A stretch of 64,000 nucleotides of DNA, from assembly GCA_001770205.1 (NCBI GenBank), contig MEQL01000007.1, forward strand, positions 62,001 through 126,000, read 5' to 3'. Source of the DNA: Bdellovibrionales bacterium RIFOXYD12_FULL_39_22. Lineage in GTDB: Bacteria; Bdellovibrionota; Bacteriovoracia; Bacteriovoracales; Bacteriovoracaceae. A program made the translations under genes and the position numbers. Under the pieces are notes generated by a model. That model was not told the DNA's origin. It saw only the letters and a list, made by a program, of their open reading frames with translations, and did not search any database. Shown here in pieces: positions 1 to 64,000 of the stretch. The number at the start of each line of letters is the position of its first letter. Within the stretch, counting starts at the first letter, position 1.

Positions 1-140
1 AGACAAAAAAGGGATTGGCCTTCGATGCTCTTTTTGCAGAAAGTGAAGAGGATGCGGATTTTAACCATGGATTGACGGCCAAATATGCCAAGGCCGGAAT
101 TGCCAGAGAAGATTTTCAATACCTTTTGCAGATACAGTAG
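1..140 (+). CDS. 3' end of a CDS entering the window (unknown product)
   Basis: Frame from position 3 is open: TKKGLAFDALFAESEEDADFNHGLTAKYAKAGIAREDFQYLLQIQ, TAG at 138-140. Confidence 0.6.
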   Translation, partial: TKKGLAFDALFAESEEDADFNHGLTAKYAKAGIAREDFQYLLQIQ

Positions 141-163
141 TTGTGAATGTTAATTTTAAATTA

Positions 164-202
164 CGGTATCTTTAATTTGTTTCTTGCCGAATAAAGATAC
201 CG
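164..202. terminator. Stem-loop after the upstream CDS (possible terminator or operator)
   Basis: Perfect 11-bp inverted repeat CGGTATCTTTA (164-174) / TAAAGATACCG (192-202); no clear U-tract. Confidence 0.35.
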
Positions 203-420
203 CCCCATAATTTTTGTAAAAAAGCTAGGGCCGGAAATATTTCGATGCCCTCTTTAGTAATTTGTTGATGTATATCTAATAAAAACTGATTTAAACCCTA
301 AAATAAGATTGCATAATCGCAAAGAGTAAAATAGCCTACGGCTAAATTTATACATTTGATTTACAATAAAAGTAAAATTCGTTACAGAGCATAATTAAAC
401 TTATTTTTTTGGGAGGAGAT

Positions 421-942
421 ATGAAAAAAGTTTCGAGGATAAGTATTTTTTTATTGGTTTTTTTTGCTTTAAACTTAAATGCTAAAATAAATACAGAAAC
501 TGCTAAAAAATTTACAGGTTTATTTAAACTTGAGATGGAAATTCTTAATAAAACAGAAAAACCATGTTCTCCAAATATTCAATCTATTTATTGGTTTAGC
601 TACTCAATTCTTGATTTTCAATATGAGGATCGAAATAATGGAATTGAAGTGGAGGATAAATTTCCTAGCTTCAGAGAAGAACTCAATGCTTTGCTCATTG
701 ATACACACAATAAAGTAGTCTTTTCAAAAAATAAAAAATTTAAATATGAATATACTGCAGAAAGTGATTCTTTTATTGCTATGAAAGTCTTTGAAAAGAA
801 TTGGCTGGGAAAATACAATTTTAATTATGGTTATAATTTATCTGCAGGTGAAGATATATTATCTTCTTTTTTTATTTTAAGTATTGAAGAATTTGATAAC
901 GATGGAGTTGTCAAACAATGTAAATACATTAAAGTTGATTAA
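421..942 (+). CDS. Hypothetical exported protein, very AT-rich
   Basis: GGAGG-type RBS before ATG 421; N-terminal MKKVSRISIFLLVFFALNLNA resembles a signal peptide; no family recognised. Confidence 0.75.
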   Translation: MKKVSRISIFLLVFFALNLNAKINTETAKKFTGLFKLEMEILNKTEKPCSPNIQSIYWFSYSILDFQYEDRNNGIEVEDKFPSFREELNALLIDTHNKVVFSKNKKFKYEYTAESDSFIAMKVFEKNWLGKYNFNYGYNLSAGEDILSSFFILSIEEFDNDGVVKQCKYIKVD

Positions 943-972
943 ATCACTAGAAAAGTTTTTTCCCGATGCTCA

Positions 973-2112
973 TATTAACCAGAGCATAACATAGTACGTA
1001 TTTTCTCTAGACAAACCTTTTCCTTAACTGTTTCATTGTGATATGAAAGATTCACGATCACTAGACCAAATTACCCAAGAAATTATTCGAATTAAGACGG
1101 TTCATGCACTTATTGCTGGTAATACACAGAATGAAGCAGCTGCGCTATTTGGAGTATCCCTGAAGGCCGTTAATAACTGGTGGAGAATATATTGTGAATT
1201 GGGTATCCCAGGTCTGCGAATGAAATCACGCCGGCCCAAATCAGCCGATGCCGGTGGTAAGTTAAAGGGCTGGCAATGTGCGAGTATAGTTCGGACAATT
1301 ATGAAAAAGACGCCTGATCAACTTGAATTTGGTTTTATGCTCTGGACACGAGATGCTATTGCTGAATTAATAAAAGATCGATTCAAAGTTCGACTATCTA
1401 AATGGACAGTAGGTCGCCTTCTTAAAAAGTGGGGAATGTCACCGCAAAAGCCCTTAAAAAAGGCCTATCAGCAGCAACCAGAGGTTGTGAAAACCTGGCT
1501 AGATAAGGAATACCCACGCATTGCCCGCAAGGCCGCACAAGAAAAAGCGGAGATTTTGTGGGGTGATGAGATGGGTGTGCGCTCTGACGATCAAACTGGA
1601 AGAACCTACGGCAAGATTGGACAAACTCCTGTTGTCAAAGTCTCGGGCCAGCGGTTTTCATGCCAGATGATTTCAACAATATCCAATCGTGGAAATTTGC
1701 GCTTCATGATTTTTGATGGGAAATTCAACGCTGATGTTTGTATCACCTTTTTGAAGCGCCTGATCAAGGACTCTATGCGCAAAGTTTTCTTGATTCTTGA
1801 TGGACATCCAGTTCACAAATCCAAAAAAGTTAAATCGTGGATAGCAGCAAATTCCAACAAGATCAGCCCTTTTATATTACCGGCATATAGCCCAGAACTC
1901 AACCCTGATGAATTATTAAATCAAGATGTAAATGTAAAAACCAATGCTGTAAGAAAAAAAACGGGCCATTAACAAAAAAGAGCTAAAGAAGAATTTAACT
2001 GGATATCTTCGTAGCCGCCAAAAAGGGCCTGATCTTGTTCGCCGATATTTTGAAGCGAAAAATGTCAATTACGCAGCTTAAAAATACGTACTATGTGCCA
2101 CTCCTAGTAATA
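973..2112 (+). mobile_element. IS630-family insertion sequence (~1.14 kb)
   Basis: Imperfect 32-bp terminal inverted repeats with a perfect 16-bp core ACATAGTACGTATTTT (989-1004) / AAAATACGTACTATGT (2081-2096); TA at both outer ends (973-974, 2111-2112); encloses an IS630 transposase. Confidence 0.9.
1043..2081 (+). pseudogene. IS630-family DDE transposase with a +1 frameshift near the C-terminus (ORF as written stops at 1972)
   Basis: HTH region then WGDEMG, LILDGHPVH, LPAYSPELNPDE motifs; removing one A from the A8 run at 1954-1961 gives a typical C-terminus ...KKRAINKKELKKNLTGYLRSRQKGPDLVRRYFEAKNVNYAA* ending at 2081 next to the right IR. Confidence 0.8.
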
Positions 2113-2381
2113 ACTATAATCGTGTTTGTTGCGTTGCCAGTACTGTCGGTGTCACTAGTACTGCTAGTTTCAATTTTATTACAAAAAATAGTGATCTCTG
2201 ATTCCAGCGCGTCGTGGGTATTTGAAAAAAAATCAAAGGCCTTTTTACGTAACAGATTAACATAAAGTGCATTTGGATACTGGGCCATAAGCCATGTGGA
2301 CTTGCCAGTCTGGCGTGGACCAAATAAAAAAACACTTTTTCTAGATAAAATGGATTCTAAACTGATGATTCTATTGAACAT
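2113..2381 (-). pseudogene. Truncated AAA_14-type ATPase (N-terminal fragment cut by the IS630)
   Basis: MFNRIISLESILSRKSVFLFGPRQTGKST (Walker A); ends at ...TIIV at the IS boundary, just where Walker B (DE) is expected. Confidence 0.75.
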
Positions 2382-2529
2382 GCCCTCTTCGTGTAGCGCT
2401 ATTATAGTCTTAAAATGGCGGTTGCACCACCAATTTAAGGCCAAAATAGCGATATCGCTCGCGAGCAGGAAAAGATTCCCGCTGACAATTTAACTTTTAG
2501 CTTATTCTAGTACTAGCTCGGAAAATCTT

Positions 2530-2559
2530 TTGACAGGTGTATTATGCTGATTTTATAGT
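2530..2559 (+). promoter_or_regulatory. Putative sigma70 promoter of the AAA ATPase gene
   Basis: TTGACA (2530-2535), 18 nt, TATAGT (2554-2559); predicted start site falls at about ATG 2566. Confidence 0.5.
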
Positions 2560-2565
2560 ATAATT

Positions 2566-3738
2566 ATGAAGAGGATATTTCAAAAATCTCTTGAAAAAAG
2601 ATGGGGAAATACATCTGGCCTAATCCAGGTTATCCTCGGCCCAAGACAGGTCGGTAAAACAACGGCCATTACAGAATTAATGGCCACAGAATCTCCAGAT
2701 TCATTTTTATATGCAGCTGCAGACCTCCCCCTTACTCCAACTCCAGAGTTCATTATTGAATCTTGGAAGAAGGGGAGAAAAATAAATTCACAAAACCGGG
2801 TGTTGATTTTTGATGAGATTCAGAAAATTCCGCGCTGGTCCGAAGTGGTTAAAGCACTTTGGGATGAAGATCGTCGCAATAATTTTCGTCTTGATATCTG
2901 GATACTGGGAAGTTCTGCAATTTTATTAGATAAAGGGTTGGCAGAAAGTCTGACTGGTCGCTTCGAATTAAATTTTTTCCCCCATTGGTTTTATTCAGAA
3001 TGCCGAGATGCTTTTGGTATCTCGCTGGAAGAGTATGTGCGATTTGGTGGATATCCCAAAGTCTATTCTTTGAAAAATGATGAGATCCGTGCGATGGATT
3101 ATATTCAAAACGGAATAGTCGAACCAACGCTAGGGAGAGATATATTAACGTTGCACGCTATCGAAAAACCAGCGCTACTCAGACAACTGTTTTGGTATGT
3201 TTCAAAACTTCCCGCGCAAATTGTTAGCTATGAAAAAATATTGGGCCATCTCCAAGGAAAAGGCAACTCTGCAACACTAGCTCATTATGCAGAACTATTG
3301 TCACTAGCATTCATTGTTATACCGATTTCTAAATTTTCCAAAGCGGCCCACAAAACGAAACGCTCCATTCCTAAATGGATTATCCCAAATCCGGCCTTAG
3401 TAGATGAAAAAGTCAGATCAGAAGGTTTGAAAAATTTTACCTTCGAAAATATGATAGGGGGGCACCTATTAAATCTTGTATACGGAAAAAAGAAATATGA
3501 AATTCAATATTGGCGCGAAGACAACAGAGAAATAGATTTTATACTTATTGAGTACGGGGAGCCTGTTTTAGCGATAGAGGTTAAAAGCGGTACTGTAAAA
3601 AAAATACCATCCTCGGAGTTATTGGCAAGTGTTGGCCTTGCCTGTCCTCTACTTGTTGTTTCTCAGGAAAATGTGCAAAAATTCATGTCTACGCTCTCTG
3701 TTGAAGAAGTGACTAGACTTTTGCCTAATCAAGGTTAG
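2566..3738 (+). CDS. AAA+ ATPase (AAA_14 + DUF4143 type)
   Basis: Walker A GPRQVGKTT, Walker B LIFDEIQK, LGSS, ESLTGR, GGYP and C-terminal YWR...EIDFI...AIEVK. Confidence 0.9.
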   Translation: MKRIFQKSLEKRWGNTSGLIQVILGPRQVGKTTAITELMATESPDSFLYAAADLPLTPTPEFIIESWKKGRKINSQNRVLIFDEIQKIPRWSEVVKALWDEDRRNNFRLDIWILGSSAILLDKGLAESLTGRFELNFFPHWFYSECRDAFGISLEEYVRFGGYPKVYSLKNDEIRAMDYIQNGIVEPTLGRDILTLHAIEKPALLRQLFWYVSKLPAQIVSYEKILGHLQGKGNSATLAHYAELLSLAFIVIPISKFSKAAHKTKRSIPKWIIPNPALVDEKVRSEGLKNFTFENMIGGHLLNLVYGKKKYEIQYWREDNREIDFILIEYGEPVLAIEVKSGTVKKIPSSELLASVGLACPLLVVSQENVQKFMSTLSVEEVTRLLPNQG

Positions 3739-3780
3739 TGTTGTGGTAAAAATTAATATTGGATTTCTTCAGAGGTACTT

Positions 3781-4818
3781 ATGGCCATAATGGTGACAGG
3801 CGGCGCAGGGTTTATTGGATCTGCTCTGTTACGTTTTCTCATCAAAGAAACTGATCACAACGTAATCAATGTTGACAAGCTTACATACGCAGGAAATCTT
3901 GACTCATTGAGAGAAATCCTTGGTAGTTCACGTTATCAGTTTGAGCAAGTGGATATTTGCAATTTGCGGGCATTACAAAAAGTTTTTGATAAATATCAAC
4001 CGGATTATGTTATTCATCTTGCGGCGGAAAGTCATGTTGATCGCTCGATTGATGGGCCAGCTGTTTTTATTCAGACCAATATTGTTGGAACGTACAACCT
4101 TTTAGAGGCATCACGTGAGTATTTAGAAAATAAAAAAATTGATGAGATTAAACGATCACATTTTCGTTTTCATCACGTTTCAACCGATGAAGTATATGGT
4201 GATCTTGGTGACACCTCTGATTTATTCGTGGAAGAAACGCCATATTCGCCAAGTAGTCCCTACGCTGCATCTAAGGCCTCCTCAGATCATTTGGTTCGTG
4301 CTTGGCATCGAACTTTTAACTTGCCAATACTAATCACGAATTGTTCTAACAATTATGGGCCCTATCAGTATCCCGAAAAATTAATACCACTTACAATTTT
4401 AAATTCACTCGAAGGAAAAAAAATTCCTATATATGGGACAGGAGAGCAGATCCGTGACTGGTTGCATGTTGAAGATCATGTGCGGGCGTTATATAAAGTT
4501 TTATTGAAAGGAAGGCCCGGGGAGACCTACAACATTGGTGGCCTAAACGAGGAAAAAAATATCGAAGTCGTTAATATGATATGTTCAATTTTAGATGGAA
4601 TGATTCCCAATAACTTTGGATTAAAGAGCTATCAAGAACTAATTGAACATGTAGCAGATCGGCCTGGCCATGATAAGCGTTATGCGATTGATGCAAGCAA
4701 GCTAAGAAGAGAGTTGGGGTGGAGACCCCTTGAGAGCTTTGAAAGTGGAATTAGAAAAACAGTTGAGTGGTATTTACAAAACAGGGATTGGGTGGACAAG
4801 GTAAGGTGTAAGATATGA
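3781..4818 (+). CDS. rfbB: dTDP-glucose 4,6-dehydratase
   Basis: [76 protein letters not shown]. Confidence 0.97.
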
Positions 4819-4838
4819 AAGGGATTGTTTTAACGGGT
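4815..4838 (+). pseudogene. rfbA: Vestigial 5' stub of glucose-1-phosphate thymidylyltransferase
   Basis: ATGA overlap with the rfbB stop encodes MKGIVLTG, matching the RfbA start MKGI(I/V)LAGG; similarity ends after ~8 codons. Confidence 0.55.
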
Positions 4839-4930
4839 TATTTGAGGACAAAAAAATATTTGTTTTTTTGTCTCTAAAGTGTATCTATGATACTACAAGA
4901 TCCACATGGCATTAAGTCAAGGAGATAGCT

Positions 4931-5974
4931 CTGAAGTCATTAAATCAACAACGCCTGAGTCTAACTATTGTTGTTCCATGCTTTAATGAAGAAGATGGAA
5001 TTATTGCAACATTAACAAGTATATTTTCACATTTGGGAAGCAAACATGCAGATATCCAATATGAGGTAATTGCTGTAAATGATGGCTCTAGCGATAGAAC
5101 CGTAGAGAGGATAAAAAATTTTCAAGAAAAAGAATCTCGCTTAAAACTCATAAACTTTGAGTACAATAAAGGTCGAGGGAGTGCCATGCGGGCCGGATTA
5201 GCTATGGCCACTTCGGAGTACTTGCTTTTTTTAGATGCAGATCTATCTTATGATGTAGACCACATTACAGACGTAATAAACTACTTTAAGTCCAGCCCAC
5301 AGACAGATGCCTTGATAATTAGTCCATACATGAAAGGAGGGATTTCCAAGAACATTCCGCTAGCGCGTCTACTTCTTTCTAAAATGGCAAATTGGATTCT
5401 TGCAGATTTTTTTTCATCAGAAATTTCGACAGTAACATCCATGGTGCGAGCATATCGAACTAAGATTTTACAAGGCATATTGTTAGTAGAAAGTGGCAAG
5501 GAGTTACATCTTGAGATTTTGCGAAAACTCTATTTGGTTGGAGCAAATATTGCAGAAATACCTGGCCGTCTAATTTGGAAAGAGAAAAAATCAAGAAATG
5601 CACGGATAAGTAAAAAGAAAATTGCAATTTCTGCCAAAAAGCATATTCTCTATGGTTTTTTGTCGCGGCCAACGAAATTTCTAGGTAAACTTGCTTTTTT
5701 TGTACTGCTAATTTCTTTATGGGAGATGTTTAATTTATTGCGAAATTTCTGGTCTTACTATAGTCCCCAGGGGGATTGGATTGGCCAAGACTTATGGGCA
5801 GGCCTAAGCCAAACTTTCTATCATTCCCCCCACACGGTTGTTATATCCGTTGTGGGTCTGATTATCAGTGTTCAAGTTTTTTCTTATTTGGCCCTATTTT
5901 CAATTTTAAATATGCAACACGAAGAACAACTACGGCATATTTTAAAGATGTATAAAGATCAACAAGAGAAATAA
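4931..5974 (+). CDS. GT2 polyprenol-phosphate glycosyltransferase (ArnC/GtrB/DPM-like) with C-terminal TM helices
   Basis: Frame is open upstream of the track start 5033 and includes LTIVVPCFNEE; also VNDGSSD, NKGRG, LDADL; start uncertain (CTG 4931 behind AAGGAG, or a frameshift from ATG 4906). Confidence 0.85.
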   Translation: MKSLNQQRLSLTIVVPCFNEEDGIIATLTSIFSHLGSKHADIQYEVIAVNDGSSDRTVERIKNFQEKESRLKLINFEYNKGRGSAMRAGLAMATSEYLLFLDADLSYDVDHITDVINYFKSSPQTDALIISPYMKGGISKNIPLARLLLSKMANWILADFFSSEISTVTSMVRAYRTKILQGILLVESGKELHLEILRKLYLVGANIAEIPGRLIWKEKKSRNARISKKKIAISAKKHILYGFLSRPTKFLGKLAFFVLLISLWEMFNLLRNFWSYYSPQGDWIGQDLWAGLSQTFYHSPHTVVISVVGLIISVQVFSYLALFSILNMQHEEQLRHILKMYKDQQEK

Positions 5975-5976
5975 AA

Positions 5977-7740
5977 ATGTGTGGCGTTCTGGGTATTTAT
6001 TCAAAAACAGTTGTGCCTCAAGATGCTTTTGAGAACGCATTGGGCCTGCTTCACCATCGTGGGCCAGATTTTCATGGTATGTATGAGCATGCTTTTAATG
6101 ATGGTTTTTTGAGATTGGGACATACAAGATTGTCTATTCTTGATCCATCTCCGATGGCCAACCAACCAATGAAAATCTTAGAATCTGTATTGTGCTTTAA
6201 CGGGGAAATTTACAATCATCAAAAGCTCCAAAAAAATCTTAATCATAATTTCAAAACAACAAGTGACACAGAAACACTTCTAGTCGGGATGAGACAAAGT
6301 GGTATAGACTTTTTATCATCATGCAGTGGAATGTTTGCTGGGGCATATTATGAGGAAACAGATAAGCACAATCAGTTAATGATATTTCGTGATACTCTGG
6401 GTATCAAAAATCTTTATTATTATTCCGATGATAAGCAGTTGATTTTTTCTTCTGAGATAAAGGCCATCGCGCAACTACTTTTTGGAACGAGTTTAAAATT
6501 TGATATGGCAGTGGTTGAGGAATATCTTGCTTTTGAAAATTATATTCAAGGGAAAACAATTTTTAAAGGTATTCATCATCTACTTCCTGGCCAAATAATA
6601 ACGATATCAAATAATTTCACTGTCTCATCGGTTATTATCAAACCAACGATAAAAATAAAAAATAACCCGCAGGCCATAGAAGACTCGGTAGCGCGTCACT
6701 TACTCAGTGATTTTCCACTAGGTGTTTATCTTTCTGGTGGTATTGATAGCTCATTAGTGGCATCACTTGCGGCCCAAAAAAATGCAAATCTAATTGGGTT
6801 TACGGGGTTTTTCAAAACGGAAAGTGGTTATTATGATGAACGGTTGTATGCCCGGCTAGTAGCAAAAAAACTAGAAATCCCACTAGAAGAGATTGAGATC
6901 ACGCCAGCTCATTTTATCGATTTATTTGATAAAATGATCTATCACCTAGAAGGCCCCAAAATGGGGATGGGGGCCTTTTCGCAATTCGTGGTTGCAAAAG
7001 AGGCCGCTCAGAAAAGACGAGTGATTTTGGCCGGGCACGGCGGCGATGAGCTTTTTGCAGGATATCCAATGTTTAAGGCCTTTTGGATAAATGAAAATAT
7101 TTACAAGATCTTTAGCATAAAATGGCGGGAGTTTCCGTGGGTTCTTTTCTTTTTTATGAATAAAATCTTCAGCAAGATAATAATCTTCGCCCCAATAATT
7201 TTTAACAAATATGTCAAAAGAACTTCTTCTGGAATTTTTTTTGATAAAGCGGCGCAAGGATCATTAGAGCGGTTATTTGAATATTACCGGCAGGTATATA
7301 TTCCTGGACTTTTGGAAGTGGAAGATAAAATTTCTATGGCCCACTCTTTAGAAACAAGAGTTCCATTATGGGATTTGGAGGTTATAGAGTTCTCTGCAAA
7401 AATTTCTATTGAAGAAAAGCTTAAAGGGGGAGTTTTAAAGGCCTACTTAAAAGAGAAGGCCCGTCCGTATTTGCCCCCTGAATTGCTTACAGCGCCCAAG
7501 CGCGGATTTCCAACGCCACTTAGATTATGGTTCAAAAAAGAGTTATCTGATTTTGTCTCCAGTCGCTTATTGAATGACTCTCCGATATTAGACAGAGTCA
7601 TGAGTAAGTTTTCTAGAAAATTATTATGTTTCTTTCACAAAAATATACCACTTCCTTTTGCGTTGGATGAAATAAGAGCGCATAAAATTTGGATGTTACT
7701 ATGCCTTGAGTCGGTGGAACGTCAATTCGGAGTAAAATAG
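5977..7740 (+). CDS. asnB: Asparagine synthase (glutamine-hydrolysing)-like amidotransferase of glycan loci
   Basis: N-terminal MCG, HRGPD, HTRLSI, FNGEIYN, SDTE, LSGGIDSS, GHGGDELFAGY, SMAHSLETRVP, KRGF. Confidence 0.92.
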   Translation: MCGVLGIYSKTVVPQDAFENALGLLHHRGPDFHGMYEHAFNDGFLRLGHTRLSILDPSPMANQPMKILESVLCFNGEIYNHQKLQKNLNHNFKTTSDTETLLVGMRQSGIDFLSSCSGMFAGAYYEETDKHNQLMIFRDTLGIKNLYYYSDDKQLIFSSEIKAIAQLLFGTSLKFDMAVVEEYLAFENYIQGKTIFKGIHHLLPGQIITISNNFTVSSVIIKPTIKIKNNPQAIEDSVARHLLSDFPLGVYLSGGIDSSLVASLAAQKNANLIGFTGFFKTESGYYDERLYARLVAKKLEIPLEEIEITPAHFIDLFDKMIYHLEGPKMGMGAFSQFVVAKEAAQKRRVILAGHGGDELFAGYPMFKAFWINENIYKIFSIKWREFPWVLFFFMNKIFSKIIIFAPIIFNKYVKRTSSGIFFDKAAQGSLERLFEYYRQVYIPGLLEVEDKISMAHSLETRVPLWDLEVIEFSAKISIEEKLKGGVLKAYLKEKARPYLPPELLTAPKRGFPTPLRLWFKKELSDFVSSRLLNDSPILDRVMSKFSRKLLCFFHKNIPLPFALDEIRAHKIWMLLCLESVERQFGVK

Positions 7741-8835
7741 ATGCAAGAACATCAAATTGATATTCCATCGCAGTTAAAACTTTGGGCCGAAACGCTTGGA
7801 GTTGAAGAATCTCATATCGTCGCAAGTAGTGGAGAGTTTTTATACAAACAATGGAGAGAAGATCTTGAAAATTCTAAATATGGCTACCCGCTACAACCAG
7901 TGGCACAATCCGCCTATTTGGAAGATTCATTGGGGAAAATAATTGGAAATTTTGAATATAAAAAAAGAACTCCGGCCATTTTTCTAACTCATGATGTGGA
8001 TTATCTAAATCCAACGTATATTTTATGGCTTAAAAAGGCCATTGGGCGAAAGAAATTTTCACTGGATTGTTTTAAAGATAATTTTTTAGATTCACTAAAA
8101 AGATATTTGGAAGTAGATAAAAACTTTCTCAAAGATTCAGGTGGACAACTTTTTATTCCCGCTCCTCGTCCTCCACGCGGATTTAAAAAATATCTTATTC
8201 ATAAACTAATCGATCCTTCTTATAACTTAAATTCCACTTTGGGAGATGCCTTTTATAAAATTGTTATGGATTATCGTGCAGAAGTGGGGATTCATGGCTC
8301 CTTTTTTTCACTGGAAAATGATGGTAATTTTAAGTTAGAAAAAAGGACTCTTGAACAGAGGTTTGGTCGGAAGATTACATTTAATCGGCAACATTGGTTA
8401 AATATAAACAGTTATCAAGATCTGATTGCTATGCATGAATCAGGCATCAACTTTGATAGTTCTCTTGGTTGGAACGGAACTCTAGGAATTCGTGGAGGAT
8501 TCTTAAGGCCATATCCAATTCTTTTAGATAAGCTTAAAGTAATTTGGGAAATTCCAATGCTTCTTATGGATGGGGTTTTATTTGATGAACTTAAATTGTC
8601 TCCAGAGAAAGCGTTAGCGATCGCCTGTGATTGGCTACAAAAAGTCGCGATGGTTGGTGGGTGTGTCGCAATAAATTGGCATGAACGAACCTTTGCTAGA
8701 AGTTATGGGTGGGGTGAAACCTACGAGAGAATTTTGGAATGGTGTAAAAAAGAGGGTTTTGACTTTTACTCACGTCAAGATATAGAGCAGCGTATAAAAG
8801 AGCATGAAGGAAAATATATATCAAAAACAAATTGA
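7741..8835 (+). CDS. Polysaccharide deacetylase (CE4/NodB-like)
   Basis: FLTHDVD, EVGIHGS, RQHWL, DSSLG, WEIPM..MD, INWH. Confidence 0.8.
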   Translation: MQEHQIDIPSQLKLWAETLGVEESHIVASSGEFLYKQWREDLENSKYGYPLQPVAQSAYLEDSLGKIIGNFEYKKRTPAIFLTHDVDYLNPTYILWLKKAIGRKKFSLDCFKDNFLDSLKRYLEVDKNFLKDSGGQLFIPAPRPPRGFKKYLIHKLIDPSYNLNSTLGDAFYKIVMDYRAEVGIHGSFFSLENDGNFKLEKRTLEQRFGRKITFNRQHWLNINSYQDLIAMHESGINFDSSLGWNGTLGIRGGFLRPYPILLDKLKVIWEIPMLLMDGVLFDELKLSPEKALAIACDWLQKVAMVGGCVAINWHERTFARSYGWGETYERILEWCKKEGFDFYSRQDIEQRIKEHEGKYISKTN

Positions 8836-10330
8836 AATGGTGCTTCCGCGGATTTTGGCACTATTTGATAAATCTCCTCAAAGCAAAACCTATGGCCTTG
8901 CCGATCGTTTTTATTGGGGATGGAAGTTAATTGACTTTCCCAACGGAACCTTTCAAGGTGCTGTTCACGGATTGGCCCGACTAGTAAATGCCGGACTAAT
9001 TCCATTACCCTTCTCAGAAAAAAAAATAATTCAAAGAATTCTTTCCGCAATTAGTGCGACAAAGAAGATAACTCGTTCCAATGGAAGTCTCGAAGAGGCC
9101 TTTCCTTACGAGTCATCTTTTTGTGTGACCGCTTTGGTTGCTTACGATTTTCTTGCCGCCTACGAACTACTTGGAGGTAGGCTTAATGCTGAGGAGCAAA
9201 AGAGTATTTTAGAAACTGTTAGTCCATTAATTAATTTTATTATCAAAAATGATGAAACTCATGCAGTTATTTCTAACCATCTAGCAACAGCCGTAGCGGC
9301 CATTTTTTATTGGGAGAAATATTCGAAAAAAAGTTGCGATGGGCGTGGAGAAGAGCTACTTAAGATAATTCTTGATAATCAATCATCCGAGGGGTGGTTT
9401 TCGGAATATGGTGGTGCCGACCCAGGCTATCAGACACTGGCGACCTATTATCTTGCAGACGTATACCGCCTACGGCCAGCAGAAAATCTAAAAGTGGCCT
9501 TAAATAAATCGCTAGAGTTTTTACGCTATTGTGTACATCCAGATGGATCCTTTGGCGGAATATATGGAAGTAGAAATACTCGGTTTTTCTATCCGGCCGG
9601 CCTTGAATTTTTAAAAGATCACCTTCCTGCTGCAAATTACATATTGGGTAAGATGCGTGAAAGTATTAGCAAGCTTCAGGCAGTTACCCTTGTAGCGATG
9701 GATGGGCCAAACTTGGCCCCTATGTTTAATAGTTATGCCTGGGCCGCAGCAATGTTTGGCCCGATAGCGGTCTCTGATGGTGACGTCTTGTCATGGACAA
9801 AATATTTCCCCAAAGCAGGACTGTATTTGAAATCAACTCCAGAGTATTTATTCTGGCTTTCAACCAGAAAGGGAGCTGCTTGGGGAAAACATTATAAAGC
9901 AACAGAAAAAAAAGCGCTCGGGGATTTTGGAGCACTTTGGCAAGGACCAGACGGTGAAATTTTGACCGGCCAAGAGCAGGCGGTGGAGATAAGTATAAAT
10001 GGTGATAAAATTATCACTAAGATAAATCTTGTTTTGCACTCACAGATGTTGCCATCACCTATTAAATTTTTAATTTTGCGATTTTTGAATTTAACGTTGA
10101 TGCGAATTCCATTTTTCTTAAATCTCATAAAAAAAATATTAGTTAGACTTTTAATCACTAAGCAACAGAAAGTTATATCGACTGCGATGCGAGAGTTTGA
10201 TTTGGCCCAAGAAGTTCCCCTTGTAAAAGACATTTGTCAAAGTGATTATAAAAACATTAGTGGCAATGGGCCTTTTTACGCAATTCACATGGCCAGCCAG
10301 GGATATTGGCAGGTGAGTGATGATACCTAG
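8804..10330 (+). CDS. Uncharacterised glycan-locus protein, probable alpha/alpha-toroid fold
   Basis: Repeated (Q/H)xxDGS/EGW-type motifs (RSNGSLEE, QSSEGWFSEYGGADPGY, HPDGSFGG); overlaps both neighbours. Confidence 0.65.
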   Translation: MKENIYQKQIEMVLPRILALFDKSPQSKTYGLADRFYWGWKLIDFPNGTFQGAVHGLARLVNAGLIPLPFSEKKIIQRILSAISATKKITRSNGSLEEAFPYESSFCVTALVAYDFLAAYELLGGRLNAEEQKSILETVSPLINFIIKNDETHAVISNHLATAVAAIFYWEKYSKKSCDGRGEELLKIILDNQSSEGWFSEYGGADPGYQTLATYYLADVYRLRPAENLKVALNKSLEFLRYCVHPDGSFGGIYGSRNTRFFYPAGLEFLKDHLPAANYILGKMRESISKLQAVTLVAMDGPNLAPMFNSYAWAAAMFGPIAVSDGDVLSWTKYFPKAGLYLKSTPEYLFWLSTRKGAAWGKHYKATEKKALGDFGALWQGPDGEILTGQEQAVEISINGDKIITKINLVLHSQMLPSPIKFLILRFLNLTLMRIPFFLNLIKKILVRLLITKQQKVISTAMREFDLAQEVPLVKDICQSDYKNISGNGPFYAIHMASQGYWQVSDDT

Positions 10331-11492
10331 GTTTAAACCTTTTTTAGGGTCACGAGAGTTTCTGGCAATTTTCACTCCTGCTAGATCGTCTGCTATTTTA
10401 TCTTTTGAGAAGGCATTTGCGCAAAAGATGAAACAAAAGTATGCCCTTAGTTTCCCATACGGCCGAACGGGAATGATGATGCTTTTGCGTGCATTAGGAC
10501 TTAAAGATAAAGAGGTTATATGCCCAGCGTATACTTGCGTGGTGGTTCCTCACGCAATAACGTACAGTAAAAATATTCCTGTTTTTGTTGATTCAAGTAA
10601 AGATGACTACAACATGGATTATGATTTGATTGAGCAAGCAATTTCTGAAGAAACTGGTGCTATAATTGCTACCTCCATTTTTGGCAATCCGGTCAATCTG
10701 GATCGCCTGAATGAGGTTAAAGAAAAATTTCCCCATGTTCATATTATTCAAGATTGTGCGCATAGCTTTGGGGCCGAATGGAAAGGGATGAGAGTGAACA
10801 TTGGCGGAGTTGCCGCGGTATATGGGCTAAATATTAGTAAAATAATGACTTCTGTATTTGGAGGAATGATAACTACTGATTCAGAAGATCTGTATCTTTC
10901 ATTGAAAAAATTAAGAGATAGTGAGTTGGAAAAAGTTGGTATCACCAAATCTATTATGCGAAGGTCATACTTGCTGGCGATTTACATAGCATTTAATCCA
11001 TTTATATATTCATTTGTTAATTTTTTGGAGCGCCACGGTTTTTTAAAGCGATTTGTTAAATATTTTGATGAGACAAAAATTGATATGCCAGGTGACTACT
11101 TGGACCAAATGACCAATTTTGAGGCCGAGATAGGCCTAATTCAAACGGCCAAATATGATCAGATAATTACTAAGCGCCAACAACTCGGAAAGATCTATGA
11201 CCGCTATTTGGGAGTGGCCAGCATTTCTGGTAAAACATACTCTCACTACCCAGTTTTAGTAAACGATAGGGCGAATGTACTTGCACGTGCTTTAGGGGAA
11301 GGCATTCAACTAGGAACGATTATCGATTATTCGTGTGAAAAGATGGCCGTTTATAAGAGGTGCAAATTCTTTACAAAAAATGGTATCAGCAACGTAGGAT
11401 TTTTTAGGGAGAATGTTATCAATATCCCGATGGTGTTGCATGATGATGTAAATGCTGGCGTCTTAAAATTTATTTCTAGCCTGGAACGATAA
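10317..11492 (+). CDS. DegT/DnrJ/EryC1/StrS PLP-dependent sugar aminotransferase
   Basis: EVICPAYT, PVFVD, IFGNP, IIQDCAHSFGA, Lys-containing NISKIMTSVFGGMI. Confidence 0.88.
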   Translation: MMIPRFKPFLGSREFLAIFTPARSSAILSFEKAFAQKMKQKYALSFPYGRTGMMMLLRALGLKDKEVICPAYTCVVVPHAITYSKNIPVFVDSSKDDYNMDYDLIEQAISEETGAIIATSIFGNPVNLDRLNEVKEKFPHVHIIQDCAHSFGAEWKGMRVNIGGVAAVYGLNISKIMTSVFGGMITTDSEDLYLSLKKLRDSELEKVGITKSIMRRSYLLAIYIAFNPFIYSFVNFLERHGFLKRFVKYFDETKIDMPGDYLDQMTNFEAEIGLIQTAKYDQIITKRQQLGKIYDRYLGVASISGKTYSHYPVLVNDRANVLARALGEGIQLGTIIDYSCEKMAVYKRCKFFTKNGISNVGFFRENVINIPMVLHDDVNAGVLKFISSLER

Positions 11493-11494
11493 GT

Positions 11495-12118
11495 ATGCTT
11501 AGAAAAATGACAATGGCCGATATCGCCCAGGTGGTGGAAATACATGCAACGTCATGGGCCAAGCATGAATTGTCGGTTAAACTGGGCAAAAAATTTATTA
11601 ATGCCTTTTATACCCAGATCATGAAATCTGACGATGCATTTGTTTTTGTATACGAACAAGATGGATCAATTGTTAGTTATGCTACTGGCTTCTCTGATTA
11701 TCAAAAATTTGGCAAATCTTTTTCGCGAGAAAATCTATTGTTAATTGGTGCGCTGGTTGTTGGTGGAATATTGGGCAGAAGAGTTACTCTCGGTGATATA
11801 TGTAATATATTTAAGGAGGAGAGAAAGGTCAAAAATGCAAAATTTGGAAAACATCATTTGGGTGCGTTGGCGCTTAAAAATGAATTTAAAAAAACCGCGA
11901 TAGGGCGTGAGGGGATGAACTCTGTTATAGTGGCCGTCATGAATGAATTTCGGCGACTAGGATATCCAGGGTGTTGTTTACATTGTGATTCAATAAATAT
12001 TCCCATGAGGAAATATATGACAAAGCTTGGATTTTCTGAAATAGAAGAGATTGCTTTTTTTGGAAAAAAAATTGTTTTGTATGAACATTCTTTTCTTAAT
12101 TCCGATAAAGTTTCTTAA
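11495..12118 (+). CDS. GNAT-family N-acyltransferase
   Basis: MLRKMTMADI start, LALKNEFKKTAIG acetyl-CoA loop-like, N..MRKYMTKLGF. Confidence 0.75.
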   Translation: MLRKMTMADIAQVVEIHATSWAKHELSVKLGKKFINAFYTQIMKSDDAFVFVYEQDGSIVSYATGFSDYQKFGKSFSRENLLLIGALVVGGILGRRVTLGDICNIFKEERKVKNAKFGKHHLGALALKNEFKKTAIGREGMNSVIVAVMNEFRRLGYPGCCLHCDSINIPMRKYMTKLGFSEIEEIAFFGKKIVLYEHSFLNSDKVS

Positions 12119-12935
12119 CAGAAACGTAGATCATAAAAGGAAATAGTAACTCAAGTATCCGATGTAGCTTGTTAGGGATTTTAATTGGAAATGATCTGGC
12201 CGGAAAAAAGTGATAGAAAACATCTATAATTTCAAAATATGGCGTAAGCATTGCTAAGAATTCTTTTTTTGTATAACTCTTTCCTATCGGGTTTTTTGCA
12301 CCATCATATAATCGAACTATTTCATCACTGTTGCTGATTGCATAGATATTTTCTCTGCCACGGCCGTTGAGTCCAAAACCAAACTTATGCAGGATCGTGA
12401 ATATTTTAAAAAAAATATTCCAATTTCGTAAGAAAAAATTTTTATAATAAACGCTTATGGATGCTGTTCCGCCAGGTTTTAAAACTCGCGCAATTTCCGC
12501 TAGCGCCATTTCGGTATTGGGGGTGTGGTGGACAACTCCTTGACAGTTAATATGGTCAAAAGAGTGATTGTTGTAAGTCATAGACTCCGCATTTTGAACT
12601 GAGAAGTTAGCATAAACTTTAAAAAGGTTACACCGTTTTTGTGCTATTTCTAATGAATTACTTGAGAGGTCTCCAGCAAAAAGTGTCGCGCTCTCATATT
12701 TGCGTGCTATTTCAATCAACCAAAAACCAATTCCACATCCGAGATCGAGTATCTTTGGTTCTTTTACCCGAATATTAGGGAATAATTTGGTGTTCATCTT
12801 TCCTGCAAAGCAGTCATCTATACATATTGCGCGATGCTCTTCAAAAAACTCAACAGAACCCTGTTTGTATTTAGACTCACCGGTAAATAATGGATTTGTA
12901 TCCCAGAACGTTCGCACGTCCTCAATTTTTTGCAT
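12096..12935 (-). CDS. Class I SAM-dependent methyltransferase
   Basis: ILDLGCGIG, FDHINCQGVVHH, ARVLKPGG; 3' overlap with the convergent GNAT gene. Confidence 0.9.
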   Translation of the reverse strand: MQKIEDVRTFWDTNPLFTGESKYKQGSVEFFEEHRAICIDDCFAGKMNTKLFPNIRVKEPKILDLGCGIGFWLIEIARKYESATLFAGDLSSNSLEIAQKRCNLFKVYANFSVQNAESMTYNNHSFDHINCQGVVHHTPNTEMALAEIARVLKPGGTASISVYYKNFFLRNWNIFFKIFTILHKFGFGLNGRGRENIYAISNSDEIVRLYDGAKNPIGKSYTKKEFLAMLTPYFEIIDVFYHFFPARSFPIKIPNKLHRILELLFPFMIYVSVKKLYRN

Positions 12936-13190
12936 GGTTGATTCCCAGTAAAGGAAATAGGGTGTATGTTTTTTATTTTTAGATAAAGCATAGATGGATA
13001 AATGTCAACGTGTTTGTTGAGTAATCAAAATTTGCTCTCGATCACAAGTATCTGATTGAGTTTGACAAAACTTAATATACGTTTTAGTTGTAACTTTGCC
13101 TGAATTCTAAAACATTGCGAGGTCACCATAAAGGCAGTTAGCGTTGCAGAAACTGACCATATATCGTCTGTTTTTTATTACTCATGTTTA

Positions 13191-15137
13191 GTGATTGTCG
13201 CGATAGTCATTACGATTTTTAGTTACCAAAACTATGATTTAGTAAGTGCCTACAAGGGATTTGGCCCAAGCGACTATGTCAATCAGAAGTTGTTTCCACA
13301 AAATTTTGAGCGTGATTTTCTTGGAACTTTGATGGCCGGGCATTACGACCGTTCTATTGTGATGAAAAGTTATTACTGGGTGTGGAAATTATTTAAAATT
13401 CCGCCAGAGAATTTTACTTTTGCTTTTATGCTTGCTCAGTCGAGTGTTTTTATTTTCTCATTGGCAAAACTTTTGGAGGTTCTTTACGATAACAAACAAG
13501 CAATTTTACTCATAATTCTTCCCGTTTTGTTAACTCAGCCTATTGCCGGTGTCGACCTTGCACGCTTTGGTACTGGACTAGGTAGTTTTTTGGATTTTCC
13601 GCTCTACTATGGATGGGCATATGCATTTGCCTTTTTAGCGATAAAATTTTCTTTCCAGCACAGATATTTATCAATGTTTGCATCTCTGGCAGCTGTGACG
13701 GTGTGCCACATAACCATGGGGCTGCTGACATCTGTATTCGTTGGGGCCTGGTATTTAGTGAATCTAAAGCTAATTTTTAAAGATAGGTTTTTTTTTAGTG
13801 GGGTAGTTCTTTTACTGCTTGTTGCTATTTGGCATACCATTCAAAATATCACTGTTTCGTTATCAACACTAAGTACGGAGCAAATGAATGTTGATGACTG
13901 GGTGAAGATGACAAGGATTTTTTGTTATCATTGGTATCCAATAACGATGAAAATTTTTACTCGACTGAACGAACATATTCTTTTGTTTGGTTTAGCCGTA
14001 GGTCTGTTTGTTATGACTTTTCGACATCACGACTGGTCGATTTCAAAGAATAGCAAGATTCTTTACGGAATGGTTTCTATAATACCTCTAGTTTTTATTA
14101 GTATAGTAAGCTCGGATGTTTTTCCAATACCATTAGTGATAAAAATTGCGCCTCATCGCTCCTCTTCGTACTTAACTTTTTTCGCAATTATCTTTTACTT
14201 GGTTTATATTTCGCGGATAATATTCTCAAGCACCATAGATACGAAGAGAATATTGGCCTGGGCCGTTGTTATGTTACTGCTGTATTTTGATGCGGGTGGT
14301 GCTCTAAAAGGCCTGCCGCTGACTTTTTTAGGCAAGATTGTACTACTGTTTTTGACTGAAGTACTTTTTATTTTGCACGACAAGTACAGCAAAACAGAGA
14401 AGGTGTTATCGTTAAAAAACAATTTTTTATTCGTCACTGTTTTGGCATTATTTTTTTATTTTAATCAGGCCGGTGTGTCAAATGTAACCGTTGCCAAGGT
14501 TGCTGAGTATTTTGTTTTTCCCTTTGCTATGTTGGGTTGTGCTTTGATTTATTTCAGTAACAACCAATATAGAAAATTATTTTTTGCAATATTAGTTTTA
14601 GGCGTATGGGGGAGGGTAGGATATTCAATCGTTGAGAAGGCACACAAAAAAGTTGATATTGAATTGGCCACGTCGTATATGGATGCGCAATTGTGGGCAA
14701 AAGCAAACACGCCATTTAATGCGCTTTTTGTTGTGGATCCGTCACATGCTTATGCGTGGCGGGATTTTTCCGCACGTAGTTCATATGGAACATTTCGCGA
14801 CTGGGGTTTTGTTGGACTTGCTTACGATGCCAACCTAGCTAGATACGTTGAGGGGAAAAGACGATCCTTATTGTTTGGGGTGAATATTGATGCTATTTCG
14901 CAAGAAGAAATCAATAATTCGATTGGACCGATGTTTGGTAAATACAAAAAAATAATTCGAAGCGTTTATTATTCAATGACGGCATCGGATTTGAAAGAAT
15001 TCGCTAGACAAGAAGGAGTTGACTTCTTTGTTTTCAATAAAAAATACCAGCGGAAGGATATTGTTGGGAATTTGCACCCAGTATATAGTAATAAACACTA
15101 TATGATTGTTTCTTCGCAGATATTAACTGCGCAATAG
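13191..15137 (+). CDS. Polytopic membrane protein, probable GT-C-type glycosyltransferase
   Basis: More than 10 hydrophobic segments plus a soluble C-terminal domain (WAKANTP..ALF..DP...WRDFSARS); frame is open back to 13104. Confidence 0.65.
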   Translation: MIVAIVITIFSYQNYDLVSAYKGFGPSDYVNQKLFPQNFERDFLGTLMAGHYDRSIVMKSYYWVWKLFKIPPENFTFAFMLAQSSVFIFSLAKLLEVLYDNKQAILLIILPVLLTQPIAGVDLARFGTGLGSFLDFPLYYGWAYAFAFLAIKFSFQHRYLSMFASLAAVTVCHITMGLLTSVFVGAWYLVNLKLIFKDRFFFSGVVLLLLVAIWHTIQNITVSLSTLSTEQMNVDDWVKMTRIFCYHWYPITMKIFTRLNEHILLFGLAVGLFVMTFRHHDWSISKNSKILYGMVSIIPLVFISIVSSDVFPIPLVIKIAPHRSSSYLTFFAIIFYLVYISRIIFSSTIDTKRILAWAVVMLLLYFDAGGALKGLPLTFLGKIVLLFLTEVLFILHDKYSKTEKVLSLKNNFLFVTVLALFFYFNQAGVSNVTVAKVAEYFVFPFAMLGCALIYFSNNQYRKLFFAILVLGVWGRVGYSIVEKAHKKVDIELATSYMDAQLWAKANTPFNALFVVDPSHAYAWRDFSARSSYGTFRDWGFVGLAYDANLARYVEGKRRSLLFGVNIDAISQEEINNSIGPMFGKYKKIIRSVYYSMTASDLKEFARQEGVDFFVFNKKYQRKDIVGNLHPVYSNKHYMIVSSQILTAQ

Positions 15138-15152
15138 GGATGTGGAGTAGAC

Positions 15153-16235
15153 GTGGATCAGAAAATTATGACGATTATTGGAGCAAGGCCACAGTTTATC
15201 AAAGCGGCCGTTGTCAGTCGCGCGTTTGCCCAAAAGAGTAATCTGCGAGAAATAATAGTGCATACCGGGCAGCACTTTGATGCTCAAATGTCTGATGTCT
15301 TTTTCAGAGAGATGGAGATTCCCGCTCCATCCTATAATCTTCGAATTGATTCGCTTGGCCATGGAGCAATGACTGGACGAATGATGGAAAAACTTGAAGA
15401 TATTTTATTAAAAGAGTTGCCTGACTACGTTTTAGTGTACGGTGATACAAATACAACTCTTGCCGGTGCGCTTGCTGCAAGAAAAAATAATTTGAAACTT
15501 GTTCACATAGAAGCGGGCCTTAGAAGTTTTAACATGAAAATGCCGGAAGAAATTAATCGCATAGTTACCGACAGAATTAGTGATATTCTTTTTTGTCCAA
15601 CCCAAACGGCCGTGGATAATTTACGCAAAGAGGGTTTTGACAATTTCAAATGCAATATTGCCCAGGTTGGGGATGTTATGTACGATGCTGCGTTATATTA
15701 TTCCCAGAAAACTGGCGGGCCAGATGGAATAATGAATAGGAAAAAATTGGCAGAAGGTAGTTTTGTTCTAGCAACTATTCATAGAGCAGAAAATACAGAT
15801 GATTTAGAGAGATTAAAAAATATAATTCAAATTCTTAATGAAATTGCAAAGGAGATGATGGTTGTTTTACCGCTGCATCCTCGCACTAGAAAAATACTGG
15901 CAAGTCAGGACTTCAAAATTGATTTTGATGTAGTTGATCCGGTTGGATATTTTGATATGTTAGAGCTTCTGAAAAACGCTAGGCTGATCCTTACAGATAG
16001 TGGTGGCGTACAAAAGGAGGCATACTTTTTCGATAAATATTGCATAACACTTAGGGATCAAACGGAGTGGATTGAATTGGTTAACAACCAATATAATTGG
16101 ATCGTTGGTACGGACGTGAAATTAGCACTGGATGTTTTCCATAAAATCAAAAATGCCAAGTTTAATAGATCGTCTGCACTATACGGAAATGGTGATGCCG
16201 CGATAAAAATTGCGGATTATTTAGCAGATCGTTGA
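15153..16235 (+). CDS. wbpI: Non-hydrolysing UDP-HexNAc 2-epimerase, WbpI/WlbD-like
   Basis: TIIGARPQFIKA, HTGQHFD, VYGDTNTTLAG, HIEAGLRSFNMKMPEEINR, TDSGGVQKEA; PQFIK variant matches WbpI-type rather than E. coli WecB. Confidence 0.85.
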   Translation: MDQKIMTIIGARPQFIKAAVVSRAFAQKSNLREIIVHTGQHFDAQMSDVFFREMEIPAPSYNLRIDSLGHGAMTGRMMEKLEDILLKELPDYVLVYGDTNTTLAGALAARKNNLKLVHIEAGLRSFNMKMPEEINRIVTDRISDILFCPTQTAVDNLRKEGFDNFKCNIAQVGDVMYDAALYYSQKTGGPDGIMNRKKLAEGSFVLATIHRAENTDDLERLKNIIQILNEIAKEMMVVLPLHPRTRKILASQDFKIDFDVVDPVGYFDMLELLKNARLILTDSGGVQKEAYFFDKYCITLRDQTEWIELVNNQYNWIVGTDVKLALDVFHKIKNAKFNRSSALYGNGDAAIKIADYLADR

Positions 16236-16260
16236 AAGTTCTAAATCCAATGGTTTTTAG

Positions 16261-16289
16261 TTGACCTTTAACAAGAGGCCAAGTAATCT
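16261..16289 (+). promoter_or_regulatory. Putative internal promoter for the gtr-like cassette
   Basis: TTGACC (16261-16266), 17 nt, TAATCT (16284-16289). Confidence 0.35.
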
Positions 16290-16326
16290 TCAGAGTTTTT
16301 AGAAATTAACTTAAGAGAAGATTGTG

Positions 16327-17286
16327 ATGACTAAATTAGTTATAGCTATTCCCTGTTACAACGAAGAGGCCAAAATTGCTTCTGTTTTAGAGACGCTACC
16401 AAAACAGCTTGGCGGAATTGATGAAATCATTCACCTTTTAATTGATGATGGATCATCCGACAAAACTGTCCAAATTGCTAAAAGTTGCGGCGCAGAAGTT
16501 GTGGAGCATGGTTTCAATCGAGGATTGGGCCGCGCCTTTCAAACGGCCATTAATCAATGTCTCGAATTAAATGCAAATTATCTTGTTACGATGGATGGAG
16601 ATGGCCAGTTTTTGGCATCCGATATTGAAAAATTACTTTTGCCTTTGCTAACGAACAAGGCCGATTTTGTTACTGCCTCAAGATTTATGGATAGCTCGCT
16701 TCGGCCAGAGAATATCCCGTCCGTTAAGTGGTGGGGCAACCAACAAATGTCATGGCTCATCAGCACACTTACCGGAAAAAAATTTTTTGACGTCTCTTGC
16801 GGTTTTCGGGCGTATTCTGAAAAGGCGATCCTAAGTCTTAACTTACATGAACAATTCACTTACACCCAAGAAGTCTTCTTAGATCTCTCGTTTAAGGATC
16901 TTCGAATTGTCGAAGTGCCGGTAAAAGTGGTCTATTTCCCTGGCCGTAAAAGTAAAATGGCCTCCAGCATTGTTAAATATGCGTTGAAGACTTCTATGAT
17001 AATTTTTCGTGCTTATAGAGATTATCGGCCACTGCGTTTTTTTTGGAGTATTGGTTTTTCGTTATTTGCTGTTAGCGTAGTTCTTTTCACAATTTTTTTC
17101 ATAAACTCCTACTTGGCGGGGAGATTTTCGGGGAATTTTTGGGCGGCCTTTTCTGGAACCTTCTTTGCTTTTTTTGGAACAACTTTTATTATCTTGGGAA
17201 TTGTTGTTGATATGCTAGATAGAATTCGTTCAAATCAAGAAAAGGTATTATTTTTTTTAAAAAAACGTCTGAAGAAATCGCAATGA
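16327..17286 (+). CDS. GT2 polyprenol-phosphate glycosyltransferase (GtrB/DPM-like)
   Basis: IAIPCYNEE, IDDGSSD, NRGLG, MDGDGQ, DVSCGFRAY, two C-terminal TM helices. Confidence 0.9.
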   Translation: MTKLVIAIPCYNEEAKIASVLETLPKQLGGIDEIIHLLIDDGSSDKTVQIAKSCGAEVVEHGFNRGLGRAFQTAINQCLELNANYLVTMDGDGQFLASDIEKLLLPLLTNKADFVTASRFMDSSLRPENIPSVKWWGNQQMSWLISTLTGKKFFDVSCGFRAYSEKAILSLNLHEQFTYTQEVFLDLSFKDLRIVEVPVKVVYFPGRKSKMASSIVKYALKTSMIIFRAYRDYRPLRFFWSIGFSLFAVSVVLFTIFFINSYLAGRFSGNFWAAFSGTFFAFFGTTFIILGIVVDMLDRIRSNQEKVLFFLKKRLKKSQ

Positions 17287-17669
17287 TGAAATTAGAAATG
17301 GGCGAGACTAGTGGACAAGTTATTCGATATGTTCTAATCAGTGCCTTGATGAACGTGGCCGTTTTAGTGTTAATGTATATTTTCGTCGATCTGCTTGGGA
17401 TGAATGCTCGCTTGGCATTTTTTTTAGATTATACAATAGTATATGTTGCAGCGTACATATTTAATTTACGCTATCTTTTTTTTAAAGAGCATGATTGGAA
17501 AAAAGCAATGAAATATTTGATATATTTAGCAGTGTTTTTTCCTCTTGCTAATGTTCTTTTTGCTCTTCTTACTTATTTAAAATTACACTATCTTCTCGCT
17601 ACCATTTTAACAACTGCTGTACTTTTTCCACTTCGCTTTTTTACCAATAAATATTTTGTCTATAGATGA
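17283..17669 (+). CDS. GtrA-like small flippase
   Basis: 128 aa, four TM segments, QVIRY start, N-RY-F and NKYFVYR motifs; ATGA-coupled to the GT2. Confidence 0.82.
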   Translation: MMKLEMGETSGQVIRYVLISALMNVAVLVLMYIFVDLLGMNARLAFFLDYTIVYVAAYIFNLRYLFFKEHDWKKAMKYLIYLAVFFPLANVLFALLTYLKLHYLLATILTTAVLFPLRFFTNKYFVYR

Positions 17670-17679
17670 GGCGTTTTTT

Positions 17680-18327
17680 ATGATTGATGCAAAGGAGATG
17701 AATTTTCAGGCAAGTCGTCCAGGTAGTAATGTTGATGTAAAATACAACTCAAAAAATCCGATAACGAAACTGATAGTTGGTAATTTTGTCGCAACATTTA
17801 ATCGCTTCCTCGACGAACTGGGGGATGAAGAAATTCACAATATCTTAGAGGTTGGTGCCGGAGAGGGGTACATCTCGATGCTTCTTGCCCGCAAATATAG
17901 CGAGGCCCAAATTATCTCATCTGATATTTCCAAAACAGAATTTGAAACTAGAAAAAATAATTTAGCACAATTTAAAAATGTGCAAGTGATGGAGGCCGAT
18001 GGTTGTCATTTGCCATTTTCAGATAACGCTTTTGATCTGGTCGTATGCTCTGAGGTTTTAGAGCATATTCCTGGCCCCCATGTGGCGCTTAAAGAGATCC
18101 ATCGAGTTGGCAGAAAATACGCGCTGCTAAGTGTCCCCAATGAACCATTGTGGCATCTCTTAAATATGGCCAGAGGTAAGTATTGGCGAGCATTTGGCAA
18201 CACGCCCGGACATATTAATGCCTGGTCTCCGTGGGGATTTGGAAAGTTTGTGACGCAACTAAATTTTGACATTCAAAAAAGAATATTTCCGATTCCGTGG
18301 ACGATGTTTCTTGCCAAAAAAAGATGA
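17680..18327 (+). CDS. Class I SAM-dependent methyltransferase
   Basis: ILEVGAGEG, LPFSDNAFDLVVCSEVLEH, LSVPNEP, NTPGHIN; ATG 17680 preferred over TTG 17656. Confidence 0.9.
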   Translation: MIDAKEMNFQASRPGSNVDVKYNSKNPITKLIVGNFVATFNRFLDELGDEEIHNILEVGAGEGYISMLLARKYSEAQIISSDISKTEFETRKNNLAQFKNVQVMEADGCHLPFSDNAFDLVVCSEVLEHIPGPHVALKEIHRVGRKYALLSVPNEPLWHLLNMARGKYWRAFGNTPGHINAWSPWGFGKFVTQLNFDIQKRIFPIPWTMFLAKKR

Positions 18328-18336
18328 GGTGAAGTT

Positions 18337-19986
18337 GTGAAGTTTAAGAGAAATGACGCCAAATTATTATGGAGTTTAACGCTAGGTCTCTTCGTACTTT
18401 ATTTTGCAATCTGTTACAAATGGCTATTTGTTTTAACCGCACCTTCAGATCCACTGATGTATATGGAACCGGCCCTATTTCCGGCCGACGGTTTTCCATA
18501 TTTTGACCGAATTTTGCTTTGGTTGTGGCTTCGGGCGTTTTCTATTTTACCAGTGGGCGCAGAAAAAATTGGTGGAATTGCAACACTTACGACAACTAGC
18601 TTGATTTTAAGTATTGGATTTTGGTGGTTGGGAAAAAAGGTCAACCTGTTGGCAGCTTCCATGTTTGCGTTTTTGTTTATTCTGTCAAAGTGGATATTGA
18701 TGCAAGCAACCTACACCTATCCAAGTGCTATGATGACTTTAGTTTTGATTTCCACGTTGGTGCTGATGGACTCTGTTTCTGAGTCGCGTAAATTTTTCGT
18801 TGCGGGATTTGGGTTTGCTTTTGCCATCATTTCGAAAGTTCAGGCGTACACTTTTTTACCTTTAATCTGTTTTCTGGCCATCTATGATGGTTCTCCAAAG
18901 GATGTAAAAATTAGACGTCTTTTTCAAATATTTATTGGAATTGTCTTGGGCACTGCGGTGATTATTGTTTCGTTGGGTTTTTGGGATGGATTTGACGTTT
19001 GGGCAAAATTATACAATCTATATTTTAGTGCGGGAATGGTAACTAAGCAGGTTGTGGGGCGGGCCCATGGTGGAGTTCCAGCGTTTTATAAATATTTATC
19101 TGTTGTGGTGGTACTATTATCTTTTGTGGGCGCAGTTGCCGCAGTTTTTCTAAAGCGATTTAAAAAAGTGTTTGTGTTTGGACTTGCGGCCCTGATTCAG
19201 GCCGCAGGGCTACTGATGATATACATCGTGACTAGACGAGGAGGGCCACTAATTCCTAATTATTCACTAGACGCTCACGTGTTTGGAATTATTGCGTTTG
19301 CTGGGTGTTTTTCGCTTTACCTAGAGCAAGAAAAATGGACTTCAATGAAGCGGTCTATTCCGTTATCAATTATCTTGTTGGTTAGCTCTCTTCTAATCAT
19401 AACAATATTTTCGCTGGAGAGAAGTAGTGGAATTAAGCTATCAACCGCTCAGGCCTTAATTGGGGGGGCAAGCATTTTGATAATTGCTCTGATTGTGATC
19501 TTTCTTTTGATAAGGGAAGATTTAGTTAAAACTAAATGGAGAGTTGCTGGATTTGTAATTGCAATACTAATCTCGTCGCTTATTGTGAAGCAGTCTACCG
19601 CGGGAATCGAGCGAGCAATATTTTTAAAGGAGCGATTTGGACTATTTCATTATCTGGCAAATTATCTTCAAGAGAGCAAATTGGAAGGGAAAATTTGGGT
19701 GCAAATTTTTAGGGGATATAAGCTTGAAACCGGTGATGCGGTGGTGCGAAAACTGTTTAAAATTTTCTACGCACACAAGGAAAGTGTCGGCAGAGAGTTT
19801 GTTTTTGGGAAAAAAGAAAAAAATGTTGATTATATAATAACTGCCGACAAAAGATTAATGTATGAGACCGGATTATGCACTCCTCGTGACAACGCAAAAG
19901 ATTCTGATGTTTATCTGATAACTACCGCAACTAAAGACTGCGTTTTGTTGTTCACAATTTCCATTCCAATCAGCTACTGGAAATAG
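18337..19986 (+). CDS. Polytopic membrane protein, probable GT-C (GtrC/ArnT-like) transferase
   Basis: SDP..Y acidic motif after the first TM, ~12 hydrophobic segments, follows gtrB/gtrA-like genes. Confidence 0.65.
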   Translation: MKFKRNDAKLLWSLTLGLFVLYFAICYKWLFVLTAPSDPLMYMEPALFPADGFPYFDRILLWLWLRAFSILPVGAEKIGGIATLTTTSLILSIGFWWLGKKVNLLAASMFAFLFILSKWILMQATYTYPSAMMTLVLISTLVLMDSVSESRKFFVAGFGFAFAIISKVQAYTFLPLICFLAIYDGSPKDVKIRRLFQIFIGIVLGTAVIIVSLGFWDGFDVWAKLYNLYFSAGMVTKQVVGRAHGGVPAFYKYLSVVVVLLSFVGAVAAVFLKRFKKVFVFGLAALIQAAGLLMIYIVTRRGGPLIPNYSLDAHVFGIIAFAGCFSLYLEQEKWTSMKRSIPLSIILLVSSLLIITIFSLERSSGIKLSTAQALIGGASILIIALIVIFLLIREDLVKTKWRVAGFVIAILISSLIVKQSTAGIERAIFLKERFGLFHYLANYLQESKLEGKIWVQIFRGYKLETGDAVVRKLFKIFYAHKESVGREFVFGKKEKNVDYIITADKRLMYETGLCTPRDNAKDSDVYLITTATKDCVLLFTISIPISYWK

Positions 19987-20123
19987 TGAGTATTTGCTTG
20001 TGATTTGTGGCGGCATAAGTTCTTTACAATCACAAAAAAGACTGTTAAATGCTAAAAGTTATTGTTTTGTAGTTTTCGTCATCATTACATCGATACTGTT
20101 CTTCGAAGAAAGAGGATGTTTGT

Positions 20124-21200
20124 ATGTTAAATTTTGCATTAGTTGGATGTGGAAGAATTGCCCCCAGGCATGCTGGAAATTTGGCAAGTGGAAAAATTTT
20201 AAACGCGAAGCTGGTGGCGGTATGCGACATTAAGGAAGAAAGGGCAAAGGCGTTTGGTGAAAAATATAAGGTTCCATGGTTTTTGGATATGCATGACATG
20301 ATGCGCAAGATGAAGGATAAGATTGACGTTGTTAATATCCTTACTCCCAGTGGTGATCATGCTCAACATGCCGTTGATCTTGCGTTCTACGGAAAGCATA
20401 TAGTTGTTGAAAAGCCAATGGCGCTAACACTCTCTGATGCTGATAAGATGATTGAAGCTTGTGATCGCTTTGGAATTAGGTTGTTTGTTGTAAAACAAAA
20501 TCGTTTTAATTTACCAGTCGTAAAATTGAGAGAAGCTCTTTTAGAAAATCGTTTTGGGAAAATGGTTATGGGGACGGTTAGGGTTCGTTGGAGTAGAGAT
20601 CAGGCCTATTATGACCAAGACCCTTGGAGAGGTAAATGGGAGCATGATGGAGGAGTTCTTTCTAATCAGGCCATCCATCACGTGGATCTATTGCAGTGGA
20701 TGATGGGGGATGTCGAAAGTGTTTTCGCAAAATCAGCAACACGTCTAGTTAATATCGAGGCAGAGGACACTGCGGTGGTAGTATTAAAATTTAAAAGTGG
20801 TGCGTTGGGAATCATCGAAGCGACAACAGCAACCAGGCCAAAAGACCTCGAGGGTTCCATTTCAATTTTAGGAGAAAAAGGGACGGTCGAAATTGGTGGC
20901 TTTGCGGTTAATGAGATGAAGGTTTGGAATTTTGTAGACAATCAAAAGGGTGATGAAGGCGTTCTTACTCATTTCAAACAAAATCCCCCTGATGTATATG
21001 GCTTTGGCCACACAGAATACCTCAACAACGTAGTTCATTCAATTTTAGAAAATAAGGCCGCCTTGGTAGATGGATTAGGTGGACGAAAATCCCTCGAACT
21101 TGTTTCAGCTATCTACGAGTCGATTGAAACCGGTCGCGAAGTCACAATTAACTTTATGCCAGAGAAATGCAGACTCGGGCTTAAGAGATTAGGTAAATGA
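20124..21200 (+). CDS. Gfo/Idh/MocA oxidoreductase, WbpB/WlbA-like UDP-GlcNAcA 3-dehydrogenase
   Basis: FALVGCGRI, TPSGDH, VEKPMA, VVKQNRFN, DGGVLSNQAIHHVD, EAEDT, YGFGH. Confidence 0.88.
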   Translation: MLNFALVGCGRIAPRHAGNLASGKILNAKLVAVCDIKEERAKAFGEKYKVPWFLDMHDMMRKMKDKIDVVNILTPSGDHAQHAVDLAFYGKHIVVEKPMALTLSDADKMIEACDRFGIRLFVVKQNRFNLPVVKLREALLENRFGKMVMGTVRVRWSRDQAYYDQDPWRGKWEHDGGVLSNQAIHHVDLLQWMMGDVESVFAKSATRLVNIEAEDTAVVVLKFKSGALGIIEATTATRPKDLEGSISILGEKGTVEIGGFAVNEMKVWNFVDNQKGDEGVLTHFKQNPPDVYGFGHTEYLNNVVHSILENKAALVDGLGGRKSLELVSAIYESIETGREVTINFMPEKCRLGLKRLGK

Positions 21201-21814
21201 ATAATTCTATTGCAGACAATGCTAAGATCTACTCCAATGTTAAATTAGGAAAGAATGTTGTTATCGAGGACTACTGTATAATAGGAATTCCTCCACGGGG
21301 AAAGGTTGATGGTGAATTAGAAACAATTATCGGAGATAATTCAACCATTCGTTCACATACCGTGATCTATGCGGGAAATAAAATTGGAAATAATTTTCAA
21401 ACAGGTAACAAAGCAAACATTAGAGAAGAGAATAATATTGGGAATAATGTAAGCATTGGAACCCTGACTGTTGTTGAGCATCATGTAGAAATTGAAGATA
21501 ATGTGAGAATACATACCCAGGCGTTTGTGCCTGAATATTCAAAGCTAAAAAATGGTTGTTGGCTTGGACCGAATGTCGTTTTGACAAATGCCCGCTATCC
21601 ACTTTCCCCGAATGCCAAGCATGAATTGTTTGGGCCACTAGTTGAAGAGGGTGCCAAAATAGGTGCAAACACAACGCTTTTGCCTGGAGTCGTTATCGGC
21701 AAGAATGCGCTTGTTGGGGCAGGGAGTGTTGTTACCAAAAATGTTGAAAGTAATGATGTTGTTGCTGGAAATCCTGCGAGAAAAATAAAAACCATTCAAA
21801 ATCTTCCATATTAA
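21197..21814 (+). CDS. Hexapeptide-repeat sugar N-acetyltransferase (WbpD/WlbB-like)
   Basis: Left-handed beta-helix repeats; GPNVVLTN, IGANTTLLPGVVIG, VGAGSVVT, GNPAR. Confidence 0.88.
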   Translation: MNNSIADNAKIYSNVKLGKNVVIEDYCIIGIPPRGKVDGELETIIGDNSTIRSHTVIYAGNKIGNNFQTGNKANIREENNIGNNVSIGTLTVVEHHVEIEDNVRIHTQAFVPEYSKLKNGCWLGPNVVLTNARYPLSPNAKHELFGPLVEEGAKIGANTTLLPGVVIGKNALVGAGSVVTKNVESNDVVAGNPARKIKTIQNLPY

Positions 21815-21838
21815 TCAATTTATAAAGGCGAATGTTGT

Positions 21839-22942
21839 ATGAAAATTCCTTTTCTTGATCTTGATGCGCAGTATCGTTCAATCAAAGATGATATCGATCA
21901 GTCGATTGCTAGGGTTATTGAAACAAAAAACTTTATTCAAGGTAAATTCGTCGACGAGTTTTGTCTTAATTTTACCAAAGTGCATGGTGGGGAACATGCG
22001 GTTGGCTGCGCTAATGGTACATCTGCTATTACGGTTTTGCTGCGAGCGCTTGGTGTTGGCCCAGGGGATGAAGTTATAACCGTAACGAATACTTTTTTTG
22101 CCACGCTTGAAGCTATCCATGAAGTGGGGGCAAAAATTGTCTTGGTTGATTGCTTGGCAGATACGTATGCAATGAATGTAGACGAGGCAGCTTCTAAAAT
22201 TTCTTCCAGAACCAAGGCGATTATTCCGGTACATCTTTATGGAAATCCAGTGGAGATGAGGAAGGTTGTAAAACTTGCGAAAAAGCACGATTTGATGGTC
22301 ATTGAAGATTGTGCCCAGGCACATATGGCCACTTTTGAAAATCAGGCGGTAGGAACTTTCGGAAGTGGCGCAACGTTTAGTTTTTACCCAGGGAAAAACC
22401 TTGGTGCCTATGGAGATGCAGGATTGGTTTTATGTAAAGATTCTTCGCTTCGAGATGCTGTCTCTCAGCATGTGAATCATGGCCGTCTTGGTAAGTATGA
22501 GCATGCTTTTTTTGCGGGTAATTTTAGAATGGATGGCCTGCAGGGGGCCGTTTTAAATACAAAGTTAAAGTATATTGGCGAGTGGACTAAGAAGCGGATT
22601 AATAATGCACAAATATACGATAGACTATTGAAAAAAAATGGCTTTAAGGTCATTGAAGTAACAAGTGGAGCGAAGTGCGTTTACCACATATATCTTGTCG
22701 AGGTCTCAAATAGGGCGCAGGTTATGGAGTATTTAAAAGATAAAGACGTTGAGTCACTGATTCATTACCCAGTCCCAATGCACCTGCAACCAGCGTTGCA
22801 AGATATGAAATTTAAGGTCGGTGAATTTCCTGTGGCAGAACGAGCGACATCAAGGATAATGAGTCTACCCATGTTTCCGGAATTAACGGAAGAGCAAATC
22901 AACTATGTCGTGAAAAACTTTCTAGAGGTTGCTAAAAACTAA
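21839..22942 (+). CDS. DegT-family sugar aminotransferase (WbpE/WlbC-like)
   Basis: IPFLDL, CANGT, PVHLYG, EDCAQAH, FSFYPGKNLGAYGDAG, IHYP, SLPMFP. Confidence 0.92.
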   Translation: MKIPFLDLDAQYRSIKDDIDQSIARVIETKNFIQGKFVDEFCLNFTKVHGGEHAVGCANGTSAITVLLRALGVGPGDEVITVTNTFFATLEAIHEVGAKIVLVDCLADTYAMNVDEAASKISSRTKAIIPVHLYGNPVEMRKVVKLAKKHDLMVIEDCAQAHMATFENQAVGTFGSGATFSFYPGKNLGAYGDAGLVLCKDSSLRDAVSQHVNHGRLGKYEHAFFAGNFRMDGLQGAVLNTKLKYIGEWTKKRINNAQIYDRLLKKNGFKVIEVTSGAKCVYHIYLVEVSNRAQVMEYLKDKDVESLIHYPVPMHLQPALQDMKFKVGEFPVAERATSRIMSLPMFPELTEEQINYVVKNFLEVAKN

Positions 22943-22946
22943 TTCT

Positions 22947-24575
22947 ATGCTGAATAAACCTAGATCGTATTTTGAAAGGCCAATATTGTTTTTTCTTCTC
23001 GCTATCACCTATTCGATTATAAGTGTTTTCCAAATCAATTATAATATGTTTGCACTCGTTGATATACTCGGTGCTTTTGTTTTTACGTTTTTGATTTTTG
23101 GTGTCGTGGGAGGGATGATCATAGCTGTTGCTTATCGCTTAACGTGGAAGTCACAGAGAATTCTCGATTCGCGGAAAATGGATTTTTTTATTGCAACATT
23201 ATCGGTGATGATTATTTTTTATCTTCTGCGCGTGAATGTGGTTTACTCGATGCCCAATGTTTTATTTCAAGTAATAATGTACTTTGTGGTCACCGCGTTA
23301 ACTCTTTCATTGGTATATTTTGTCAATTTTAAGCTGTTGAACATCGTTTTGCTGGCCATGATTGGATCGGCCTTCTTCCAGTTGGGCACGAGGGCCTACA
23401 CCTTGGGAAAAGAATTTGATAGTGTCAAAATTTCGCTGGCGAAAATTGATACTTACAATAAAGTTAAATTTAAGGCCTGGCCCAATGTTTACTTTATTCT
23501 TCTAGAATCATTCCATTCGGGGCGAGCGATGAAGCTCATATATGATTACAATAACGCTGCTTTTGAAAGCGGCCTTAAGTCTAAGGACTTTGTTGTTTAC
23601 GATAATACTTATTCTAATTACAACATGACGCTTACGAGTCTTTTAGGTACCTATTTAATGGATCACCACTACTATAAGGCGGTTACAGGACTGGCCGACC
23701 ATGCGTTCGCTCGCAAGATTATTACCGGCAATGACTACAACCCGGTACTTACTATTTTTAAAAAAAACGGCTATGCCATTCAATACCTTCTTAAAGATGG
23801 AGACTTGGTGCACAGTAAGATAAACGATCTCATCGATTATACTTTTACTGAAAATAATTGCGCTACTACTCCAGTCATTTTGTTCAAAAAAGGCCTTTTG
23901 TGTAAGGCATATTTTCTGATTACGGCCGGTAGCACTCAAAGCACTTTCAAGAACTCGGAATATATTGAAAAGGTAAAAAGAAAAATCAAGGAGTCTAGTC
24001 AGGAAAAAAACTCTCATTTAAACTTCATAAAGATAGGAGCTTTGCACTCACCAAATAGGGTAAAGCAAGCGCCTCAATTACAAAAACTTGGACTTATTGA
24101 TAAGGAATATTGGGCCCACGCCTGGAAATATCTCGATTATTGGATTGACGAGTACAAAGGTATATATAAGCGGGCATCCGATGAGGCTAGTGATCTGGTT
24201 GATTATATACTTAAGGTTGACAGCGATGCTGTAATTATTCTGATGGGAGATCATGGAGCCTATCGCTATCGAGGATTGACGCCAGAGAATAGATCAATCG
24301 GCCCCGACAAGGAAATTCCGCTTAGCACTTTGACAGTGGATTTTTTTGGAGCATTTTTGGCCATCAGGTGGCCGAAAGGAGCTCGTTCGTTTACACAGGA
24401 TTTGAAAGTAATTTCCAATGTTAATGTTTTTCGATATCTATTTTATAATCTCTCCGGGGATGAGGATCTGTTGAAAACTAAGGTTGAGGATAAGACCTAT
24501 TATCGTGGCAGTGGCAACCAGGTTTTTGAGGTAGTGAGAGATGGTTCCCCTCTTACACAATGGAAACCTTTATGA
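22947..24575 (+). CDS. Membrane-anchored alkaline-phosphatase/sulfatase-fold transferase (LtaS/EptA-like architecture)
   Basis: ~5 N-terminal TM helices, [21 protein letters not shown] (Thr, no CxPxR), MGDHG; track start 22929. Confidence 0.75.
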   Translation: MLNKPRSYFERPILFFLLAITYSIISVFQINYNMFALVDILGAFVFTFLIFGVVGGMIIAVAYRLTWKSQRILDSRKMDFFIATLSVMIIFYLLRVNVVYSMPNVLFQVIMYFVVTALTLSLVYFVNFKLLNIVLLAMIGSAFFQLGTRAYTLGKEFDSVKISLAKIDTYNKVKFKAWPNVYFILLESFHSGRAMKLIYDYNNAAFESGLKSKDFVVYDNTYSNYNMTLTSLLGTYLMDHHYYKAVTGLADHAFARKIITGNDYNPVLTIFKKNGYAIQYLLKDGDLVHSKINDLIDYTFTENNCATTPVILFKKGLLCKAYFLITAGSTQSTFKNSEYIEKVKRKIKESSQEKNSHLNFIKIGALHSPNRVKQAPQLQKLGLIDKEYWAHAWKYLDYWIDEYKGIYKRASDEASDLVDYILKVDSDAVIILMGDHGAYRYRGLTPENRSIGPDKEIPLSTLTVDFFGAFLAIRWPKGARSFTQDLKVISNVNVFRYLFYNLSGDEDLLKTKVEDKTYYRGSGNQVFEVVRDGSPLTQWKPL

Positions 24576-25660
24576 AAATGATTTTTCATCTTTCGCGCCC
24601 ATTCGATAAGCATGCACTTTCTGCAAGTGGAATTAGACCTCGTAAAATGTTACAGGCTTTTCGGGATCTCGGATATGAGGTTGAGACAGTTATCGGTACA
24701 AGGTCTGTGCGCAGACAGGCAGTTCGTGAAATTTCAGAAAAAATAAAAAATGGAACGAAATATGAGTTTTTGTATTCCGAAAGCTCCATAGCACCAACTC
24801 TTTTGTGTAATAATATTTTTCCACTTGCACTTTTCTTGGATTTTTATCTTTTTAGACTTTGCAAAAAAAACAACATACCAATTGGTCTGTTTTACCGAGA
24901 TGCTTATTGGTTATTTGAGACCTATACTACTTGGAGATCAAAAATAAAGGCATTTGTTTTTCGGCTCCTATATAGACATGATCTTCGTCAATATAATAAA
25001 TTTTTAACAAAAATGTATTTCCCGTCCGTTGAAATGGCAGGCTACATTCCGATTATCAATAAGGCCATGATTGATTCGCTTCCTCCTGGGCACGATGGCG
25101 TTCGTCTCGAAGAAGAATATCGCCCAAAAAACTCCTTGACGCTCTCATATATAGGAGGGATTGGGAAATACTACCAAATGCATGAATTAATAAAGGGCGT
25201 TTCAAAAATACCACAAATTAAGCTACTGTTTTGCCTTCGCAAAAAGGATTGGGATCGTGTTAAGCATGAGTATGGGGAGTTGCCAGGCAATGTCAAAATT
25301 CTTCATAAAAAACCTGAAGAATTAACCCCAGTATTTGCTGAAACGGATATAACGTTATTATTCATGAGGCCTCATGAATATAGAAAATTTATGGTTCCAT
25401 TTAAACTGTTTGAATACCTTGGTTTTTGTAAACCAGTCATTGCTAGTAAGGACACCCTGGTTGGCAATATTGTTCAAGAAAATGGGATCGGTTGGACTAT
25501 AGATTATAGTGCAACGTCTTTACAGGAGCTATTAGAAAGACTTTTGAAGAATGGTGAAGAGATCTACAAAATAAAACAGCATATTGTTGCAACCTCTAAT
25601 TGTCACACTTGGGCCGAACGAGCAAAAAAAGTTGCAAGGGATCTGCGTCAGAGTACTTGA
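24572..25660 (+). CDS. GT-B (GT4-like) glycosyltransferase
   Basis: SASGIRP, FYRDAYW, YIGG, PFKLFEY..KPVI, TWAERA; ATGA-coupled to the upstream gene. Confidence 0.8.
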   Translation: MKMIFHLSRPFDKHALSASGIRPRKMLQAFRDLGYEVETVIGTRSVRRQAVREISEKIKNGTKYEFLYSESSIAPTLLCNNIFPLALFLDFYLFRLCKKNNIPIGLFYRDAYWLFETYTTWRSKIKAFVFRLLYRHDLRQYNKFLTKMYFPSVEMAGYIPIINKAMIDSLPPGHDGVRLEEEYRPKNSLTLSYIGGIGKYYQMHELIKGVSKIPQIKLLFCLRKKDWDRVKHEYGELPGNVKILHKKPEELTPVFAETDITLLFMRPHEYRKFMVPFKLFEYLGFCKPVIASKDTLVGNIVQENGIGWTIDYSATSLQELLERLLKNGEEIYKIKQHIVATSNCHTWAERAKKVARDLRQST

Positions 25661-25668
25661 TCAATGTT

Positions 25669-26058
25669 CTAACGAAATAATTGGTGCATGTACCGGTTGA
25701 TTAAAGATTTAACATGTACAAGCTTGTTGCGGAGCACTTTTACTGGTGCTTTAACTTTCATACTTTTATGTAGAGTTCCGATTTTGTGAGGATTGATTAC
25801 AACGGTGTTTGACTCTGACCACAGGTTGTTTATCAATAGACGCTGAAAGGTCTCTTGGTTGGGGATATCTAAAAATGAATGGAACTTCCACAGTATGGTT
25901 CTATAAATCAACCGACTGTTAAATGGTGAAAAGTATTCGTGAGCAAAAACTTGCTTTCCGTCTCTTAGTTTTACGCTATTTCAATTTAGAAATTCATTCG
26001 TTTTTGCGATGAAAAATTGGCGCATGTACAATAGATTATGGTCGACGTTGTTCTTCAT
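25669..26058 (-). pseudogene. Small gene interrupted by an in-frame TGA (unknown product)
   Basis: GAGGA RBS and ATG 26058 overlapping the upstream gene end; 25 codons, TGA at 25981-25983, then ~103 more open codons to TAG at 25669. Confidence 0.45.
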
Positions 26059-27781
26059 GTGTTCCTCTAATGATCAGGCTTAGGTTTTGAACCACATCCT
26101 TGTCGTAATACTGTGCTAGGAAATTCAAATGAGATGAAATATTTTTTTGAATATTACTTCGGTAAAATGCACCCATTGAGGTGATGTTTTCGTTTGGAAC
26201 TTTGGCGTCGACTAAATATGTTTTATTTTCGTGATTAGACCAGGTGACCTGGCCGTAATAAAATTCGTCTCCAAAAAGATTAATTTTTGAAGCCAGATCG
26301 GGACAAGTCGGAAGAAGTCCGATGCGTTCTAGTTTTTCAGAAAGTAATCTGTCTAGCCCTTTGTTTCTTTTATCATCACCCCAAAAGTTATAATTTAGTA
26401 TTTTTAAAATTGGTTTGGCGATGAGCTTGCCAGCTCCAGCGGCCTCCAGAAATCTTACTGGCACATCGAAGTAGTCATATCCGTTCCAGATGATCAAATC
26501 ATCAGTACTAAACACTACGATATCCTTGAGTCCGTAAATCAAGTGACCATCATTCAATTTGTTGTAGTAGTCTCTAATTAGGGCATCATTTATTAAATCG
26601 TCTGAACCGACGATCAACAGGGCATCGGGATCCAAGCTTTTCACCATATCGAGGCCTGCCTGCCATTTGTGAGAAAGGGGGGAGTTTGGGGCCTCGCAGT
26701 AGTGGAAATTAAATTTTGTAACGCTATCTTTTGTTGTTTGTCCTTCGGAACCTACAACGACAAAATGGAATTCAAAGAGATCTGTATTTCTGGCAAATAA
26801 GTTCTTGTAATAATTAAGAACAAAGTCGGTTAGCTTGTAGCGCTTCCAAATAGCGGTCAAAAAAACTAATCGTTTTTGTTTTTTTCCCTTGTTGTAATCG
26901 GCAAAATGAACTTCCTTCGCGAACGATTTAAATTTAGAGTGAATTGATTCAAGTAGTATTTTATAGCGTAGGGCCTGAGGTTGAAGAGGTTGCTCGGGCG
27001 AGGATAGGTAGAGATACTGATAAAGCAAATGAGCTTCCTTTTTGAGGTTATAAGAAACAAAAAAATCAAATATGCTGTTAAGTTTCTTAAAATTTCTAGT
27101 TGGCTTAATTTTTTGCAACAGGATAATTAAATTCTTGCCGAGATCTTTTGCTAGTTCATATTCTTCGGCTTTTGTTATGACACTATCCCTTGGAGAAGAG
27201 TTTTTCCAGGCATTTTTAAGTAGTATCGATGGGTCGATGGCATCGTCGGATTCCTTGAAAAAGCTGTAGACGATGGAGGCAATATCATGTCTTCTGCGAT
27301 CCTCTATCGACTTAATCCGCAACTCGTCTAAAAATCTAACCTCAATCAGATATATAGTGGCCGTTATTACAGAAGAAAAAAAAGGTGATTCTTTTAAAAT
27401 TATAAATAAAAACTCATTACTAATTGTTCTACAGACGTTATGCGCATCGATGGTGCGCTTTTCCACGATAAGGGCCTCTTGGGGGGGGGTATTTTGCAAA
27501 ATATGCTTGTAAGTTTTTTCGATTCGGCTAGCATCATTGAAAGATGATGCCACCCTATATGACAAGACTATGGCAGAATTATTTTTTACACACAAACTCA
27601 TCCATAGATTAAATGCCTCATGAAGCACATCTTCATTTGAAGTACATTTTAATTCTGAGAAAAGAAACTCGATGATCTTAATGTTTCTGGAAAACAAAAG
27701 AATGTAGGCCTTGCATAGATGGCGATATAGTAGTGAGGATCGCCGAGCCAATTTTAGTGAATTCCTGATGATCCTTCTCAT
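26036..27781 (-). CDS. Hypothetical protein with a probable C-terminal GT-A glycosyltransferase domain
   Basis: LVFLTAIWKR, VVVGSEG, NSPLSHKWQAG, LIVGSDDLI (xDD motif); helical N-terminal half. Confidence 0.65.
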   Translation of the reverse strand: MRRIIRNSLKLARRSSLLYRHLCKAYILLFSRNIKIIEFLFSELKCTSNEDVLHEAFNLWMSLCVKNNSAIVLSYRVASSFNDASRIEKTYKHILQNTPPQEALIVEKRTIDAHNVCRTISNEFLFIILKESPFFSSVITATIYLIEVRFLDELRIKSIEDRRRHDIASIVYSFFKESDDAIDPSILLKNAWKNSSPRDSVITKAEEYELAKDLGKNLIILLQKIKPTRNFKKLNSIFDFFVSYNLKKEAHLLYQYLYLSSPEQPLQPQALRYKILLESIHSKFKSFAKEVHFADYNKGKKQKRLVFLTAIWKRYKLTDFVLNYYKNLFARNTDLFEFHFVVVGSEGQTTKDSVTKFNFHYCEAPNSPLSHKWQAGLDMVKSLDPDALLIVGSDDLINDALIRDYYNKLNDGHLIYGLKDIVVFSTDDLIIWNGYDYFDVPVRFLEAAGAGKLIAKPILKILNYNFWGDDKRNKGLDRLLSEKLERIGLLPTCPDLASKINLFGDEFYYGQVTWSNHENKTYLVDAKVPNENITSMGAFYRSNIQKNISSHLNFLAQYYDKDVVQNLSLIIRGTHEEQRRP

Positions 27782-28011
27782 TTCAAGTTAATCCTACTTG
27801 AGGGCTTCGCTTTGAAACTAGATTTAAAAGGAATTATGATAACGATCCCCTTTGACAGCGCTTGGCATAAACCATTTTTAAGATTATTTTTGAAGCATAT
27901 ATTGTCTAAAGTGGGAGAGCAAGATTTTTTTTCAATTGAAACAGCAGTTGACGCATAATTAAAAAAGGCTTAAAACCCACGCATCCAATTATTAATAATT
28001 AAGAGTATAGC

Positions 28012-29244
28012 ATGTCAGAAAACGGCAAAAATAGCGCCCGGCACATTCTAATTTTACCCTCTTGGTATAAAAACACTTACGGGGAGAATAGTGGTTCGTT
28101 TGTTCGAGAGCAGGCAAAAGCGATAAGTGCCCACGGGTTTAAGATTGGAGTTATTCACAACAGTATGGCCCTACTAAGCTACATCGCAAAATTCAGAAAG
28201 ATACCTAGGTTGAAGCAGATGTGCTTCGAGGACGATGGAATATATACTTGCCTTGGTGAGACCTTACAAATCCCGACATTGCGCGGCACGCGTATTGCCA
28301 TAATCGGCTCCATTATCTCCACAATAAATAAGATTGTGTCATTCGTTAATGCCACAAGGAATCGCTGGGCCTGGCTTAAACTATTTGAAAAGTATGTTGC
28401 AGTTAATGGGCCGCCTGATCTTTTACACGTGCATAGTGTTTACCCTTCCGACGTTCCGATAACAATTGCTCGGCGTTATAAGATACCTTACGTCGTCACG
28501 GAGCATTGGAGCGGATTTGCAGATGCCAGAGTGGATCAACGAAGGGATTGGATTAGGAACATCTACTCCGCCCCCAGTGCAGTTATTTCGGTATCTACAG
28601 CGCTGCAGCGACTGTTAATGGATCGGTGCGGAGTTCGATCAACGGTCATTCCAAATTGTATAGATTTTAATAAATTTACCCCAACAGCGAGAAAGGAAAA
28701 AAATTTTTCCTTTCTCGCTGTTGGGTATTTTAATAAAATAAAACGATACGATCTATTAATTGCAGCATTTAACAAAGCATTTAAGAATGATCCTTCTGTG
28801 GAATTGCGTATTATCGGAGATGGATATTTGATGGATGATTTGAAAAAAATGGCAACTGATTGCGGAGCGAATATAACTTTTCTGGGGGGGATGGGACGAT
28901 CTGAAGTAGCAACTAACATCGCAACCTCACATGTTTTAGTTTCTACCAGTGATTTTGAAACCTTTGGCGTGACACTAATTGAAGCATTGGCGTCAGGCGT
29001 GCCGGTCATTGCTACGAAAAGTGGTGGGCCAGAAGATATTGTGACGCGAGAGCAATATGGCCATCTATGTGATTCATCCATAGATAGTATCGCTAAAACG
29101 ATGGTTGACGCTAAAAATAATTATGGAAAATTTGTTTCCAAGGAGATTCGGGAGCTTGCCTTTAATGATTTTTCGGAGGAGGCGGTTGTCCCGCGGATCA
29201 TTGACATCTATACCAACGTCGTAAAAAACCACGGACGGCCGTGA
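28012..29244 (+). CDS. GT4 glycosyltransferase
   Basis: PDLLHVH, VVTEH, VIPNCID, IIGDG, ETFGVTLIEALASGVPVIATKSGG. Confidence 0.92.
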   Translation: MSENGKNSARHILILPSWYKNTYGENSGSFVREQAKAISAHGFKIGVIHNSMALLSYIAKFRKIPRLKQMCFEDDGIYTCLGETLQIPTLRGTRIAIIGSIISTINKIVSFVNATRNRWAWLKLFEKYVAVNGPPDLLHVHSVYPSDVPITIARRYKIPYVVTEHWSGFADARVDQRRDWIRNIYSAPSAVISVSTALQRLLMDRCGVRSTVIPNCIDFNKFTPTARKEKNFSFLAVGYFNKIKRYDLLIAAFNKAFKNDPSVELRIIGDGYLMDDLKKMATDCGANITFLGGMGRSEVATNIATSHVLVSTSDFETFGVTLIEALASGVPVIATKSGGPEDIVTREQYGHLCDSSIDSIAKTMVDAKNNYGKFVSKEIRELAFNDFSEEAVVPRIIDIYTNVVKNHGRP

Positions 29245-30356
29245 AAGCGATATTTTATCATCCCGCAGAACTTTGCCCCAGGCCCTCAGGTAGTGGAATT
29301 CGTCCACATAAGATGATCCTTGAATTACAAAAAGCGTGTGAGAATGTCTATGTTGTCGCTGGTAATTCTAAAGAACGGAAATTGAAAGTTCGGGAAATTA
29401 AAAAAAATATAAACCTGGGGCTCAAAGTTGATTTCATCTATTTTGAAAATAAGTCGTCTCCTGTGACACTATCAATAATTAGATTGGTAGGTATTGCTTT
29501 TCCTTTCCCTTGTTTTTTTGATTTGTTCTTCTTGCTGTTTTGTGCCAGACGCGGAATAAAAATTGGCTACTATTTTAGAGATATTCATTGGGACTTTGGT
29601 TATATTTACGAAGGCGTCGTGGGATGGTTCGGAGTAATTTTATTGAAGATGTTTGGAAGATTAGAGCTTATGTTTCTCAAAAAATTTATCAAACATATAT
29701 TTGTTCCAACAGGGGCCTTTGCCGAATATTTGCAAAATAAGTACAAAATTTTCTCTAGACCACTACCACCTGGATCAGATCTTGAATTGTGTCCTGCTAA
29801 AAATTATTCAAATAACAACCTTAGAATTGGATATGTCGGAGGTAGCGGGGCGCTTTATGACCCCCGCACACTATTTTCCGCGATGTCTTTGTTGCCGAAA
29901 AGTATCACTCTGAGTTATTGTACACGCAAAACGGAGTGGGAACTTGTGAAATCAAAATATCAACTGCCGCAAAACGTGAGGATTGTACATTTTTCTGGAA
30001 ACGAATTAATAGATTTTTACCGCAATTGTGATGTCACAATATATCCGCTTCCCCCGGCACGCGAATATTCTCGCATGGCATTTTCGTTTAAAATTCCGGA
30101 ATACCTTTGTGCCGGTAAGCCGGTTATCGTTTTTGATGGCACAGCTGTTTCCGATTTTATTATAAACAATAATCTTGGTTGGAGCGTCGGAGATAATGCG
30201 GTTGATTTAGCAAACCTTATGTTATTTCTGGCAAACGGCCATGACGAAATTTTGCGTAAAATAGATAATGTAATAAAGTTTCGACCACAACTTTCGTGGA
30301 CCAATACTGTGCGCACATTGTTTGAATATTTACAACTGGAGGCCTGTCAAGCATGA
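29241..30356 (+). CDS. GT-B (GT4-like) glycosyltransferase, paralog of 24572-25660
   Basis: SGSGIRP, YFRDIHW, LPPG, YVGG, FKIPEY..GKPVI; GTGA-coupled. Confidence 0.8.
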   Translation: MKAIFYHPAELCPRPSGSGIRPHKMILELQKACENVYVVAGNSKERKLKVREIKKNINLGLKVDFIYFENKSSPVTLSIIRLVGIAFPFPCFFDLFFLLFCARRGIKIGYYFRDIHWDFGYIYEGVVGWFGVILLKMFGRLELMFLKKFIKHIFVPTGAFAEYLQNKYKIFSRPLPPGSDLELCPAKNYSNNNLRIGYVGGSGALYDPRTLFSAMSLLPKSITLSYCTRKTEWELVKSKYQLPQNVRIVHFSGNELIDFYRNCDVTIYPLPPAREYSRMAFSFKIPEYLCAGKPVIVFDGTAVSDFIINNNLGWSVGDNAVDLANLMLFLANGHDEILRKIDNVIKFRPQLSWTNTVRTLFEYLQLEACQA

Positions 30357-32263
30357 AAGTATCGAAACGTATCAGGTCCAAGATTCGATCGCTAATGAGC
30401 CTTTTAATGGGGGGGCGAGATATTGTAGATGCGCTTACCTCGTTCTATCGGATGTATGCATACCAATACAAAAAACAGATTGGAATTCTTTTAGCAGGGG
30501 CAATTCTTTCTGGCGCCATAGAGATTATGGGCCTTCTTTTGCTCTACATTCTCCTGCGGTTTCTTATTAACATTAACTCATTCGACGATTCACACATAGT
30601 TATTCGCACACTAAACTCGTTTGGTATTGCTAACAGAAATCACATGGCCGCGATTATCGGAATGGCAATAACGGTTACTTTCGTCGCCAAAAACATCTAC
30701 ATAATATTCTATTATCATACACAGCATCTAACGCTTAGGCGTTGGAAGATAGATTTAGGAAAAAGGCTAATGGAGGGCTATATGGCCGCTCCGTATCAAA
30801 TCATGTTGGGATACAACAGCTCAACAATTATAAGAAACGTGAACAATATTGTGGCCCAGGCCCTGAACGGATTTGTTCTTTCTGGTTTTAACTTCTTTTC
30901 TAATATGATTGTAGGTCTAATTTTGCTCAGTATCCTTTATGTGAAATACTTTACTATCACACTAATAACTGCTTCAACTTTAGTGGTCTCAACGATACTT
31001 CAAAATAAATTCATCAAAAAGAAGACAGCTGATCTGGGGAGAGAGCGCGACAAGCTGATGGTGGAACAAAACAAGAGCGTGTATCAAGGACTACACTCAT
31101 TAAAGGAAACTAAAGTTTTATTGAGAGAAAACTTTTTTTTAAAGAACTTTGAGACAATCAACAATTTGACCGTGGATAACGATACTACCGCAATGTTGTA
31201 TGCGAGGCTGCCTAGCCACATAACGGAAGTTGTTATTATTATCTCTATCGTGATGATTTCTGTTGTCGTCTTGTTTGAAAATTCCCATGACTCTAGTCTA
31301 TCGGTTGCCTCTCTTGGAATTCTCGCGGCCGTTGCATTTAGAATTGCTCCTATTATGAATCGTACTACCGCAGCATTGCAAGGATTGAGCAATAATCTTA
31401 ACAGCATGAAGACATTGTTTGCAGAATTTCAAAAACTAAAAGATTACAAATTGCTTAATTTGGATCGCAAGAATATCAACGCCCTCCCCTTTAATTCAAC
31501 GATAAAATTACAAAAAGTCAATTACAGATACCCTAAGGCCAGATCAAGGGCACTGGCGGATATCAACTTGGCCATTAATCGTGGAGAGGTAATGGGTGTA
31601 GTCGGAGAGTCAGGTGCTGGCAAGACCACCTTGATTGATTTAATTCTAGGACTTATTGCCCCGACAGAGGGGAATCTTTCCATTGATAATGTATTGATCA
31701 CAGAGAGTAATACAAAAAACTGGCAAAAAAATGTCTGCTACGTTCCTCAAGCAGTATACCTGAGTGATGCGTCTATTCGATCAAACATTGCTTTCGGAGT
31801 CCCCGATAACGAAATTGACGATGGCCGAATTGTGGAAGTGCTAAAGGATGTTGATCTGTATGATCATGTTATGGCCCTTGATGGTGGAATAGCATTTGCG
31901 GTAGGCGAAAATGGAAAAAACTTATCGGGAGGCCAGAAACAGCGTGTTGGTATCGCTCGGGCGCTATATCTTGATGCAGACGTTATTGTACTCGATGAAG
32001 CAACAGCGGCATTAGATGTGGGCACGGAATACAAGATCACCGAAACAATCAAAAAAATTAAAAATAAAAAGACGATCATTGTTATAGCACATCGTCTATC
32101 GACGATTTATGAAGCAGATCGGGTAGTTTTTATGAAAGATGCGAAGGTTGTCGATGTTGGTACTTTCAGTGAATTAGTCGGGCGTAATCCTGCTTTTGAA
32201 GACATGGCGATCAAATCACGGCTTGTTACAAATGATGTTGCGTCACAGGCAGAGATTGTCTAA
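30353..32263 (+). CDS. ABC transporter, fused TMD+NBD, PglK/Wzk-like lipid-linked glycan flippase
   Basis: TM N-terminal half; GESGAGKTT, LSGGQKQRVGIARALY, VLDEATAALD, IAHRLSTI; glycan-locus context. Confidence 0.88.
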   Translation: MKVSKRIRSKIRSLMSLLMGGRDIVDALTSFYRMYAYQYKKQIGILLAGAILSGAIEIMGLLLLYILLRFLININSFDDSHIVIRTLNSFGIANRNHMAAIIGMAITVTFVAKNIYIIFYYHTQHLTLRRWKIDLGKRLMEGYMAAPYQIMLGYNSSTIIRNVNNIVAQALNGFVLSGFNFFSNMIVGLILLSILYVKYFTITLITASTLVVSTILQNKFIKKKTADLGRERDKLMVEQNKSVYQGLHSLKETKVLLRENFFLKNFETINNLTVDNDTTAMLYARLPSHITEVVIIISIVMISVVVLFENSHDSSLSVASLGILAAVAFRIAPIMNRTTAALQGLSNNLNSMKTLFAEFQKLKDYKLLNLDRKNINALPFNSTIKLQKVNYRYPKARSRALADINLAINRGEVMGVVGESGAGKTTLIDLILGLIAPTEGNLSIDNVLITESNTKNWQKNVCYVPQAVYLSDASIRSNIAFGVPDNEIDDGRIVEVLKDVDLYDHVMALDGGIAFAVGENGKNLSGGQKQRVGIARALYLDADVIVLDEATAALDVGTEYKITETIKKIKNKKTIIVIAHRLSTIYEADRVVFMKDAKVVDVGTFSELVGRNPAFEDMAIKSRLVTNDVASQAEIV

Positions 32264-32306
32264 TTAACTGCTTCTATATGCCTCAATACTTGCTTAATTT
32301 CCAAAT

Positions 32307-32366
32307 ATCTCTCAAATCTCTCAAATCTGTCAAAAATCTCTCAAAATCTCTCAAAAATTGAGATAT
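32307..32366. repeat. Tandem repeat of ATCTCTCAA(A)n, five direct copies plus one near-inverted copy
   Basis: Units start at 32307, 32316, 32325 (ATCTGTCAAAA), 32336, 32346; then TTGAGATAT (32358-32366), overlapping TATAAT at 32364-32369. Confidence 0.85.
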
Positions 32367-32419
32367 AATGGGTGTGGATTATTTATTTTTAATTTTATAG
32401 AATAAAAGAGAGAAGCAAA

Positions 32420-33784
32420 ATGATGGCAACTTATTCAGAAATCGAAGGCCGTTGTCTTGAGTTTAAAGAGAAGTTAACTACCTATCAGCAACTTTACAAA
32501 ACGGTTGTGGCGTTTGCCAACGATGTGGGTGGAAAAATCATAATAGGGGTTCAGGATAAAGATAGAAAAATAATTGGTGTAAATGAGCACGACCTCGATC
32601 GCTATTTGGAAGAAATTCCGCGGGCCATCTATGAGGCGATTACCCCCGCTTTGCAACCGGCCATGGCCGTCAAGCTTATGTCTGGAAAGCAGCTTTTGGA
32701 GATCGAAGTTTTTCCTGGAAACAAAAAACCATATTTTATAAAATCCAAAGGCCTTCCGGCGGGAGTATACATTAGAATTGGTTCGCATAGTGTTCCGGCC
32801 TCTGCAGACATCTTGGAAGATCTTCAACGTATGGCCGGCAGTGAAAATTTTGACAGCGGCCTAGCACCAGGAGTTACAGTACAAGAACTTGATCCTCTGG
32901 CACTGAAGTCGTATTACGGAAAGCATTATTCTCAAGAGCGGTTAGTCTCAGATAAGATTATTATCCGTGACCCCTTTTCTGGAAAGCTGGCCATTTCATT
33001 TGCCGGGGTGCTTTTTTTTCATCCGCATCCAGAGAAAATTTTTCCTCAATGTGAAATACTATTCACCAAGTTTGCCACAACAGATACAAAAAAAATTTCT
33101 CGGAGCATTGACTTTCACGGCCCTTTAATTTCGTTGGTAGATGAGGTTCTGACAGAAGTGCAATCTCATTTGGCCCGCGACTTTAAATTAAAGGGGGCCA
33201 GGCTGTCGGCCCAAAATCATATAATACCAGAAGAGGCCTTGCGTGAATCACTGATGAATGCGGTGATCCATCGAAAATACTATTTGAGCGATGCCATTAA
33301 AATAGCACTATTTTCTGATCGCTTGGAAATATTTAGTCCTGGAAATTTTCCTGGCCCCATTGTAGATTTGCGCAGTGGCGTCTCCTATTCTAGAAATTCA
33401 CTCATCCGCCAAATTGCACGTAATGCTGGACTTGTCGAAAAAAGAGGATTGGGTCTGATTAAAATTTTGGACACTTGTCAACATAATGGTAATCCCCCTC
33501 CAGATATCTATGAAGGTGAAGGAGATTTTGTAAAAGTAGTCTTTTATTTGGATCAAAACAAAAAAATAAAAGAGCAGTCAATCGTTGATTATAATTCCTG
33601 GCCCACGGGCCTTGTGTTACTACGAGAGTGGCATCAAGAAAAGAGGGCGTTCACACTCAAAGAGCTAGCAGCATTGTTGCAGTGTTCTCGAAACACGGCA
33701 AAAAGTAAAATTGAGTTTTTGCTAACGAAGAAATTTTTGTATTTAAAAGGTGCGGGCCCGAGTACTCGCTACGAATGGCAGTAG
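32420..33784 (+). CDS. AlbA_2 (Schlafen-like) domain + RecG-C/HATPase_c_4 domain + C-terminal HTH protein
   Basis: EGRCLEFKE, AFANDVGGKIIIGV, ALRESLMNAVIHRKY, DRLEIFSPG, SRNSLI, VEKRGLG, HTH ending G.GPSTRY. Confidence 0.85.
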   Translation: MMATYSEIEGRCLEFKEKLTTYQQLYKTVVAFANDVGGKIIIGVQDKDRKIIGVNEHDLDRYLEEIPRAIYEAITPALQPAMAVKLMSGKQLLEIEVFPGNKKPYFIKSKGLPAGVYIRIGSHSVPASADILEDLQRMAGSENFDSGLAPGVTVQELDPLALKSYYGKHYSQERLVSDKIIIRDPFSGKLAISFAGVLFFHPHPEKIFPQCEILFTKFATTDTKKISRSIDFHGPLISLVDEVLTEVQSHLARDFKLKGARLSAQNHIIPEEALRESLMNAVIHRKYYLSDAIKIALFSDRLEIFSPGNFPGPIVDLRSGVSYSRNSLIRQIARNAGLVEKRGLGLIKILDTCQHNGNPPPDIYEGEGDFVKVVFYLDQNKKIKEQSIVDYNSWPTGLVLLREWHQEKRAFTLKELAALLQCSRNTAKSKIEFLLTKKFLYLKGAGPSTRYEWQ

Positions 33785-33799
33785 TTTTAGTACCAGTGA

Positions 33800-34906
33800 C
33801 TATTTGAATTTTGCAATAGTTTCTAGGTAGGCCCGGGCCATGCTATCTATAGAAGCACTCCATGTATAGTTGGAAAGAACATGTTTGCGTCCGTTTATCC
33901 CCATCATGTTTCTTAGTGTCTCATCTCTAATTAATTTTGTTATTGCTGCCGATGCTTCTACCTGGTCATCTGTTTTGACAATAATTCCCGTAACGTTATC
34001 AATTGTGACTTCTGCCGGCCCATCGGCGTTTGAAACCACTACAGCTTTTTGACAGGCCGACGCTTCTAATATAGCAACGCCAAAACTCTCTTTGCGCGAA
34101 AGTGCGACGAAGAGATCCATTTGATTGATCACACTAGGAACTTGCTCATGTGGAATTTTTCCAAGGAAGGTGGTGTGATCTGATATACCAAGTCGTGCTG
34201 CTAAATCGAGCAGGTCTTTTTTTTGCGGGCCATCGCCTGCAATTAATAATTTTAAATTGTAATCTTGCTGAAGACTATTTTGGGCCTTAGCAAAAGCATG
34301 TAGCAAAGTATCAATTCCGTATTTATGTTCGAGCGTTTTTACCGTTCCAATTGTTAGATTTTTATTTGGTGTGTTCACATTTGACTGTGGTGCAAACAAT
34401 TTTTCGTCGATCCCAAAAGGAGTTATAAAAACCAAGTCGTGGGCAAAAGTTTTTGCCATCTCTTTTGCCATAGCATTACTTGTTGAAGCAATAGCAGTTG
34501 CATTTTTTAAGTTCCCTTTCAAAAACCATTTATGGACAGATGATTTATTGGGGAAATCGTAGATATCACTTCCCCAAACGGATAGAAGTAGTGGTTTAAA
34601 ACGACAGAGTCTTGCCAACAAACCATATCCGGTGGCGTAGTGAGCATTAAGAATATCTGGACGTAGCATTTTGAGAAGAGACCTTAAACTGATAGCGGAG
34701 GAAAAATATCCAAAGGGGGCATAAAAAGGAAGTATATGAATTTGTACTTTCGCATCATACTGATTGGGCAGCGGAGGAGGAGGGTGGCAGCTGATAACAT
34801 GCACATCGATACCGTTGGCCGCTAGCCCATTGGCCCATCTACAAGTATGTATTGATTGTGCGTTAGCAAGAAGAGCTACCTTCATTTGCATATTCCGGTT
34901 AGTCAA
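33800..34906 (-). CDS. GT4 glycosyltransferase
   Basis: SIHTCRW, PDILNAHY, SVWGSD, PFGID, ESFGVAILEASAC, VTG. Confidence 0.92.
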   Translation of the reverse strand: MTNRNMQMKVALLANAQSIHTCRWANGLAANGIDVHVISCHPPPPLPNQYDAKVQIHILPFYAPFGYFSSAISLRSLLKMLRPDILNAHYATGYGLLARLCRFKPLLLSVWGSDIYDFPNKSSVHKWFLKGNLKNATAIASTSNAMAKEMAKTFAHDLVFITPFGIDEKLFAPQSNVNTPNKNLTIGTVKTLEHKYGIDTLLHAFAKAQNSLQQDYNLKLLIAGDGPQKKDLLDLAARLGISDHTTFLGKIPHEQVPSVINQMDLFVALSRKESFGVAILEASACQKAVVVSNADGPAEVTIDNVTGIIVKTDDQVEASAAITKLIRDETLRNMMGINGRKHVLSNYTWSASIDSMARAYLETIAKFK

Positions 34907-35867
34907 AATTTTTGATGCAGTCGACGATATTGTCGGCGTGAATGTAATAATCTTTTTCTAGCACTCGATTGGCCGGCGCCGGAAGATCTGGTAGGGCCAG
35001 TCGGCGGGCACGGGTGGATGGAGCATGTTCTAAAACTTGCGCCAAGATTTCTGCGGCAACTCCAAAGCTGGCCCAGGTACCATCTACCACGATAATTTTT
35101 TTAGTCTTTCTCGCAGAGGCAAGGATTGTACTACTATCAAGAGGCTTAATAGATCTTAGGTCAATGACCTCGGCATTGATGGCATAGGTGTTTTGCAATA
35201 TTTGGGCGGCCTTCAGTGATTCTTGAACTAAATAGGAGCTAGCGACAATCGTCAGATCTGTTCCTTCTCTTGCGATATGGGCCTTGCCAATGGGTGTTTC
35301 AAAAATTTCTTCAGGAACCTCATCTTCAATCCCATACAACCATCGATCATCAATGAATACTACCGGATTAGGATCTTTGATTGCCGCAACCATTAAACCC
35401 TTGGCATCGCGGGCAGTCGCTGGCATGACCACCTTGAGTCCTGGCACATGAGCAAACATGGCCTGTAGTGCTTGGGAGTGCTGAGCGGCCTGCTCACCGC
35501 CACGATTTATGATCCCCCAAAACACAACGGGTACCGGGAGTGCCCCACCATTCATATAACTCCAGTTGGCCGCTTGATTAATTATTGGATCAAAAGCATA
35601 GAGCATAAAATCCACCCGAGGATGCACCGAAATAGCTGGATGGCCGGCGATGGCCGCCCCGACGGCCGCACCGGTCATAGCATTTTCAGAAACAGGTGTG
35701 TCAATAACTCGATCATCTCCAAAAAGCTCAATCAAATCTTTACAAGTGTTCCCTACATACCATGGACTTTTAACTCCTTGGCCGATTAGAATAACGCGTT
35801 CGTCTGCTTGCATGGCCTGCTTTAATGCTTCGTTGATAGCAAGACCGAATTTAAGTTTTCTGGCCAT
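34899..35867 (-). CDS. TPP-dependent 2-oxoacid dehydrogenase E1 beta-like subunit
   Basis: RVIDTPVSEN, DPIINQAA, AAQHSQ, PGLKVV.P, DPNPVVF, EVIDLRSIKPLD. Confidence 0.92.
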   Translation of the reverse strand: MARKLKFGLAINEALKQAMQADERVILIGQGVKSPWYVGNTCKDLIELFGDDRVIDTPVSENAMTGAAVGAAIAGHPAISVHPRVDFMLYAFDPIINQAANWSYMNGGALPVPVVFWGIINRGGEQAAQHSQALQAMFAHVPGLKVVMPATARDAKGLMVAAIKDPNPVVFIDDRWLYGIEDEVPEEIFETPIGKAHIAREGTDLTIVASSYLVQESLKAAQILQNTYAINAEVIDLRSIKPLDSSTILASARKTKKIIVVDGTWASFGVAAEILAQVLEHAPSTRARRLALPDLPAPANRVLEKDYYIHADNIVDCIKNFD

Positions 35868-36840
35868 AAAAAAGGTCCTTGTGCAGATCGTTTCGAGAGG
35901 TATTCAGCAAGGCGACAGCTTTTTGGTGAATGCCTTCAATTTCTTTTTTGAATTTTAGTTGCACCACTTCCATTTCGGAGGCAGTTAAAAGTTTATGGGA
36001 AATTAGATAGGATTCGAATAATTTTATGGGATCTCTTTTCAACCAGCGCTCAATTTCGTCTAGTGGCCGGATATCAGTATGAGTTCCTTGAATATTATCA
36101 TCCGGGCCTACATGGCCTCGCTGCCGATAGGTTTTACATTCGATAAAGGCCGGGCCTTGGCCTTCGCGTGCTGCCAAGCTTGCTTCCAGAGCACACTCGC
36201 GAACTGCAAGTACATCGTTTCCATCAATAACATATGATTTCACATTAAAGGCGTCGGCCAGTTTAGAAATTTCTCTCGTAGGCCTTATCTCATCAATTCG
36301 CATATGGGTGGAGTATAAATTATTTTCGCAGACAAAAACTATTGGAAGTTTTTTGAGAGAGGCAAAATTAAGAGATTCTGCAAGGACTCCCTCTCCGGTG
36401 GCCCCATCTCCAAAATATGAAACTGCTATTTGTTTTTTATGATTATTTTTTGCTGCTAATGCCGCGCCAAGAGCAAGTGAAATAGTTCCTGAGACGATGG
36501 GGGCGGCACCCAACATTCCAACTTCTGGTGCGATGATGTGCATTGATCCGCCTTTTCCCTTGCAACATCCTTCTGATAAACAATAAATCTCCATGATCAT
36601 GCGTTCGAGAGATCCGCCCTTGGCCAAATAGTGCCCATGCGAGCGGTGATTTCCGAAGACGTAATCTTGTTTGCCTAACGTAGAACTGATTCCGACGGCA
36701 ATGGCCTCTTGGCCTGAACACATATGCACTGGACAGCGAATAATTCCTTGGAGAATTGGTTCAACAAAACTCTCTTCGGCGAATCTGATTTTTATTAATT
36801 CCGAGTATAGGTGAGCGGCCAGCTCTTTGGGCATTTGCAC
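35851..36840 (-). CDS. TPP-dependent 2-oxoacid dehydrogenase E1 alpha-like subunit
   Basis: HMCSGQEA, HRSHGHYLAKG, GKGGSMH, TPP motif GDGA...ENN, DGND, TYRQRGH, DPI. Confidence 0.92.
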   Translation of the reverse strand: MQMPKELAAHLYSELIKIRFAEESFVEPILQGIIRCPVHMCSGQEAIAVGISSTLGKQDYVFGNHRSHGHYLAKGGSLERMIMEIYCLSEGCCKGKGGSMHIIAPEVGMLGAAPIVSGTISLALGAALAAKNNHKKQIAVSYFGDGATGEGVLAESLNFASLKKLPIVFVCENNLYSTHMRIDEIRPTREISKLADAFNVKSYVIDGNDVLAVRECALEASLAAREGQGPAFIECKTYRQRGHVGPDDNIQGTHTDIRPLDEIERWLKRDPIKLFESYLISHKLLTASEMEVVQLKFKKEIEGIHQKAVALLNTSRNDLHKDLFYGQKT

Positions 36841-36905
36841 TTTACATTTTCTCCGCGCTGTGAGTAGAATCGCCCCAAGATAAGTTAGTTTGTATTATTT
36901 GACAA
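36841..36905. promoter_or_regulatory. Interlocked divergent sigma70-like promoters
   Basis: + strand TTTACA (36841-36846), 18 nt, TAGAAT (36865-36870); - strand TTGTCA (36905-36900), 17 nt, TATCTT (36882-36877). Confidence 0.45.
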
Positions 36906-38596
36906 TAAGGCATTGCTTGAAAGCTTGGTTTTCCTCAGACAAGATTGCGGCTTGGTTACCTTTTTTAATGCTTTTCTTAGTTTTTCCGCTCGCCCTCACT
37001 CTACACAACCAAGAAGAGTTATCCCATCCACTGGGGCACTATCTTGTCATCTATTTTTCTTTCGCCATTGTCTCTTACTTGTTGTTGGTGCTTTTGTTGC
37101 GATATCTTTTGCCCACCTCAAGCAAAGAGCTGATTTCTGTTTTAATGTTTCTTTTGGGGATGTTCATTTTAATCTCAGATATTGTTGCTCCGCTGCGACT
37201 GGATAGCTTTGATGATTTGTCAGGAATTGGCAAAATAAAGGTTCTTCCGCTCGATTTTATTTTTGAGTTTTTTGTGGGGATTGCGTTGTTATTTTGTCTG
37301 CGAGTAAAACGAGATTGGTTATTTAAGATTGGATCAATAATTACGATCTACTTTTTTGTTTCACAAGTGGCGGTTTGGGCCCACGCGGTATCAACTAAGG
37401 ATGATGCACCAGAAAATAAAGATCTGGCCCAACAATTAAAAGGAAATACTACCGTTGAGTCTAAAGGAAATATATACCACTTCATTTTTGATACATATGG
37501 CCCAGGTTTTTTAGAACATCTTTCAGCAATAAAAGGGGCGCAGGAAAGTTTTAATGGTTTTGTTTATTTTAAAAAAAATCTAACCAATTCTGATTATACC
37601 CAAATTTCGGTTCCGATAATTTGGAGCGGACATACTTTTTTGGATTCAGACCTTTCCATTTCTGCTTGGAGACAGACAGGGTTTATGTCTCAGGGCCCAC
37701 TGGTTGATTTTCATAAAAGTGGTTACACTATTTATGAGTACCAAACTAAATATCGTCACCGCCTGGCCGATCATACGGTGCATGGCAACGATCTAAAAGC
37801 CAAAATTTTTGAAATAGGAGATGATGAATTCGGCCCGTGGAATATAATGGATTTGTCTATATTGCGGGCCGCACCTACTTTTTTACAAAACTACATTTTC
37901 TATAAGGGCGATGGACCACTCTCCAATCTGAGATTTGCCTTCGCCAAAACAAAAAAACTGTCTGGGAATTTTGTGAGGGCCCCATTAGCAGTTGCGGTGC
38001 TACAAAAATTTCTAGCAGAAGAACCCTCAAGATCAAATAGTGGCAATTATGTGCTTGCCCATATATCTTTGCCGCATGACCCATATGTAGTGACAAGAAA
38101 ATGTACTACAAATTTTACCGCCACCACATATGATGATCAGGCCATTTGTGCTGTTCGATTTATGGTTGAGATTATTAAGACACTAAAAGCGGAGGGCCGT
38201 TATGAGGACTCAACTATTATTTTTCAAGGTGACCATGGCCCTGTATTAAGTAAGAGAGAACGCAAGCAAAAAGGTATCGTTTTTTTAAAAGGCCCAAAGA
38301 CATTACTTCTGATAAAACCACCCAATAGCAGTGACTTACCAATGGAGATCTCTGAAATTCAGTCCCAGTCATTGGATATTGCCCCCACTCTATACGCCTT
38401 GACAGGCGTTTCGCATGATCAAAAGATGGAATTAGCTGGAGAAAATCTATTTTCTAATCATGTTAATAAGTCGCGAGAGATACATATTTACTCTTATAGG
38501 CGGCCATATAATAATCGCACGGAAGAGCTAATGCATTGGAGTTTTGTTGACGGGATAGGATTTAAGAAGTATCAAAATATACTTCCAAAAATGTAA
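36890..38596 (+). CDS. Membrane-anchored alkaline-phosphatase/sulfatase-fold transferase
   Basis: ~5 TM helices, [21 protein letters not shown] (Thr), [22 protein letters not shown]. Confidence 0.78.
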
Positions 38597-38619
38597 AAAA
38601 ATTAATAGGAGAAGCTTAT

Positions 38620-39927
38620 ATGACGAAGACAGTTTATGTGGGAATGAGTGCAGATTTGATCCATCCTGGACATTTAAATATTATCAATAACGCAGTTAAG
38701 TATGGCGAGGTTATCGTTGGAGTTTTAACAGATGAGGCAATTGCCAGTTATAAGCGTCTTCCATATATGAATTTTGAGCAACGCAAACTTGTAGTAGAAG
38801 GGTTACGTGGAGTTACTAAAGTTGTTGCGCAAGAGAGTCTAGATTATGTGCCTAATTTGGAAAAAATTAAACCTAACTTTGTTGTTCATGGTGACGATTG
38901 GAAAACAGGAATTCAGAGCGAAACAAGACAGCGAGTTATTGATACGCTGGCCAAGTGGGGGGGGCAGTTGATTGAGATTCCGTATACAGATGGTATTTCG
39001 TCTACGGCCCTAATCAAAGCATTAAAAGAGATTGGAACTACTCCTGAAATTCGTCAAAATAGATTAAGAAGACTGTTATCGGCCAAAAAATCTGTGCGGA
39101 TGATGGAGGCACACAATGGATTGACGGGTTTGATTGTAGAAAATGCCAAGATTACAAAAAATAATACAACCGTAGAGTTTGATGGAATGTGGTTGTCGAG
39201 TTTAACGGAATCTACTGTACGTGGAAGGCCAGATATTGAGGCGGTAGATTTTTCATCAAGGATGACTACCTTAAATGATATTTTAGAGGTTACCACGAAG
39301 CCAATTATTTTTGATGGAGACACTGGTGGAAAAAATGTTGAGAATTTTGTCTTTATGGTCAAGACGATGGAGAGATTGGGGGTATCGGCAGTAATCATAG
39401 AGGATAAGGTTGGATTAAAGCAAAACTCTCTTTTTGGTACAAGTGTTCAGCAAACCCAGGCCACCCCAGAGGAGTTTGCACGAAAAATTCGGGCCGGGAA
39501 AAAGGCGCAAGTTGGCCACGCTTTTATGGTTATTGCCCGAATTGAAAGTTTAATTGCCGGGGCCGGAGTGGCCGATGCAATTTTACGCGCAAAAACATAT
39601 ATTGAAGCAGGTGCCGATGGGATTATGATCCATAGCGCCAAAAAGGATCCTAAGGAAATTTTTGATTTTTGTGATGCATATAAAAAATTGGAAAAGGTTG
39701 TTCCGCTGGTAGTAGTTCCGTCTAGCTTTAATTCAGTATATGAGAAAGATTTGGCCGAACGAGGTGTTAATATCGTTATATATGCTAATCAATTACTTCG
39801 AGGAGCATATCCTGCGATGATGCGTGTAGCTAATACTATATTGGAAAATGAGCGTGCTTTGGAGTGCGATGATACCATAATGCCAATTAAAGAGATCCTA
39901 ACGCTGATTCCTAATGCGGAAGCTTAG
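38620..39927 (+). CDS. pepM: Phosphoenolpyruvate mutase with N-terminal cytidylyltransferase domain
   Basis: HPGH (HxGH), VVHGDDW, ISST in the N-domain; EAHNGL, DGDTG and the diagnostic EDKxxxxxNS ([10 protein letters not shown]); [19 protein letters not shown]. Confidence 0.96.
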
Positions 39928-41611
39928 TTTTATCAACCTCTTTCCAGTTAAGAAGAGGAGTTCCCTCTCGCACTGTTTCTATTATTCTTCCGTGCTTTGC
40001 CGAGGCATAGGATATGTTTGGGGCCATTGTTGATAACAGATCTGGTTGTTGTGCCAATTCAGAAAAAAGATATTTGAAAATATTAACATTACTTAATATC
40101 GAGATCTCTCTTATTTGTTGGCCTGCTGGGCGAGGCCATCGAATTGCACAAAAAACACCGAACATATCTTCTGTGATAAGTTGTTCATCAACGCCATGTT
40201 GATTCATTTCCTTTCTCATTTTATCAATAGAGAGGTTTCTGGAAGGAAGGCCTCGATACCTAAATGAACCATGATCTCCCAGCGCAATGATTACGGCGGA
40301 ATTATCCTTGTCAATAATATGAGTAACGAGATCAAGAAGTTCATCTTCTGCATGTCTGTAAATTTTTCTATATTCTTCGATCCAATAATCCAAGTAGATC
40401 CATGGCCGTTCTTTGGTATCAGCGCTATCGGTAATTTTAACGCCTATATCGCGAAGTTTTTTTGCCGAATATTTGACGGAGTGAGCTGCTCCGGCCTTAA
40501 TGAAATAAAAGGTTGGTCTTTCATTGCTTGCATCATCAATGCGTTTTTTAATTTTATTAATGAATTCATCCTTGGCCAGTGAAACGCTAGGTCTGTTTTC
40601 CCAAAAAAAGTAGTAGATTTTTTTTAGTAATTTACTGCGAAACAAAGAGATGGCCGCAGTGGCCTCATTTTTTCCAAAAAAAGTAAAATCAATCTGCTGC
40701 CCGGGATGATCATTTAATAGATCATGACTATTTTGTAATAGATAGTCTACTTGGTAGCCGTTATGCTTAAAGATGGTTAAAGTTGGATTGAATCTATTTC
40801 CTCCAATTATGCTGCGAGCAAATGAATTATCAGAAATACCAGTTTCTCCACGGTTGTAGTGATGATCCATAAGAAAAATGGAAAGGAGACTACTAAGAGT
40901 AGACTCATAATTAGAATATGTATTGTCGTATATCGAAAAGTCTAGCCCGGAAAGTTTATTCACCATCGAGGAGTTATCATAGTTGTAGATTTTTTTTACA
41001 GCATAAGCTGAATGAAATGATTCTAGTAAAATAAAATAAACATTAGGGCGTGTTACAAATTTCAATTTACCATACTGCTTAATTTTTCTTGAGTCTATCT
41101 GAGCACTTTTTTCTTCGCTGCGTAAGGTGCTGGCCCGCCCACCCCATTGAATAATGGCACTGATTAGCATTGATGCCAGAATGATATTTAAGAACATGAA
41201 TCGCGCTTTATAAACTATCATTCCGACAAATAATGGAAGGCCTAGATAAATAAGATTCTTCTCTAAAGTGCTATCGTTGTAAGAAATATTTGCCTTAAAA
41301 AGATAGAGAATCGTTGCAACACCAAGCGCCGCCACCGTGAGATCCATTACTCGTTTTTTTAAAACAGAGGGAAGGTGGGAGGCGGCCAGTATTATATGAG
41401 TCACTAAAATGATTATGGAGTTGCTAACAAGAAATAAAATAATAAGAAAGAAGAGCGTCCGTAGAATTTGTTCTGAAGTAAACATGTGATAGTTGATCTG
41501 CAAGACACCAATAATCGGATAAACGGTGGCCAGTATTATAAACAAATGCGCCTGGCCAAGGGCAGAAAGTATATTTTTGGAGGTAAAAAGCATATTTAAA
41601 TTGTAGGCCAT
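39911..41611 (-). CDS. Membrane-anchored alkaline-phosphatase/sulfatase-fold transferase, close paralog of 22947-24575
   Basis: [47 protein letters not shown] shared with the paralog; 3' end overlaps pepM by 17 nt. Confidence 0.78.
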
Positions 41612-41644
41612 GAAGAATAAATTTCTATGTTGTCACATAAGAAT

Positions 41645-41836
41645 TTATTTTTTCTCGGAGAATATGCGCTGGAAAGTTTCTTTAATCTTTCCCCAGTAAA
41701 CTTTGCCGGCAACTATAGACCCGACGACAGCTCCAACAACTGCTTGCATAACAATGGACATTGATCCAGGGTCTATATACGCGTTGGCAGTGCCGATAAA
41801 TGGAACAAGAATTATAATTAGAAGTAGTATTCTCAT
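41645..41836 (-). CDS. Small membrane protein with an AYIDPGS motif (63 aa)
   Basis: AGGAG RBS before ATG 41836; signal-like MRILLLIIILVPFIGTANA, then YIDPGS, a TM helix and a basic tail. Confidence 0.7.
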   Translation of the reverse strand: MRILLLIIILVPFIGTANAYIDPGSMSIVMQAVVGAVVGSIVAGKVYWGKIKETFQRIFSEKK

Positions 41837-41925
41837 TGCAATTTCTCCTGAAAAGTTAAGTCGCGACATTAGCACCATATTATTTTGTTGTAAAATTAAA
41901 TTGCACTACTTAGAATCATCTTCCA

Positions 41926-42516
41926 ATGAGCAAAGTCTTATTTGACTATTTTGTAGCAGTTGTTGCCTTGTTTTTTTTACTTCCAATTTTTTTGGTGATC
42001 GCCATTGTCATAAAGTTGACATCGTCTGGGCCAATTTTTTATCGTGGAGAGCGGACGGGCCAACATGGTGTATCGTTTAAAATTTTTAAGTTTCGTACGA
42101 TGGTTGTTAACGCTGAGAAATTAGGTGGGCCAACGACGGGACTAAATGATCCGAGAGTGACAAAAATCGGTCATTTTTTGCGGAAATATAAACTAGATGA
42201 ACTTCCCCAACTTATTAATATAGTTAGAGGAGAAATGAGTTTCGTTGGGCCACGGCCTGAAGTAAAACGCTATACGGATCTGTTTTTAGGGGATGAGAAG
42301 TTGATTTTGACTGTTAGGCCAGGAATCACCGATTATAGTTCAATCAAATTTGCGGATCTTGATTACCAAGTAGGTGCAGAAAATATAGATCAAAACTTTG
42401 AGGCCAAAATTTTACCAGAAAAAAATAAGTTGCGTATAAAATATGTCAAAGAACAATCTTTCTGGCTTGATTTAAAACTGATTTTTTTGACGATCTTGCG
42501 AGTTATAAAAAAATGA
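41926..42516 (+). CDS. Priming phosphoglycosyltransferase (Bac_transf, PglC/WbaP-like)
   Basis: GPIFY..ER.G, KFRTM, DPRVT, LDELPQL.N, MSFVGPRP, RPGIT. Confidence 0.95.
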   Translation: MSKVLFDYFVAVVALFFLLPIFLVIAIVIKLTSSGPIFYRGERTGQHGVSFKIFKFRTMVVNAEKLGGPTTGLNDPRVTKIGHFLRKYKLDELPQLINIVRGEMSFVGPRPEVKRYTDLFLGDEKLILTVRPGITDYSSIKFADLDYQVGAENIDQNFEAKILPEKNKLRIKYVKEQSFWLDLKLIFLTILRVIKK

Positions 42517-43427
42517 GATATTTGTCGCTTGATAATCACAAATTTTGTCCTTCTTGTTTGGGATTAGGCTGTCTGGCATTTGGTGGGTATGGGGTCGGTT
42601 TTGTTGATGATCAAAAATTAGAACAGACTTTTTTTAAAGCAATCGACAGTGGGATAAATTTTTTTGATACCGCAGATATATACGGCCTTGGTCGAGCGGA
42701 ACTATTTTTAGGAAAGCTTATTTCTAAAACGGCCGGGTTGCGCTCGAAATTGCTTTTGGCCTCAAAATTTGGTGTTCGTCGTTCTGATATTGGCGAGATT
42801 TTTTATGATAATTCTATTGATTGGATAGAACAGGCGTTGATGGCCAGTCTTGAGCGCCTGCAAACAGATTATCTCGATCTATATCAATTGCATTACCCTG
42901 ATAACAAAACTCCCATTGAAGAGGTTATGAATTTTTTGGATAAAAAACGGCAAGAGGGAGTGATTAGGTATTTTGGTGTTTCAAATGTCAGTGATAACGG
43001 AGTTCTTTCGGAACTTGCCAAAAAATATCCATATTTTATTACTGCGCAAATGGAAGGTAGTCTGATTCATAATCCAAATACTGCCAATTTTCCAGAACAG
43101 ATTGCGCCAATTTTTTATGGGGTATTAGCGCAAGGCCTACTGTCTGGGAAGTATGACAAAGATAGTAAGTTTGCAGAAAACGACGCCAGAAGTCGGCCCA
43201 AATATGTTAATTTTCACGGAGAAAAATTGGCGCAAAATTTAGAAGTAGTTGAGCGACTTAAAGTATTTGCAAAGAAATATGGGATGACTCCAACTCAAAT
43301 GGCATTTCGTTGGGTTCTAGATCATTATCCAAGGGCCGTGGCCTTGATTGGAGCAAAGGATCAAGAACAACTTATCGAGGCCCTTGAGAGTTGTAGCTGC
43401 GTCTCTCAAATAGATTGGACTATATGA
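42513..43427 (+). CDS. Aldo/keto reductase
   Basis: GINFFDTADIYG, ASKFG, SLERLQTDYLDLYQLHYPD, GVSN, LAQGLLSGK; ATGA-coupled on both sides. Confidence 0.92.
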   Translation: MRYLSLDNHKFCPSCLGLGCLAFGGYGVGFVDDQKLEQTFFKAIDSGINFFDTADIYGLGRAELFLGKLISKTAGLRSKLLLASKFGVRRSDIGEIFYDNSIDWIEQALMASLERLQTDYLDLYQLHYPDNKTPIEEVMNFLDKKRQEGVIRYFGVSNVSDNGVLSELAKKYPYFITAQMEGSLIHNPNTANFPEQIAPIFYGVLAQGLLSGKYDKDSKFAENDARSRPKYVNFHGEKLAQNLEVVERLKVFAKKYGMTPTQMAFRWVLDHYPRAVALIGAKDQEQLIEALESCSCVSQIDWTI

Positions 43428-44692
43428 GAATATGGCTAATTAAGGCCGGAGAGCCATTTCCTCTTTCATCATCAGCTCGTTTATTCCGAACTGGTATGAT
43501 GGCCAACATTTTAATTGAGCGAGGCCATCATGTCGTTTGGTGGACTACGGCCTATGATCACTTTGAGAAAAAATACATTGCAGACAAATTTACGATTCAT
43601 CGGTTACAAAATAATTATGAGCTGGCCATTCTCTATCCTACGACGCCATATAGAAAAAACATTTCATTAGCGAGAATAAAAAATCATCAAGAATTAGCGC
43701 AGACATTTGTCAGAGAGATTAATTCGTTTCCCCTTCCAGATATTATTGTGTGCTCTTATCCCATTATTGAGTTGGCCGAGGAGGCAATTAGGTTTGGTCA
43801 GCGGCATAACATCCCGGTGGTGGTGGATATTAGAGATTTATGGCCAGATGTTTTTTTAGAGGTCTTGCCGCGTTACCTTAATTTTTTAGGACGGCCGTTT
43901 TTATATTTTTTAAACCAGAAGGCACAATATGTATTTGATAACGCCGAAACGATTATTGGTTTAACAGATGAATTTTTACAATGGGCCTATAAAAAATCTA
44001 ATCGAAAGCAATTAAAGAAACATATTAACGATTTTGTTGTTCCTATGGGATATTCAGATGTCATTCCGGATGCAGGGGACGTGATAAATGCTGACCAGTT
44101 TTGGGAAAAACAAGGAGTGGTGAAAACTAATTTTAATATCTGCTTTTTTGGTGCACTAGGAAAACAATTTGATATGAAGACGGTGATTGAAGCGGCAAAA
44201 AGGATGCAAAATAGAAATGATAGAAATGATAGGATCAAGTTCATTATCTGCGGGGATGGAGAGTCTTTAGCATTATATAAAGAGCAGGCAAGTGATTTAT
44301 CTAATGTGTTATTTACTGGGCGAGTGGACAAAGTAAAAATTTATTCATTAATGAGACGATCAAGTATCGGATTAGCGCCATATAAAAATAGTTTTGACTT
44401 TAGGGCCAGTATTGGCAATAAACCGGCCGAATATTTTTCCGCGGGCCTTCCTATTATTTCCGCAGTCGACGGCGTGTTAGGTAGACATCTTCGTCAATAT
44501 AATTGTGGCCTGATTTATTCTTCCGGAGATCCTAGTGATTTAGTAGATAAAATTATGGAGCTATATAACAATCGTTCGAAGTGTGAGAAGATGAGTTCCA
44601 ATGCGCAGGCCTTGTATGCAGAGAAGTTTATTGCTAAAAAAGTTTATACAGAATTTGCAAAAAAACTGGAGGCCATCTCCAATAGGTATTGA
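43424..44692 (+). CDS. GT4 glycosyltransferase
   Basis: ERGHHV, PDIIVCS, VVDIRDLWPD, ICGDG, NKPAEYFSAGLPII. Confidence 0.88.
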   Translation: MRIWLIKAGEPFPLSSSARLFRTGMMANILIERGHHVVWWTTAYDHFEKKYIADKFTIHRLQNNYELAILYPTTPYRKNISLARIKNHQELAQTFVREINSFPLPDIIVCSYPIIELAEEAIRFGQRHNIPVVVDIRDLWPDVFLEVLPRYLNFLGRPFLYFLNQKAQYVFDNAETIIGLTDEFLQWAYKKSNRKQLKKHINDFVVPMGYSDVIPDAGDVINADQFWEKQGVVKTNFNICFFGALGKQFDMKTVIEAAKRMQNRNDRNDRIKFIICGDGESLALYKEQASDLSNVLFTGRVDKVKIYSLMRRSSIGLAPYKNSFDFRASIGNKPAEYFSAGLPIISAVDGVLGRHLRQYNCGLIYSSGDPSDLVDKIMELYNNRSKCEKMSSNAQALYAEKFIAKKVYTEFAKKLEAISNRY

Positions 44693-44738
44693 TGGTTATT
44701 CTTACAATTCCTATGTTTTATATGCTGGAGTTATGGAT

Positions 44739-45989
44739 ATGGAAAATCGGATTATTCAATTTATAGGGAAGACAACATACTTGGCATTTTTACTGCTGGC
44801 AGCGCTGCTATTTATTGCCTTTGCCTTAAGTTCGCTTCATCACATTTTTCTTATTCCTCCGGCCTTATATTTTTTATATTTGTCCGCCAAAAAAGGTGAG
44901 TTGCGTCAGCAGTTTTGTCAGTCTAGGGCAGAGTTATTTCTGCTATTATTGGTTATTACCGCCCTGATTTCGATTGTGATCAACATTGATATGATTAAAG
45001 CGCCTCTAAAAAACATATTAAAGCTTAAATATTTTATTATTCCCTTGCTCGCTATTCCTGCCCTTAAATATACCTTCAGGACTTATATTACAGAGCGAAA
45101 AATCAAAATTTTGGCCAATACATTTTTAATTTCCATTACGGTGGCCACGGTAGCTGGGATGATTGGAATGAAGACCGGATTTAATCCGCTTAAGTGGGCA
45201 ACGGTAAAAACCGCTCGCAATGCTGGGATGTATGGCATGGTGATGAGCTACGCTTATGGACTTAGTATGATATTGCCGGCAATGTTGGCGACGATTGTTG
45301 CCTTGAGAAATAAGAATAATCGTTATCTTACTAACTATGTAAGTGAAAAACTTCTATGGGGAGCAACAATTGTTAATTTGCTCGGCCTATATTTTTCTTA
45401 TACGCGGGGGGCAATGTTGGGAATGATTGCTGCTTTACCGTTTGTTTTTTTCTTTGCGCGCAGGAAAATATTTTGGGCCATGATGGCCATGGCCGGAGTT
45501 GTTTTCTCTGTGATAATTGTTATTACATTCAGCGGTACAAACATTAATTACTATCGTTTAAATGCGGCCAAAAGTAATTTTTTGCGAATGAGTATCTATA
45601 AGGTTGTGGTAAAAATGGCCGAAGAAAAACCACTTCTAGGAGTAGGATTTCGCAATGTTGAACGGCAAGTAAAAGAATTTCGTAATAAATATCAAATGCA
45701 AGATTCTAAGTTTGTTGGCCATGCACACAATAACTATCTTGAGTTTCTAGGAGGGACGGGGATTATTGGGTTCACCTTTTTTGCCCTATTTTTGTTTTCC
45801 TGGATGCAGATGCTATTGGTTAGCAATAATATTTGGCCTGCACAAATATTACTTCCGTTTATGATCAGTTTTTTAACTTCGGGACTTTTTCAGAGTACTA
45901 TCATTGATGGTGAAAATACCTATCTTGTAATGGCCTTGTTCATGTTAAGTCTGATGCGGTGCTCAGAAAAGGTACGACGAACCTCATAA
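44739..45989 (+). CDS. O-antigen ligase family (Wzy_C) membrane protein
   Basis: Many TM helices, SYTRGA, R..IY, PLLGVG, HAHNNYLE; GGAG RBS before ATG 44739. Confidence 0.85.
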   Translation: MENRIIQFIGKTTYLAFLLLAALLFIAFALSSLHHIFLIPPALYFLYLSAKKGELRQQFCQSRAELFLLLLVITALISIVINIDMIKAPLKNILKLKYFIIPLLAIPALKYTFRTYITERKIKILANTFLISITVATVAGMIGMKTGFNPLKWATVKTARNAGMYGMVMSYAYGLSMILPAMLATIVALRNKNNRYLTNYVSEKLLWGATIVNLLGLYFSYTRGAMLGMIAALPFVFFFARRKIFWAMMAMAGVVFSVIIVITFSGTNINYYRLNAAKSNFLRMSIYKVVVKMAEEKPLLGVGFRNVERQVKEFRNKYQMQDSKFVGHAHNNYLEFLGGTGIIGFTFFALFLFSWMQMLLVSNNIWPAQILLPFMISFLTSGLFQSTIIDGENTYLVMALFMLSLMRCSEKVRRTS

Positions 45990-46093
45990 TATTTATGTAA
46001 TAATATTTATGGTCAAGTTACATTTTCTGTTGTTACCATATCTGCCACAAATATTTTTTATTATTAACTGCGACAATGACAATGGAGGCAACA

Positions 46094-47254
46094 ATGGCAG
46101 TGTATATTTTATCGGGGGCACGAACCCCTAGTGGTAGTTTTATGGGAGCATTATCTTCAGTTCCCGCTCCTCGCTTAGGAGCAGTGGCCATTAAGGGAGC
46201 TTTGGCCAATGCTCAAATCTCTGGTGATAAAGTTGGCGAAGTATTTATGGGAAATGTTATTCAGACGGGAGAAGGCCAGGCACCGGCACGTCAGGCCGCA
46301 TTGTTTGCGGAGTTGCCTGAATCTGTTCCCTGTACGACAGTTAACAAAGTGTGTGGTTCTGGAATGAAAACCATAATTATGGGAGCGCAATCAATATTGG
46401 CCGGAGATAATAATTTGGTAGTTGCCGGTGGTATGGAAAATATGTCCATGATTCCTCATTTTGTGGGAGGCAGTCGTTCGGGGACTAAATTTGGGCATAT
46501 TGAAATGAAAGATACATTGTTGCATGATGGGTTGTGGGATGTTTATACTAACCGCGCCATGGGAAATTGTGCGGAAGAGTGTGTGACAAAATTTAATTTT
46601 AGTAGGCAAGCACAAGACGCATTTGCCATTGAATCTTTTAAGCGTGCACAACAGGCGATGAAAGAGGGTATTTTTAAAAAGGAAATTGTTCCAGTTACCA
46701 TCAAGGGCAAGGCCGGAGATGTGGTGATTTCCGAAGATGAAGGGCCAATGACGGCCAAGTTTGACAAGATTCCTGCTTTGAAACCGGCCTTTGATAAAAA
46801 TGGCTCGATAACTGCGGCCAACGCCTCCACCATTAATGATGGCGCTTCCGCGGTAGTTTTGGGAGGAGAAGAGTATCGCAGTAAAGCAAAATTTAAAATT
46901 GTTGCTTATGCCGGGCATGCTCAAAATCCTACCTGGTTTACTACGGCGCCGGCGGCAGCAATGAAAAAGTGCTTGGAAAAAGCACATTTGAAATTAAGTG
47001 ATATTGATCTATTTGAAATTAACGAGGCCTTTGCTTGTGTGACGATGGCCGCTATGACAGAGTTAGCACTAGATCATTCTAAAGTTAACATCTATGGTGG
47101 TGGAGTGAGCCTAGGACATCCTATAGGAAATTCTGGAACTCGCATTGTGGTTACGTTAATGAATGCAATGGAGCAGAAAAAATCGAAATATGGTATGGCC
47201 TCGATATGTATAGGTGGTGGTGAGGCCTTGTCTCTCATTCTCGAAAGACTTTAA
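46094..47254 (+). CDS. Acetyl-CoA C-acetyltransferase (thiolase)
   Basis: NKVCGSG, GGMENMS, TAANAS.INDGA, FEINEAF, GHPIG.SG, CIGGG; GGAGG RBS. Confidence 0.96.
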   Translation: MAVYILSGARTPSGSFMGALSSVPAPRLGAVAIKGALANAQISGDKVGEVFMGNVIQTGEGQAPARQAALFAELPESVPCTTVNKVCGSGMKTIIMGAQSILAGDNNLVVAGGMENMSMIPHFVGGSRSGTKFGHIEMKDTLLHDGLWDVYTNRAMGNCAEECVTKFNFSRQAQDAFAIESFKRAQQAMKEGIFKKEIVPVTIKGKAGDVVISEDEGPMTAKFDKIPALKPAFDKNGSITAANASTINDGASAVVLGGEEYRSKAKFKIVAYAGHAQNPTWFTTAPAAAMKKCLEKAHLKLSDIDLFEINEAFACVTMAAMTELALDHSKVNIYGGGVSLGHPIGNSGTRIVVTLMNAMEQKKSKYGMASICIGGGEALSLILERL

Positions 47255-47308
47255 GGTTCTATCAGAGGTACGTTATACCTTTTCTAAGCGCTGCGTTTAA
47301 CACAGTGC

Positions 47309-48040
47309 CTAGAAAAAATATGACGTACCTAACACTATTCCGTACAGTAGCGGTTGGTGTAACATATATATCCACAAAGCATTTATTCCTAGCCATGAGA
47401 GTATTTTTCCGCCCGCGATGCGTTGCGAATCGATTTGATGAAATTTATAGTGGAATGCAAAAATTCCCAAGCAGACGGCGCCAAACCAAGGAAAAGGGGC
47501 AATGTAGTCCATGGATTTATGGCCTAAGACAAACCAAGGTAAATTGTAATCAAAAAAAATAGAAGGGATAAATAAGGCCAGCGCAATTAATAGCGAGATT
47601 TTTGGTCGATCTAAAAAAGGGAGGGCCATTAGACTTGTTAGTGTTATACAGTGCAAAGTTCCAAAATAGATCCAGCGGTCTGGAAACATTAGATAGGTCG
47701 TAAGGGAAACAACTACTGAGAAAAAAGCAATTTTTCCAAGTCGTGGCCAAAATTTTTCCCACCTAATTTTTTGTGCATGGGCCATGGCCAAAGAAATTCC
47801 AACACAAAATAGAAATAAAAAAACAATTAGGCGTGGCAAAAAGTACCAAAATTTTTCTTCTATAAAATCAATTTTCAAATAACCAAAGGCAGTAAGATCG
47901 AAGGAGGCATGAAAAAAAATCATTAGAGCGACGGCAACTCCCCTTGTTTGATCAATAATCGGAAAGCGAACTAAAGTCGAGGATGATAAGTATGATGAAG
48001 ACAATGAAGAGTGTGACGAAGAGTCAGGATTTATGCTCAT
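47309..48040 (-). CDS. DUF1624 / heparan-alpha-glucosaminide N-acetyltransferase-like membrane protein
   Basis: R...ID..RG.A..LMIFFH...DL, IYFGTLH, DY...FPW, LG.NAL.IY.LHQP. Confidence 0.85.
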   Translation of the reverse strand: MSINPDSSSHSSLSSSYLSSSTLVRFPIIDQTRGVAVALMIFFHASFDLTAFGYLKIDFIEEKFWYFLPRLIVFLFLFCVGISLAMAHAQKIRWEKFWPRLGKIAFFSVVVSLTTYLMFPDRWIYFGTLHCITLTSLMALPFLDRPKISLLIALALFIPSIFFDYNLPWFVLGHKSMDYIAPFPWFGAVCLGIFAFHYKFHQIDSQRIAGGKILSWLGINALWIYMLHQPLLYGIVLGTSYFF

Positions 48041-48082
48041 TGGTTAATTACCCAAGGACTTTGCCTCGAATGTTTTAATTTT

Positions 48083-48616
48083 CTAATAAAATTGCTCACA
48101 ATTTGTTCCGGCCACTCCGCGTTTGTATAGTTTAGCAAGGCCGGGAACCCCTTCTCCAAACCACTTAACTTGGGAGGCAGGAATATTCCACTCGCATGCA
48201 GTTTGAATGGCCGCATTAAGACTGCGATGACACTTTAGTGCATTACAGTAGAAAACAACTATTTTGCCTTTGTCGGTGTATTGTTTAACAATCTCTGCCG
48301 TTAATAAGTTGCCCTTATCGTTTTTGGCCTGAAAAGCATGATTAACCGCACCTTTTATTTGACACTGTTTAAAAAATGAATCTGGACGAGTATCAATAAA
48401 GACATATTTGTCTTTGTCGGCGGCAGTTAAATATTCTTTTGCTTTTGCAGGCGAGATTAGATTTAGTCCGGCAGAGGGATCAGATTTGGGGGCAGCATCT
48501 CCCTGGAAAGTATCCTTATTGAAGGACTCAAATCCTGGATTCATTACGCAAGCGGCTTCCAGCATATTGCAGGAAAATAGTGCGGTGATAAAGATAGAGA
48601 AAATAAATACTTTCAT
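48083..48616 (-). CDS. Exported rhodanese-like domain protein
   Basis: Signal peptide; FIDTR, IKGAV, VFYCNALKCHRS, V.WF..G. Confidence 0.8.
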   Translation of the reverse strand: MKVFIFSIFITALFSCNMLEAACVMNPGFESFNKDTFQGDAAPKSDPSAGLNLISPAKAKEYLTAADKDKYVFIDTRPDSFFKQCQIKGAVNHAFQAKNDKGNLLTAEIVKQYTDKGKIVVFYCNALKCHRSLNAAIQTACEWNIPASQVKWFGEGVPGLAKLYKRGVAGTNCEQFY

Positions 48617-48885
48617 CAGAAACTCCGTGGGTTAAAGAAATAATAACACTTTTTCTAGTGTGGATTTAGTTTACTATTTAGTGATGATTTCTCAAGCGAT
48701 AATATAAAGGGAAAGATTCTTCCTTTTTATCCGATAAATTTAAGAAAAGACCGAGTAAATGCTTACAGATTGACGATTGTTGATGTGAAAAATATCATTG
48801 GTTGTTAGTGCATTTGATGCGAAAAGCAACAAAGCGAATAAGGAAAAATACAAAATACTATCATAACCTTTGCCAGGATTATTTT

Positions 48886-51288
48886 ATGAAGAAATATTAC
48901 AAAAAAGTATGGCCAATACTTGTCTTAATTACTCTATTGAGTGTGGTTGGAATCTATTTTTTTATTCATAGATCTTTGCCGAAAACAGTTGGGGAATTAG
49001 TTGTTTTCAACAAAGAGATAAATTCTCAGGTCGAAATGGTTAGCGATAACTGGGGAATTCCTCACATCTATGCACAAAATGAGAGTGATGCAAATTTTGT
49101 GCTGGGATATAAGATGGCCTCGGATCGCTTATTTCAAATGGAGCTCTATCGGCGGATGTCTCAGGGAACATTGGCCGAAATTTTTGGAAAAGATGCTTTA
49201 GAATTAGACAAAATGTTTCGTACAGTCGGGTTTGCTCATTACGCACGAAAATTATATCAAAAGCGCTTGGCCGCAATGAATCCGATGATGCTGGCCGACC
49301 TGCGGAAGTTTTTTGCGGGGATAAACTACTATATTGAACATGAAACCCTTCCCTATGAATTTAGCTTGCTTAATTTTAGGCCGGCAAAATTTAATCCGGA
49401 AGATTCAATTGCGTTTATTGGTTACATGGGTTTTCGCTTTGCCGTAGGAATAAAGCAAGATCTTCTTTTTTCTAATCTTTCAAAAATACTGTCTCCGGCC
49501 CTTTTTACCCAATTGCGCAACAATAGCGGAAATATTCCCAAAACGCAGATGCAAATTGGCCGCGTATTATTGGATAATTTGCAAAAATTTGAGGCCGCAC
49601 ATGACCTAGCACTACCGGCCTTTGATGGCAGTAATGCCTGGGTACTTTCACCTTGGCGCTCAAAAAGTGGCGGCGCTCTTTTGGCCTCAGATCCCCATAT
49701 TGGTTTTTCAAATCCGAATATATGGTATGAAGCGCATGTGGAGACTCCTTCTTGGAAGCTGTATGGCCATTTTTTACCGCTAATCCCCTTTCCGGTGCTT
49801 GGACACAATTTAGATTATGGTTGGGCCATAACAATTGCTTACTATGATGATATGGATCTTTATCGTGAAACTATTTCCGAAGATGGACGCTCGGTAATGT
49901 TTCAAGAGAGGTGGGTCCCGCTAGAGCGTTATCCTCAGGTTATAAAAGTTAAAGGCCATAGTGATTTTAAATTTGATCTTCTTATAACACCTCATGGCCC
50001 ACTGCTTTCTTCCCTTTTTCCTAAAGAAAATATTTCTCTTAAGTGGACTTATTATATGGAAGAGAATGCCACGCTGGAAGGGTTGTATAAAATGGGCCAT
50101 GCACAAAATATGGAAGATTTTAAGCAAGGAGTGGCACTGGGGGCATCTCCTGGACTTAATATTTTATATGCAGATAAGATTGGAAATATTGGATGGTGGC
50201 CAATGGGGGCAATTCCGCTTAGGAATAAAAGTGACGATGGAGATTTGATTTTAGATGGAGCTAGTGGAGTTGATGAATATATTCGTTATCTAGAGTTTAG
50301 AGAAAAACCATCATCAGAAAATCCGTCCAGTGGTGTGATTATTTCTGCGAATCAACGTCCTCGCAACGATAGTTGGGGACTTCGTGGATATTGGCCAGCA
50401 GATAATCGTTATCTATCTATAGATAAAATGTTGATGGCACAGGAAAAATGGTCACTAGAAGAACTCAAAAAAGTACAAACTGCCAGCTTTGATGTTGGTA
50501 TTGCCCACCATTTGGAAATACTTTTGCGTGCTATCAATGTTGAACAAATGTTAAATGATACAAAAAATGGTGAAAGCTATCGTATGGTCACTCGCCTGCT
50601 AAGTAACTGGGATATGCGCTCAGAAGTAGATAGTGCTCCAGCGGCCATATATCATCAAACAATGCGACAGGCCCTGATTTTTCTTTTAGACGAACTCTCT
50701 TCTGGAGAGATGATGGGAGGTGGAATGGGGCCTAAAGAGTACTGTCAGTTAGATGCCAAAGATTTCTTTTTCAATGCATTATTAGACGATCGAGAATCTG
50801 CATGGTGGGATATAAAGGCCACTTCTAACATTGAAAGTAGAGATGATATTTTAAGAATGGCCTTCGCAGAGGCACTTGATTTTTTACGTTCTCGTTGGGG
50901 AGCTGATCCTGCTTCCTGGAAATGGGGGGCGTTGCATACGCTAGAATTTACCCATCCATTAGGTCGTAAGTATCCACTAAACTACATTTTTAATGTTGGC
51001 CCGTTGGCAGTTTCTGGAGGAGCAAATCAGATAAATCATTATCATGATACTGGCTGTGAGAGCGAATTTAAGGTTACGGCCGGGGCCTCTACGAGGAGAT
51101 TAATCGATTTTTATGACGCCACTAACTCTTGGGGCATTCTCCCCCTGGGAATATCTGGCCATATTTTAAGCAAACACTATAAGGATCAGTTGCCACTTTT
51201 CATTGGAGGAAAGTATCGTTCTCAGTGGCTAGAACGATCTTCTATTGAGAAAAATCGTGAATCGGTGTTGATTTTTAGAGCGTTGTAG
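48886..51288 (+). CDS. Penicillin acylase family Ntn-hydrolase (penicillin/AHL acylase-like)
   Basis: WGIPHIYA, DRLFQM, GSNAWV (beta-chain Ser), LLASDPH, YAD..GNIG, SANQ, WKWG.LH, SGH..S.HY.DQ. Confidence 0.93.
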   Translation: MKKYYKKVWPILVLITLLSVVGIYFFIHRSLPKTVGELVVFNKEINSQVEMVSDNWGIPHIYAQNESDANFVLGYKMASDRLFQMELYRRMSQGTLAEIFGKDALELDKMFRTVGFAHYARKLYQKRLAAMNPMMLADLRKFFAGINYYIEHETLPYEFSLLNFRPAKFNPEDSIAFIGYMGFRFAVGIKQDLLFSNLSKILSPALFTQLRNNSGNIPKTQMQIGRVLLDNLQKFEAAHDLALPAFDGSNAWVLSPWRSKSGGALLASDPHIGFSNPNIWYEAHVETPSWKLYGHFLPLIPFPVLGHNLDYGWAITIAYYDDMDLYRETISEDGRSVMFQERWVPLERYPQVIKVKGHSDFKFDLLITPHGPLLSSLFPKENISLKWTYYMEENATLEGLYKMGHAQNMEDFKQGVALGASPGLNILYADKIGNIGWWPMGAIPLRNKSDDGDLILDGASGVDEYIRYLEFREKPSSENPSSGVIISANQRPRNDSWGLRGYWPADNRYLSIDKMLMAQEKWSLEELKKVQTASFDVGIAHHLEILLRAINVEQMLNDTKNGESYRMVTRLLSNWDMRSEVDSAPAAIYHQTMRQALIFLLDELSSGEMMGGGMGPKEYCQLDAKDFFFNALLDDRESAWWDIKATSNIESRDDILRMAFAEALDFLRSRWGADPASWKWGALHTLEFTHPLGRKYPLNYIFNVGPLAVSGGANQINHYHDTGCESEFKVTAGASTRRLIDFYDATNSWGILPLGISGHILSKHYKDQLPLFIGGKYRSQWLERSSIEKNRESVLIFRAL

Positions 51289-51457
51289 GGGGTAAACGGC
51301 AAAATCTCCAATGAAAAAAATAATTTTACCAATGATAAAAAAAAATGAAATTTTTTATATCTTTCTTGTTTTTTTCATGCTTATAATTATTGCATTGGAG
51401 AATTGGGTATATCGTGATCGTTTATAAGATTGAAAGATCAACGGAATAATTGCTTAA

Positions 51458-51925
51458 ATGAGAGAAAACAAAAAAAGTAGTCAGTTGGATGTTACCTTTG
51501 AGAAGGCGAAATCGCAGAAGGACATTAAGCATATCTTTGATCACACAATAGATGCTTTTTCAGACAGTCCTGATTTTAGCTGGACACTAGAAGATATACA
51601 GCGAGAAGTTAAAGAAGGCTGGGAACTTTACTCCGTCTCTTCTGGAAAAGAGGTTATTGCCGCAATCTTTTTTAAGCAAGAAGGGAGTGATCTATACACT
51701 AAAAATACTGCAATAAAAATGACATTTCAGGGCAGTGGATATTCCCACAAAATAAAAGAATTTTTTGAACAAAAGGCCCGGGAATTGGGAGTAAAGAAAA
51801 TTATTCATTATTGCCGGATAGATAATTTTCGGATGTATGCGTTAAATGAAAGCCACAATTATAAAAAAACAGAAAATAAGTTAGGAGAAGAGCAACAAAT
51901 AGTAGAATGGGTGAAAAGAATTTAA
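51458..51925 (+). CDS. GNAT-like acetyltransferase-fold protein
   Basis: FQGSGYS (QG.G loop), N..MYALN...Y. Confidence 0.6.
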   Translation: MRENKKSSQLDVTFEKAKSQKDIKHIFDHTIDAFSDSPDFSWTLEDIQREVKEGWELYSVSSGKEVIAAIFFKQEGSDLYTKNTAIKMTFQGSGYSHKIKEFFEQKARELGVKKIIHYCRIDNFRMYALNESHNYKKTENKLGEEQQIVEWVKRI

Positions 51926-52038
51926 GAATCAAGTAGGAATTGGAATCTGTTTTCGCAGATGGATTTGTTTTAACGGATTGCGGTTACTACTGAGCGGAAA
52001 TTGCTTTTTACATTATTAACCACAGTAGGAGGAATACA

Positions 52039-52407
52039 ATGGCAACGAAGAAAGCAACCAAGAAAGCGCCAGCTAAGAAAAAAGCGGCCAAGACAACCAA
52101 AAAAGTAGTTAAAGCAACTGCGAAAAAGGCCACAAAGGTGAAGGCAAAGACAAAAAGAAAGCCAAATCCATCTTTCATGAGACCTTTAACTCCATCAAAT
52201 GAGTTGGCAGTTATCGTAGGAAACAAGCCACTACCACGCACTCAAGTTGTTAAGAAAATGTGGGAGTACATCAAGAAGAACAAACTTCAAGATGCTAAAG
52301 ACAAAAGAAAAATCAATGCTGATGACAACCTAAAAGCTGTTTTCGGTGGAAAAACTAGCGTTGATATGTTCAAAATGGCCGGTCTTGTTAACAAGCACCT
52401 ATCCTAG
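52039..52407 (+). CDS. SWIB/MDM2-domain protein with a Lys/Ala-rich histone-H1-like N-terminal tail
   Basis: AGGAGG RBS; MATKKATKKAPAKKKAAK...; FM.PL.PS..LA.IVG..PLPRT.V.K.MWEYIK...LQD....R.INAD..L..VF. Confidence 0.93.
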   Translation: MATKKATKKAPAKKKAAKTTKKVVKATAKKATKVKAKTKRKPNPSFMRPLTPSNELAVIVGNKPLPRTQVVKKMWEYIKKNKLQDAKDKRKINADDNLKAVFGGKTSVDMFKMAGLVNKHLS

Positions 52408-52419
52408 AAAGCAAAACAA

Positions 52420-53694
52420 CTACTTTTTGTAGTTTAAAAAGGCCTGCGTATATTCATTGCGCAGGCCTTTTTTTATGCCCTTTAAATCACTTGTAAATAG
52501 ATCATGGCACTCAATTGTTGGATTGCCATTAGGAAAGCTTTTTCGGCCTTTTAAATAATCCAGACACACTTCACCGTAGCTGTCGATATACTCGGGTAAA
52601 TTTTTATCAATAAAGGAGGCCAAAATTGCACGCCGCTTAAGATCGGCGATTTTGAAAGTCTTTCCCGGAAGAGGATCTCGTCGAACCAGTTTCTGAATGG
52701 CCTTTACCCGGCGCTCAAATTTTTGCCCCAGAATTTGAACACTATTCCATGCATAGTTGAAGAGTTCTCCCTGTGGTGGGTCGCTTAACAAATAAGTCGC
52801 ATAGAGGTAATCTTTATCTTCATCAGAGAGTTGATTAAAAATGGCCAAAAGTTTAAAAGCATTTTCAAATTTGGCAAGATCACTACCCTCTAGATCTTGT
52901 AAGTATGAGGGAAAAACTGCCGTCCAGCAGGAGTCATTGGCCAATGATAAAAGTTTCTTTTTTACCTGTTCGTTATCAAAATGTGGCGAGGCCAAGAGCT
53001 TTGAAGCTTGGACTTTTAGCTCTAAAATAAGTGGCCGCTCTTTGCAGTAAAATTCGGCAAACTGACTTCGGGCGCCAAAAGAGTAGAAGGCCCATAATTT
53101 ATCAGTTTGTACATACTGCCATAGTAAATTACCTAGCTTCATGGCAAGAGAGTGCTCGCGACTAACTTCCGGAGTATTATTCCAGACGTCATGAAGGTCT
53201 GCTACACATGGATCGCTATCTTCATCAATCAGATTTTTCAAGGGAATTGGCCCGTTGCCTATTTCACTGCTTTGGGTCAATTTTATAATATCTTCAGCAA
53301 AGCAGTTTTGAAGGTATGCAAGTGCGTAAGTAGTGCGTTTAGAAAAGATAATTGCAGATCCATTTATGGATGGCCACCTTACTAGTTCCTCGACTTGCTT
53401 AAAAGTTTGTCGATCAAACCTTTTTTGATTTGCCAGATATTCAATGTAACTGGTGGCCATGCCGTGGGCCATATCCGCCCAGCGCTGGCCACGATTGGAA
53501 GGAAGAACATCATGGGCATGGGCAAAAAACTCTTGATAGCTTTTTTCTCGCTCAAGTATCTCTAGATCAGCTATCGAGTACTTGGACGAGGAAGAGGAGA
53601 TTTGAGCGTTCAACACTTGGGGGGAAATGACAGCAAACAGTCCAAGATAAAGGAGCAAGGTTGAAGCTAAAAAATTATATGTAAGAAACATCAC
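52420..53694 (-). CDS. Hypothetical exported protein
   Basis: 424-aa ORF with a hydrophobic N-terminus and several Cys; no family recognised. Confidence 0.75.
   Translation of the reverse strand: MMFLTYNFLASTLLLYLGLFAVISPQVLNAQISSSSSKYSIADLEILEREKSYQEFFAHAHDVLPSNRGQRWADMAHGMATSYIEYLANQKRFDRQTFKQVEELVRWPSINGSAIIFSKRTTYALAYLQNCFAEDIIKLTQSSEIGNGPIPLKNLIDEDSDPCVADLHDVWNNTPEVSREHSLAMKLGNLLWQYVQTDKLWAFYSFGARSQFAEFYCKERPLILELKVQASKLLASPHFDNEQVKKKLLSLANDSCWTAVFPSYLQDLEGSDLAKFENAFKLLAIFNQLSDEDKDYLYATYLLSDPPQGELFNYAWNSVQILGQKFERRVKAIQKLVRRDPLPGKTFKIADLKRRAILASFIDKNLPEYIDSYGEVCLDYLKGRKSFPNGNPTIECHDLFTSDLKGIKKGLRNEYTQAFLNYKK
52436..52474 (+). terminator. Intrinsic terminator of the SWIB gene, inside the convergent CDS
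   Basis: AAAAAGGCCTGCG (52436-52448) / CGCAGGCCTTTTT (52460-52472), T7 tract 52468-52474, ~30 nt after the SWIB stop. Confidence 0.8.
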
Positions 53695-53809
53695 CTTTGA
53701 TTGTAGTTATAAAAAAACAGATTCGTCAAATTTGTTTACTAAGTTTGTTAGTTGGGATAGATAAAGACATTCAAAAATTTTAAGTCCAAATCACACTTCT
53801 GGAGGCGAT

Positions 53810-56800
53810 ATGGAGCTATCACAAAAAACAGCAACAGATGTTAAAGCGATAATACCTGAAATAGTTGAACGAGCATTCTCGGTTGACGGAATAGAGTGGA
53901 AAATCTATTTTTACCATCAGTTCACACCCATTTTCGAAACAGCAGATAGAAAGATTAATCCGCAGATTATTGAGAGAATAAGGCCTTACCTTACCGGGAA
54001 ATTTACAGATTTTCGTACGCAAATTCACCTCAAATCCGTGGCCTTAATGGTAGGTTTTTTCTTTCAGTCCAGACAGGTTCGTATCTATACTCAGCGCTTA
54101 AATTATGAACTATTTCTTTTGCAAGAGAGTGAGTCGATTGCTGCCTCAGAACGAGGCAGCAACTTCGATATCTTTAAGTCTCATACTGAATTAGTGGCCG
54201 CCTTGGTTCCAGAAAAATTTCCTTCAGTCTTGGATGTCGTAACCCATAAAAACAAGTTAACCGATTTAATTGGCGATGGCCGTTTCAAGTCTATCGAGGG
54301 AGAAATTGATGGGACGATCACAAAATTAATTGAACAGGTTTCAAGTTATCAATCAACGCTTTTTGAGAAGTTTACTGATTGGGGCCTATCATTAACTGCC
54401 AGTTTTGCATTACTGCGCATTCACTTACTTAAATTTATCGCTATTCTCCCATCTTTGGAATTTGATTCAGGAGGGAAAGAGGTTAAGCGCATTTTATTAG
54501 AATCGCTTCGTCGTCTTTTTGCAGATAATTCTCGTTCAAAGGGATTGGGTAAAAAGGGGCAGCAAGCGCCGATTCCGGAGTATGTTGATGCTTTATGCCG
54601 AATTATTTACTATATCGCAATAATTACTCCAGCGTCTTGGCTGGCACAGATGGTCAGAGGTGCAGTAAAGATGATGGCCAGACGTTTTATCGCTGGCGAG
54701 ACTATCGAAACTGCCAATAAAGCGTTGACCAATTTGTTTAATACCAAACGAGATGTAACGCTTGATCAGTTAGGCGAATTAGTGGTGTCGGAAAAAGAAG
54801 CGGATAAATACTGTGATGAAGTAATAAAATTAATTCGTGGATTTTCGCTTCATGTACCTCGTGGCGAAAAAAATGGTGCCGGAATTAATCGGGCACATGT
54901 TTCGATAAAAGTTTCTGCGTTATGCTCTGACTTCAAGCCATATGCAGAGGATTACACCTATTCCTTGGTTGGCCCGCGTTTGTCTAAAATATTATTGGCC
55001 GCTAAGGCGGAAGATGTTTTTATCAACGTTGATTCAGAACATTATGATTTTCGCGATATTGTTTTTAAAATTTATAAGCGAGTGCTGTTGGAGACTCCAG
55101 AACTTGCGGATTATGCCAATACGGGAATTGTGTTGCAGGCATATTTACGAGATGCTTCTAACCATCTCGATGATATTTTAGAATTGGCCCGCGCACGAAA
55201 ACTTTGTATGCCCATTCGAATTGTGAAAGGAGCTTATTGGGATGCAGAAACTGTTCATGCGGATGTTCACAGCTTTGATGCTCCAGAGTTTTTAAACAAA
55301 GAAGAGACCGATCTGCACTATCGCCAACTTATTGTTAAGATTTTAGAAAATCACCCCCACTTACAGCTAGTAGTTGCTTCTCATAACTTTGCAGATCACT
55401 CCTTTGCCGAAGTTGTTCGCGAGAAATTTTTCACACAGACTCCGACTATTGAGCATCAATGCTTGGATATGACCTATGAGGCACTTTCTACCGGGATGGC
55501 CAAGATGGGATGGCCGGTTCGCAACTATGTTCCGGTTGGTAGTTTGCTGGTTGGGATGGCCTATTTGGTTAGACGAATTATGGAGAACTCTTCGCAAGTA
55601 GGTGTATTAACTATTATGCGTTCTCACGTAAATCCAAAAAGCATTCGGCCGCCGCACAAGATTCATCAGGATAAAAAAGAACATGGGGAGTTGGCGCGAG
55701 ATATGTCTATTGCGCAATTAACGAATAAATTTTTCAATATTGCTCCGGCCAGACTTTACGTCGATGATGAGAGGAATTGGTTACTTGAAGAGTTCGAAAC
55801 TTTCAAAAAAAATCGCCTGGGAACTTTTTTTAAAAACAATTTTCCATTAAATGGAAATGTAAAAACGATTACTAGTTCTTCTGATCCTTCCATTATTGTT
55901 GGAACAATTAAAGAGGGGACGATCGAAGATACCAATCATGCGGTGACGGTGGCGCAAGAAGCTTACAATAGTGGTAAGTGGGCCAAGGCACGGCCAATTT
56001 ATCGTGCCTCGGTATTGTTAAATGCAGCCCTTCTTATGACTAGTAGAAGAAACGAGTTGTCCGGTTTAATAACTTTTGAAGCTGGAAAAACTTTTAATGA
56101 GGCCTTGGCCGATGTTGATGAGGCCATCGACTTTTTGAATTTTTACGCGAGAGAAGAAGTTAAAATTAACAAAGAGAATCCTAAAATAATTTCTCGTGGT
56201 GTTATGTCGGTAGTTTCACCTTGGAACTTTCCTATTGCGATACCGTGTGGAATGGTGGTGAGTTGCTTGGTCGCAGGAAATGCCGTTATTTTGAAATCTG
56301 CTTCGCAAACGCCACTTATTGCCCAGTGTATGGTGGATATTATGCATGAGGCCGGAGTACCCCAGGATATTTTGATTCATCTGGTTGGTAGTGGTGCTAC
56401 GGTGGGTGATGTGTTAGTGCAGCATCCTTTAATCGCCGGTATGGTTTTTACAGGTTCGAAAGAAGTTGGCATGAGTATCACGCACAAAATTGGTAAACGC
56501 ATTATTACGAATGAACTTTTTGGAGTCAAATATCCCACCAAAGTTATCACTGAAATGGGAGGTAAAAATGCCATTGTGGTAACGGCCAATGCGGAATTAG
56601 ATGAAACAGTTTCTGGAATTTTATATTCGGCCTTTGGACACTCCGGCCAGAAATGTTCGGCCGCCTCGCGAGTTTTAGTAGATAATCGAGTAAAGGATCG
56701 CTTGATTGCTCGTCTACGAGAGGCCGTACGCGATTTGAAAGTGGGGAAGGCATTTGAAATGTCCACTACTGTTAATCCGCTAATAACCATGAAAGAGAAG

Positions 56801-58009
56801 ACGCGACTGCAATCGGAAGTAAAATTGGCCGCAGAAGAGGCCCAGGTAAGTGGAGGGCATGTAATTATTGATCGTACACAAGAGGTTTGTCCGGGGAATT
56901 GCGTGGGGCCTGCGGTTATTGAACTTCCTACTCATCGAGCACTTAAACCATCCAGCTTTGCTATGAAAGAGCTTTTTGGGCCGGTAATTCATGTCATCGG
57001 CTTTGAATCTTTAGATGAGGCCATCGCTATTTTTAATGGCACAGAGTACGCCTTGACTGGGGGAATTTTTGGCCAGTCACAAGATGATGTAGATTATCTG
57101 TCTAAAAGATTGGAGTGTGGAAATTTATACGTTAATCGCTCCACAACAGGAGCTCGAGTGGCCATTGAGCCGTTTGGTGGTTTTAAATTATCGGGAACAG
57201 GGCCTAAGGCCGGAGGCCGAAGCTATGTTTATTCCTTTCATGTAAATCCCAAGTATGCGCAAGTGGCCCATATAGATGGCCAGGACGAGAGAGGATCGGA
57301 TTATCAATACTATCTCTGTCGCCCTCAGATTATGAATGTGAAGGATCGAGTTTCCAGTCTAGATCGAGCATTTGAAAATATCATTAACCATTTTGAGGTT
57401 TTATTTGCGGGCAATTTTGGCGAGGACAAAGATATTCTCATCGAATTTAGAAGTTGGGTAAAACATAATCTTATAAATTACCAGCAAGGTGAACATTTAA
57501 ATCGCGAGATTCCTGGGCAGTTAAGTTTTAATTCACTCTCTCTAGTGCAAGAGCATGTGGCCTTGCTCTCTTTCAATGAAAAACCACAGTTTGTGGCGTT
57601 AATGAATTTCATTGCGGCGGTGGCCGCCGGATCTGGCGTTACTGTTTTGGTAAAAAATCGCAAATCTTTCGAGTGGTGGGGACAGATTAAGAGTTATTTT
57701 TTACAAGCTGGATTTGATAAGAAAAATATTGATCTGTTTTTGCCGACAGATGATCTTTTTAAGAAGAGTTTGAAAGAGCCTTTCTTGAGCACTATCATTG
57801 TTGACGGTAATCAGACAAGATTACAAAAAATCTTAAATAGCATCTATGATGGTTCCTGCAATGAAAAACGCATGAAAAACATCATTACTAACTACGATAT
57901 TCCGGAAAGCAGAGATTTTAAACGCTTCTTGGAACAATTTAGTTGGACGCGGTCGTTTGCTATAAATACTATGCGACATGGGGCTCCACTAAATTTAGAG
58001 CTACACTAA
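53810..58009 (+). CDS. putA: Bifunctional proline dehydrogenase / P5C dehydrogenase, long form
   Basis: RFIAGE, SIKVSAL, VLQAYL, RIVKGAYWD, ASHN, YLVRRIMEN; ALDH half SPWNFP, FTGS, EMGGKN, GQKCSA, ELFGP, YALTGG, PFGG.KLSGTGPKAGG. Confidence 0.95.
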   Translation: MELSQKTATDVKAIIPEIVERAFSVDGIEWKIYFYHQFTPIFETADRKINPQIIERIRPYLTGKFTDFRTQIHLKSVALMVGFFFQSRQVRIYTQRLNYELFLLQESESIAASERGSNFDIFKSHTELVAALVPEKFPSVLDVVTHKNKLTDLIGDGRFKSIEGEIDGTITKLIEQVSSYQSTLFEKFTDWGLSLTASFALLRIHLLKFIAILPSLEFDSGGKEVKRILLESLRRLFADNSRSKGLGKKGQQAPIPEYVDALCRIIYYIAIITPASWLAQMVRGAVKMMARRFIAGETIETANKALTNLFNTKRDVTLDQLGELVVSEKEADKYCDEVIKLIRGFSLHVPRGEKNGAGINRAHVSIKVSALCSDFKPYAEDYTYSLVGPRLSKILLAAKAEDVFINVDSEHYDFRDIVFKIYKRVLLETPELADYANTGIVLQAYLRDASNHLDDILELARARKLCMPIRIVKGAYWDAETVHADVHSFDAPEFLNKEETDLHYRQLIVKILENHPHLQLVVASHNFADHSFAEVVREKFFTQTPTIEHQCLDMTYEALSTGMAKMGWPVRNYVPVGSLLVGMAYLVRRIMENSSQVGVLTIMRSHVNPKSIRPPHKIHQDKKEHGELARDMSIAQLTNKFFNIAPARLYVDDERNWLLEEFETFKKNRLGTFFKNNFPLNGNVKTITSSSDPSIIVGTIKEGTIEDTNHAVTVAQEAYNSGKWAKARPIYRASVLLNAALLMTSRRNELSGLITFEAGKTFNEALADVDEAIDFLNFYAREEVKINKENPKIISRGVMSVVSPWNFPIAIPCGMVVSCLVAGNAVILKSASQTPLIAQCMVDIMHEAGVPQDILIHLVGSGATVGDVLVQHPLIAGMVFTGSKEVGMSITHKIGKRIITNELFGVKYPTKVITEMGGKNAIVVTANAELDETVSGILYSAFGHSGQKCSAASRVLVDNRVKDRLIARLREAVRDLKVGKAFEMSTTVNPLITMKEKTRLQSEVKLAAEEAQVSGGHVIIDRTQEVCPGNCVGPAVIELPTHRALKPSSFAMKELFGPVIHVIGFESLDEAIAIFNGTEYALTGGIFGQSQDDVDYLSKRLECGNLYVNRSTTGARVAIEPFGGFKLSGTGPKAGGRSYVYSFHVNPKYAQVAHIDGQDERGSDYQYYLCRPQIMNVKDRVSSLDRAFENIINHFEVLFAGNFGEDKDILIEFRSWVKHNLINYQQGEHLNREIPGQLSFNSLSLVQEHVALLSFNEKPQFVALMNFIAAVAAGSGVTVLVKNRKSFEWWGQIKSYFLQAGFDKKNIDLFLPTDDLFKKSLKEPFLSTIIVDGNQTRLQKILNSIYDGSCNEKRMKNIITNYDIPESRDFKRFLEQFSWTRSFAINTMRHGAPLNLELH

Positions 58010-58035
58010 AAAAGCAAAAAGGATCTTGATAAATC

Positions 58036-58713
58036 ATGGAATTATTGATTGATTTTTGGCAATTCATACTTGCTTCGGTGGATTTTTTTCTTCATCTTGA
58101 TCGTTCGCTGCAAGGGGTAATTGCGCAGTATGGAACTTTAACCTACGTTATTTTGTTTGCTGTGATATTTGCGGAGACAGGACTGGTTGTTACTCCCATT
58201 TTGCCGGGAGATTCTCTGCTTTTTGCAGCCGGGGCATTATCAGTATCTACCGGATTAAATCCAGTGTTTTTATTTTTACTGCTTTCGTTGGCAGCAATTT
58301 TAGGAGATGCGGTAAATTACACGGTGGGAGCGATAATAGGCAAGCGAGCTTTTAGTGGAGATATTAAATTTTTAAAAAAAGAGTATTTGGATAAGACGCA
58401 CGCTTTTTATGAAAAATATGGCAATAAAACAATTGTTCTGGCCCGCTTTGTGCCGATAGTGCGTACTTTTGCCCCTTTTGTGGCCGGAGTAGGAAAAATG
58501 TCTTATCGGCAGTTTGGGACATACAACATTGTTGGTGGCATTTTCTGGGTTGGCCTAATGATTAGTTCTGGATATTTTTTTGGAGAAATTCCTTTTGTGA
58601 AGAAAAATTTTGAAATAGTGATTTTGGCGATTATATTTATTTCCATTTTGCCGGCCATTTTTGAGTATTGGAAGGCACGGAGTTCTGCTGGCAATAATCT
58701 AGGCCAGCAATAA
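58036..58713 (+). CDS. dedA: DedA-family membrane protein
   Basis: FAETGL...LPGDSLLF, GD..NY..G, F.EKYG...ARFVP.VRTFAP.VAG. Confidence 0.93.
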   Translation: MELLIDFWQFILASVDFFLHLDRSLQGVIAQYGTLTYVILFAVIFAETGLVVTPILPGDSLLFAAGALSVSTGLNPVFLFLLLSLAAILGDAVNYTVGAIIGKRAFSGDIKFLKKEYLDKTHAFYEKYGNKTIVLARFVPIVRTFAPFVAGVGKMSYRQFGTYNIVGGIFWVGLMISSGYFFGEIPFVKKNFEIVILAIIFISILPAIFEYWKARSSAGNNLGQQ

Positions 58714-58727
58714 ATGAGGAGATTGAG

Positions 58728-61700
58728 ATGTCTAAATTGCAGATTCGGCTAGTTTTGTTTTTTTCAACAACCTTTTTATTTTGTGCTATTGCCAAAGATG
58801 ATTTGGCGGTTTTGTTGATAAGGCCTAACACTACTAATGTAGCAGATGTTTCACAGATCACGGTGACCTTTAATAAAACGATGGTGCCATTAGGTGATTA
58901 TGAAAAGTTGGCAGAAAAATTTAAGATTAATATTACACCTTTGATTAATTGCCAGTGGCGTTGGTTAAATGGTAGCACGATTGCTTGTCAGTTGGCAGAT
59001 TCGCTTCCTCCTTCTAATAGCTACACAATAACCGTGCCAGTAGGGCCCAAAGCACTAGATGGATCTACTCTCAAAGCGCCAGTTACGGGGAATTTTTCAA
59101 CCTTAGAGTGGAAGGTTTTAGATAGCGAAATTGATTGGAAGGGGCCAGATTCTCCGTTGATCTACATGCATTTTAACCAACCGATGGATGTCGCTTCTTT
59201 GCAAGCAAATACAACAAGTCCCTGTGGCCGCATGAAAGTGTCTAGTGTCAAAGCAAGTGCAGTGGAAGATTTTGGATTTGATTTTAAAAATAGTTATCAA
59301 TTTTCTTTTGATAACCCAATTGGAATTGATAAAAATTGTATTATAACTGTTGCTGCTTCTGCCAAGGCCACTCACGGAACTGTTCCTTCTTCGATATATA
59401 CCTACTCATTTAGAACATTCCCGCAATTTAAAATTACCAAAGTAAGTTGCCAAGAAAATATTGAGGTTACTCCTGTTATTGCAGGAGCCGTAAATCTTGA
59501 TATTAGTGGTTGTGACCCTGATAGTGGCCTAAACATAGATTTTTCTGCTCCGACAAATGGAAAAAATTTGGTGGGTAAAATAAAAGTTACTCCGCATTTT
59601 GGTTGGACAGAAGGGGGAGAAGGCTCGCCAGAATATTACAAGCAATATCCAGATCAAGAGTATTTCGAAATCTATCTGCGCAGTCCGATGCAAGGGGCCG
59701 GAAAGCATAAAGTAGTGTTTAGTGGGATCAAAGATATTTTTGGCCGTGCGCTAGTCGGTATTTCTGAAATTAATGTTTCTACTTCTGATTTTTTACCGAT
59801 ACTGCAACTACCCGAAGGATATGGCGTATTAGAAAAAGAGGGCCCGCATCAGTTAGCTTTTAGTGGCGTAAATGCACGTGATTTTGATTTTGATTATTTC
59901 ACTAGTCAAAATGTGGAAGATGTAAAAATGTGGTCAACCTATGATCATGGTTGTGATGAGTATGATAAAAGTGAGAAAAAGTTTATCTTTGCAGATAAAA
60001 TTAAAAAGGCGGTGATTGTATCCGGTGGCAAAAAAAACATTCCTTTTTCTTCGCCAATTGATTTTAACAAAATTACGCCTGATTTTAAGTATGGAATGAT
60101 TGTTGGCAAGATGACCAAAGCTTCTAATTTAGATGGCAAACCATTTGTTCAGCATAGGATTTGCAGTAGCACCTTCACGGTAATTACCGATCTTGGTATT
60201 ATGGCAAAAGTGGGGTTTTATAACTCTGGGATTTGGATTCATTCGATAAAAAGTGGTTTGCCGCTTTCTGGAATTAAAGTCAGTGTATATAGCAATACAG
60301 CAACTTTATTTGGAGGAACTACTGATGAAAATGGTTTTGTGGAATTTCCTGGGGCCAAAGAGTGGGATCCTGAAAGATCAAAGTTTAGTGACTGGGATAG
60401 CAACGATAGTCTCTATATTGTTGCTCAAACAAAAGATGATTTCTCCATGCTTCCTTTTTCAGTCGGAAGGGCCGGGATAGATTACTATAATTTTAATGTT
60501 GACTTTAATCCACTTAAAGTTTCTACCAATCAAATAGTTTATGCTATTACTGATCGGCCGTTATATAAACCTGGGCAGCAAGTAAATGTTAAGGTTTTTG
60601 CTCGTCACTGGGAGCCAAAAAGCTATGGATTAACTCCAGTTAAAAAGTTAACCGTCGAAGTTAAAGATGCTCTATATAAGACAATTGCCACTAAAAAAAT
60701 AAAACTTTCAGATTTTGGTACGGCCAATTTTGTCTTTGATCTAGATGCCAGTGTTCCTCTGGGAACTTATATTATCCAGGTTGCCAGTGATGGTGAGTAT
60801 AGAGATAGTATTGGAACTTTTGATGTTCAGGTTTTCACGCTACCTGTCTTTAAATTGAACGTTGAATCGAGTAAAGAAAGCTATGTCGTTGGAGATTCTG
60901 CCAACTTTCTGGCCAAAGCGCGCTATCATTTCGGCGGAGGAGTTCCTAATACGACAGGAAATTACACGGCCAATTTTACTTCCGGAGTGTGGACACCCCA
61001 GCTTCCAAAATGGGAGAGTTTTGAGTTTGGGCGAGCGTTTTATCTAAATATTCCCGGTTATGAAAAACCTCGTTACACCGATCAAAGTCAAATCGGAAGT
61101 GGATCGCTTACCACTGATAAAAATGGAGATGTAGAGACAAACATAATGCTTCCCATTGATCAGCTAAAGTCTTATGGCAAATTAGAGTTTGGGGTCTCTT
61201 TTGCCGATGATCGAGGTAAAAGTATTGGAGGATATAACGCTGTTGAAGTTTTTTATTCTAATTTTATGATTGGAATGAAGACTCCTCAATGGGCGTATGC
61301 CGCCAAAGAAGAAATTATTCCAGAAGTTATTTTACTTGATTCAAAAGAAGAACCTGTGGCCGGAGTCAAAGTTGAGTTAACGCTGATTAATCGAATCTAT
61401 AAGACGGTAAGAAGAAGTGGAGAAGGAAGCTACTTTTACTATGATAATAAGACTATCGATAAAGAGATTGCGTCTTGCCGCTTTGTCAGTGACAAAGCTC
61501 CCAAGGGATGTGGATTACAATCTAAGGCCGCCGGGGATCACTACATCGTGGCAACCGCAAAAGATTCTCGTGGACGAATTACTCAAACTTCTTTGCAAAA
61601 ATATGTTACCGGTAAAGAATATATTGGTTGGTATCGAGAAAACAGTGACCGCATTGAGATCATTCCCGATAAACGTATTTATCAAATGGGTGAGACGGTA

Positions 61701-64000
61701 CAGCTTATGGTAAAAAATCCCTATCAGGAGGTTGATGCGCTGATAACACTTGAGCGTTTTGGGATTTTAAAACAGTTTAGACAAAAGCTTGTTCAAGGGG
61801 CAGAGATAATCAAAATTCCAGTGGACTCCAAAGAGTATACACCGGGATTTTTTGTGAGCGTTCAACTAATTAAAGGGCGAGTTTCCGATAAAATTGAAGG
61901 TGGTGTGGATTTAGGAAAACCATCTTTCAAGATGGGGATGGTGCAAATTGAGGTGGTAGATCCCGACACTGTTTTGGCAATTAGTGCTAAATCGGATCGA
62001 GAGCAGTATGAACCAGGTGAAAAAACGGAAGTATCATTAGAAGTAAGTTCCCCGGGTGGTAATGATGTTGCCGAACTTTCAGTGGCCGTTGTTGATGAGA
62101 AAATTTTGCAATTGGCCGGTGACTATGAAGGGCGCTACAAACTTCATGATAAGTTTTATAAAATGAGAGGAGGAGATGTTATCACCTCTCAAATGTTAAG
62201 TTTTATTATAGGACGTCGTCACTTCGGCCAAAAAGGAGCGCCAGCTGGCGGAGATGGTGATTCAGGAAACAAAAGTAGAAAGAAGATATTACCACTTGCT
62301 TATTGGAATCCTTCAGTAATAACTGATTCTGATGGCAAGGCCCATGTTAATTTTACGTTGCCGGATAATCTTACCACCTGGAGAGTTTTAGTTGTTGCAG
62401 CAGATAAACAACACCGTTTTGGTTTTGGCAGTGGAACTTTTAGGGCCACCAAAAAAGTTATGGTGGAGCCATCTCTTCCTAGTTTTTTAACTGAAGGGGA
62501 TAAGTTTAAATCGCGCTTTACAGTTTTTAATCGAACAGGGGCGGAAGCAAAATTTAAAGGAGAACTTAAAGTTACAGGGGTAATTTTAAATGAAGATGCT
62601 AGTAAAGAGGCGAATATTGCTAATGATGGCAAAAGCTATATGGATTGGAAGATCTCGGTTCCAGTTGGTCAGATCAATGCTAGTTTTGAAATGATGGCAA
62701 GCAGTGATAAAGGCAAAGATGGAATTTTAGAAAAATTACCTATTATGCCATATGCCTCTTATGAGACTTTTGCTACTTATGGTTCAACAATAGGATCAAA
62801 AGTAAGTGAAAAGTTACAAATTCCCAAAGGGATTCGCCCAGAGTTAGGTGGCCTTGAAGTTATGGTGAGTTCATCACTTATTTCACATCTCGATGATTCT
62901 TTCCGTTATCTTTTTAATTATCCATATAGTTGCTGGGAGCAGACGCTGGTACGGGCCATTGCACTTTCACAATATATTCGTTTGAAAGAGTATATTTCTA
63001 TTCCAGAACTATCTAAAGATGCTAAGAAGTGGGCCCAGGAACTATTGGCCGAGATGCCAAAATTTCAATATATGAATGGGGCAATGGCCTATTGGAAAGC
63101 AGATCCGAGAACTATTGATCCATACCTTTCTGTCTTTACGCTGCAAGGCCTTCGCTGGATTGAAAAAGCAGAGATCAATATTCCAAAAGAGGCCAACGAA
63201 AAACTTCTGAGTTATGTTAGAAAGTTAGTACAAGGCAAAGAGATCTTTCCCGAATACTATTCGGTCAACGCTAAGGCCACGGTTATGGCCATGGCCACGG
63301 CCGTGCTTTCAGATGAGGGAGACAATATGGTCTCTTCGGTGAATAAACGATTTCAAGAGCGTGCCAATCTCGATCTCTTTGGAAAGAGCTTTCTGTGGCA
63401 TGCTTCTACCAAATTTAAAGAGACCAATATAAAACTTAAAGAAGAGTTAAAAAAAGATATTTACGCTATGGCAGATCTTTCTGCTGGGAAAATTCAATTT
63501 AAAGAGACTCCAGGGATCGGAATGGTAACTATTTTACATAGTGCTACTAGGTCAAACTGTGCATTATTATCTTCAATGTTAGCAGAAGATCCTGAAGGTA
63601 AATTTATTGAATCACTTGTGCGATTTGCTATTGATGCCAGAAAGGCAAATCGTTGGAACAACACTCAAGATAACCTCTACTGTCTAAATGCGCTGGCCAA
63701 TTATGCGGCCGTATTTGAAAAAGATCTTCCGAATTACTCTGTTTCCGGTAAAGCGATGAATAAGGAGATAAAAGAGGTAAAATTTAAGGGATTTAAAGAG
63801 AGTCCAAAGAGTGAAACATTTGTTTTTACCCCAGAAATTGTTGGGAAAAAATCTGAAGTTAATTTGGAAAAAGATGGCAGCGGGAGAATGTACTATACCG
63901 CTAGACTCAAGATCGCTTATAAAGAGGTGCGAACTACCTCTGTTAATGCGGGCCTTCAGGTGGAGAGAACTTACTTTGTAAAATCGGCCGATGGAAAATG
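58728..64000 (+). CDS. Bacterial alpha-2-macroglobulin, partial (runs off the window, >1750 aa; absent from the ORF track)
   Basis: GAGGAG RBS and ATG 58728, signal peptide; in-frame TDRPLYKPGQ (~60549), AVVDE, LPDNLTTWR and thioester YPYSCWEQ (Cys codon 62931-62933). Confidence 0.93.
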   Translation, partial: MSKLQIRLVLFFSTTFLFCAIAKDDLAVLLIRPNTTNVADVSQITVTFNKTMVPLGDYEKLAEKFKINITPLINCQWRWLNGSTIACQLADSLPPSNSYTITVPVGPKALDGSTLKAPVTGNFSTLEWKVLDSEIDWKGPDSPLIYMHFNQPMDVASLQANTTSPCGRMKVSSVKASAVEDFGFDFKNSYQFSFDNPIGIDKNCIITVAASAKATHGTVPSSIYTYSFRTFPQFKITKVSCQENIEVTPVIAGAVNLDISGCDPDSGLNIDFSAPTNGKNLVGKIKVTPHFGWTEGGEGSPEYYKQYPDQEYFEIYLRSPMQGAGKHKVVFSGIKDIFGRALVGISEINVSTSDFLPILQLPEGYGVLEKEGPHQLAFSGVNARDFDFDYFTSQNVEDVKMWSTYDHGCDEYDKSEKKFIFADKIKKAVIVSGGKKNIPFSSPIDFNKITPDFKYGMIVGKMTKASNLDGKPFVQHRICSSTFTVITDLGIMAKVGFYNSGIWIHSIKSGLPLSGIKVSVYSNTATLFGGTTDENGFVEFPGAKEWDPERSKFSDWDSNDSLYIVAQTKDDFSMLPFSVGRAGIDYYNFNVDFNPLKVSTNQIVYAITDRPLYKPGQQVNVKVFARHWEPKSYGLTPVKKLTVEVKDALYKTIATKKIKLSDFGTANFVFDLDASVPLGTYIIQVASDGEYRDSIGTFDVQVFTLPVFKLNVESSKESYVVGDSANFLAKARYHFGGGVPNTTGNYTANFTSGVWTPQLPKWESFEFGRAFYLNIPGYEKPRYTDQSQIGSGSLTTDKNGDVETNIMLPIDQLKSYGKLEFGVSFADDRGKSIGGYNAVEVFYSNFMIGMKTPQWAYAAKEEIIPEVILLDSKEEPVAGVKVELTLINRIYKTVRRSGEGSYFYYDNKTIDKEIASCRFVSDKAPKGCGLQSKAAGDHYIVATAKDSRGRITQTSLQKYVTGKEYIGWYRENSDRIEIIPDKRIYQMGETVQLMVKNPYQEVDALITLERFGILKQFRQKLVQGAEIIKIPVDSKEYTPGFFVSVQLIKGRVSDKIEGGVDLGKPSFKMGMVQIEVVDPDTVLAISAKSDREQYEPGEKTEVSLEVSSPGGNDVAELSVAVVDEKILQLAGDYEGRYKLHDKFYKMRGGDVITSQMLSFIIGRRHFGQKGAPAGGDGDSGNKSRKKILPLAYWNPSVITDSDGKAHVNFTLPDNLTTWRVLVVAADKQHRFGFGSGTFRATKKVMVEPSLPSFLTEGDKFKSRFTVFNRTGAEAKFKGELKVTGVILNEDASKEANIANDGKSYMDWKISVPVGQINASFEMMASSDKGKDGILEKLPIMPYASYETFATYGSTIGSKVSEKLQIPKGIRPELGGLEVMVSSSLISHLDDSFRYLFNYPYSCWEQTLVRAIALSQYIRLKEYISIPELSKDAKKWAQELLAEMPKFQYMNGAMAYWKADPRTIDPYLSVFTLQGLRWIEKAEINIPKEANEKLLSYVRKLVQGKEIFPEYYSVNAKATVMAMATAVLSDEGDNMVSSVNKRFQERANLDLFGKSFLWHASTKFKETNIKLKEELKKDIYAMADLSAGKIQFKETPGIGMVTILHSATRSNCALLSSMLAEDPEGKFIESLVRFAIDARKANRWNNTQDNLYCLNALANYAAVFEKDLPNYSVSGKAMNKEIKEVKFKGFKESPKSETFVFTPEIVGKKSEVNLEKDGSGRMYYTARLKIAYKEVRTTSVNAGLQVERTYFVKSADGK

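Follow-up and report, generated by a model that had tools for sequence, protein, structure and literature searches.

A cytidylyltransferase-PEP mutase gene flanked by five-helix alkaline-phosphatase-fold membrane proteins in a surface-glycan locus: part of a candidate system for hydroxyethylphosphonate decoration

The locus described here raises the question of what a phosphoenolpyruvate mutase (PepM) gene does between two genes for membrane proteins of the alkaline-phosphatase (AP) fold, in the middle of a surface-glycan locus. The answer that we favour, with some reserve, is that the window (the whole stretch of DNA analysed, 64,000 nucleotides) carries half of a system for decorating surface glycans with 2-hydroxyethylphosphonate (HEP). 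The central gene (38620-39927, + strand) encodes P0004, a bifunctional cytidylyltransferase-PEP mutase (CT-PepM) of 435 aa, which scored 389.5 bits on the TIGR02320 PEP mutase model, above the curated equivalog cut-off of 319.55, and matched PF13714 (PEP_mutase, 5.5e-56) and PF01467 (CTP_transf_like, 1.6e-14). The CT domain covers approximately residues 4-138, with the HPGH motif at residues 15-18 (38662-38673), and the PepM domain approximately residues 145-433, with an intact EDKxxxxxNS motif at residues 261-270 (39400-39429). Residues E261, D262, K263, N269 and S270 were invariant across nine CT-PepM sequences. The CT domain aligned over residues 4-138 (135 residues, E 3.2e-56) with PDB 5x3d_A, which we take to be the HEP cytidylyltransferase domain of Fom1, and the PepM domain aligned with PDB 1m1b (E 3.5e-41). 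The CT domain is thus a candidate CMP-HEP maker of the Fom1 kind, and the HEP cytidylyltransferase activity of Fom1 is given in PMC6697681. The same source uses EDKxxxxxNS as the criterion separating Ppm from other members of the isocitrate-lyase superfamily. The original prediction of an intact pepM fused to an HxGH cytidylyltransferase was confirmed by the TIGR02320 score, the PF01467 match and both motifs. The fusion is not new: PF01467 is present in 23.6% of Ppm proteins (PMC6697681), and this arrangement is a known, common, Fom1-like type.

The gene of P0001 (36890-38596, + strand; 568 aa from a TTG start) lies upstream of the CT-PepM gene on the same strand, separated from it by 23 nt (38597-38619), and the gene of P0002 (39911-41611, - strand; 566 aa) is convergent with it and overlaps its end by 17 nt on the opposite strand. 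The start codon of P0001 is uncertain, and the database version has 559 aa. Both proteins consist of five transmembrane (TM) helices and an AP-fold domain of the sulfatase superfamily. A paralogue of P0002, P0003 (22929-24575, + strand, first ATG at 22947), is encoded in the same glycan locus as P0002 and pepM, with a DegT aminotransferase gene on one side and a GT1-like gene on the other, and a fourth, famB-like AP-fold gene was found on another contig of the same genome (C54). P0002 and P0003 are 42% identical (BLASTP E 1e-139), while P0001 showed no BLASTP similarity to either of them and is related to both at the profile level only (hhalign 98.7%, E 2.4e-16). Judged by these comparisons, the flanking proteins are members of two remotely related families, famA (P0001) and famB (P0002 and P0003). 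The third copy proposed at 22947 therefore stands as a paralogue of P0002, but the three genes are not three copies of one another. P0001 reached PF00884 with its C-terminal part only (25.1 bits, cut-off 25); P0002 and P0003 had no Pfam match and P0002 had no NCBIfam match, and PF00884 was matched by several relatives. An exhaustive profile search from P0002 returned 2622 relatives at E<=1e-3.

Analysis of the AF2 models (pLDDT 91 for P0002 and 70.8 for P0001) and of hydropathy showed five N-terminal helices (DSSP 21-170) followed by an alpha/beta C-terminal domain. The best Foldseek matches of the P0002 model, at about 1e-8, were PbgA, MCR-1, EptC, LtaS and sulfatases, and VIA gave YejM (Z 21.9), LtaP (20.0), EptC (19.8) and LtaS (19.5); the P0001 model matched sulfatases, MCR-1, PbgA and LtaS in Foldseek. 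Alignments to PbgA (6xlp) and MCR-1 (9nww) spanned the full length of the AP-fold proteins. The loop charges, KKR after TM2 and KAR after TM4, fit an N-in, domain-out topology, and together with the homologues they suggest an extracytoplasmic AP-fold domain. The candidate ligands and nucleophile of famA are D201, T237, H396 and D448-H449, with D201, T237, D448 and H449 invariant in six sequences. The corresponding conserved residues of famB are E197, T238, H377 and D446-H447. Across 50 famB sequences D446 and H447 were invariant and T238 was at least 90% conserved; E197 was invariant in an eight-sequence subset and was the consensus residue, outside the columns conserved to at least 90%, among the 50. 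The E/D, T, H and DH columns of the two families aligned with each other (hhalign), and the GDHG region aligned to the sulfatase metal site. T238 of famB and T237 of famA, which align with each other about 40 residues past the first metal ligand, are candidate Thr nucleophiles by spacing and family alignment. The placement of pepM between two membrane-anchored AP-fold proteins, as originally proposed, was borne out by the ORF coordinates, the 23-nt gap, the 17-nt overlap and the AF2 folds. The proposed LtaS/EptA-like identity agreed with the membrane AP fold, the conserved Thr and metal ligands, and the suggested structure prediction against EptA/LtaS, in which both models matched MCR-1, PbgA and LtaS and that of P0002 also EptC.

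In the window, Pfam assignments show pepM surrounded by genes of the glycosyltransferase, Bac_transf and Wzy_C families. Four genes on the + strand, assigned with Pfam to a Bac_transf initiating sugar-phosphate transferase (41926-42516), an aldo-keto reductase (42513-43427), a GT4 (43415-44692) and a Wzy_C/O-antigen-ligase-type protein (44601-45989), probably serve the assembly of the acceptor glycan. On the other side, a divergent operon (33800-36840, - strand) contains PDH-E1 alpha-like (35851-36840) and PDH-E1 beta-like (34899-35867) genes, both recognised by Pfam/NCBIfam below the equivalog cut-off, and a GT4 glycosyltransferase gene (33800-34906; Pfam/NCBIfam). This operon is outside the conserved phosphonate cassette; no Pfam match to E1_dh or Transket_pyr (E1-type) was found among the 57 + 36 ORFs of ten CT-PepM neighbourhoods (L027-L036, E<=1e-8). 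The remainder of this large surface-polysaccharide locus (3781-33784; Pfam, hydropathy) holds genes for a sugar dehydratase, epimerases, aminotransferases, GT2/GT4, methyltransferases and two polytopic membrane proteins without a Pfam match (hydropathy), and an MsbA-type ABC exporter is encoded at 30353-32263.

A second locus of the same genome, on a contig separate from the window (G000:C55), contains consecutive genes for Ppd, an iron-dependent alcohol dehydrogenase (Fe-ADH) and a TagF-like enzyme. Ppd (G000:C55:29325-30386) scored 452.9-453.1 bits on TIGR03297 (cut-off 312.5). The alcohol dehydrogenase has the Pfam Fe-ADH domains, and its best family is TIGR03405 (phosphonoacetaldehyde reductase, PhpC/FomC-type) at 301.8 bits, below the equivalog cut-off of 423.7. 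A search of this genome, which is 94.6% complete, for an AEP transaminase (PhnW/AepZ) with TIGR03301 only gave a best score of 52.9 bits against a cut-off of 360.8. Since Ppd and Fe-ADH are present and no AEP transaminase rose above the cut-off, the head group is most likely HEP, activated as CMP-HEP, and not the pEtN (AEP) analogue that had been envisaged. The TagF-like protein, P0006 (378 aa), matched PF04464 with 29.8 bits (cut-off 22.1). Residues H119 and H228-P229 were invariant in 18 sequences of its family, and the family profile aligned with TarL (8va1, E 1.6e-8), the RxHP containing the invariant His-Pro falling on the HPF of TarL, presumably in the catalytic region of TarL/TagF. The phosphonate cassette of this genome is split over two contigs, and the AP-fold genes do not adjoin the TagF-like gene; no dedicated YidC-like domain was found in the genome, where only the housekeeping YidC matched.

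The survey of pepM neighbourhoods that had been suggested as a check tied famA and famB to CT-PepM cassettes of other genomes. Among 401 genomes of the phylum, famB occurred in 12, PepM in 37 and both in six, and in five of these six famB lay within 7 kb of CT-PepM; besides the genome described here, four genomes of the phylum have famB adjoining CT-PepM. In one relative (G324), the five genes lie on the same strand in the order TagF-like, YidC-famB, CT-PepM, Ppd and ADH; two of the junctions overlap and the other two leave 6 and 46 nt. P0006 homologues were present at all five CT-PepM loci of relatives carrying famB and at none of the five others. The strong famA matches in relatives never adjoined pepM, being 140 kb away (G083), on other contigs (G090) or in genomes without PepM (G140, G239). 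Six of the 12 famB genomes had no PepM match, and famA/famB were also seen where the surroundings are simply glycan or LPS-core genes, as in G015 beside GT2, GT9 and GT4, so the families are not phosphonate-specific. Neither is the TagF-like/AP-fold pair, which also stood beside other head-group genes, namely ATP-sulfurylase-like and PK-barrel genes (G039, G130) and a PPDK-like/GATase/NTP-transferase set (G187, G339).

The cross-phylum survey covered 80 CT-PepM loci, the best among at least 581; they come from many phyla and include kin that are not independent. In these 80 loci Ppd was found in 77 and ADH in 72, and the placement of ADH after Ppd was conserved. Strong TagF-like matches were found in 14 of these best 80 and a YidC-like domain in 13, every one with a strong TagF-like match. 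FamA/famB matches were found in ten of the best 80, that is in 10 of the 18 loci with any TagF-like match (E<=1e-10) and in none of the 62 others, which had neither a TagF-like gene nor an AP-fold partner. The AP-fold match was usually the gene next to the TagF-like gene. Seven large membrane proteins following the TagF-like gene were scanned, and all seven had an N-terminal 60KD_IMP domain and four also PF00884. In the PepM operons of Bacteroidota the YidC fusions carry famA-like AP domains (1e-21 to 1e-31), and the fusions of Cloacimonadota and of our own phylum are famB-like, so both flanking genes of the window belong to partner families. FamA/famB are the AP part of a recurring operon composed of CT-PepM, Ppd, ADH, the TagF-like gene and then a YidC-like-AP-fold membrane protein. 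The co-occurrence of the TagF-like and AP-fold proteins makes the former a probable user of CMP-HEP, and the proposed route changes with it: the PepM and CMP-activating roles of the original prediction stood, and the TagF-like transferase had been missed.

In the route that we propose, the PepM domain would convert PEP to phosphonopyruvate, which Ppd and Fe-ADH encoded on C55 would turn into phosphonoacetaldehyde and then HEP, and the Fom1-like CT domain would activate HEP as CMP-HEP. On the cytoplasmic side, the TagF-like enzyme would transfer the phosphonyl group from CMP-HEP to an acceptor anchored in the membrane, and its lipid-linked product would be the substrate on which famA, famB and the paralogue at 22929 act on the outer side of that membrane. 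If these AP-fold proteins work as LtaS, GacH and EptA do, HEP would be bound to the enzyme as a Thr-phosphonyl intermediate and then handed to glycan hydroxyls in the periplasm. The acceptor glycan would be the product of the surrounding locus, and the several AP-fold paralogues may serve several acceptor sites.

Whether the AP-fold proteins are needed for the transfer is the point at which another explanation parts from this route. The TagF-like enzyme may put HEP from CMP-HEP on a lipid-linked glycan before export. In that case the AP-fold proteins would be ordinary pEtN/phosphoglycerol transferases (EptA/OpgB/GacH-like) with membrane phospholipids as donors, and this role would account for their place in the glycan locus. 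TagF/TarL-type enzymes, to whose family P0006 belongs, transfer directly from CDP-activated donors and could in principle finish the reaction in the cytoplasm, which would make the AP-fold step needless; it is also favoured by the presence of famA/famB in genomes without a PepM match and among ordinary glycan or LPS-core genes, as in G015, and by the separation of the AP-fold genes from the TagF-like gene here. However, AP-fold matches were confined to loci with a TagF-like gene (10 of 18 against 0 of 62 in the best 80 of at least 581), famB lies inside the G324 operon between the TagF-like gene and CT-PepM, and the pair recurs with other nucleotide-activated head-group modules, which is hard to explain if the AP-fold proteins used PE/PG only. 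We consider this explanation rather unlikely.

The AP-fold proteins as periplasmic hydrolases or non-catalytic PbgA-like partners, which would trim, recycle or sense a phosphonate polymer, are improbable. The best VIA matches were indeed YejM/PbgA (Z 21.9), about 2 Z above LtaP, EptC and LtaS where VIA ties only rows less than 1 Z apart, and the same fold is found in phosphonate monoester hydrolases (4uph, Z 17.8; 4upk against P0001, E 3.3e-4). The phosphonate monoester hydrolases and sulfatases known so far are soluble formylglycine enzymes, unlike the proteins here with five TM helices and a Thr at the aligned position; conservation of the metal-ligand and Thr columns argues for catalysis, and a hydrolase directly after a transferase in a biosynthetic operon would be less economical. 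Slightly less probable still is a phosphonolipid product, in which case a membrane lipid would carry HEP or some other head group and the glycan context of pepM would be coincidental. Clusters of phosphonolipid-type pepM are common, one CT-PepM locus of the phylum (L035) contains NTP_transf_3 and a CDP-alcohol phosphatidyltransferase, and Selenomonas clusters with multiple sulfatases are assigned to "Group 4 phosphonolipids" in PMC8942020. Against this, no CDP-alcohol phosphatidyltransferase was found in the scanned parts of the window (409-48616, Pfam) and of L005 (4093-15653, NCBIfam, with Pfam on three L005 ORFs), pepM lies here between glycosyltransferase, Bac_transf and Wzy_C genes, and the acceptors of TagF-like enzymes are glycans or polyols. 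The phosphonosphingolipids of B. stolpii, to which the locus had been linked, do not apply, since that cluster is of the AEP-transaminase type (PMC8942020).

The decoration route may be extended, tentatively and with considerable doubt, to a three-part system in which the TagF-like enzyme loads the head group on a lipid carrier at the inner face, a dedicated YidC-like domain, in most lineages fused to the AP-fold enzyme, carries the lipid-linked head group across the membrane, and surface glycans then receive it from that Thr-type enzyme, which might instead build a poly(hydroxyethylphosphonate) chain from it in the manner of LtaS. The same pair would serve other activated head groups, as in the phosphoramidate-like set (G187, G339) and the ATP-sulfurylase/PK-barrel set (G039, G130). 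If true, this system would be a candidate for the enzymes making the HEP esters of marine high-molecular-weight dissolved organic phosphorus. The partnership of CT-PepM with LtaS/EptA-like proteins in many bacteria points to putative machinery placing phosphonates on surface sugars.

Compared with known systems, the locus shares with Fom1 and the early HEP pathway (PepM-Ppd-PhpC/FomC) the N-terminal PF01467 domain fused to PepM, as well as Ppd and Fe-ADH; CMP-HEP is a transient biosynthetic intermediate in that pathway, whereas here it is the proposed transfer donor in a surface-glycan context, and the scanned parts of our two loci showed no tailoring genes of the Fom3/Fom4 type. The Pnt pathway likewise has CMP activation of a phosphonate beside PepM and cell-surface tailoring, with a PF12804-type PntC that prefers AEP and proposed LicD-like transferases (Rice et al. 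2019, PMC6697681). In contrast, the CT domain here is of the PF01467 type and probably acts on HEP, and it is accompanied by a TagF-like enzyme of the GT-B type and by membrane proteins of the AP fold. With LtaS, GacH, EptA-MCR-1, EptC, OpgB and PbgA the flanking proteins share five TM helices and an AP-fold domain (Z 19-22 to YejM, LtaP, LtaS and EptC), with a conserved acidic residue, a candidate Thr, His and Asp-His, although they have very little similarity in sequence (P0002 and P0003 without a Pfam match, P0001 at the cut-off). Known members of the LtaS/EptA group take head groups from bulk phospholipids, while the genes here are linked in the genome to that of a nucleotide-dependent TagF-like enzyme, with a YidC-like fusion in most relatives. 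P0006 resembles TagF/TarL (PF04464) in scoring above the Pfam cut-off and in its invariant His-Pro aligning to TarL 8va1, but it is short (378 aa), is encoded with Ppd and ADH and not with a CDP-glycerol/CDP-ribitol synthase, and presumably uses CMP-HEP as donor. Sulfatase-family genes near pepM/mpnS are said to have been noted by Metcalf in 2012 in the methylphosphonate-EPS cluster of Nitrosopumilus maritimus, and they are likewise found in such neighbourhoods of marine genomes and Selenomonas (GCF 400). Sulfatase-family genes beside phosphonate biosynthesis genes have been taken as hints that phosphonate esters are formed (PMC9381506, PMC8942020). Sulfatase-family genes beside pepM are already known in print, and the TagF-like/YidC-AP pairing was not found in the literature searched. 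The reports on the pepM/mpnS neighbourhoods mention "arylsulfatase A" or "multiple sulfatases" and give neither the architecture nor the partners, whereas the proteins described here are five-TM, putatively Thr-type, specifically paired with a TagF-like enzyme and usually fused to a YidC-like domain.

The phosphonate gene of the window encodes CT-PepM (38620-39927, plus strand; 435 aa), whose N-terminus is a cytidylyltransferase-like domain (PF01467, 1.6e-14, Pfam scan) and whose PEP mutase domain scored 389.5 bits on TIGR02320 against a cut-off of 319.55. The motif HPGH at residues 15-18 and the ten-residue motif at 261-270 were unchanged across the nine CT-PepM sequences compared; both the intact PepM motif and the HxGH cytidylyltransferase fusion of the original prediction were found. 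The famA gene P0001 (36890-38596, plus strand) stops 23 nt upstream of CT-PepM, the famB gene P0002 (39911-41611, minus strand) shares 17 nt with its 3' end, and another famB gene, P0003, lies at 22929-24575 (plus strand; first ATG at 22947); ORF listing and family scans bore out the coordinates predicted for pepM, both flanking genes and the third alkaline-phosphatase (AP)-fold gene. Fusions of this kind are common, at 23.6% of Ppm proteins according to PMC6697681.

The three AP-fold genes had been taken for copies of one gene, but they fall into two remotely related families. P0002 and P0003 were 42% identical (BLASTP, E 1e-139) and were named famB; neither had a Pfam or NCBIfam match in the family scans. 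P0001 showed no BLASTP similarity to them and barely reached PF00884 (25.1 bits vs the Pfam cut-off of 25). Profile-profile alignment (hhalign, 98.7%, E 2.4e-16, 391 columns) covered the transmembrane (TM) region and the catalytic domain, over which famA and famB are, by profile, remote homologues. Residues D201, T237, H396 and D448-H449 of famA were paired with E197, T238, H377 and D446-H447 of famB, and the conserved columns appear compatible with an AP-superfamily metal site and a Thr nucleophile. The AF2 model of famB (pLDDT 91) placed five helices within the first 170 residues, ahead of an alpha/beta domain; its best Foldseek matches were PbgA, MCR-1, EptC, LtaS and sulfatases (~1e-8), and VIA gave YejM (Z 21.9), LtaP (20.0), EptC (19.8), LtaS (19.5) and sulfatases (~19). 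The famA model was less confident (pLDDT 70.8) and matched the same set, and the anticipated EptA/LtaS-like fold was recovered for both families. Basic loops follow TM2 and TM4 in the AP-fold proteins, a pattern that would place the catalytic domain outside the membrane.

A word-based homologue search with P0002 returned just two matches, both from the source genome, and an exhaustive profile search was needed; it found 2622 relatives at E<=1e-3 and 127 at E<=1e-30, by which famB is judged a real, large and unnamed family. In the Atlas, famB falls among "Sulfatase domain" clusters, one being "60Kd inner membrane protein/Sulfatase". A fourth AP-fold TM protein of the source genome (contig C54, 24848-26425, minus strand; L038:8849-10426) also belongs to famB (E 1.2e-33); its gene has no glycan or phosphonate genes around it and adjoins genes for a multihaem cytochrome c and a trypsin-like protease.

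The window contained no phosphonopyruvate decarboxylase (Ppd) gene. Contig C55 of the same genome carries one (453 bits vs a cut-off of 312.5), followed by an Fe-alcohol dehydrogenase (ADH) whose top family was the phosphonate-type TIGR03405 (301.8 bits, under the equivalog cut-off of 423.7), and then by the TagF-like protein P0006 (378 aa; 29.8 bits on PF04464 vs 22.1). Since this trio is located about 30 kb inside C55 (76.5 kb), with unrelated genes on both sides, the cassette is truly split in the source genome. The CT domain matched PDB 5x3d_A (E 3.2e-56), the cytidylyltransferase domain of Fom1. AEP as the product was unsupported, as no AEP transaminase over the cut-off was found in the 94.6%-complete genome (best 52.9 bits vs 360.8). 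Because Ppd and ADH are present, this transaminase was not found and the CT domain matches 5x3d_A, the activated head group is, on gene content, most likely CMP-2-hydroxyethylphosphonate (CMP-HEP), the compound that Fom1 makes according to PMC6697681. A PDH-E1 alpha/beta-like pair in the window (34899-36840, minus strand) was considered as an alternative phosphonopyruvate decarboxylase and rejected, because C55 already carries a genuine Ppd gene and no E1-type Pfam match was found among the ORFs scanned from 10 CT-PepM neighbourhoods (L027-L036). Both E1 genes scored under their equivalog cut-offs; the pair is co-oriented with a GT4 gene and lies 49 nt from the famA start, inside the glycan locus and outside the conserved phosphonate cassette, and may catalyse, with ThDP, two-carbon branching or acyl formation on a sugar.

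The survey of 401 genomes of the phylum (famB E<=1e-10, PepM E<=1e-60) found famB in 12, PepM in 37 and the TagF-like family of P0006 in 13. famB and PepM occurred together in six (the source genome G000, G324, G083, G090, G221 and G317), within 7 kb of each other in five of these; PepM was not found at E<=1e-60 in the other six famB genomes, which speaks against the proposed reading. By Pfam, G324 has a tight same-strand run of TagF-like, YidC-fused famB (849 aa), CT-PepM, Ppd and Fe-ADH genes; in G317, two famB genes, TagF-like, ADH and Ppd adjoin CT-PepM; in G083, famB is divergent from CT-PepM-Ppd-ADH-TagF-like; and G221 carries YidC-famB, TagF-like, CT-PepM-like and ADH genes. P0006 homologues were present at all five CT-PepM loci of famB-carrying relatives and at none of five CT-PepM loci without famB. 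Two flagellin genes (2-622 and 13119-13952) stand on either side of the HEP cassette of G083 (L028), in which famB is joined by a 704-aa sulfatase-domain protein; a flagellin glycan of that genome may thus bear phosphonate.

A cross-phylum scan with the CT-PepM alignment, one genome per species, gave at least 581 relatives, and the best 80 loci were taken, a similarity-ranked subset with many short contigs and with related genomes that do not count as independent. They span Ignavibacteria, Bacteroidales, Alteromonadaceae, Cloacimonadota, Gastranaerophilales, Stackebrandtia and others. HMMs built for the analysis and run on the ORFs of these best 80 of at least 581 loci detected Ppd in 77, Fe-ADH in 72, TagF-like in 18 (E<=1e-10) or 14 (E<=1e-50), a YidC-like domain in 13, all with a strong TagF-like match, and famA/famB in 10, all of them TagF-like loci (0/62 elsewhere). 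The association of AP-fold TM proteins with CT-PepM that the original prediction proposed to look for was seen in five genomes of the phylum, counting the source genome, and in 10 of the 80 loci. The usual order was CT-PepM, Ppd, ADH, TagF-like and then a membrane protein of 780-1015 aa, with an N-terminal 60KD_IMP (YidC-like) domain in 7/7 Pfam-scanned and PF00884 also in 4/7.

The AP part of the Bacteroidota fusions was famA-like (1e-21 to 1e-31), and that of the Cloacimonadota and own-phylum fusions famB-like; thus both pepM-flanking genes of the window belong to cassette-partner families. For famA this is the sole link to pepM in other genomes, since inside the phylum it was rejected as a partner: its strong matches in the relatives G083, G090, G140 and G239 never adjoin pepM, which likewise speaks against the reading. 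YidC-AP loci were L069, L072, L080, L084, L098, L113, L119, L120, L125, L126 and L137, with further YidC-AP genes at L027:11350-13899 and L030:8155-10521. Across several phyla, the YidC/60KD_IMP-like domain is either fused N-terminally to the AP-fold membrane protein or separate, beside the TagF-like gene in PepM operons; in L104, a 239-aa YidC-like gene (7961-8680) precedes the TagF-like gene. To our knowledge, no head-group transfer system has been described in which a YidC-like domain takes part. The AP-fold proteins of the source genome have no YidC-like domain, and the sole YidC-like match in that genome was the housekeeping YidC.

Genes of the P0006 family also occur, without PepM, beside or close to a gene for an AP-fold TM protein. 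In G039 (L041, 5710-12315) and G130 (L057, 8692-11951), the TagF-like gene lies beside ATP-sulfurylase-like and pyruvate-kinase-barrel-only genes, and in G039 famB adjoins it; this set may be another nucleotide-activated head-group module. In G187 (L055, 3817-9465) and G339 (L058, 9302-14894), it follows a PPDK-like (~1000 aa), GATase-C26 and NTP_transf_3 trio, which resembles Cj1418, Cj1417 and Cj1416, the O-methyl-phosphoramidate genes of Campylobacter. A 592-aa sulfatase-type TM protein lies two genes beyond the G187 set. G140 and G320 carry the TagF-like gene together with a famA or famA-like gene. Pairing with such non-PepM head-group genes argues that TagF-like and AP-fold proteins form a module that serves nucleotide-activated anionic head groups in general, and against AP-fold enzymes simply using bulk PE/PG.

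We lean slightly towards a route in which HEP would be made and CMP-activated, the TagF-like enzyme would move it to a membrane-anchored acceptor, and, outside the membrane, the AP-fold enzymes would finish or redistribute the decoration of the glycan that the polysaccharide locus at 3.7-46 kb makes. For this route we infer a lipid-linked intermediate, a translocating role of the YidC-like domain and LtaS-like phosphonyl-Thr chemistry. It keeps PepM, CMP activation and the AP-fold partners of the original prediction, in which a lipid-loaded phosphonate is moved extracytoplasmically onto the surface glycan, and has HEP as the likely head group in place of a pEtN analogue.

Several large ORFs of the glycan locus had no Pfam match (26036-27781, minus strand; 7741-10330, 13191-15137 and 18337-19986, plus strand). 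The Pfam-less ORFs of the locus include soluble proteins of 581 aa (minus strand), 364 aa and 508 aa, and polytopic membrane proteins of 648 and 549 aa with ~11-14 hydrophobic segments, one of which proteins may be a polymerase or flippase. A Schlafen AlbA_2 and HATPase_c_4 protein (32420-33784, plus strand) lies mid-locus between an ABC exporter and a GT4 gene, and the edge of the locus holds an AAA_14/DUF4143 gene (2566-3738) along with a DDE_3 transposase (1043-1972). A very long ORF (58728-63998, plus strand; >1757 aa) continues past the window end.

For the source organism, an anionic, phosphatase-resistant decoration of the surface glycan is predicted. It is possible that LtaS/EptA-type enzymes can be supplied by a dedicated nucleotide-dependent loader rather than by bulk phospholipids, and that the YidC-like domain has a role beyond protein insertion. 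Polysaccharide esters of HEP and methylphosphonate feed aerobic methane production. According to PMC8931226, these esters are the most abundant phosphonates in marine high-molecular-weight dissolved organic phosphorus, and the later phosphonyl tailoring steps were termed enigmatic in PMC6697681 (2019). The literature searched named no transferases for these steps, and no paper in that search ties PepM to LtaS/EptA-type, TagF-like or YidC-like proteins; parts of the cassette may already be shown in Yu 2013, Metcalf 2012, Yu 2014 and Fig. S1c of PMC8942020. Neighbourhoods of the HEP type were already known, as was exopolysaccharide that bears HEP (PMC8942020), and where genes of the sulfatase family lie close to pepM, phpC or mpnS, they have been read as hints of phosphonate-ester synthesis (PMC9381506 and PMC8942020). 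Because these features and the CT-PepM fusion were already reported, and the TagF-like/YidC-AP link was not found in the literature searched, the proposed system would be a form of phosphonoglycan decoration, a known kind, to which the CT-PepM/Ppd/ADH/TagF-like/YidC-AP-fold cassette adds concrete transferase candidates, a specific and testable proposal for the missing transfer machinery.

Follow-up and report, generated by a model that had tools for sequence, protein, structure and literature searches.

The window, the whole 64,000-nucleotide stretch of Bdellovibrionales bacterium RIFOXYD12_FULL_39_22 (GCA_001770205.1 MEQL01000007.1:62001-126000) that was analysed, encodes a two-subunit E1-type enzyme next to a phosphonate gene, within a glycan locus. 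The features relevant here are as follows.

3781-4818, + strand: RfbB, dTDP-glucose 4,6-dehydratase (TIGR01181, 498.7 bits against a cut-off of 365.1)
33800-34906, - strand: GT4 with a Glyco_trans_4_2 N-domain (PF00534, 146 bits; PF13477, 128.8 bits)
34899-35867, - strand: E1 beta (PF02779 and PF02780)
35851-36840, - strand: E1 alpha, ThDP-binding, alphaKADH2-type, E2-less (PF00676, 215.9 bits)
36890-38596, + strand: 568-aa membrane protein (U568) that has about 5 TM helices and, at its C-terminus, a sulfatase/alkaline-phosphatase-superfamily domain
38620-39927, + strand: CTP_transf_like-PepM fusion of the Fom1 type, an N-terminal cytidylyltransferase (PF01467) joined to a PEP mutase
39911-41611, - strand: second membrane sulfatase-like protein, a paralogue of ORF 22929-24575
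41926-42516, + strand: small PglC-type polyprenyl-phosphate phosphoglycosyl transferase, a priming enzyme (PF02397, 198.5 bits)
42513-43427, + strand: aldo-keto reductase (AKR; PF00248, 195.9 bits)

The reading frames of E1 alpha and E1 beta share 17 nt, and the GT4 is translationally coupled to E1 beta through an 8-nt overlap. The U568-PepM unit is divergent from the E1 pair across a 49-bp spacer. A Pfam scan of 44 of the 47 window ORFs of at least 150 aa, the exceptions being an open-ended 1757-aa ORF at 58728 and two antisense ORFs nested in longer genes, detected no E2 or E3 domain and neither phosphonopyruvate decarboxylase (Ppd) nor AEP transaminase in the window. In a six-frame HMM search of the whole genome, TIGR03297, TIGR03301 and PF00198 had no match on the window's contig. 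These results bear out the gene arrangement given by an earlier sequence-only reading, and its observation that neither phosphonate enzyme is recognisable in the window.

Both membrane proteins of the locus resemble sulfatases. U568 has five hydropathy segments at residues 17-162, a GDHG motif, a PF00884 score of 25.1 bits against a cut-off of 25, a TIGR03417 match (E 8.9e-9) and an Atlas feature score of 0.99 to sulfatase-domain clusters; it is a candidate phospho(no)-group transferase. The 39911-41611 protein is 42% identical to the 548-aa product of ORF 22929-24575, scores 0.98 in the Atlas and has a structural TM of 0.70-0.71 to sulfatase-domain clusters. It also shows weak similarity (E 1e-6), with the GDHG motif, to an 849-aa ORF upstream of the CT-PepM gene of a relative (G020).

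The window pair consists of separate alpha and beta subunits, and alignment with human PDH E1 alpha places an intact ThDP motif, GDG...ENN, in E1 alpha, as expected of the alphaKADH2 type. The pair shares its fold and its best NCBIfam and PDB matches with the alpha2beta2 E1 of pyruvate and acetoin dehydrogenases. Neither subunit reaches a curated cut-off for that group: E1 alpha scores 266.6 bits with TIGR03182 (cut-off 393.85) and E1 beta 295.5 bits with PRK09212 (cut-off 321), and the TIGR03181 score is 192.4 bits (cut-off 411.35). The catalytic residues that we take to be alpha-His263 and beta-His128 in human PDH E1 numbering have aligned equivalents in the window pair, so lipoyl-type chemistry is compatible with its sequence. 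E1 alpha is the sole E1_dh match genome-wide, and profile searches of the whole genome revealed no second E1. 2-oxoacid_dh has a single genomic match, a 268-aa ORF with the catalytic domain but with no lipoyl or E3-binding domain according to Pfam. Six-frame HMM searches found no cognate lipoyl-bearing E2 at the locus or elsewhere in the genome, which is 94.6% complete, so that a piece could be missing.

A tree of concatenated alpha and beta sequences from 72 loci plus the window placed the pair in a 27-tip clade (support 1.0) whose tips are the window, 25 loci with a sugar context and one that has a GT9 next to it. None of the 31 E2-context loci belongs to this clade, and the pair does not group with E2-linked E1s anywhere on the tree. 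The glycan-context and E2-context groups are set apart by 20 alpha and 19 beta columns, and the window E1 beta carries all 12 residues specific to the glycan-context clade, e.g. R84, W102, R122 and D262. We know of no member of this clade with an established activity or product.

Within an 8-tip subclade (support 0.999) that includes the window, the cassette comprises a small Bac_transf, an AKR or DegT, E1 alpha, E1 beta and a PglF-like dehydratase. The PglF-like gene adjoins the E1 pair in L010, L011, L016, L020 and L026. In L010 the gene immediately 5' of the AKR-E1 pair shares 59% identity with the priming transferase of the window, and homologues of this transferase adjoin the E1 pair in L011, L020, L026 and L113. 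An AKR separates the transferase from E1 alpha in both L010 and L026, and in L024 one adjoins E1 alpha; the window AKR is 34-35% identical to these three, and its orthology with them is positional. GT4s bearing PF13477 are also found near the pair in L014, L020, L024 and L026. In the window, the transferase-AKR unit is 5 kb from the E1 pair and on the opposite strand, and the genome's own PglF-like dehydratase is on another contig (C47). Together with RfbB in the window, it gives the pair a 4,6-dehydratase/NDP-sugar setting.

E1 pairs of this kind are known from actinomycete antibiotic pathways. AviB1/AviB2 (avilamycin), Pau11/Pau12 (= Plm8/Plm9, paulomycin) and KbDH (kibdelomycin) are, like the window pair, two-subunit E1s with no E2 or E3, accompanied by NDP-sugar genes, a 4,6-dehydratase and an AKR or aminotransferase partner. 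According to the excerpts of PMC4753412 and PMC4802897 considered here, AviB1/B2 and Pau11/12 are assigned to attachment of a two-carbon branch from pyruvate at C-4, and the AKR Pau7 was shown to reduce that branch. The considered part of PMC12247030 describes KbDH alpha/beta as coupling pyruvate to ketones in vitro, the branches being later reduced or transaminated. The setting of the window pair differs: the genome is of Gram-negative type, the locus is one for cell-surface polysaccharide, and a PglC-type priming transferase is close by; family and context, rather than direct sequence comparison, suggest its kinship to them. The YerE/ErwE ThDP lyases and YerF/ErwF reductases of yersiniose and erwiniose in LPS represent the same proposed chemistry, a C-4 acyl branch followed by reduction, in a surface-glycan setting. 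Each YerE-like enzyme is a single chain and belongs to the decarboxylase superfamily (PMC12247030, in the same part), in contrast to the E1 alpha/beta heteromer of the window.

Collectively, these comparisons favour the plain-acetyl form of an earlier proposal that the pair ligates a two-carbon branch onto an NDP-4-keto sugar. The pair most likely belongs to the polysaccharide priming-sugar module and lies outside the phosphonate pathway. As a whole, we consider it reasonably probable that the pair is a two-carbon sugar-branching enzyme of the AviB1/B2 or Pau11/12 type acting in surface polysaccharide synthesis, while PepM is served by an unlinked Ppd.

The cassettes also bear on an alternative that we regard as unlikely, though it deserves a hearing: an undescribed E1 role in amino-sugar or nonulosonic-acid tailoring. 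The pair might, for example, supply an amino sugar with an acyl or hydroxyalkyl group, transfer such a group to it, or act at a keto position other than C-4. DegT aminotransferases rather than reductases flank the E1 pair in L011, L012, L014, L017, L020, L025 and L044. In L017 and L025 the pair has a nonulosonic-acid-like NeuB/NeuC/DegT setting, with a UDP-GlcNAc 2-epimerase as well in L025, and for these two pairs another role is conceivable; the lack of a characterised clade member also leaves room for this alternative. Against it, lipoyl-free E1-type enzymes are documented as keto-sugar carboligases, transamination of the kibdelomycin branch (PMC12247030, part considered) fits the alternation of AKR and DegT, and no E1 pair is described as an N-acylating enzyme in the literature excerpts considered.

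The phosphonate gene next to the pair encodes a Fom1-type protein. The PepM fusion scores 389.5 bits with TIGR02320 (cut-off 319.55), has an EDKXXXXXNS motif at residue 261 besides its N-terminal PF01467 domain, and is the one PepM above cut-off in the genome. Fom1, of the fosfomycin pathway, has the same CT(PF01467)-Ppm architecture and motif, and its CT domain makes CMP-HEP, as stated in the considered part of PMC6697681. The sequence-only reading had described pepM as lacking a canonical coupling enzyme, a claim that fails genome-wide: a canonical Ppd is encoded on a different contig (G000:C55:29325-30386; 452.9 bits against a cut-off of 312.5), accompanied by an alcohol dehydrogenase instead of aepZ. 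This Ppd gene shares 17 nt with that of a PhpC-like Fe-alcohol dehydrogenase (Fe-ADH; 301.8 bits with TIGR03405, below the cut-off of 423.7), and a TagF-like gene is next. Two relatives of the CT-PepM fusion, G020 (62% identity) and G051 (57.5%), have Ppd directly 3', and G020 also has Fe-ADH. By analogy with Fom1, and given the genomic Ppd and Fe-ADH of the HEP route, the CT domain of the window fusion would be a HEP cytidylyltransferase. The fusion differs from Fom1 in its glycan-locus setting and in being unlinked to the Ppd and ADH genes.

The association of PepM with Ppd extends to relatives. A sample of 60 further genomes from the same family has PepM in eight; seven of these have Ppd, always at most ~2 kb away, and Ppd is found in none of the 52 genomes that do not have PepM. 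In a phylum sample of 37 other PepM loci from 36 genomes, Ppd lies at most ~9.5 kb from PepM at 33 loci and is above cut-off elsewhere in the genome for the remaining four, so that PepM and Ppd occur together in all 36. The E1 pair does not follow this pattern. No E1 relative adjoins PepM at any of the 37 loci, PepM is found in none of the five genomes carrying the closest E1 pairs, and just one of the eight PepM genomes of the family sample has an E1, there on a different contig from PepM. Near the best 80 E1 alpha loci there are no relatives of Ppd, U568 or U566, and there is one weak PepM-like match.

These patterns bear on two further roles proposed for the pair. In one, phosphonopyruvate would be the E1 donor, giving a phosphonoacetyl branch on the priming keto sugar and hence a C-P bond in a C-linked side chain. 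What speaks for this is adjacency, namely the 49-bp divergent spacer between E1 alpha and the U568-CT-PepM operon. The same arrangement is seen on a metagenome contig (L128) that matches 11 window proteins, all with 100% identity and in the same order; it is possibly from the same source as the window and is thus not counted as independent confirmation. E1 does not lie beside PepM at the 37 other loci, nor is PepM present in the five closest-pair genomes. Of the columns conserved in the clade, the window pair deviates from consensus at 8 of 84 in alpha and 5 of 89 in beta, compared with 1-7 and 0-10 in five control relatives, which puts alpha just above the control range and beta inside it, and the sole departure giving a new basic residue is K256 of beta. 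KbDH took pyruvate alone as donor (PMC12247030, part considered), and the canonical Ppd-ADH route already uses up phosphonopyruvate. This phosphono-acetyl form of the branching proposal is therefore very improbable.

The other role, in which the pair would stand in for Ppd by decarboxylating phosphonopyruvate and so pull PepM, had been suggested by the absence of Ppd from the window and by the fact that E1 and Ppd are both ThDP-dependent enzymes of 2-oxoacid decarboxylation. Ppd/AepY/Fom2 (TIGR03297) nevertheless belong to a different superfamily, the genome has its own Ppd above cut-off, Ppd accompanies PepM in 36 of 36 genomes of the phylum sample, and pairs of the window's clade occur in PepM-free genomes and show no co-occurrence or co-location with PepM. 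We find this role scarcely credible, and it is very likely that the E1 pair is not the coupling enzyme of PepM. Equally hard to sustain is an ordinary pyruvate/acetoin dehydrogenase E1 located in the glycan locus by chance: the best matches are indeed PDH E1 subunits, but the scores are below the equivalog and subfamily cut-offs, a lipoyl-bearing E2 and a second E1 were not found in the genome, and the pair has its own conserved residues in a clade apart from the 31 E2-linked loci.

Returning to the sugar-branching reading, we infer each chemical step from the gene content, phyletic patterns, tree placement and conserved cassettes described above. As a stand-alone ThDP carboligase, the pair would decarboxylate pyruvate to hydroxyethyl-ThDP and attach the resulting two-carbon unit at the C-4 keto position of an NDP-4-keto-6-deoxy sugar. 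Since the PglF-like UDP-GlcNAc dehydratase adjoins the pair in relatives, a UDP-HexNAc derivative is a more probable acceptor than a dTDP-deoxyhexose; the likeliest would be UDP-4-keto-6-deoxy-HexNAc from the PglF-like dehydratase on C47, with dTDP-4-keto-6-deoxyglucose as the alternative and RfbB as its possible source. The AKR is the proposed reductase of the acetyl branch, which it would convert to 1-hydroxyethyl in the manner of Pau7. The phosphoglycosyl transferase would then load the branched sugar onto undecaprenyl phosphate, and the coupled GT4 would extend the lipid-linked sugar.

In a separate route, the Fom1-like CT-PepM would make phosphonopyruvate, with the unlinked Ppd pulling the reaction. 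Fe-ADH would give 2-hydroxyethylphosphonate (HEP), the CT domain would convert this to CMP-HEP, and the TagF-like and/or sulfatase-like membrane proteins may put HEP on the surface glycan. The product of this route is probably a glycan decoration and not an antibiotic. A tentative proposal, for which we see somewhat less than even chances, is a single glycan with a 4-C-(1-hydroxyethyl)-branched 6-deoxy-HexNAc as well as a HEP phosphonate ester. Neither a phosphonoacetyl C-branched sugar nor a glycan combining branched HexNAc with HEP is known to have been reported for organisms of this kind.

In the window, the minus-strand genes for a GT4 glycosyltransferase, E1 beta and E1 alpha are followed by the plus-strand genes for U568, a 568-aa membrane ORF, and CT-PepM, a cytidylyltransferase-PepM fusion. 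Beyond these lie a minus-strand gene for U566, a second sulfatase-like membrane protein, and plus-strand genes for a small phosphoglycosyl transferase (Bac_transf), an aldo-keto reductase (AKR), a further GT4 and a Wzy-like protein.

Features of the window at and around the E1 pair and pepM
3781-4818: RfbB, TIGR01181 498.7 bits
33800-34906, minus strand: GT4, 8-nt overlap with E1 beta
34899-35867, minus strand: E1 beta, PF02779 and PF02780
35851-36840, minus strand: E1 alpha, PF00676 215.9 bits, GDG...ENN ThDP motif
36890-38596, plus strand: U568, 568-aa ORF
38620-39927, plus strand: CT-PepM, PF01467 cytidylyltransferase and PEP mutase, TIGR02320 389.5 bits (cut-off 319.55)

The two E1 genes overlap by 17 nt, and CT-PepM carries a ten-residue motif at residue 261. 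A promoter/terminator scan of 32000-46500 returned 41 promoter-like and 12 terminator-like sites, where shuffles expect 39.9 and 13.4. The Bac_transf and AKR genes (41926-43427), which accompany the E1 pair in its closest relatives, are here 5 kb from the pair on the opposite strand, with the phosphonate block in between. We therefore read the window as a rearranged glycan locus with phosphonate genes interleaved, rather than as one in which E1 and PepM work as a unit. Of the 47 window ORFs that reach 150 aa, 44 were scanned with Pfam (all but two antisense ORFs within longer genes and an open-ended 1757-aa ORF at 58728), and no Ppd-type TPP enzyme, class-V AEP transaminase, E2 or E3 turned up among them. 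Genome-wide six-frame HMM searches gave no Ppd, AEP transaminase or E2 match on the window's contig. Because neither search yielded such a match, the observation of the sequence-only reading that these enzymes are missing from the window, RfbB being present, is borne out.

Other parts of the locus were also annotated. An ABC exporter on one side and the convergent GT4-E1 genes on the other flank a Schlafen AlbA_2 + HATPase_c_4 protein (32420-33784), which may mark where two blocks of the locus meet. The left edge of the glycan locus carries a DDE_3 transposase and an AAA_14/DUF4143 ATPase (1043-1972 and 2566-3738); DUF4143 ATPases also flank the related loci L011 and L123. Genes at 7741-8835, 15153-16235 and 20124-22942 encode a VimE-like deacetylase, WecB, a GFO/IDH/MocA oxidoreductase, a NeuD/PglB-type acetyltransferase and a DegT aminotransferase, a set that looks like a UDP-2,3-diacetamido-sugar pathway; the last three we take to be WbpB/D/E equivalents. 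The Pfam match of a 391-aa DegT-family protein (10317-11492) is limited to positions 26-202 of the 360 in the profile, and the protein may be an aminotransferase that has diverged or been truncated.

The proposal that this PepM is without a coupling enzyme fails at the level of the genome. In a genome-wide HMM search, the host genome (G000) had exactly one PepM over the cut-off, the CT-PepM of the window. A six-frame HMM search revealed a single canonical phosphonopyruvate decarboxylase (Ppd) on another contig, C55 (G000:C55:29325-30386, 452.9 bits, cut-off 312.5). The ppd gene overlaps by 17 nt a gene for an Fe-alcohol dehydrogenase that matches the phosphonate-type TIGR03405 best (301.8 bits, under the cut-off of 423.7), and a 378-aa TagF-like protein (PF04464 29.8 bits, cut-off 22.1) is encoded 18 nt past the dehydrogenase.

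G000:C55:29283-32664 (10284-13664 of the fetched stretch L003): operon of Ppd, PhpC-like Fe-alcohol dehydrogenase and TagF-like protein, unlinked to pepM

The neighbours of this operon are chemotaxis, cytochrome and uvrC genes and the nearest contig end is 29 kb off; the operon is truly unlinked to pepM. Genome-wide, no AepZ/PhnW reached its cut-off (top match 52.9 vs 360.8).

The relation of PepM to Ppd and E1 was examined in two genome samples. The first took one genome per genus from the same taxonomic family, 60 besides G000 (thresholds: PepM E <= 1e-60, Ppd E <= 1e-50). PepM was present in eight of these, seven of which had Ppd no more than ~2 kb from PepM, and Ppd was found in none of the 52 PepM-less genomes. 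The eighth, G045, is 86% complete and has its PepM on a 2.6-kb contig. E1 alpha relatives occurred in eight family-sample genomes, only one of which (G051) also had PepM, on another contig. The second sample comprised 400 other genomes of the phylum, from which ~9.5 kb on each side of every PepM place was fetched, several stretches being shortened by contig ends. PepM was found in 36 genomes at 37 places, with a Ppd relative inside the fetched stretch at 33. The genomes G278, G104 and G197 and a second locus of G266 had no adjacent Ppd, yet each genome carried a Ppd over the cut-off elsewhere, so the split between pepM and ppd is not unique to G000. That second G266 locus (L164, G266:C1:1592900-1612600) encodes a sulfatase-like membrane protein, a TagF-like protein, CT-PepM and an Fe-alcohol dehydrogenase and no Ppd; the only Ppd of G266 is at its first PepM locus. 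Among genomes with closely related fusions, G020 (62% identity) has the order CT-PepM, Ppd, Fe-alcohol dehydrogenase with a TagF-like gene upstream, and G051 (57.5%) has CT-PepM followed by Ppd. The functions of the C55 operon are contiguous with CT-PepM in G020.

Co-location of PepM and E1 was scored on all fetched PepM places. This replaced a PF00676 search of the phylum sample, which matched at least 381 of 401 genomes, with mostly long OGDH-like or fused forms among the matches listed. Most family genomes had two to four PF00676 matches among the matches listed, including ORFs of 680-950 aa; G000 had the window's pair only. The window E1 alpha is the only E1_dh match in G000, an assembly (94.6% complete) that yielded none of the usual long-form E1 genes. 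Its only 2-oxoacid_dh match, and only E2-like sequence, is a stand-alone 268-aa ORF beside a class-3 lipase (G000:C40:84675-85481; L126 1108-1914), to which Pfam assigns the catalytic domain only, with no lipoyl or E3-binding domain.

The E1 pair itself belongs to a widely distributed, uncharacterised clade of E2-less E1 enzymes in surface-glycan cassettes. The best 80 E1 alpha loci in genome_contigs were headed by Geomonas paludis (60%), followed by Deltaproteobacteria MAGs (57%). When 15 proteins of the window and the Ppd operon were compared with these loci by tblastn, relatives of Ppd, U568 and U566 were found at none of the 80, and a PepM-like match at one (L038; weak, 28%, 7 kb away). 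Bac_transf (59% in L010) and AKR relatives lay directly upstream of the E1 pair in L010 and L026, and AKR adjoined the pair in L024. A Bac_transf-AKR fusion in L010 was considered and rejected, since the transferase match and the 500-aa ORF are in different frames. Pfam was used to annotate 55 ORFs from five loci and 136 flanking ORFs from a further 25, the second set leaving out L042 and L045 because of their size; six of these 30 loci had an E2, mostly with an E3. The other 24 lay amid NDP-sugar genes, including SDR epimerases/dehydratases, DegT, PglF-like dehydratases, HldE-like and GmhA-like proteins, glycosyltransferases, radical-SAM proteins, methyltransferases and NeuB.

Context labels independent of any tree, based on tblastn matches to 21 reference neighbours at most 6 kb away, divided the 80 loci into 31 with E2, 29 with sugar genes and 20 with neither. 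A FastTree phylogeny (LG+gamma) was built from concatenated alpha and beta subunits (615 columns, 72 loci and the window); eight loci with one subunit absent or aligned over <250 residues were excluded. The window fell in a 27-tip clade (SH-like support 1.0) with 25 sugar-context loci and L022, which has a GT9 among its neighbours, and all 31 E2-context loci fell outside this clade. Within it, the window belongs to an eight-tip subclade (support 0.999) with L010, L011, L012, L014, L020, L024 and L026. The cassette of this subclade consists of a small phosphoglycosyl transferase, an AKR or DegT, E1 alpha, E1 beta and a PglF-like UDP-GlcNAc 4,6-dehydratase, the last being found in L010, L011, L020 and L026, and also in L016. 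The AKR variant occurs in the window, L010, L024 and L026, and the DegT variant in L011, L012, L014 and L020.

The sugar clade is separated from the E2-linked group by 20 alpha and 19 beta columns, and the window carries the sugar-clade-specific residue at 7 of 8 alpha and 12 of 12 beta positions. These include beta R84 (27/27 in the sugar clade) and R122 (24/27), positions that are hydrophobic in the E2-linked enzymes; these arginines may bind the nucleotide diphosphate. As a test for loss of lipoyl chemistry, the catalytic residues were compared: the window pair keeps both counterparts of human alpha-His263 and beta-His128, a result compatible with either chemistry. G+C is 0.444 over the E1 genes (34001-36000) against 0.37-0.41 around them, and the nearest relatives belong to a different lineage (Geomonas, 60%), which fits a lateral origin of the pair.

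E1 alpha/beta homologues have precedents in sugar branching. AviB1/B2 and Pau11/12 (= Plm8/9) are assigned, in the excerpts consulted, to a pyruvate-derived two-carbon branch at C-4 of NDP-4-keto-deoxysugars; the avilamycin case (AviB1/B2) is cited there as genetically shown, and both in vivo and in vitro the aldo-keto reductase Pau7 was shown to turn the acetyl branch into a 1-hydroxyethyl group (PMC4753412, PMC4802897). A 2025 review names such enzymes alphaKADH2 and, in its accessible text, describes the branch as subsequently reduced or transaminated (PMC12247030). The alternation of AKR and DegT in the eight-tip subclade fits this pattern. The proposed route is drawn from this printed precedent and that alternation. 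UDP-GlcNAc (by a PglF-like enzyme encoded on contig C47), or dTDP-glucose (by RfbB), would be converted to a 4-keto-6-deoxy sugar, to which the E1 pair would add an acetyl group from pyruvate at C-4. The AKR would reduce the resulting 4-C-acetyl sugar to a 4-C-(1-hydroxyethyl) sugar, which would be loaded on undecaprenyl phosphate and extended by the GT4.

That the pair instead puts a C-P branch on a sugar, for which its adjacency to PepM is the one argument, is highly improbable: no E1 alpha or beta relative occurred in any of the 37 PepM stretches of the phylum sample (~9.5 kb each side), PepM is absent from all five genomes with the closest E1 pairs, KbDH alpha/beta couples a ketone in vitro with pyruvate as its only donor in the excerpted review (PMC12247030), and the window pair differs from the consensus of its clade at only some conserved columns (8 of 84 in alpha, 5 of 89 in beta). 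As five control relatives depart at 1-7 and 0-10 columns, the window alpha is just above and the beta within the control range; K256 in beta is the only new basic residue among these departures.

Alongside the proposed sugar branching by the E1 pair, the phosphonate genes point to a separate product. The PF01467-Ppm fusion has the architecture of Fom1, whose CT domain makes CMP-2-hydroxyethylphosphonate (CMP-HEP), and occurs in 23.6% of Ppm proteins according to the text consulted (PMC6697681). CMP-HEP is likewise the predicted product of CT-PepM with the unlinked Ppd and Fe-alcohol dehydrogenase.

Three membrane-anchored proteins of the sulfatase/alkaline-phosphatase superfamily are encoded in this one glycan locus (22929-24575, 36890-38596 and 39911-41611). 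Each combines some five TM segments at the N-terminus with a domain of ~400 aa, presumably an LtaS/EptA-like architecture. U566 and the 548-aa ORF at 22929-24575 are 42% identical, U568 matches PF00884 at 25.1 bits (cut-off 25), and both U568 and U566 have Atlas scores of 0.98-0.99 to sulfatase-domain clusters. U566 also has weak similarity (E 1e-6, with a common GDHG motif) to an 849-aa YidC-like ORF that immediately precedes CT-PepM in G020. Relatives of U568 were found at seven loci in metagenome contigs, namely the identical locus and six at 24-37% identity; none of these six, on mostly short contigs, had a PepM relative beside it. The three proteins are candidate phospho- or phosphono-group transferases, and U568, U566, the 548-aa ORF and the TagF-like protein are candidates for the HEP transferase.

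A pepM neighbourhood that has no branch-point enzyme is no evidence of new phosphonate chemistry before the whole genome has been searched. In G000, as in G278 and G104, the canonical ppd is present but unlinked, on a different contig from pepM, which bears on the ~13% of ppm neighbourhoods that Li and Horsman left unclassified, as given in the excerpt (PMC8942020). Turning to the sugar, the accessible text of the 2025 review lists alphaKADH2 branching for secondary metabolites and assigns LPS sugars to single-chain YerE-like enzymes (PMC12247030), and in the literature searched, which included few subscription journals, we found no E1-type branching pair described for a surface-polysaccharide locus. 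Because that text lists E1-type branching only for secondary metabolites, an environmental polysaccharide with a C2-branched HexNAc would represent new chemistry. The locus predicts a glycan that would bear both a branched priming sugar and a HEP decoration.
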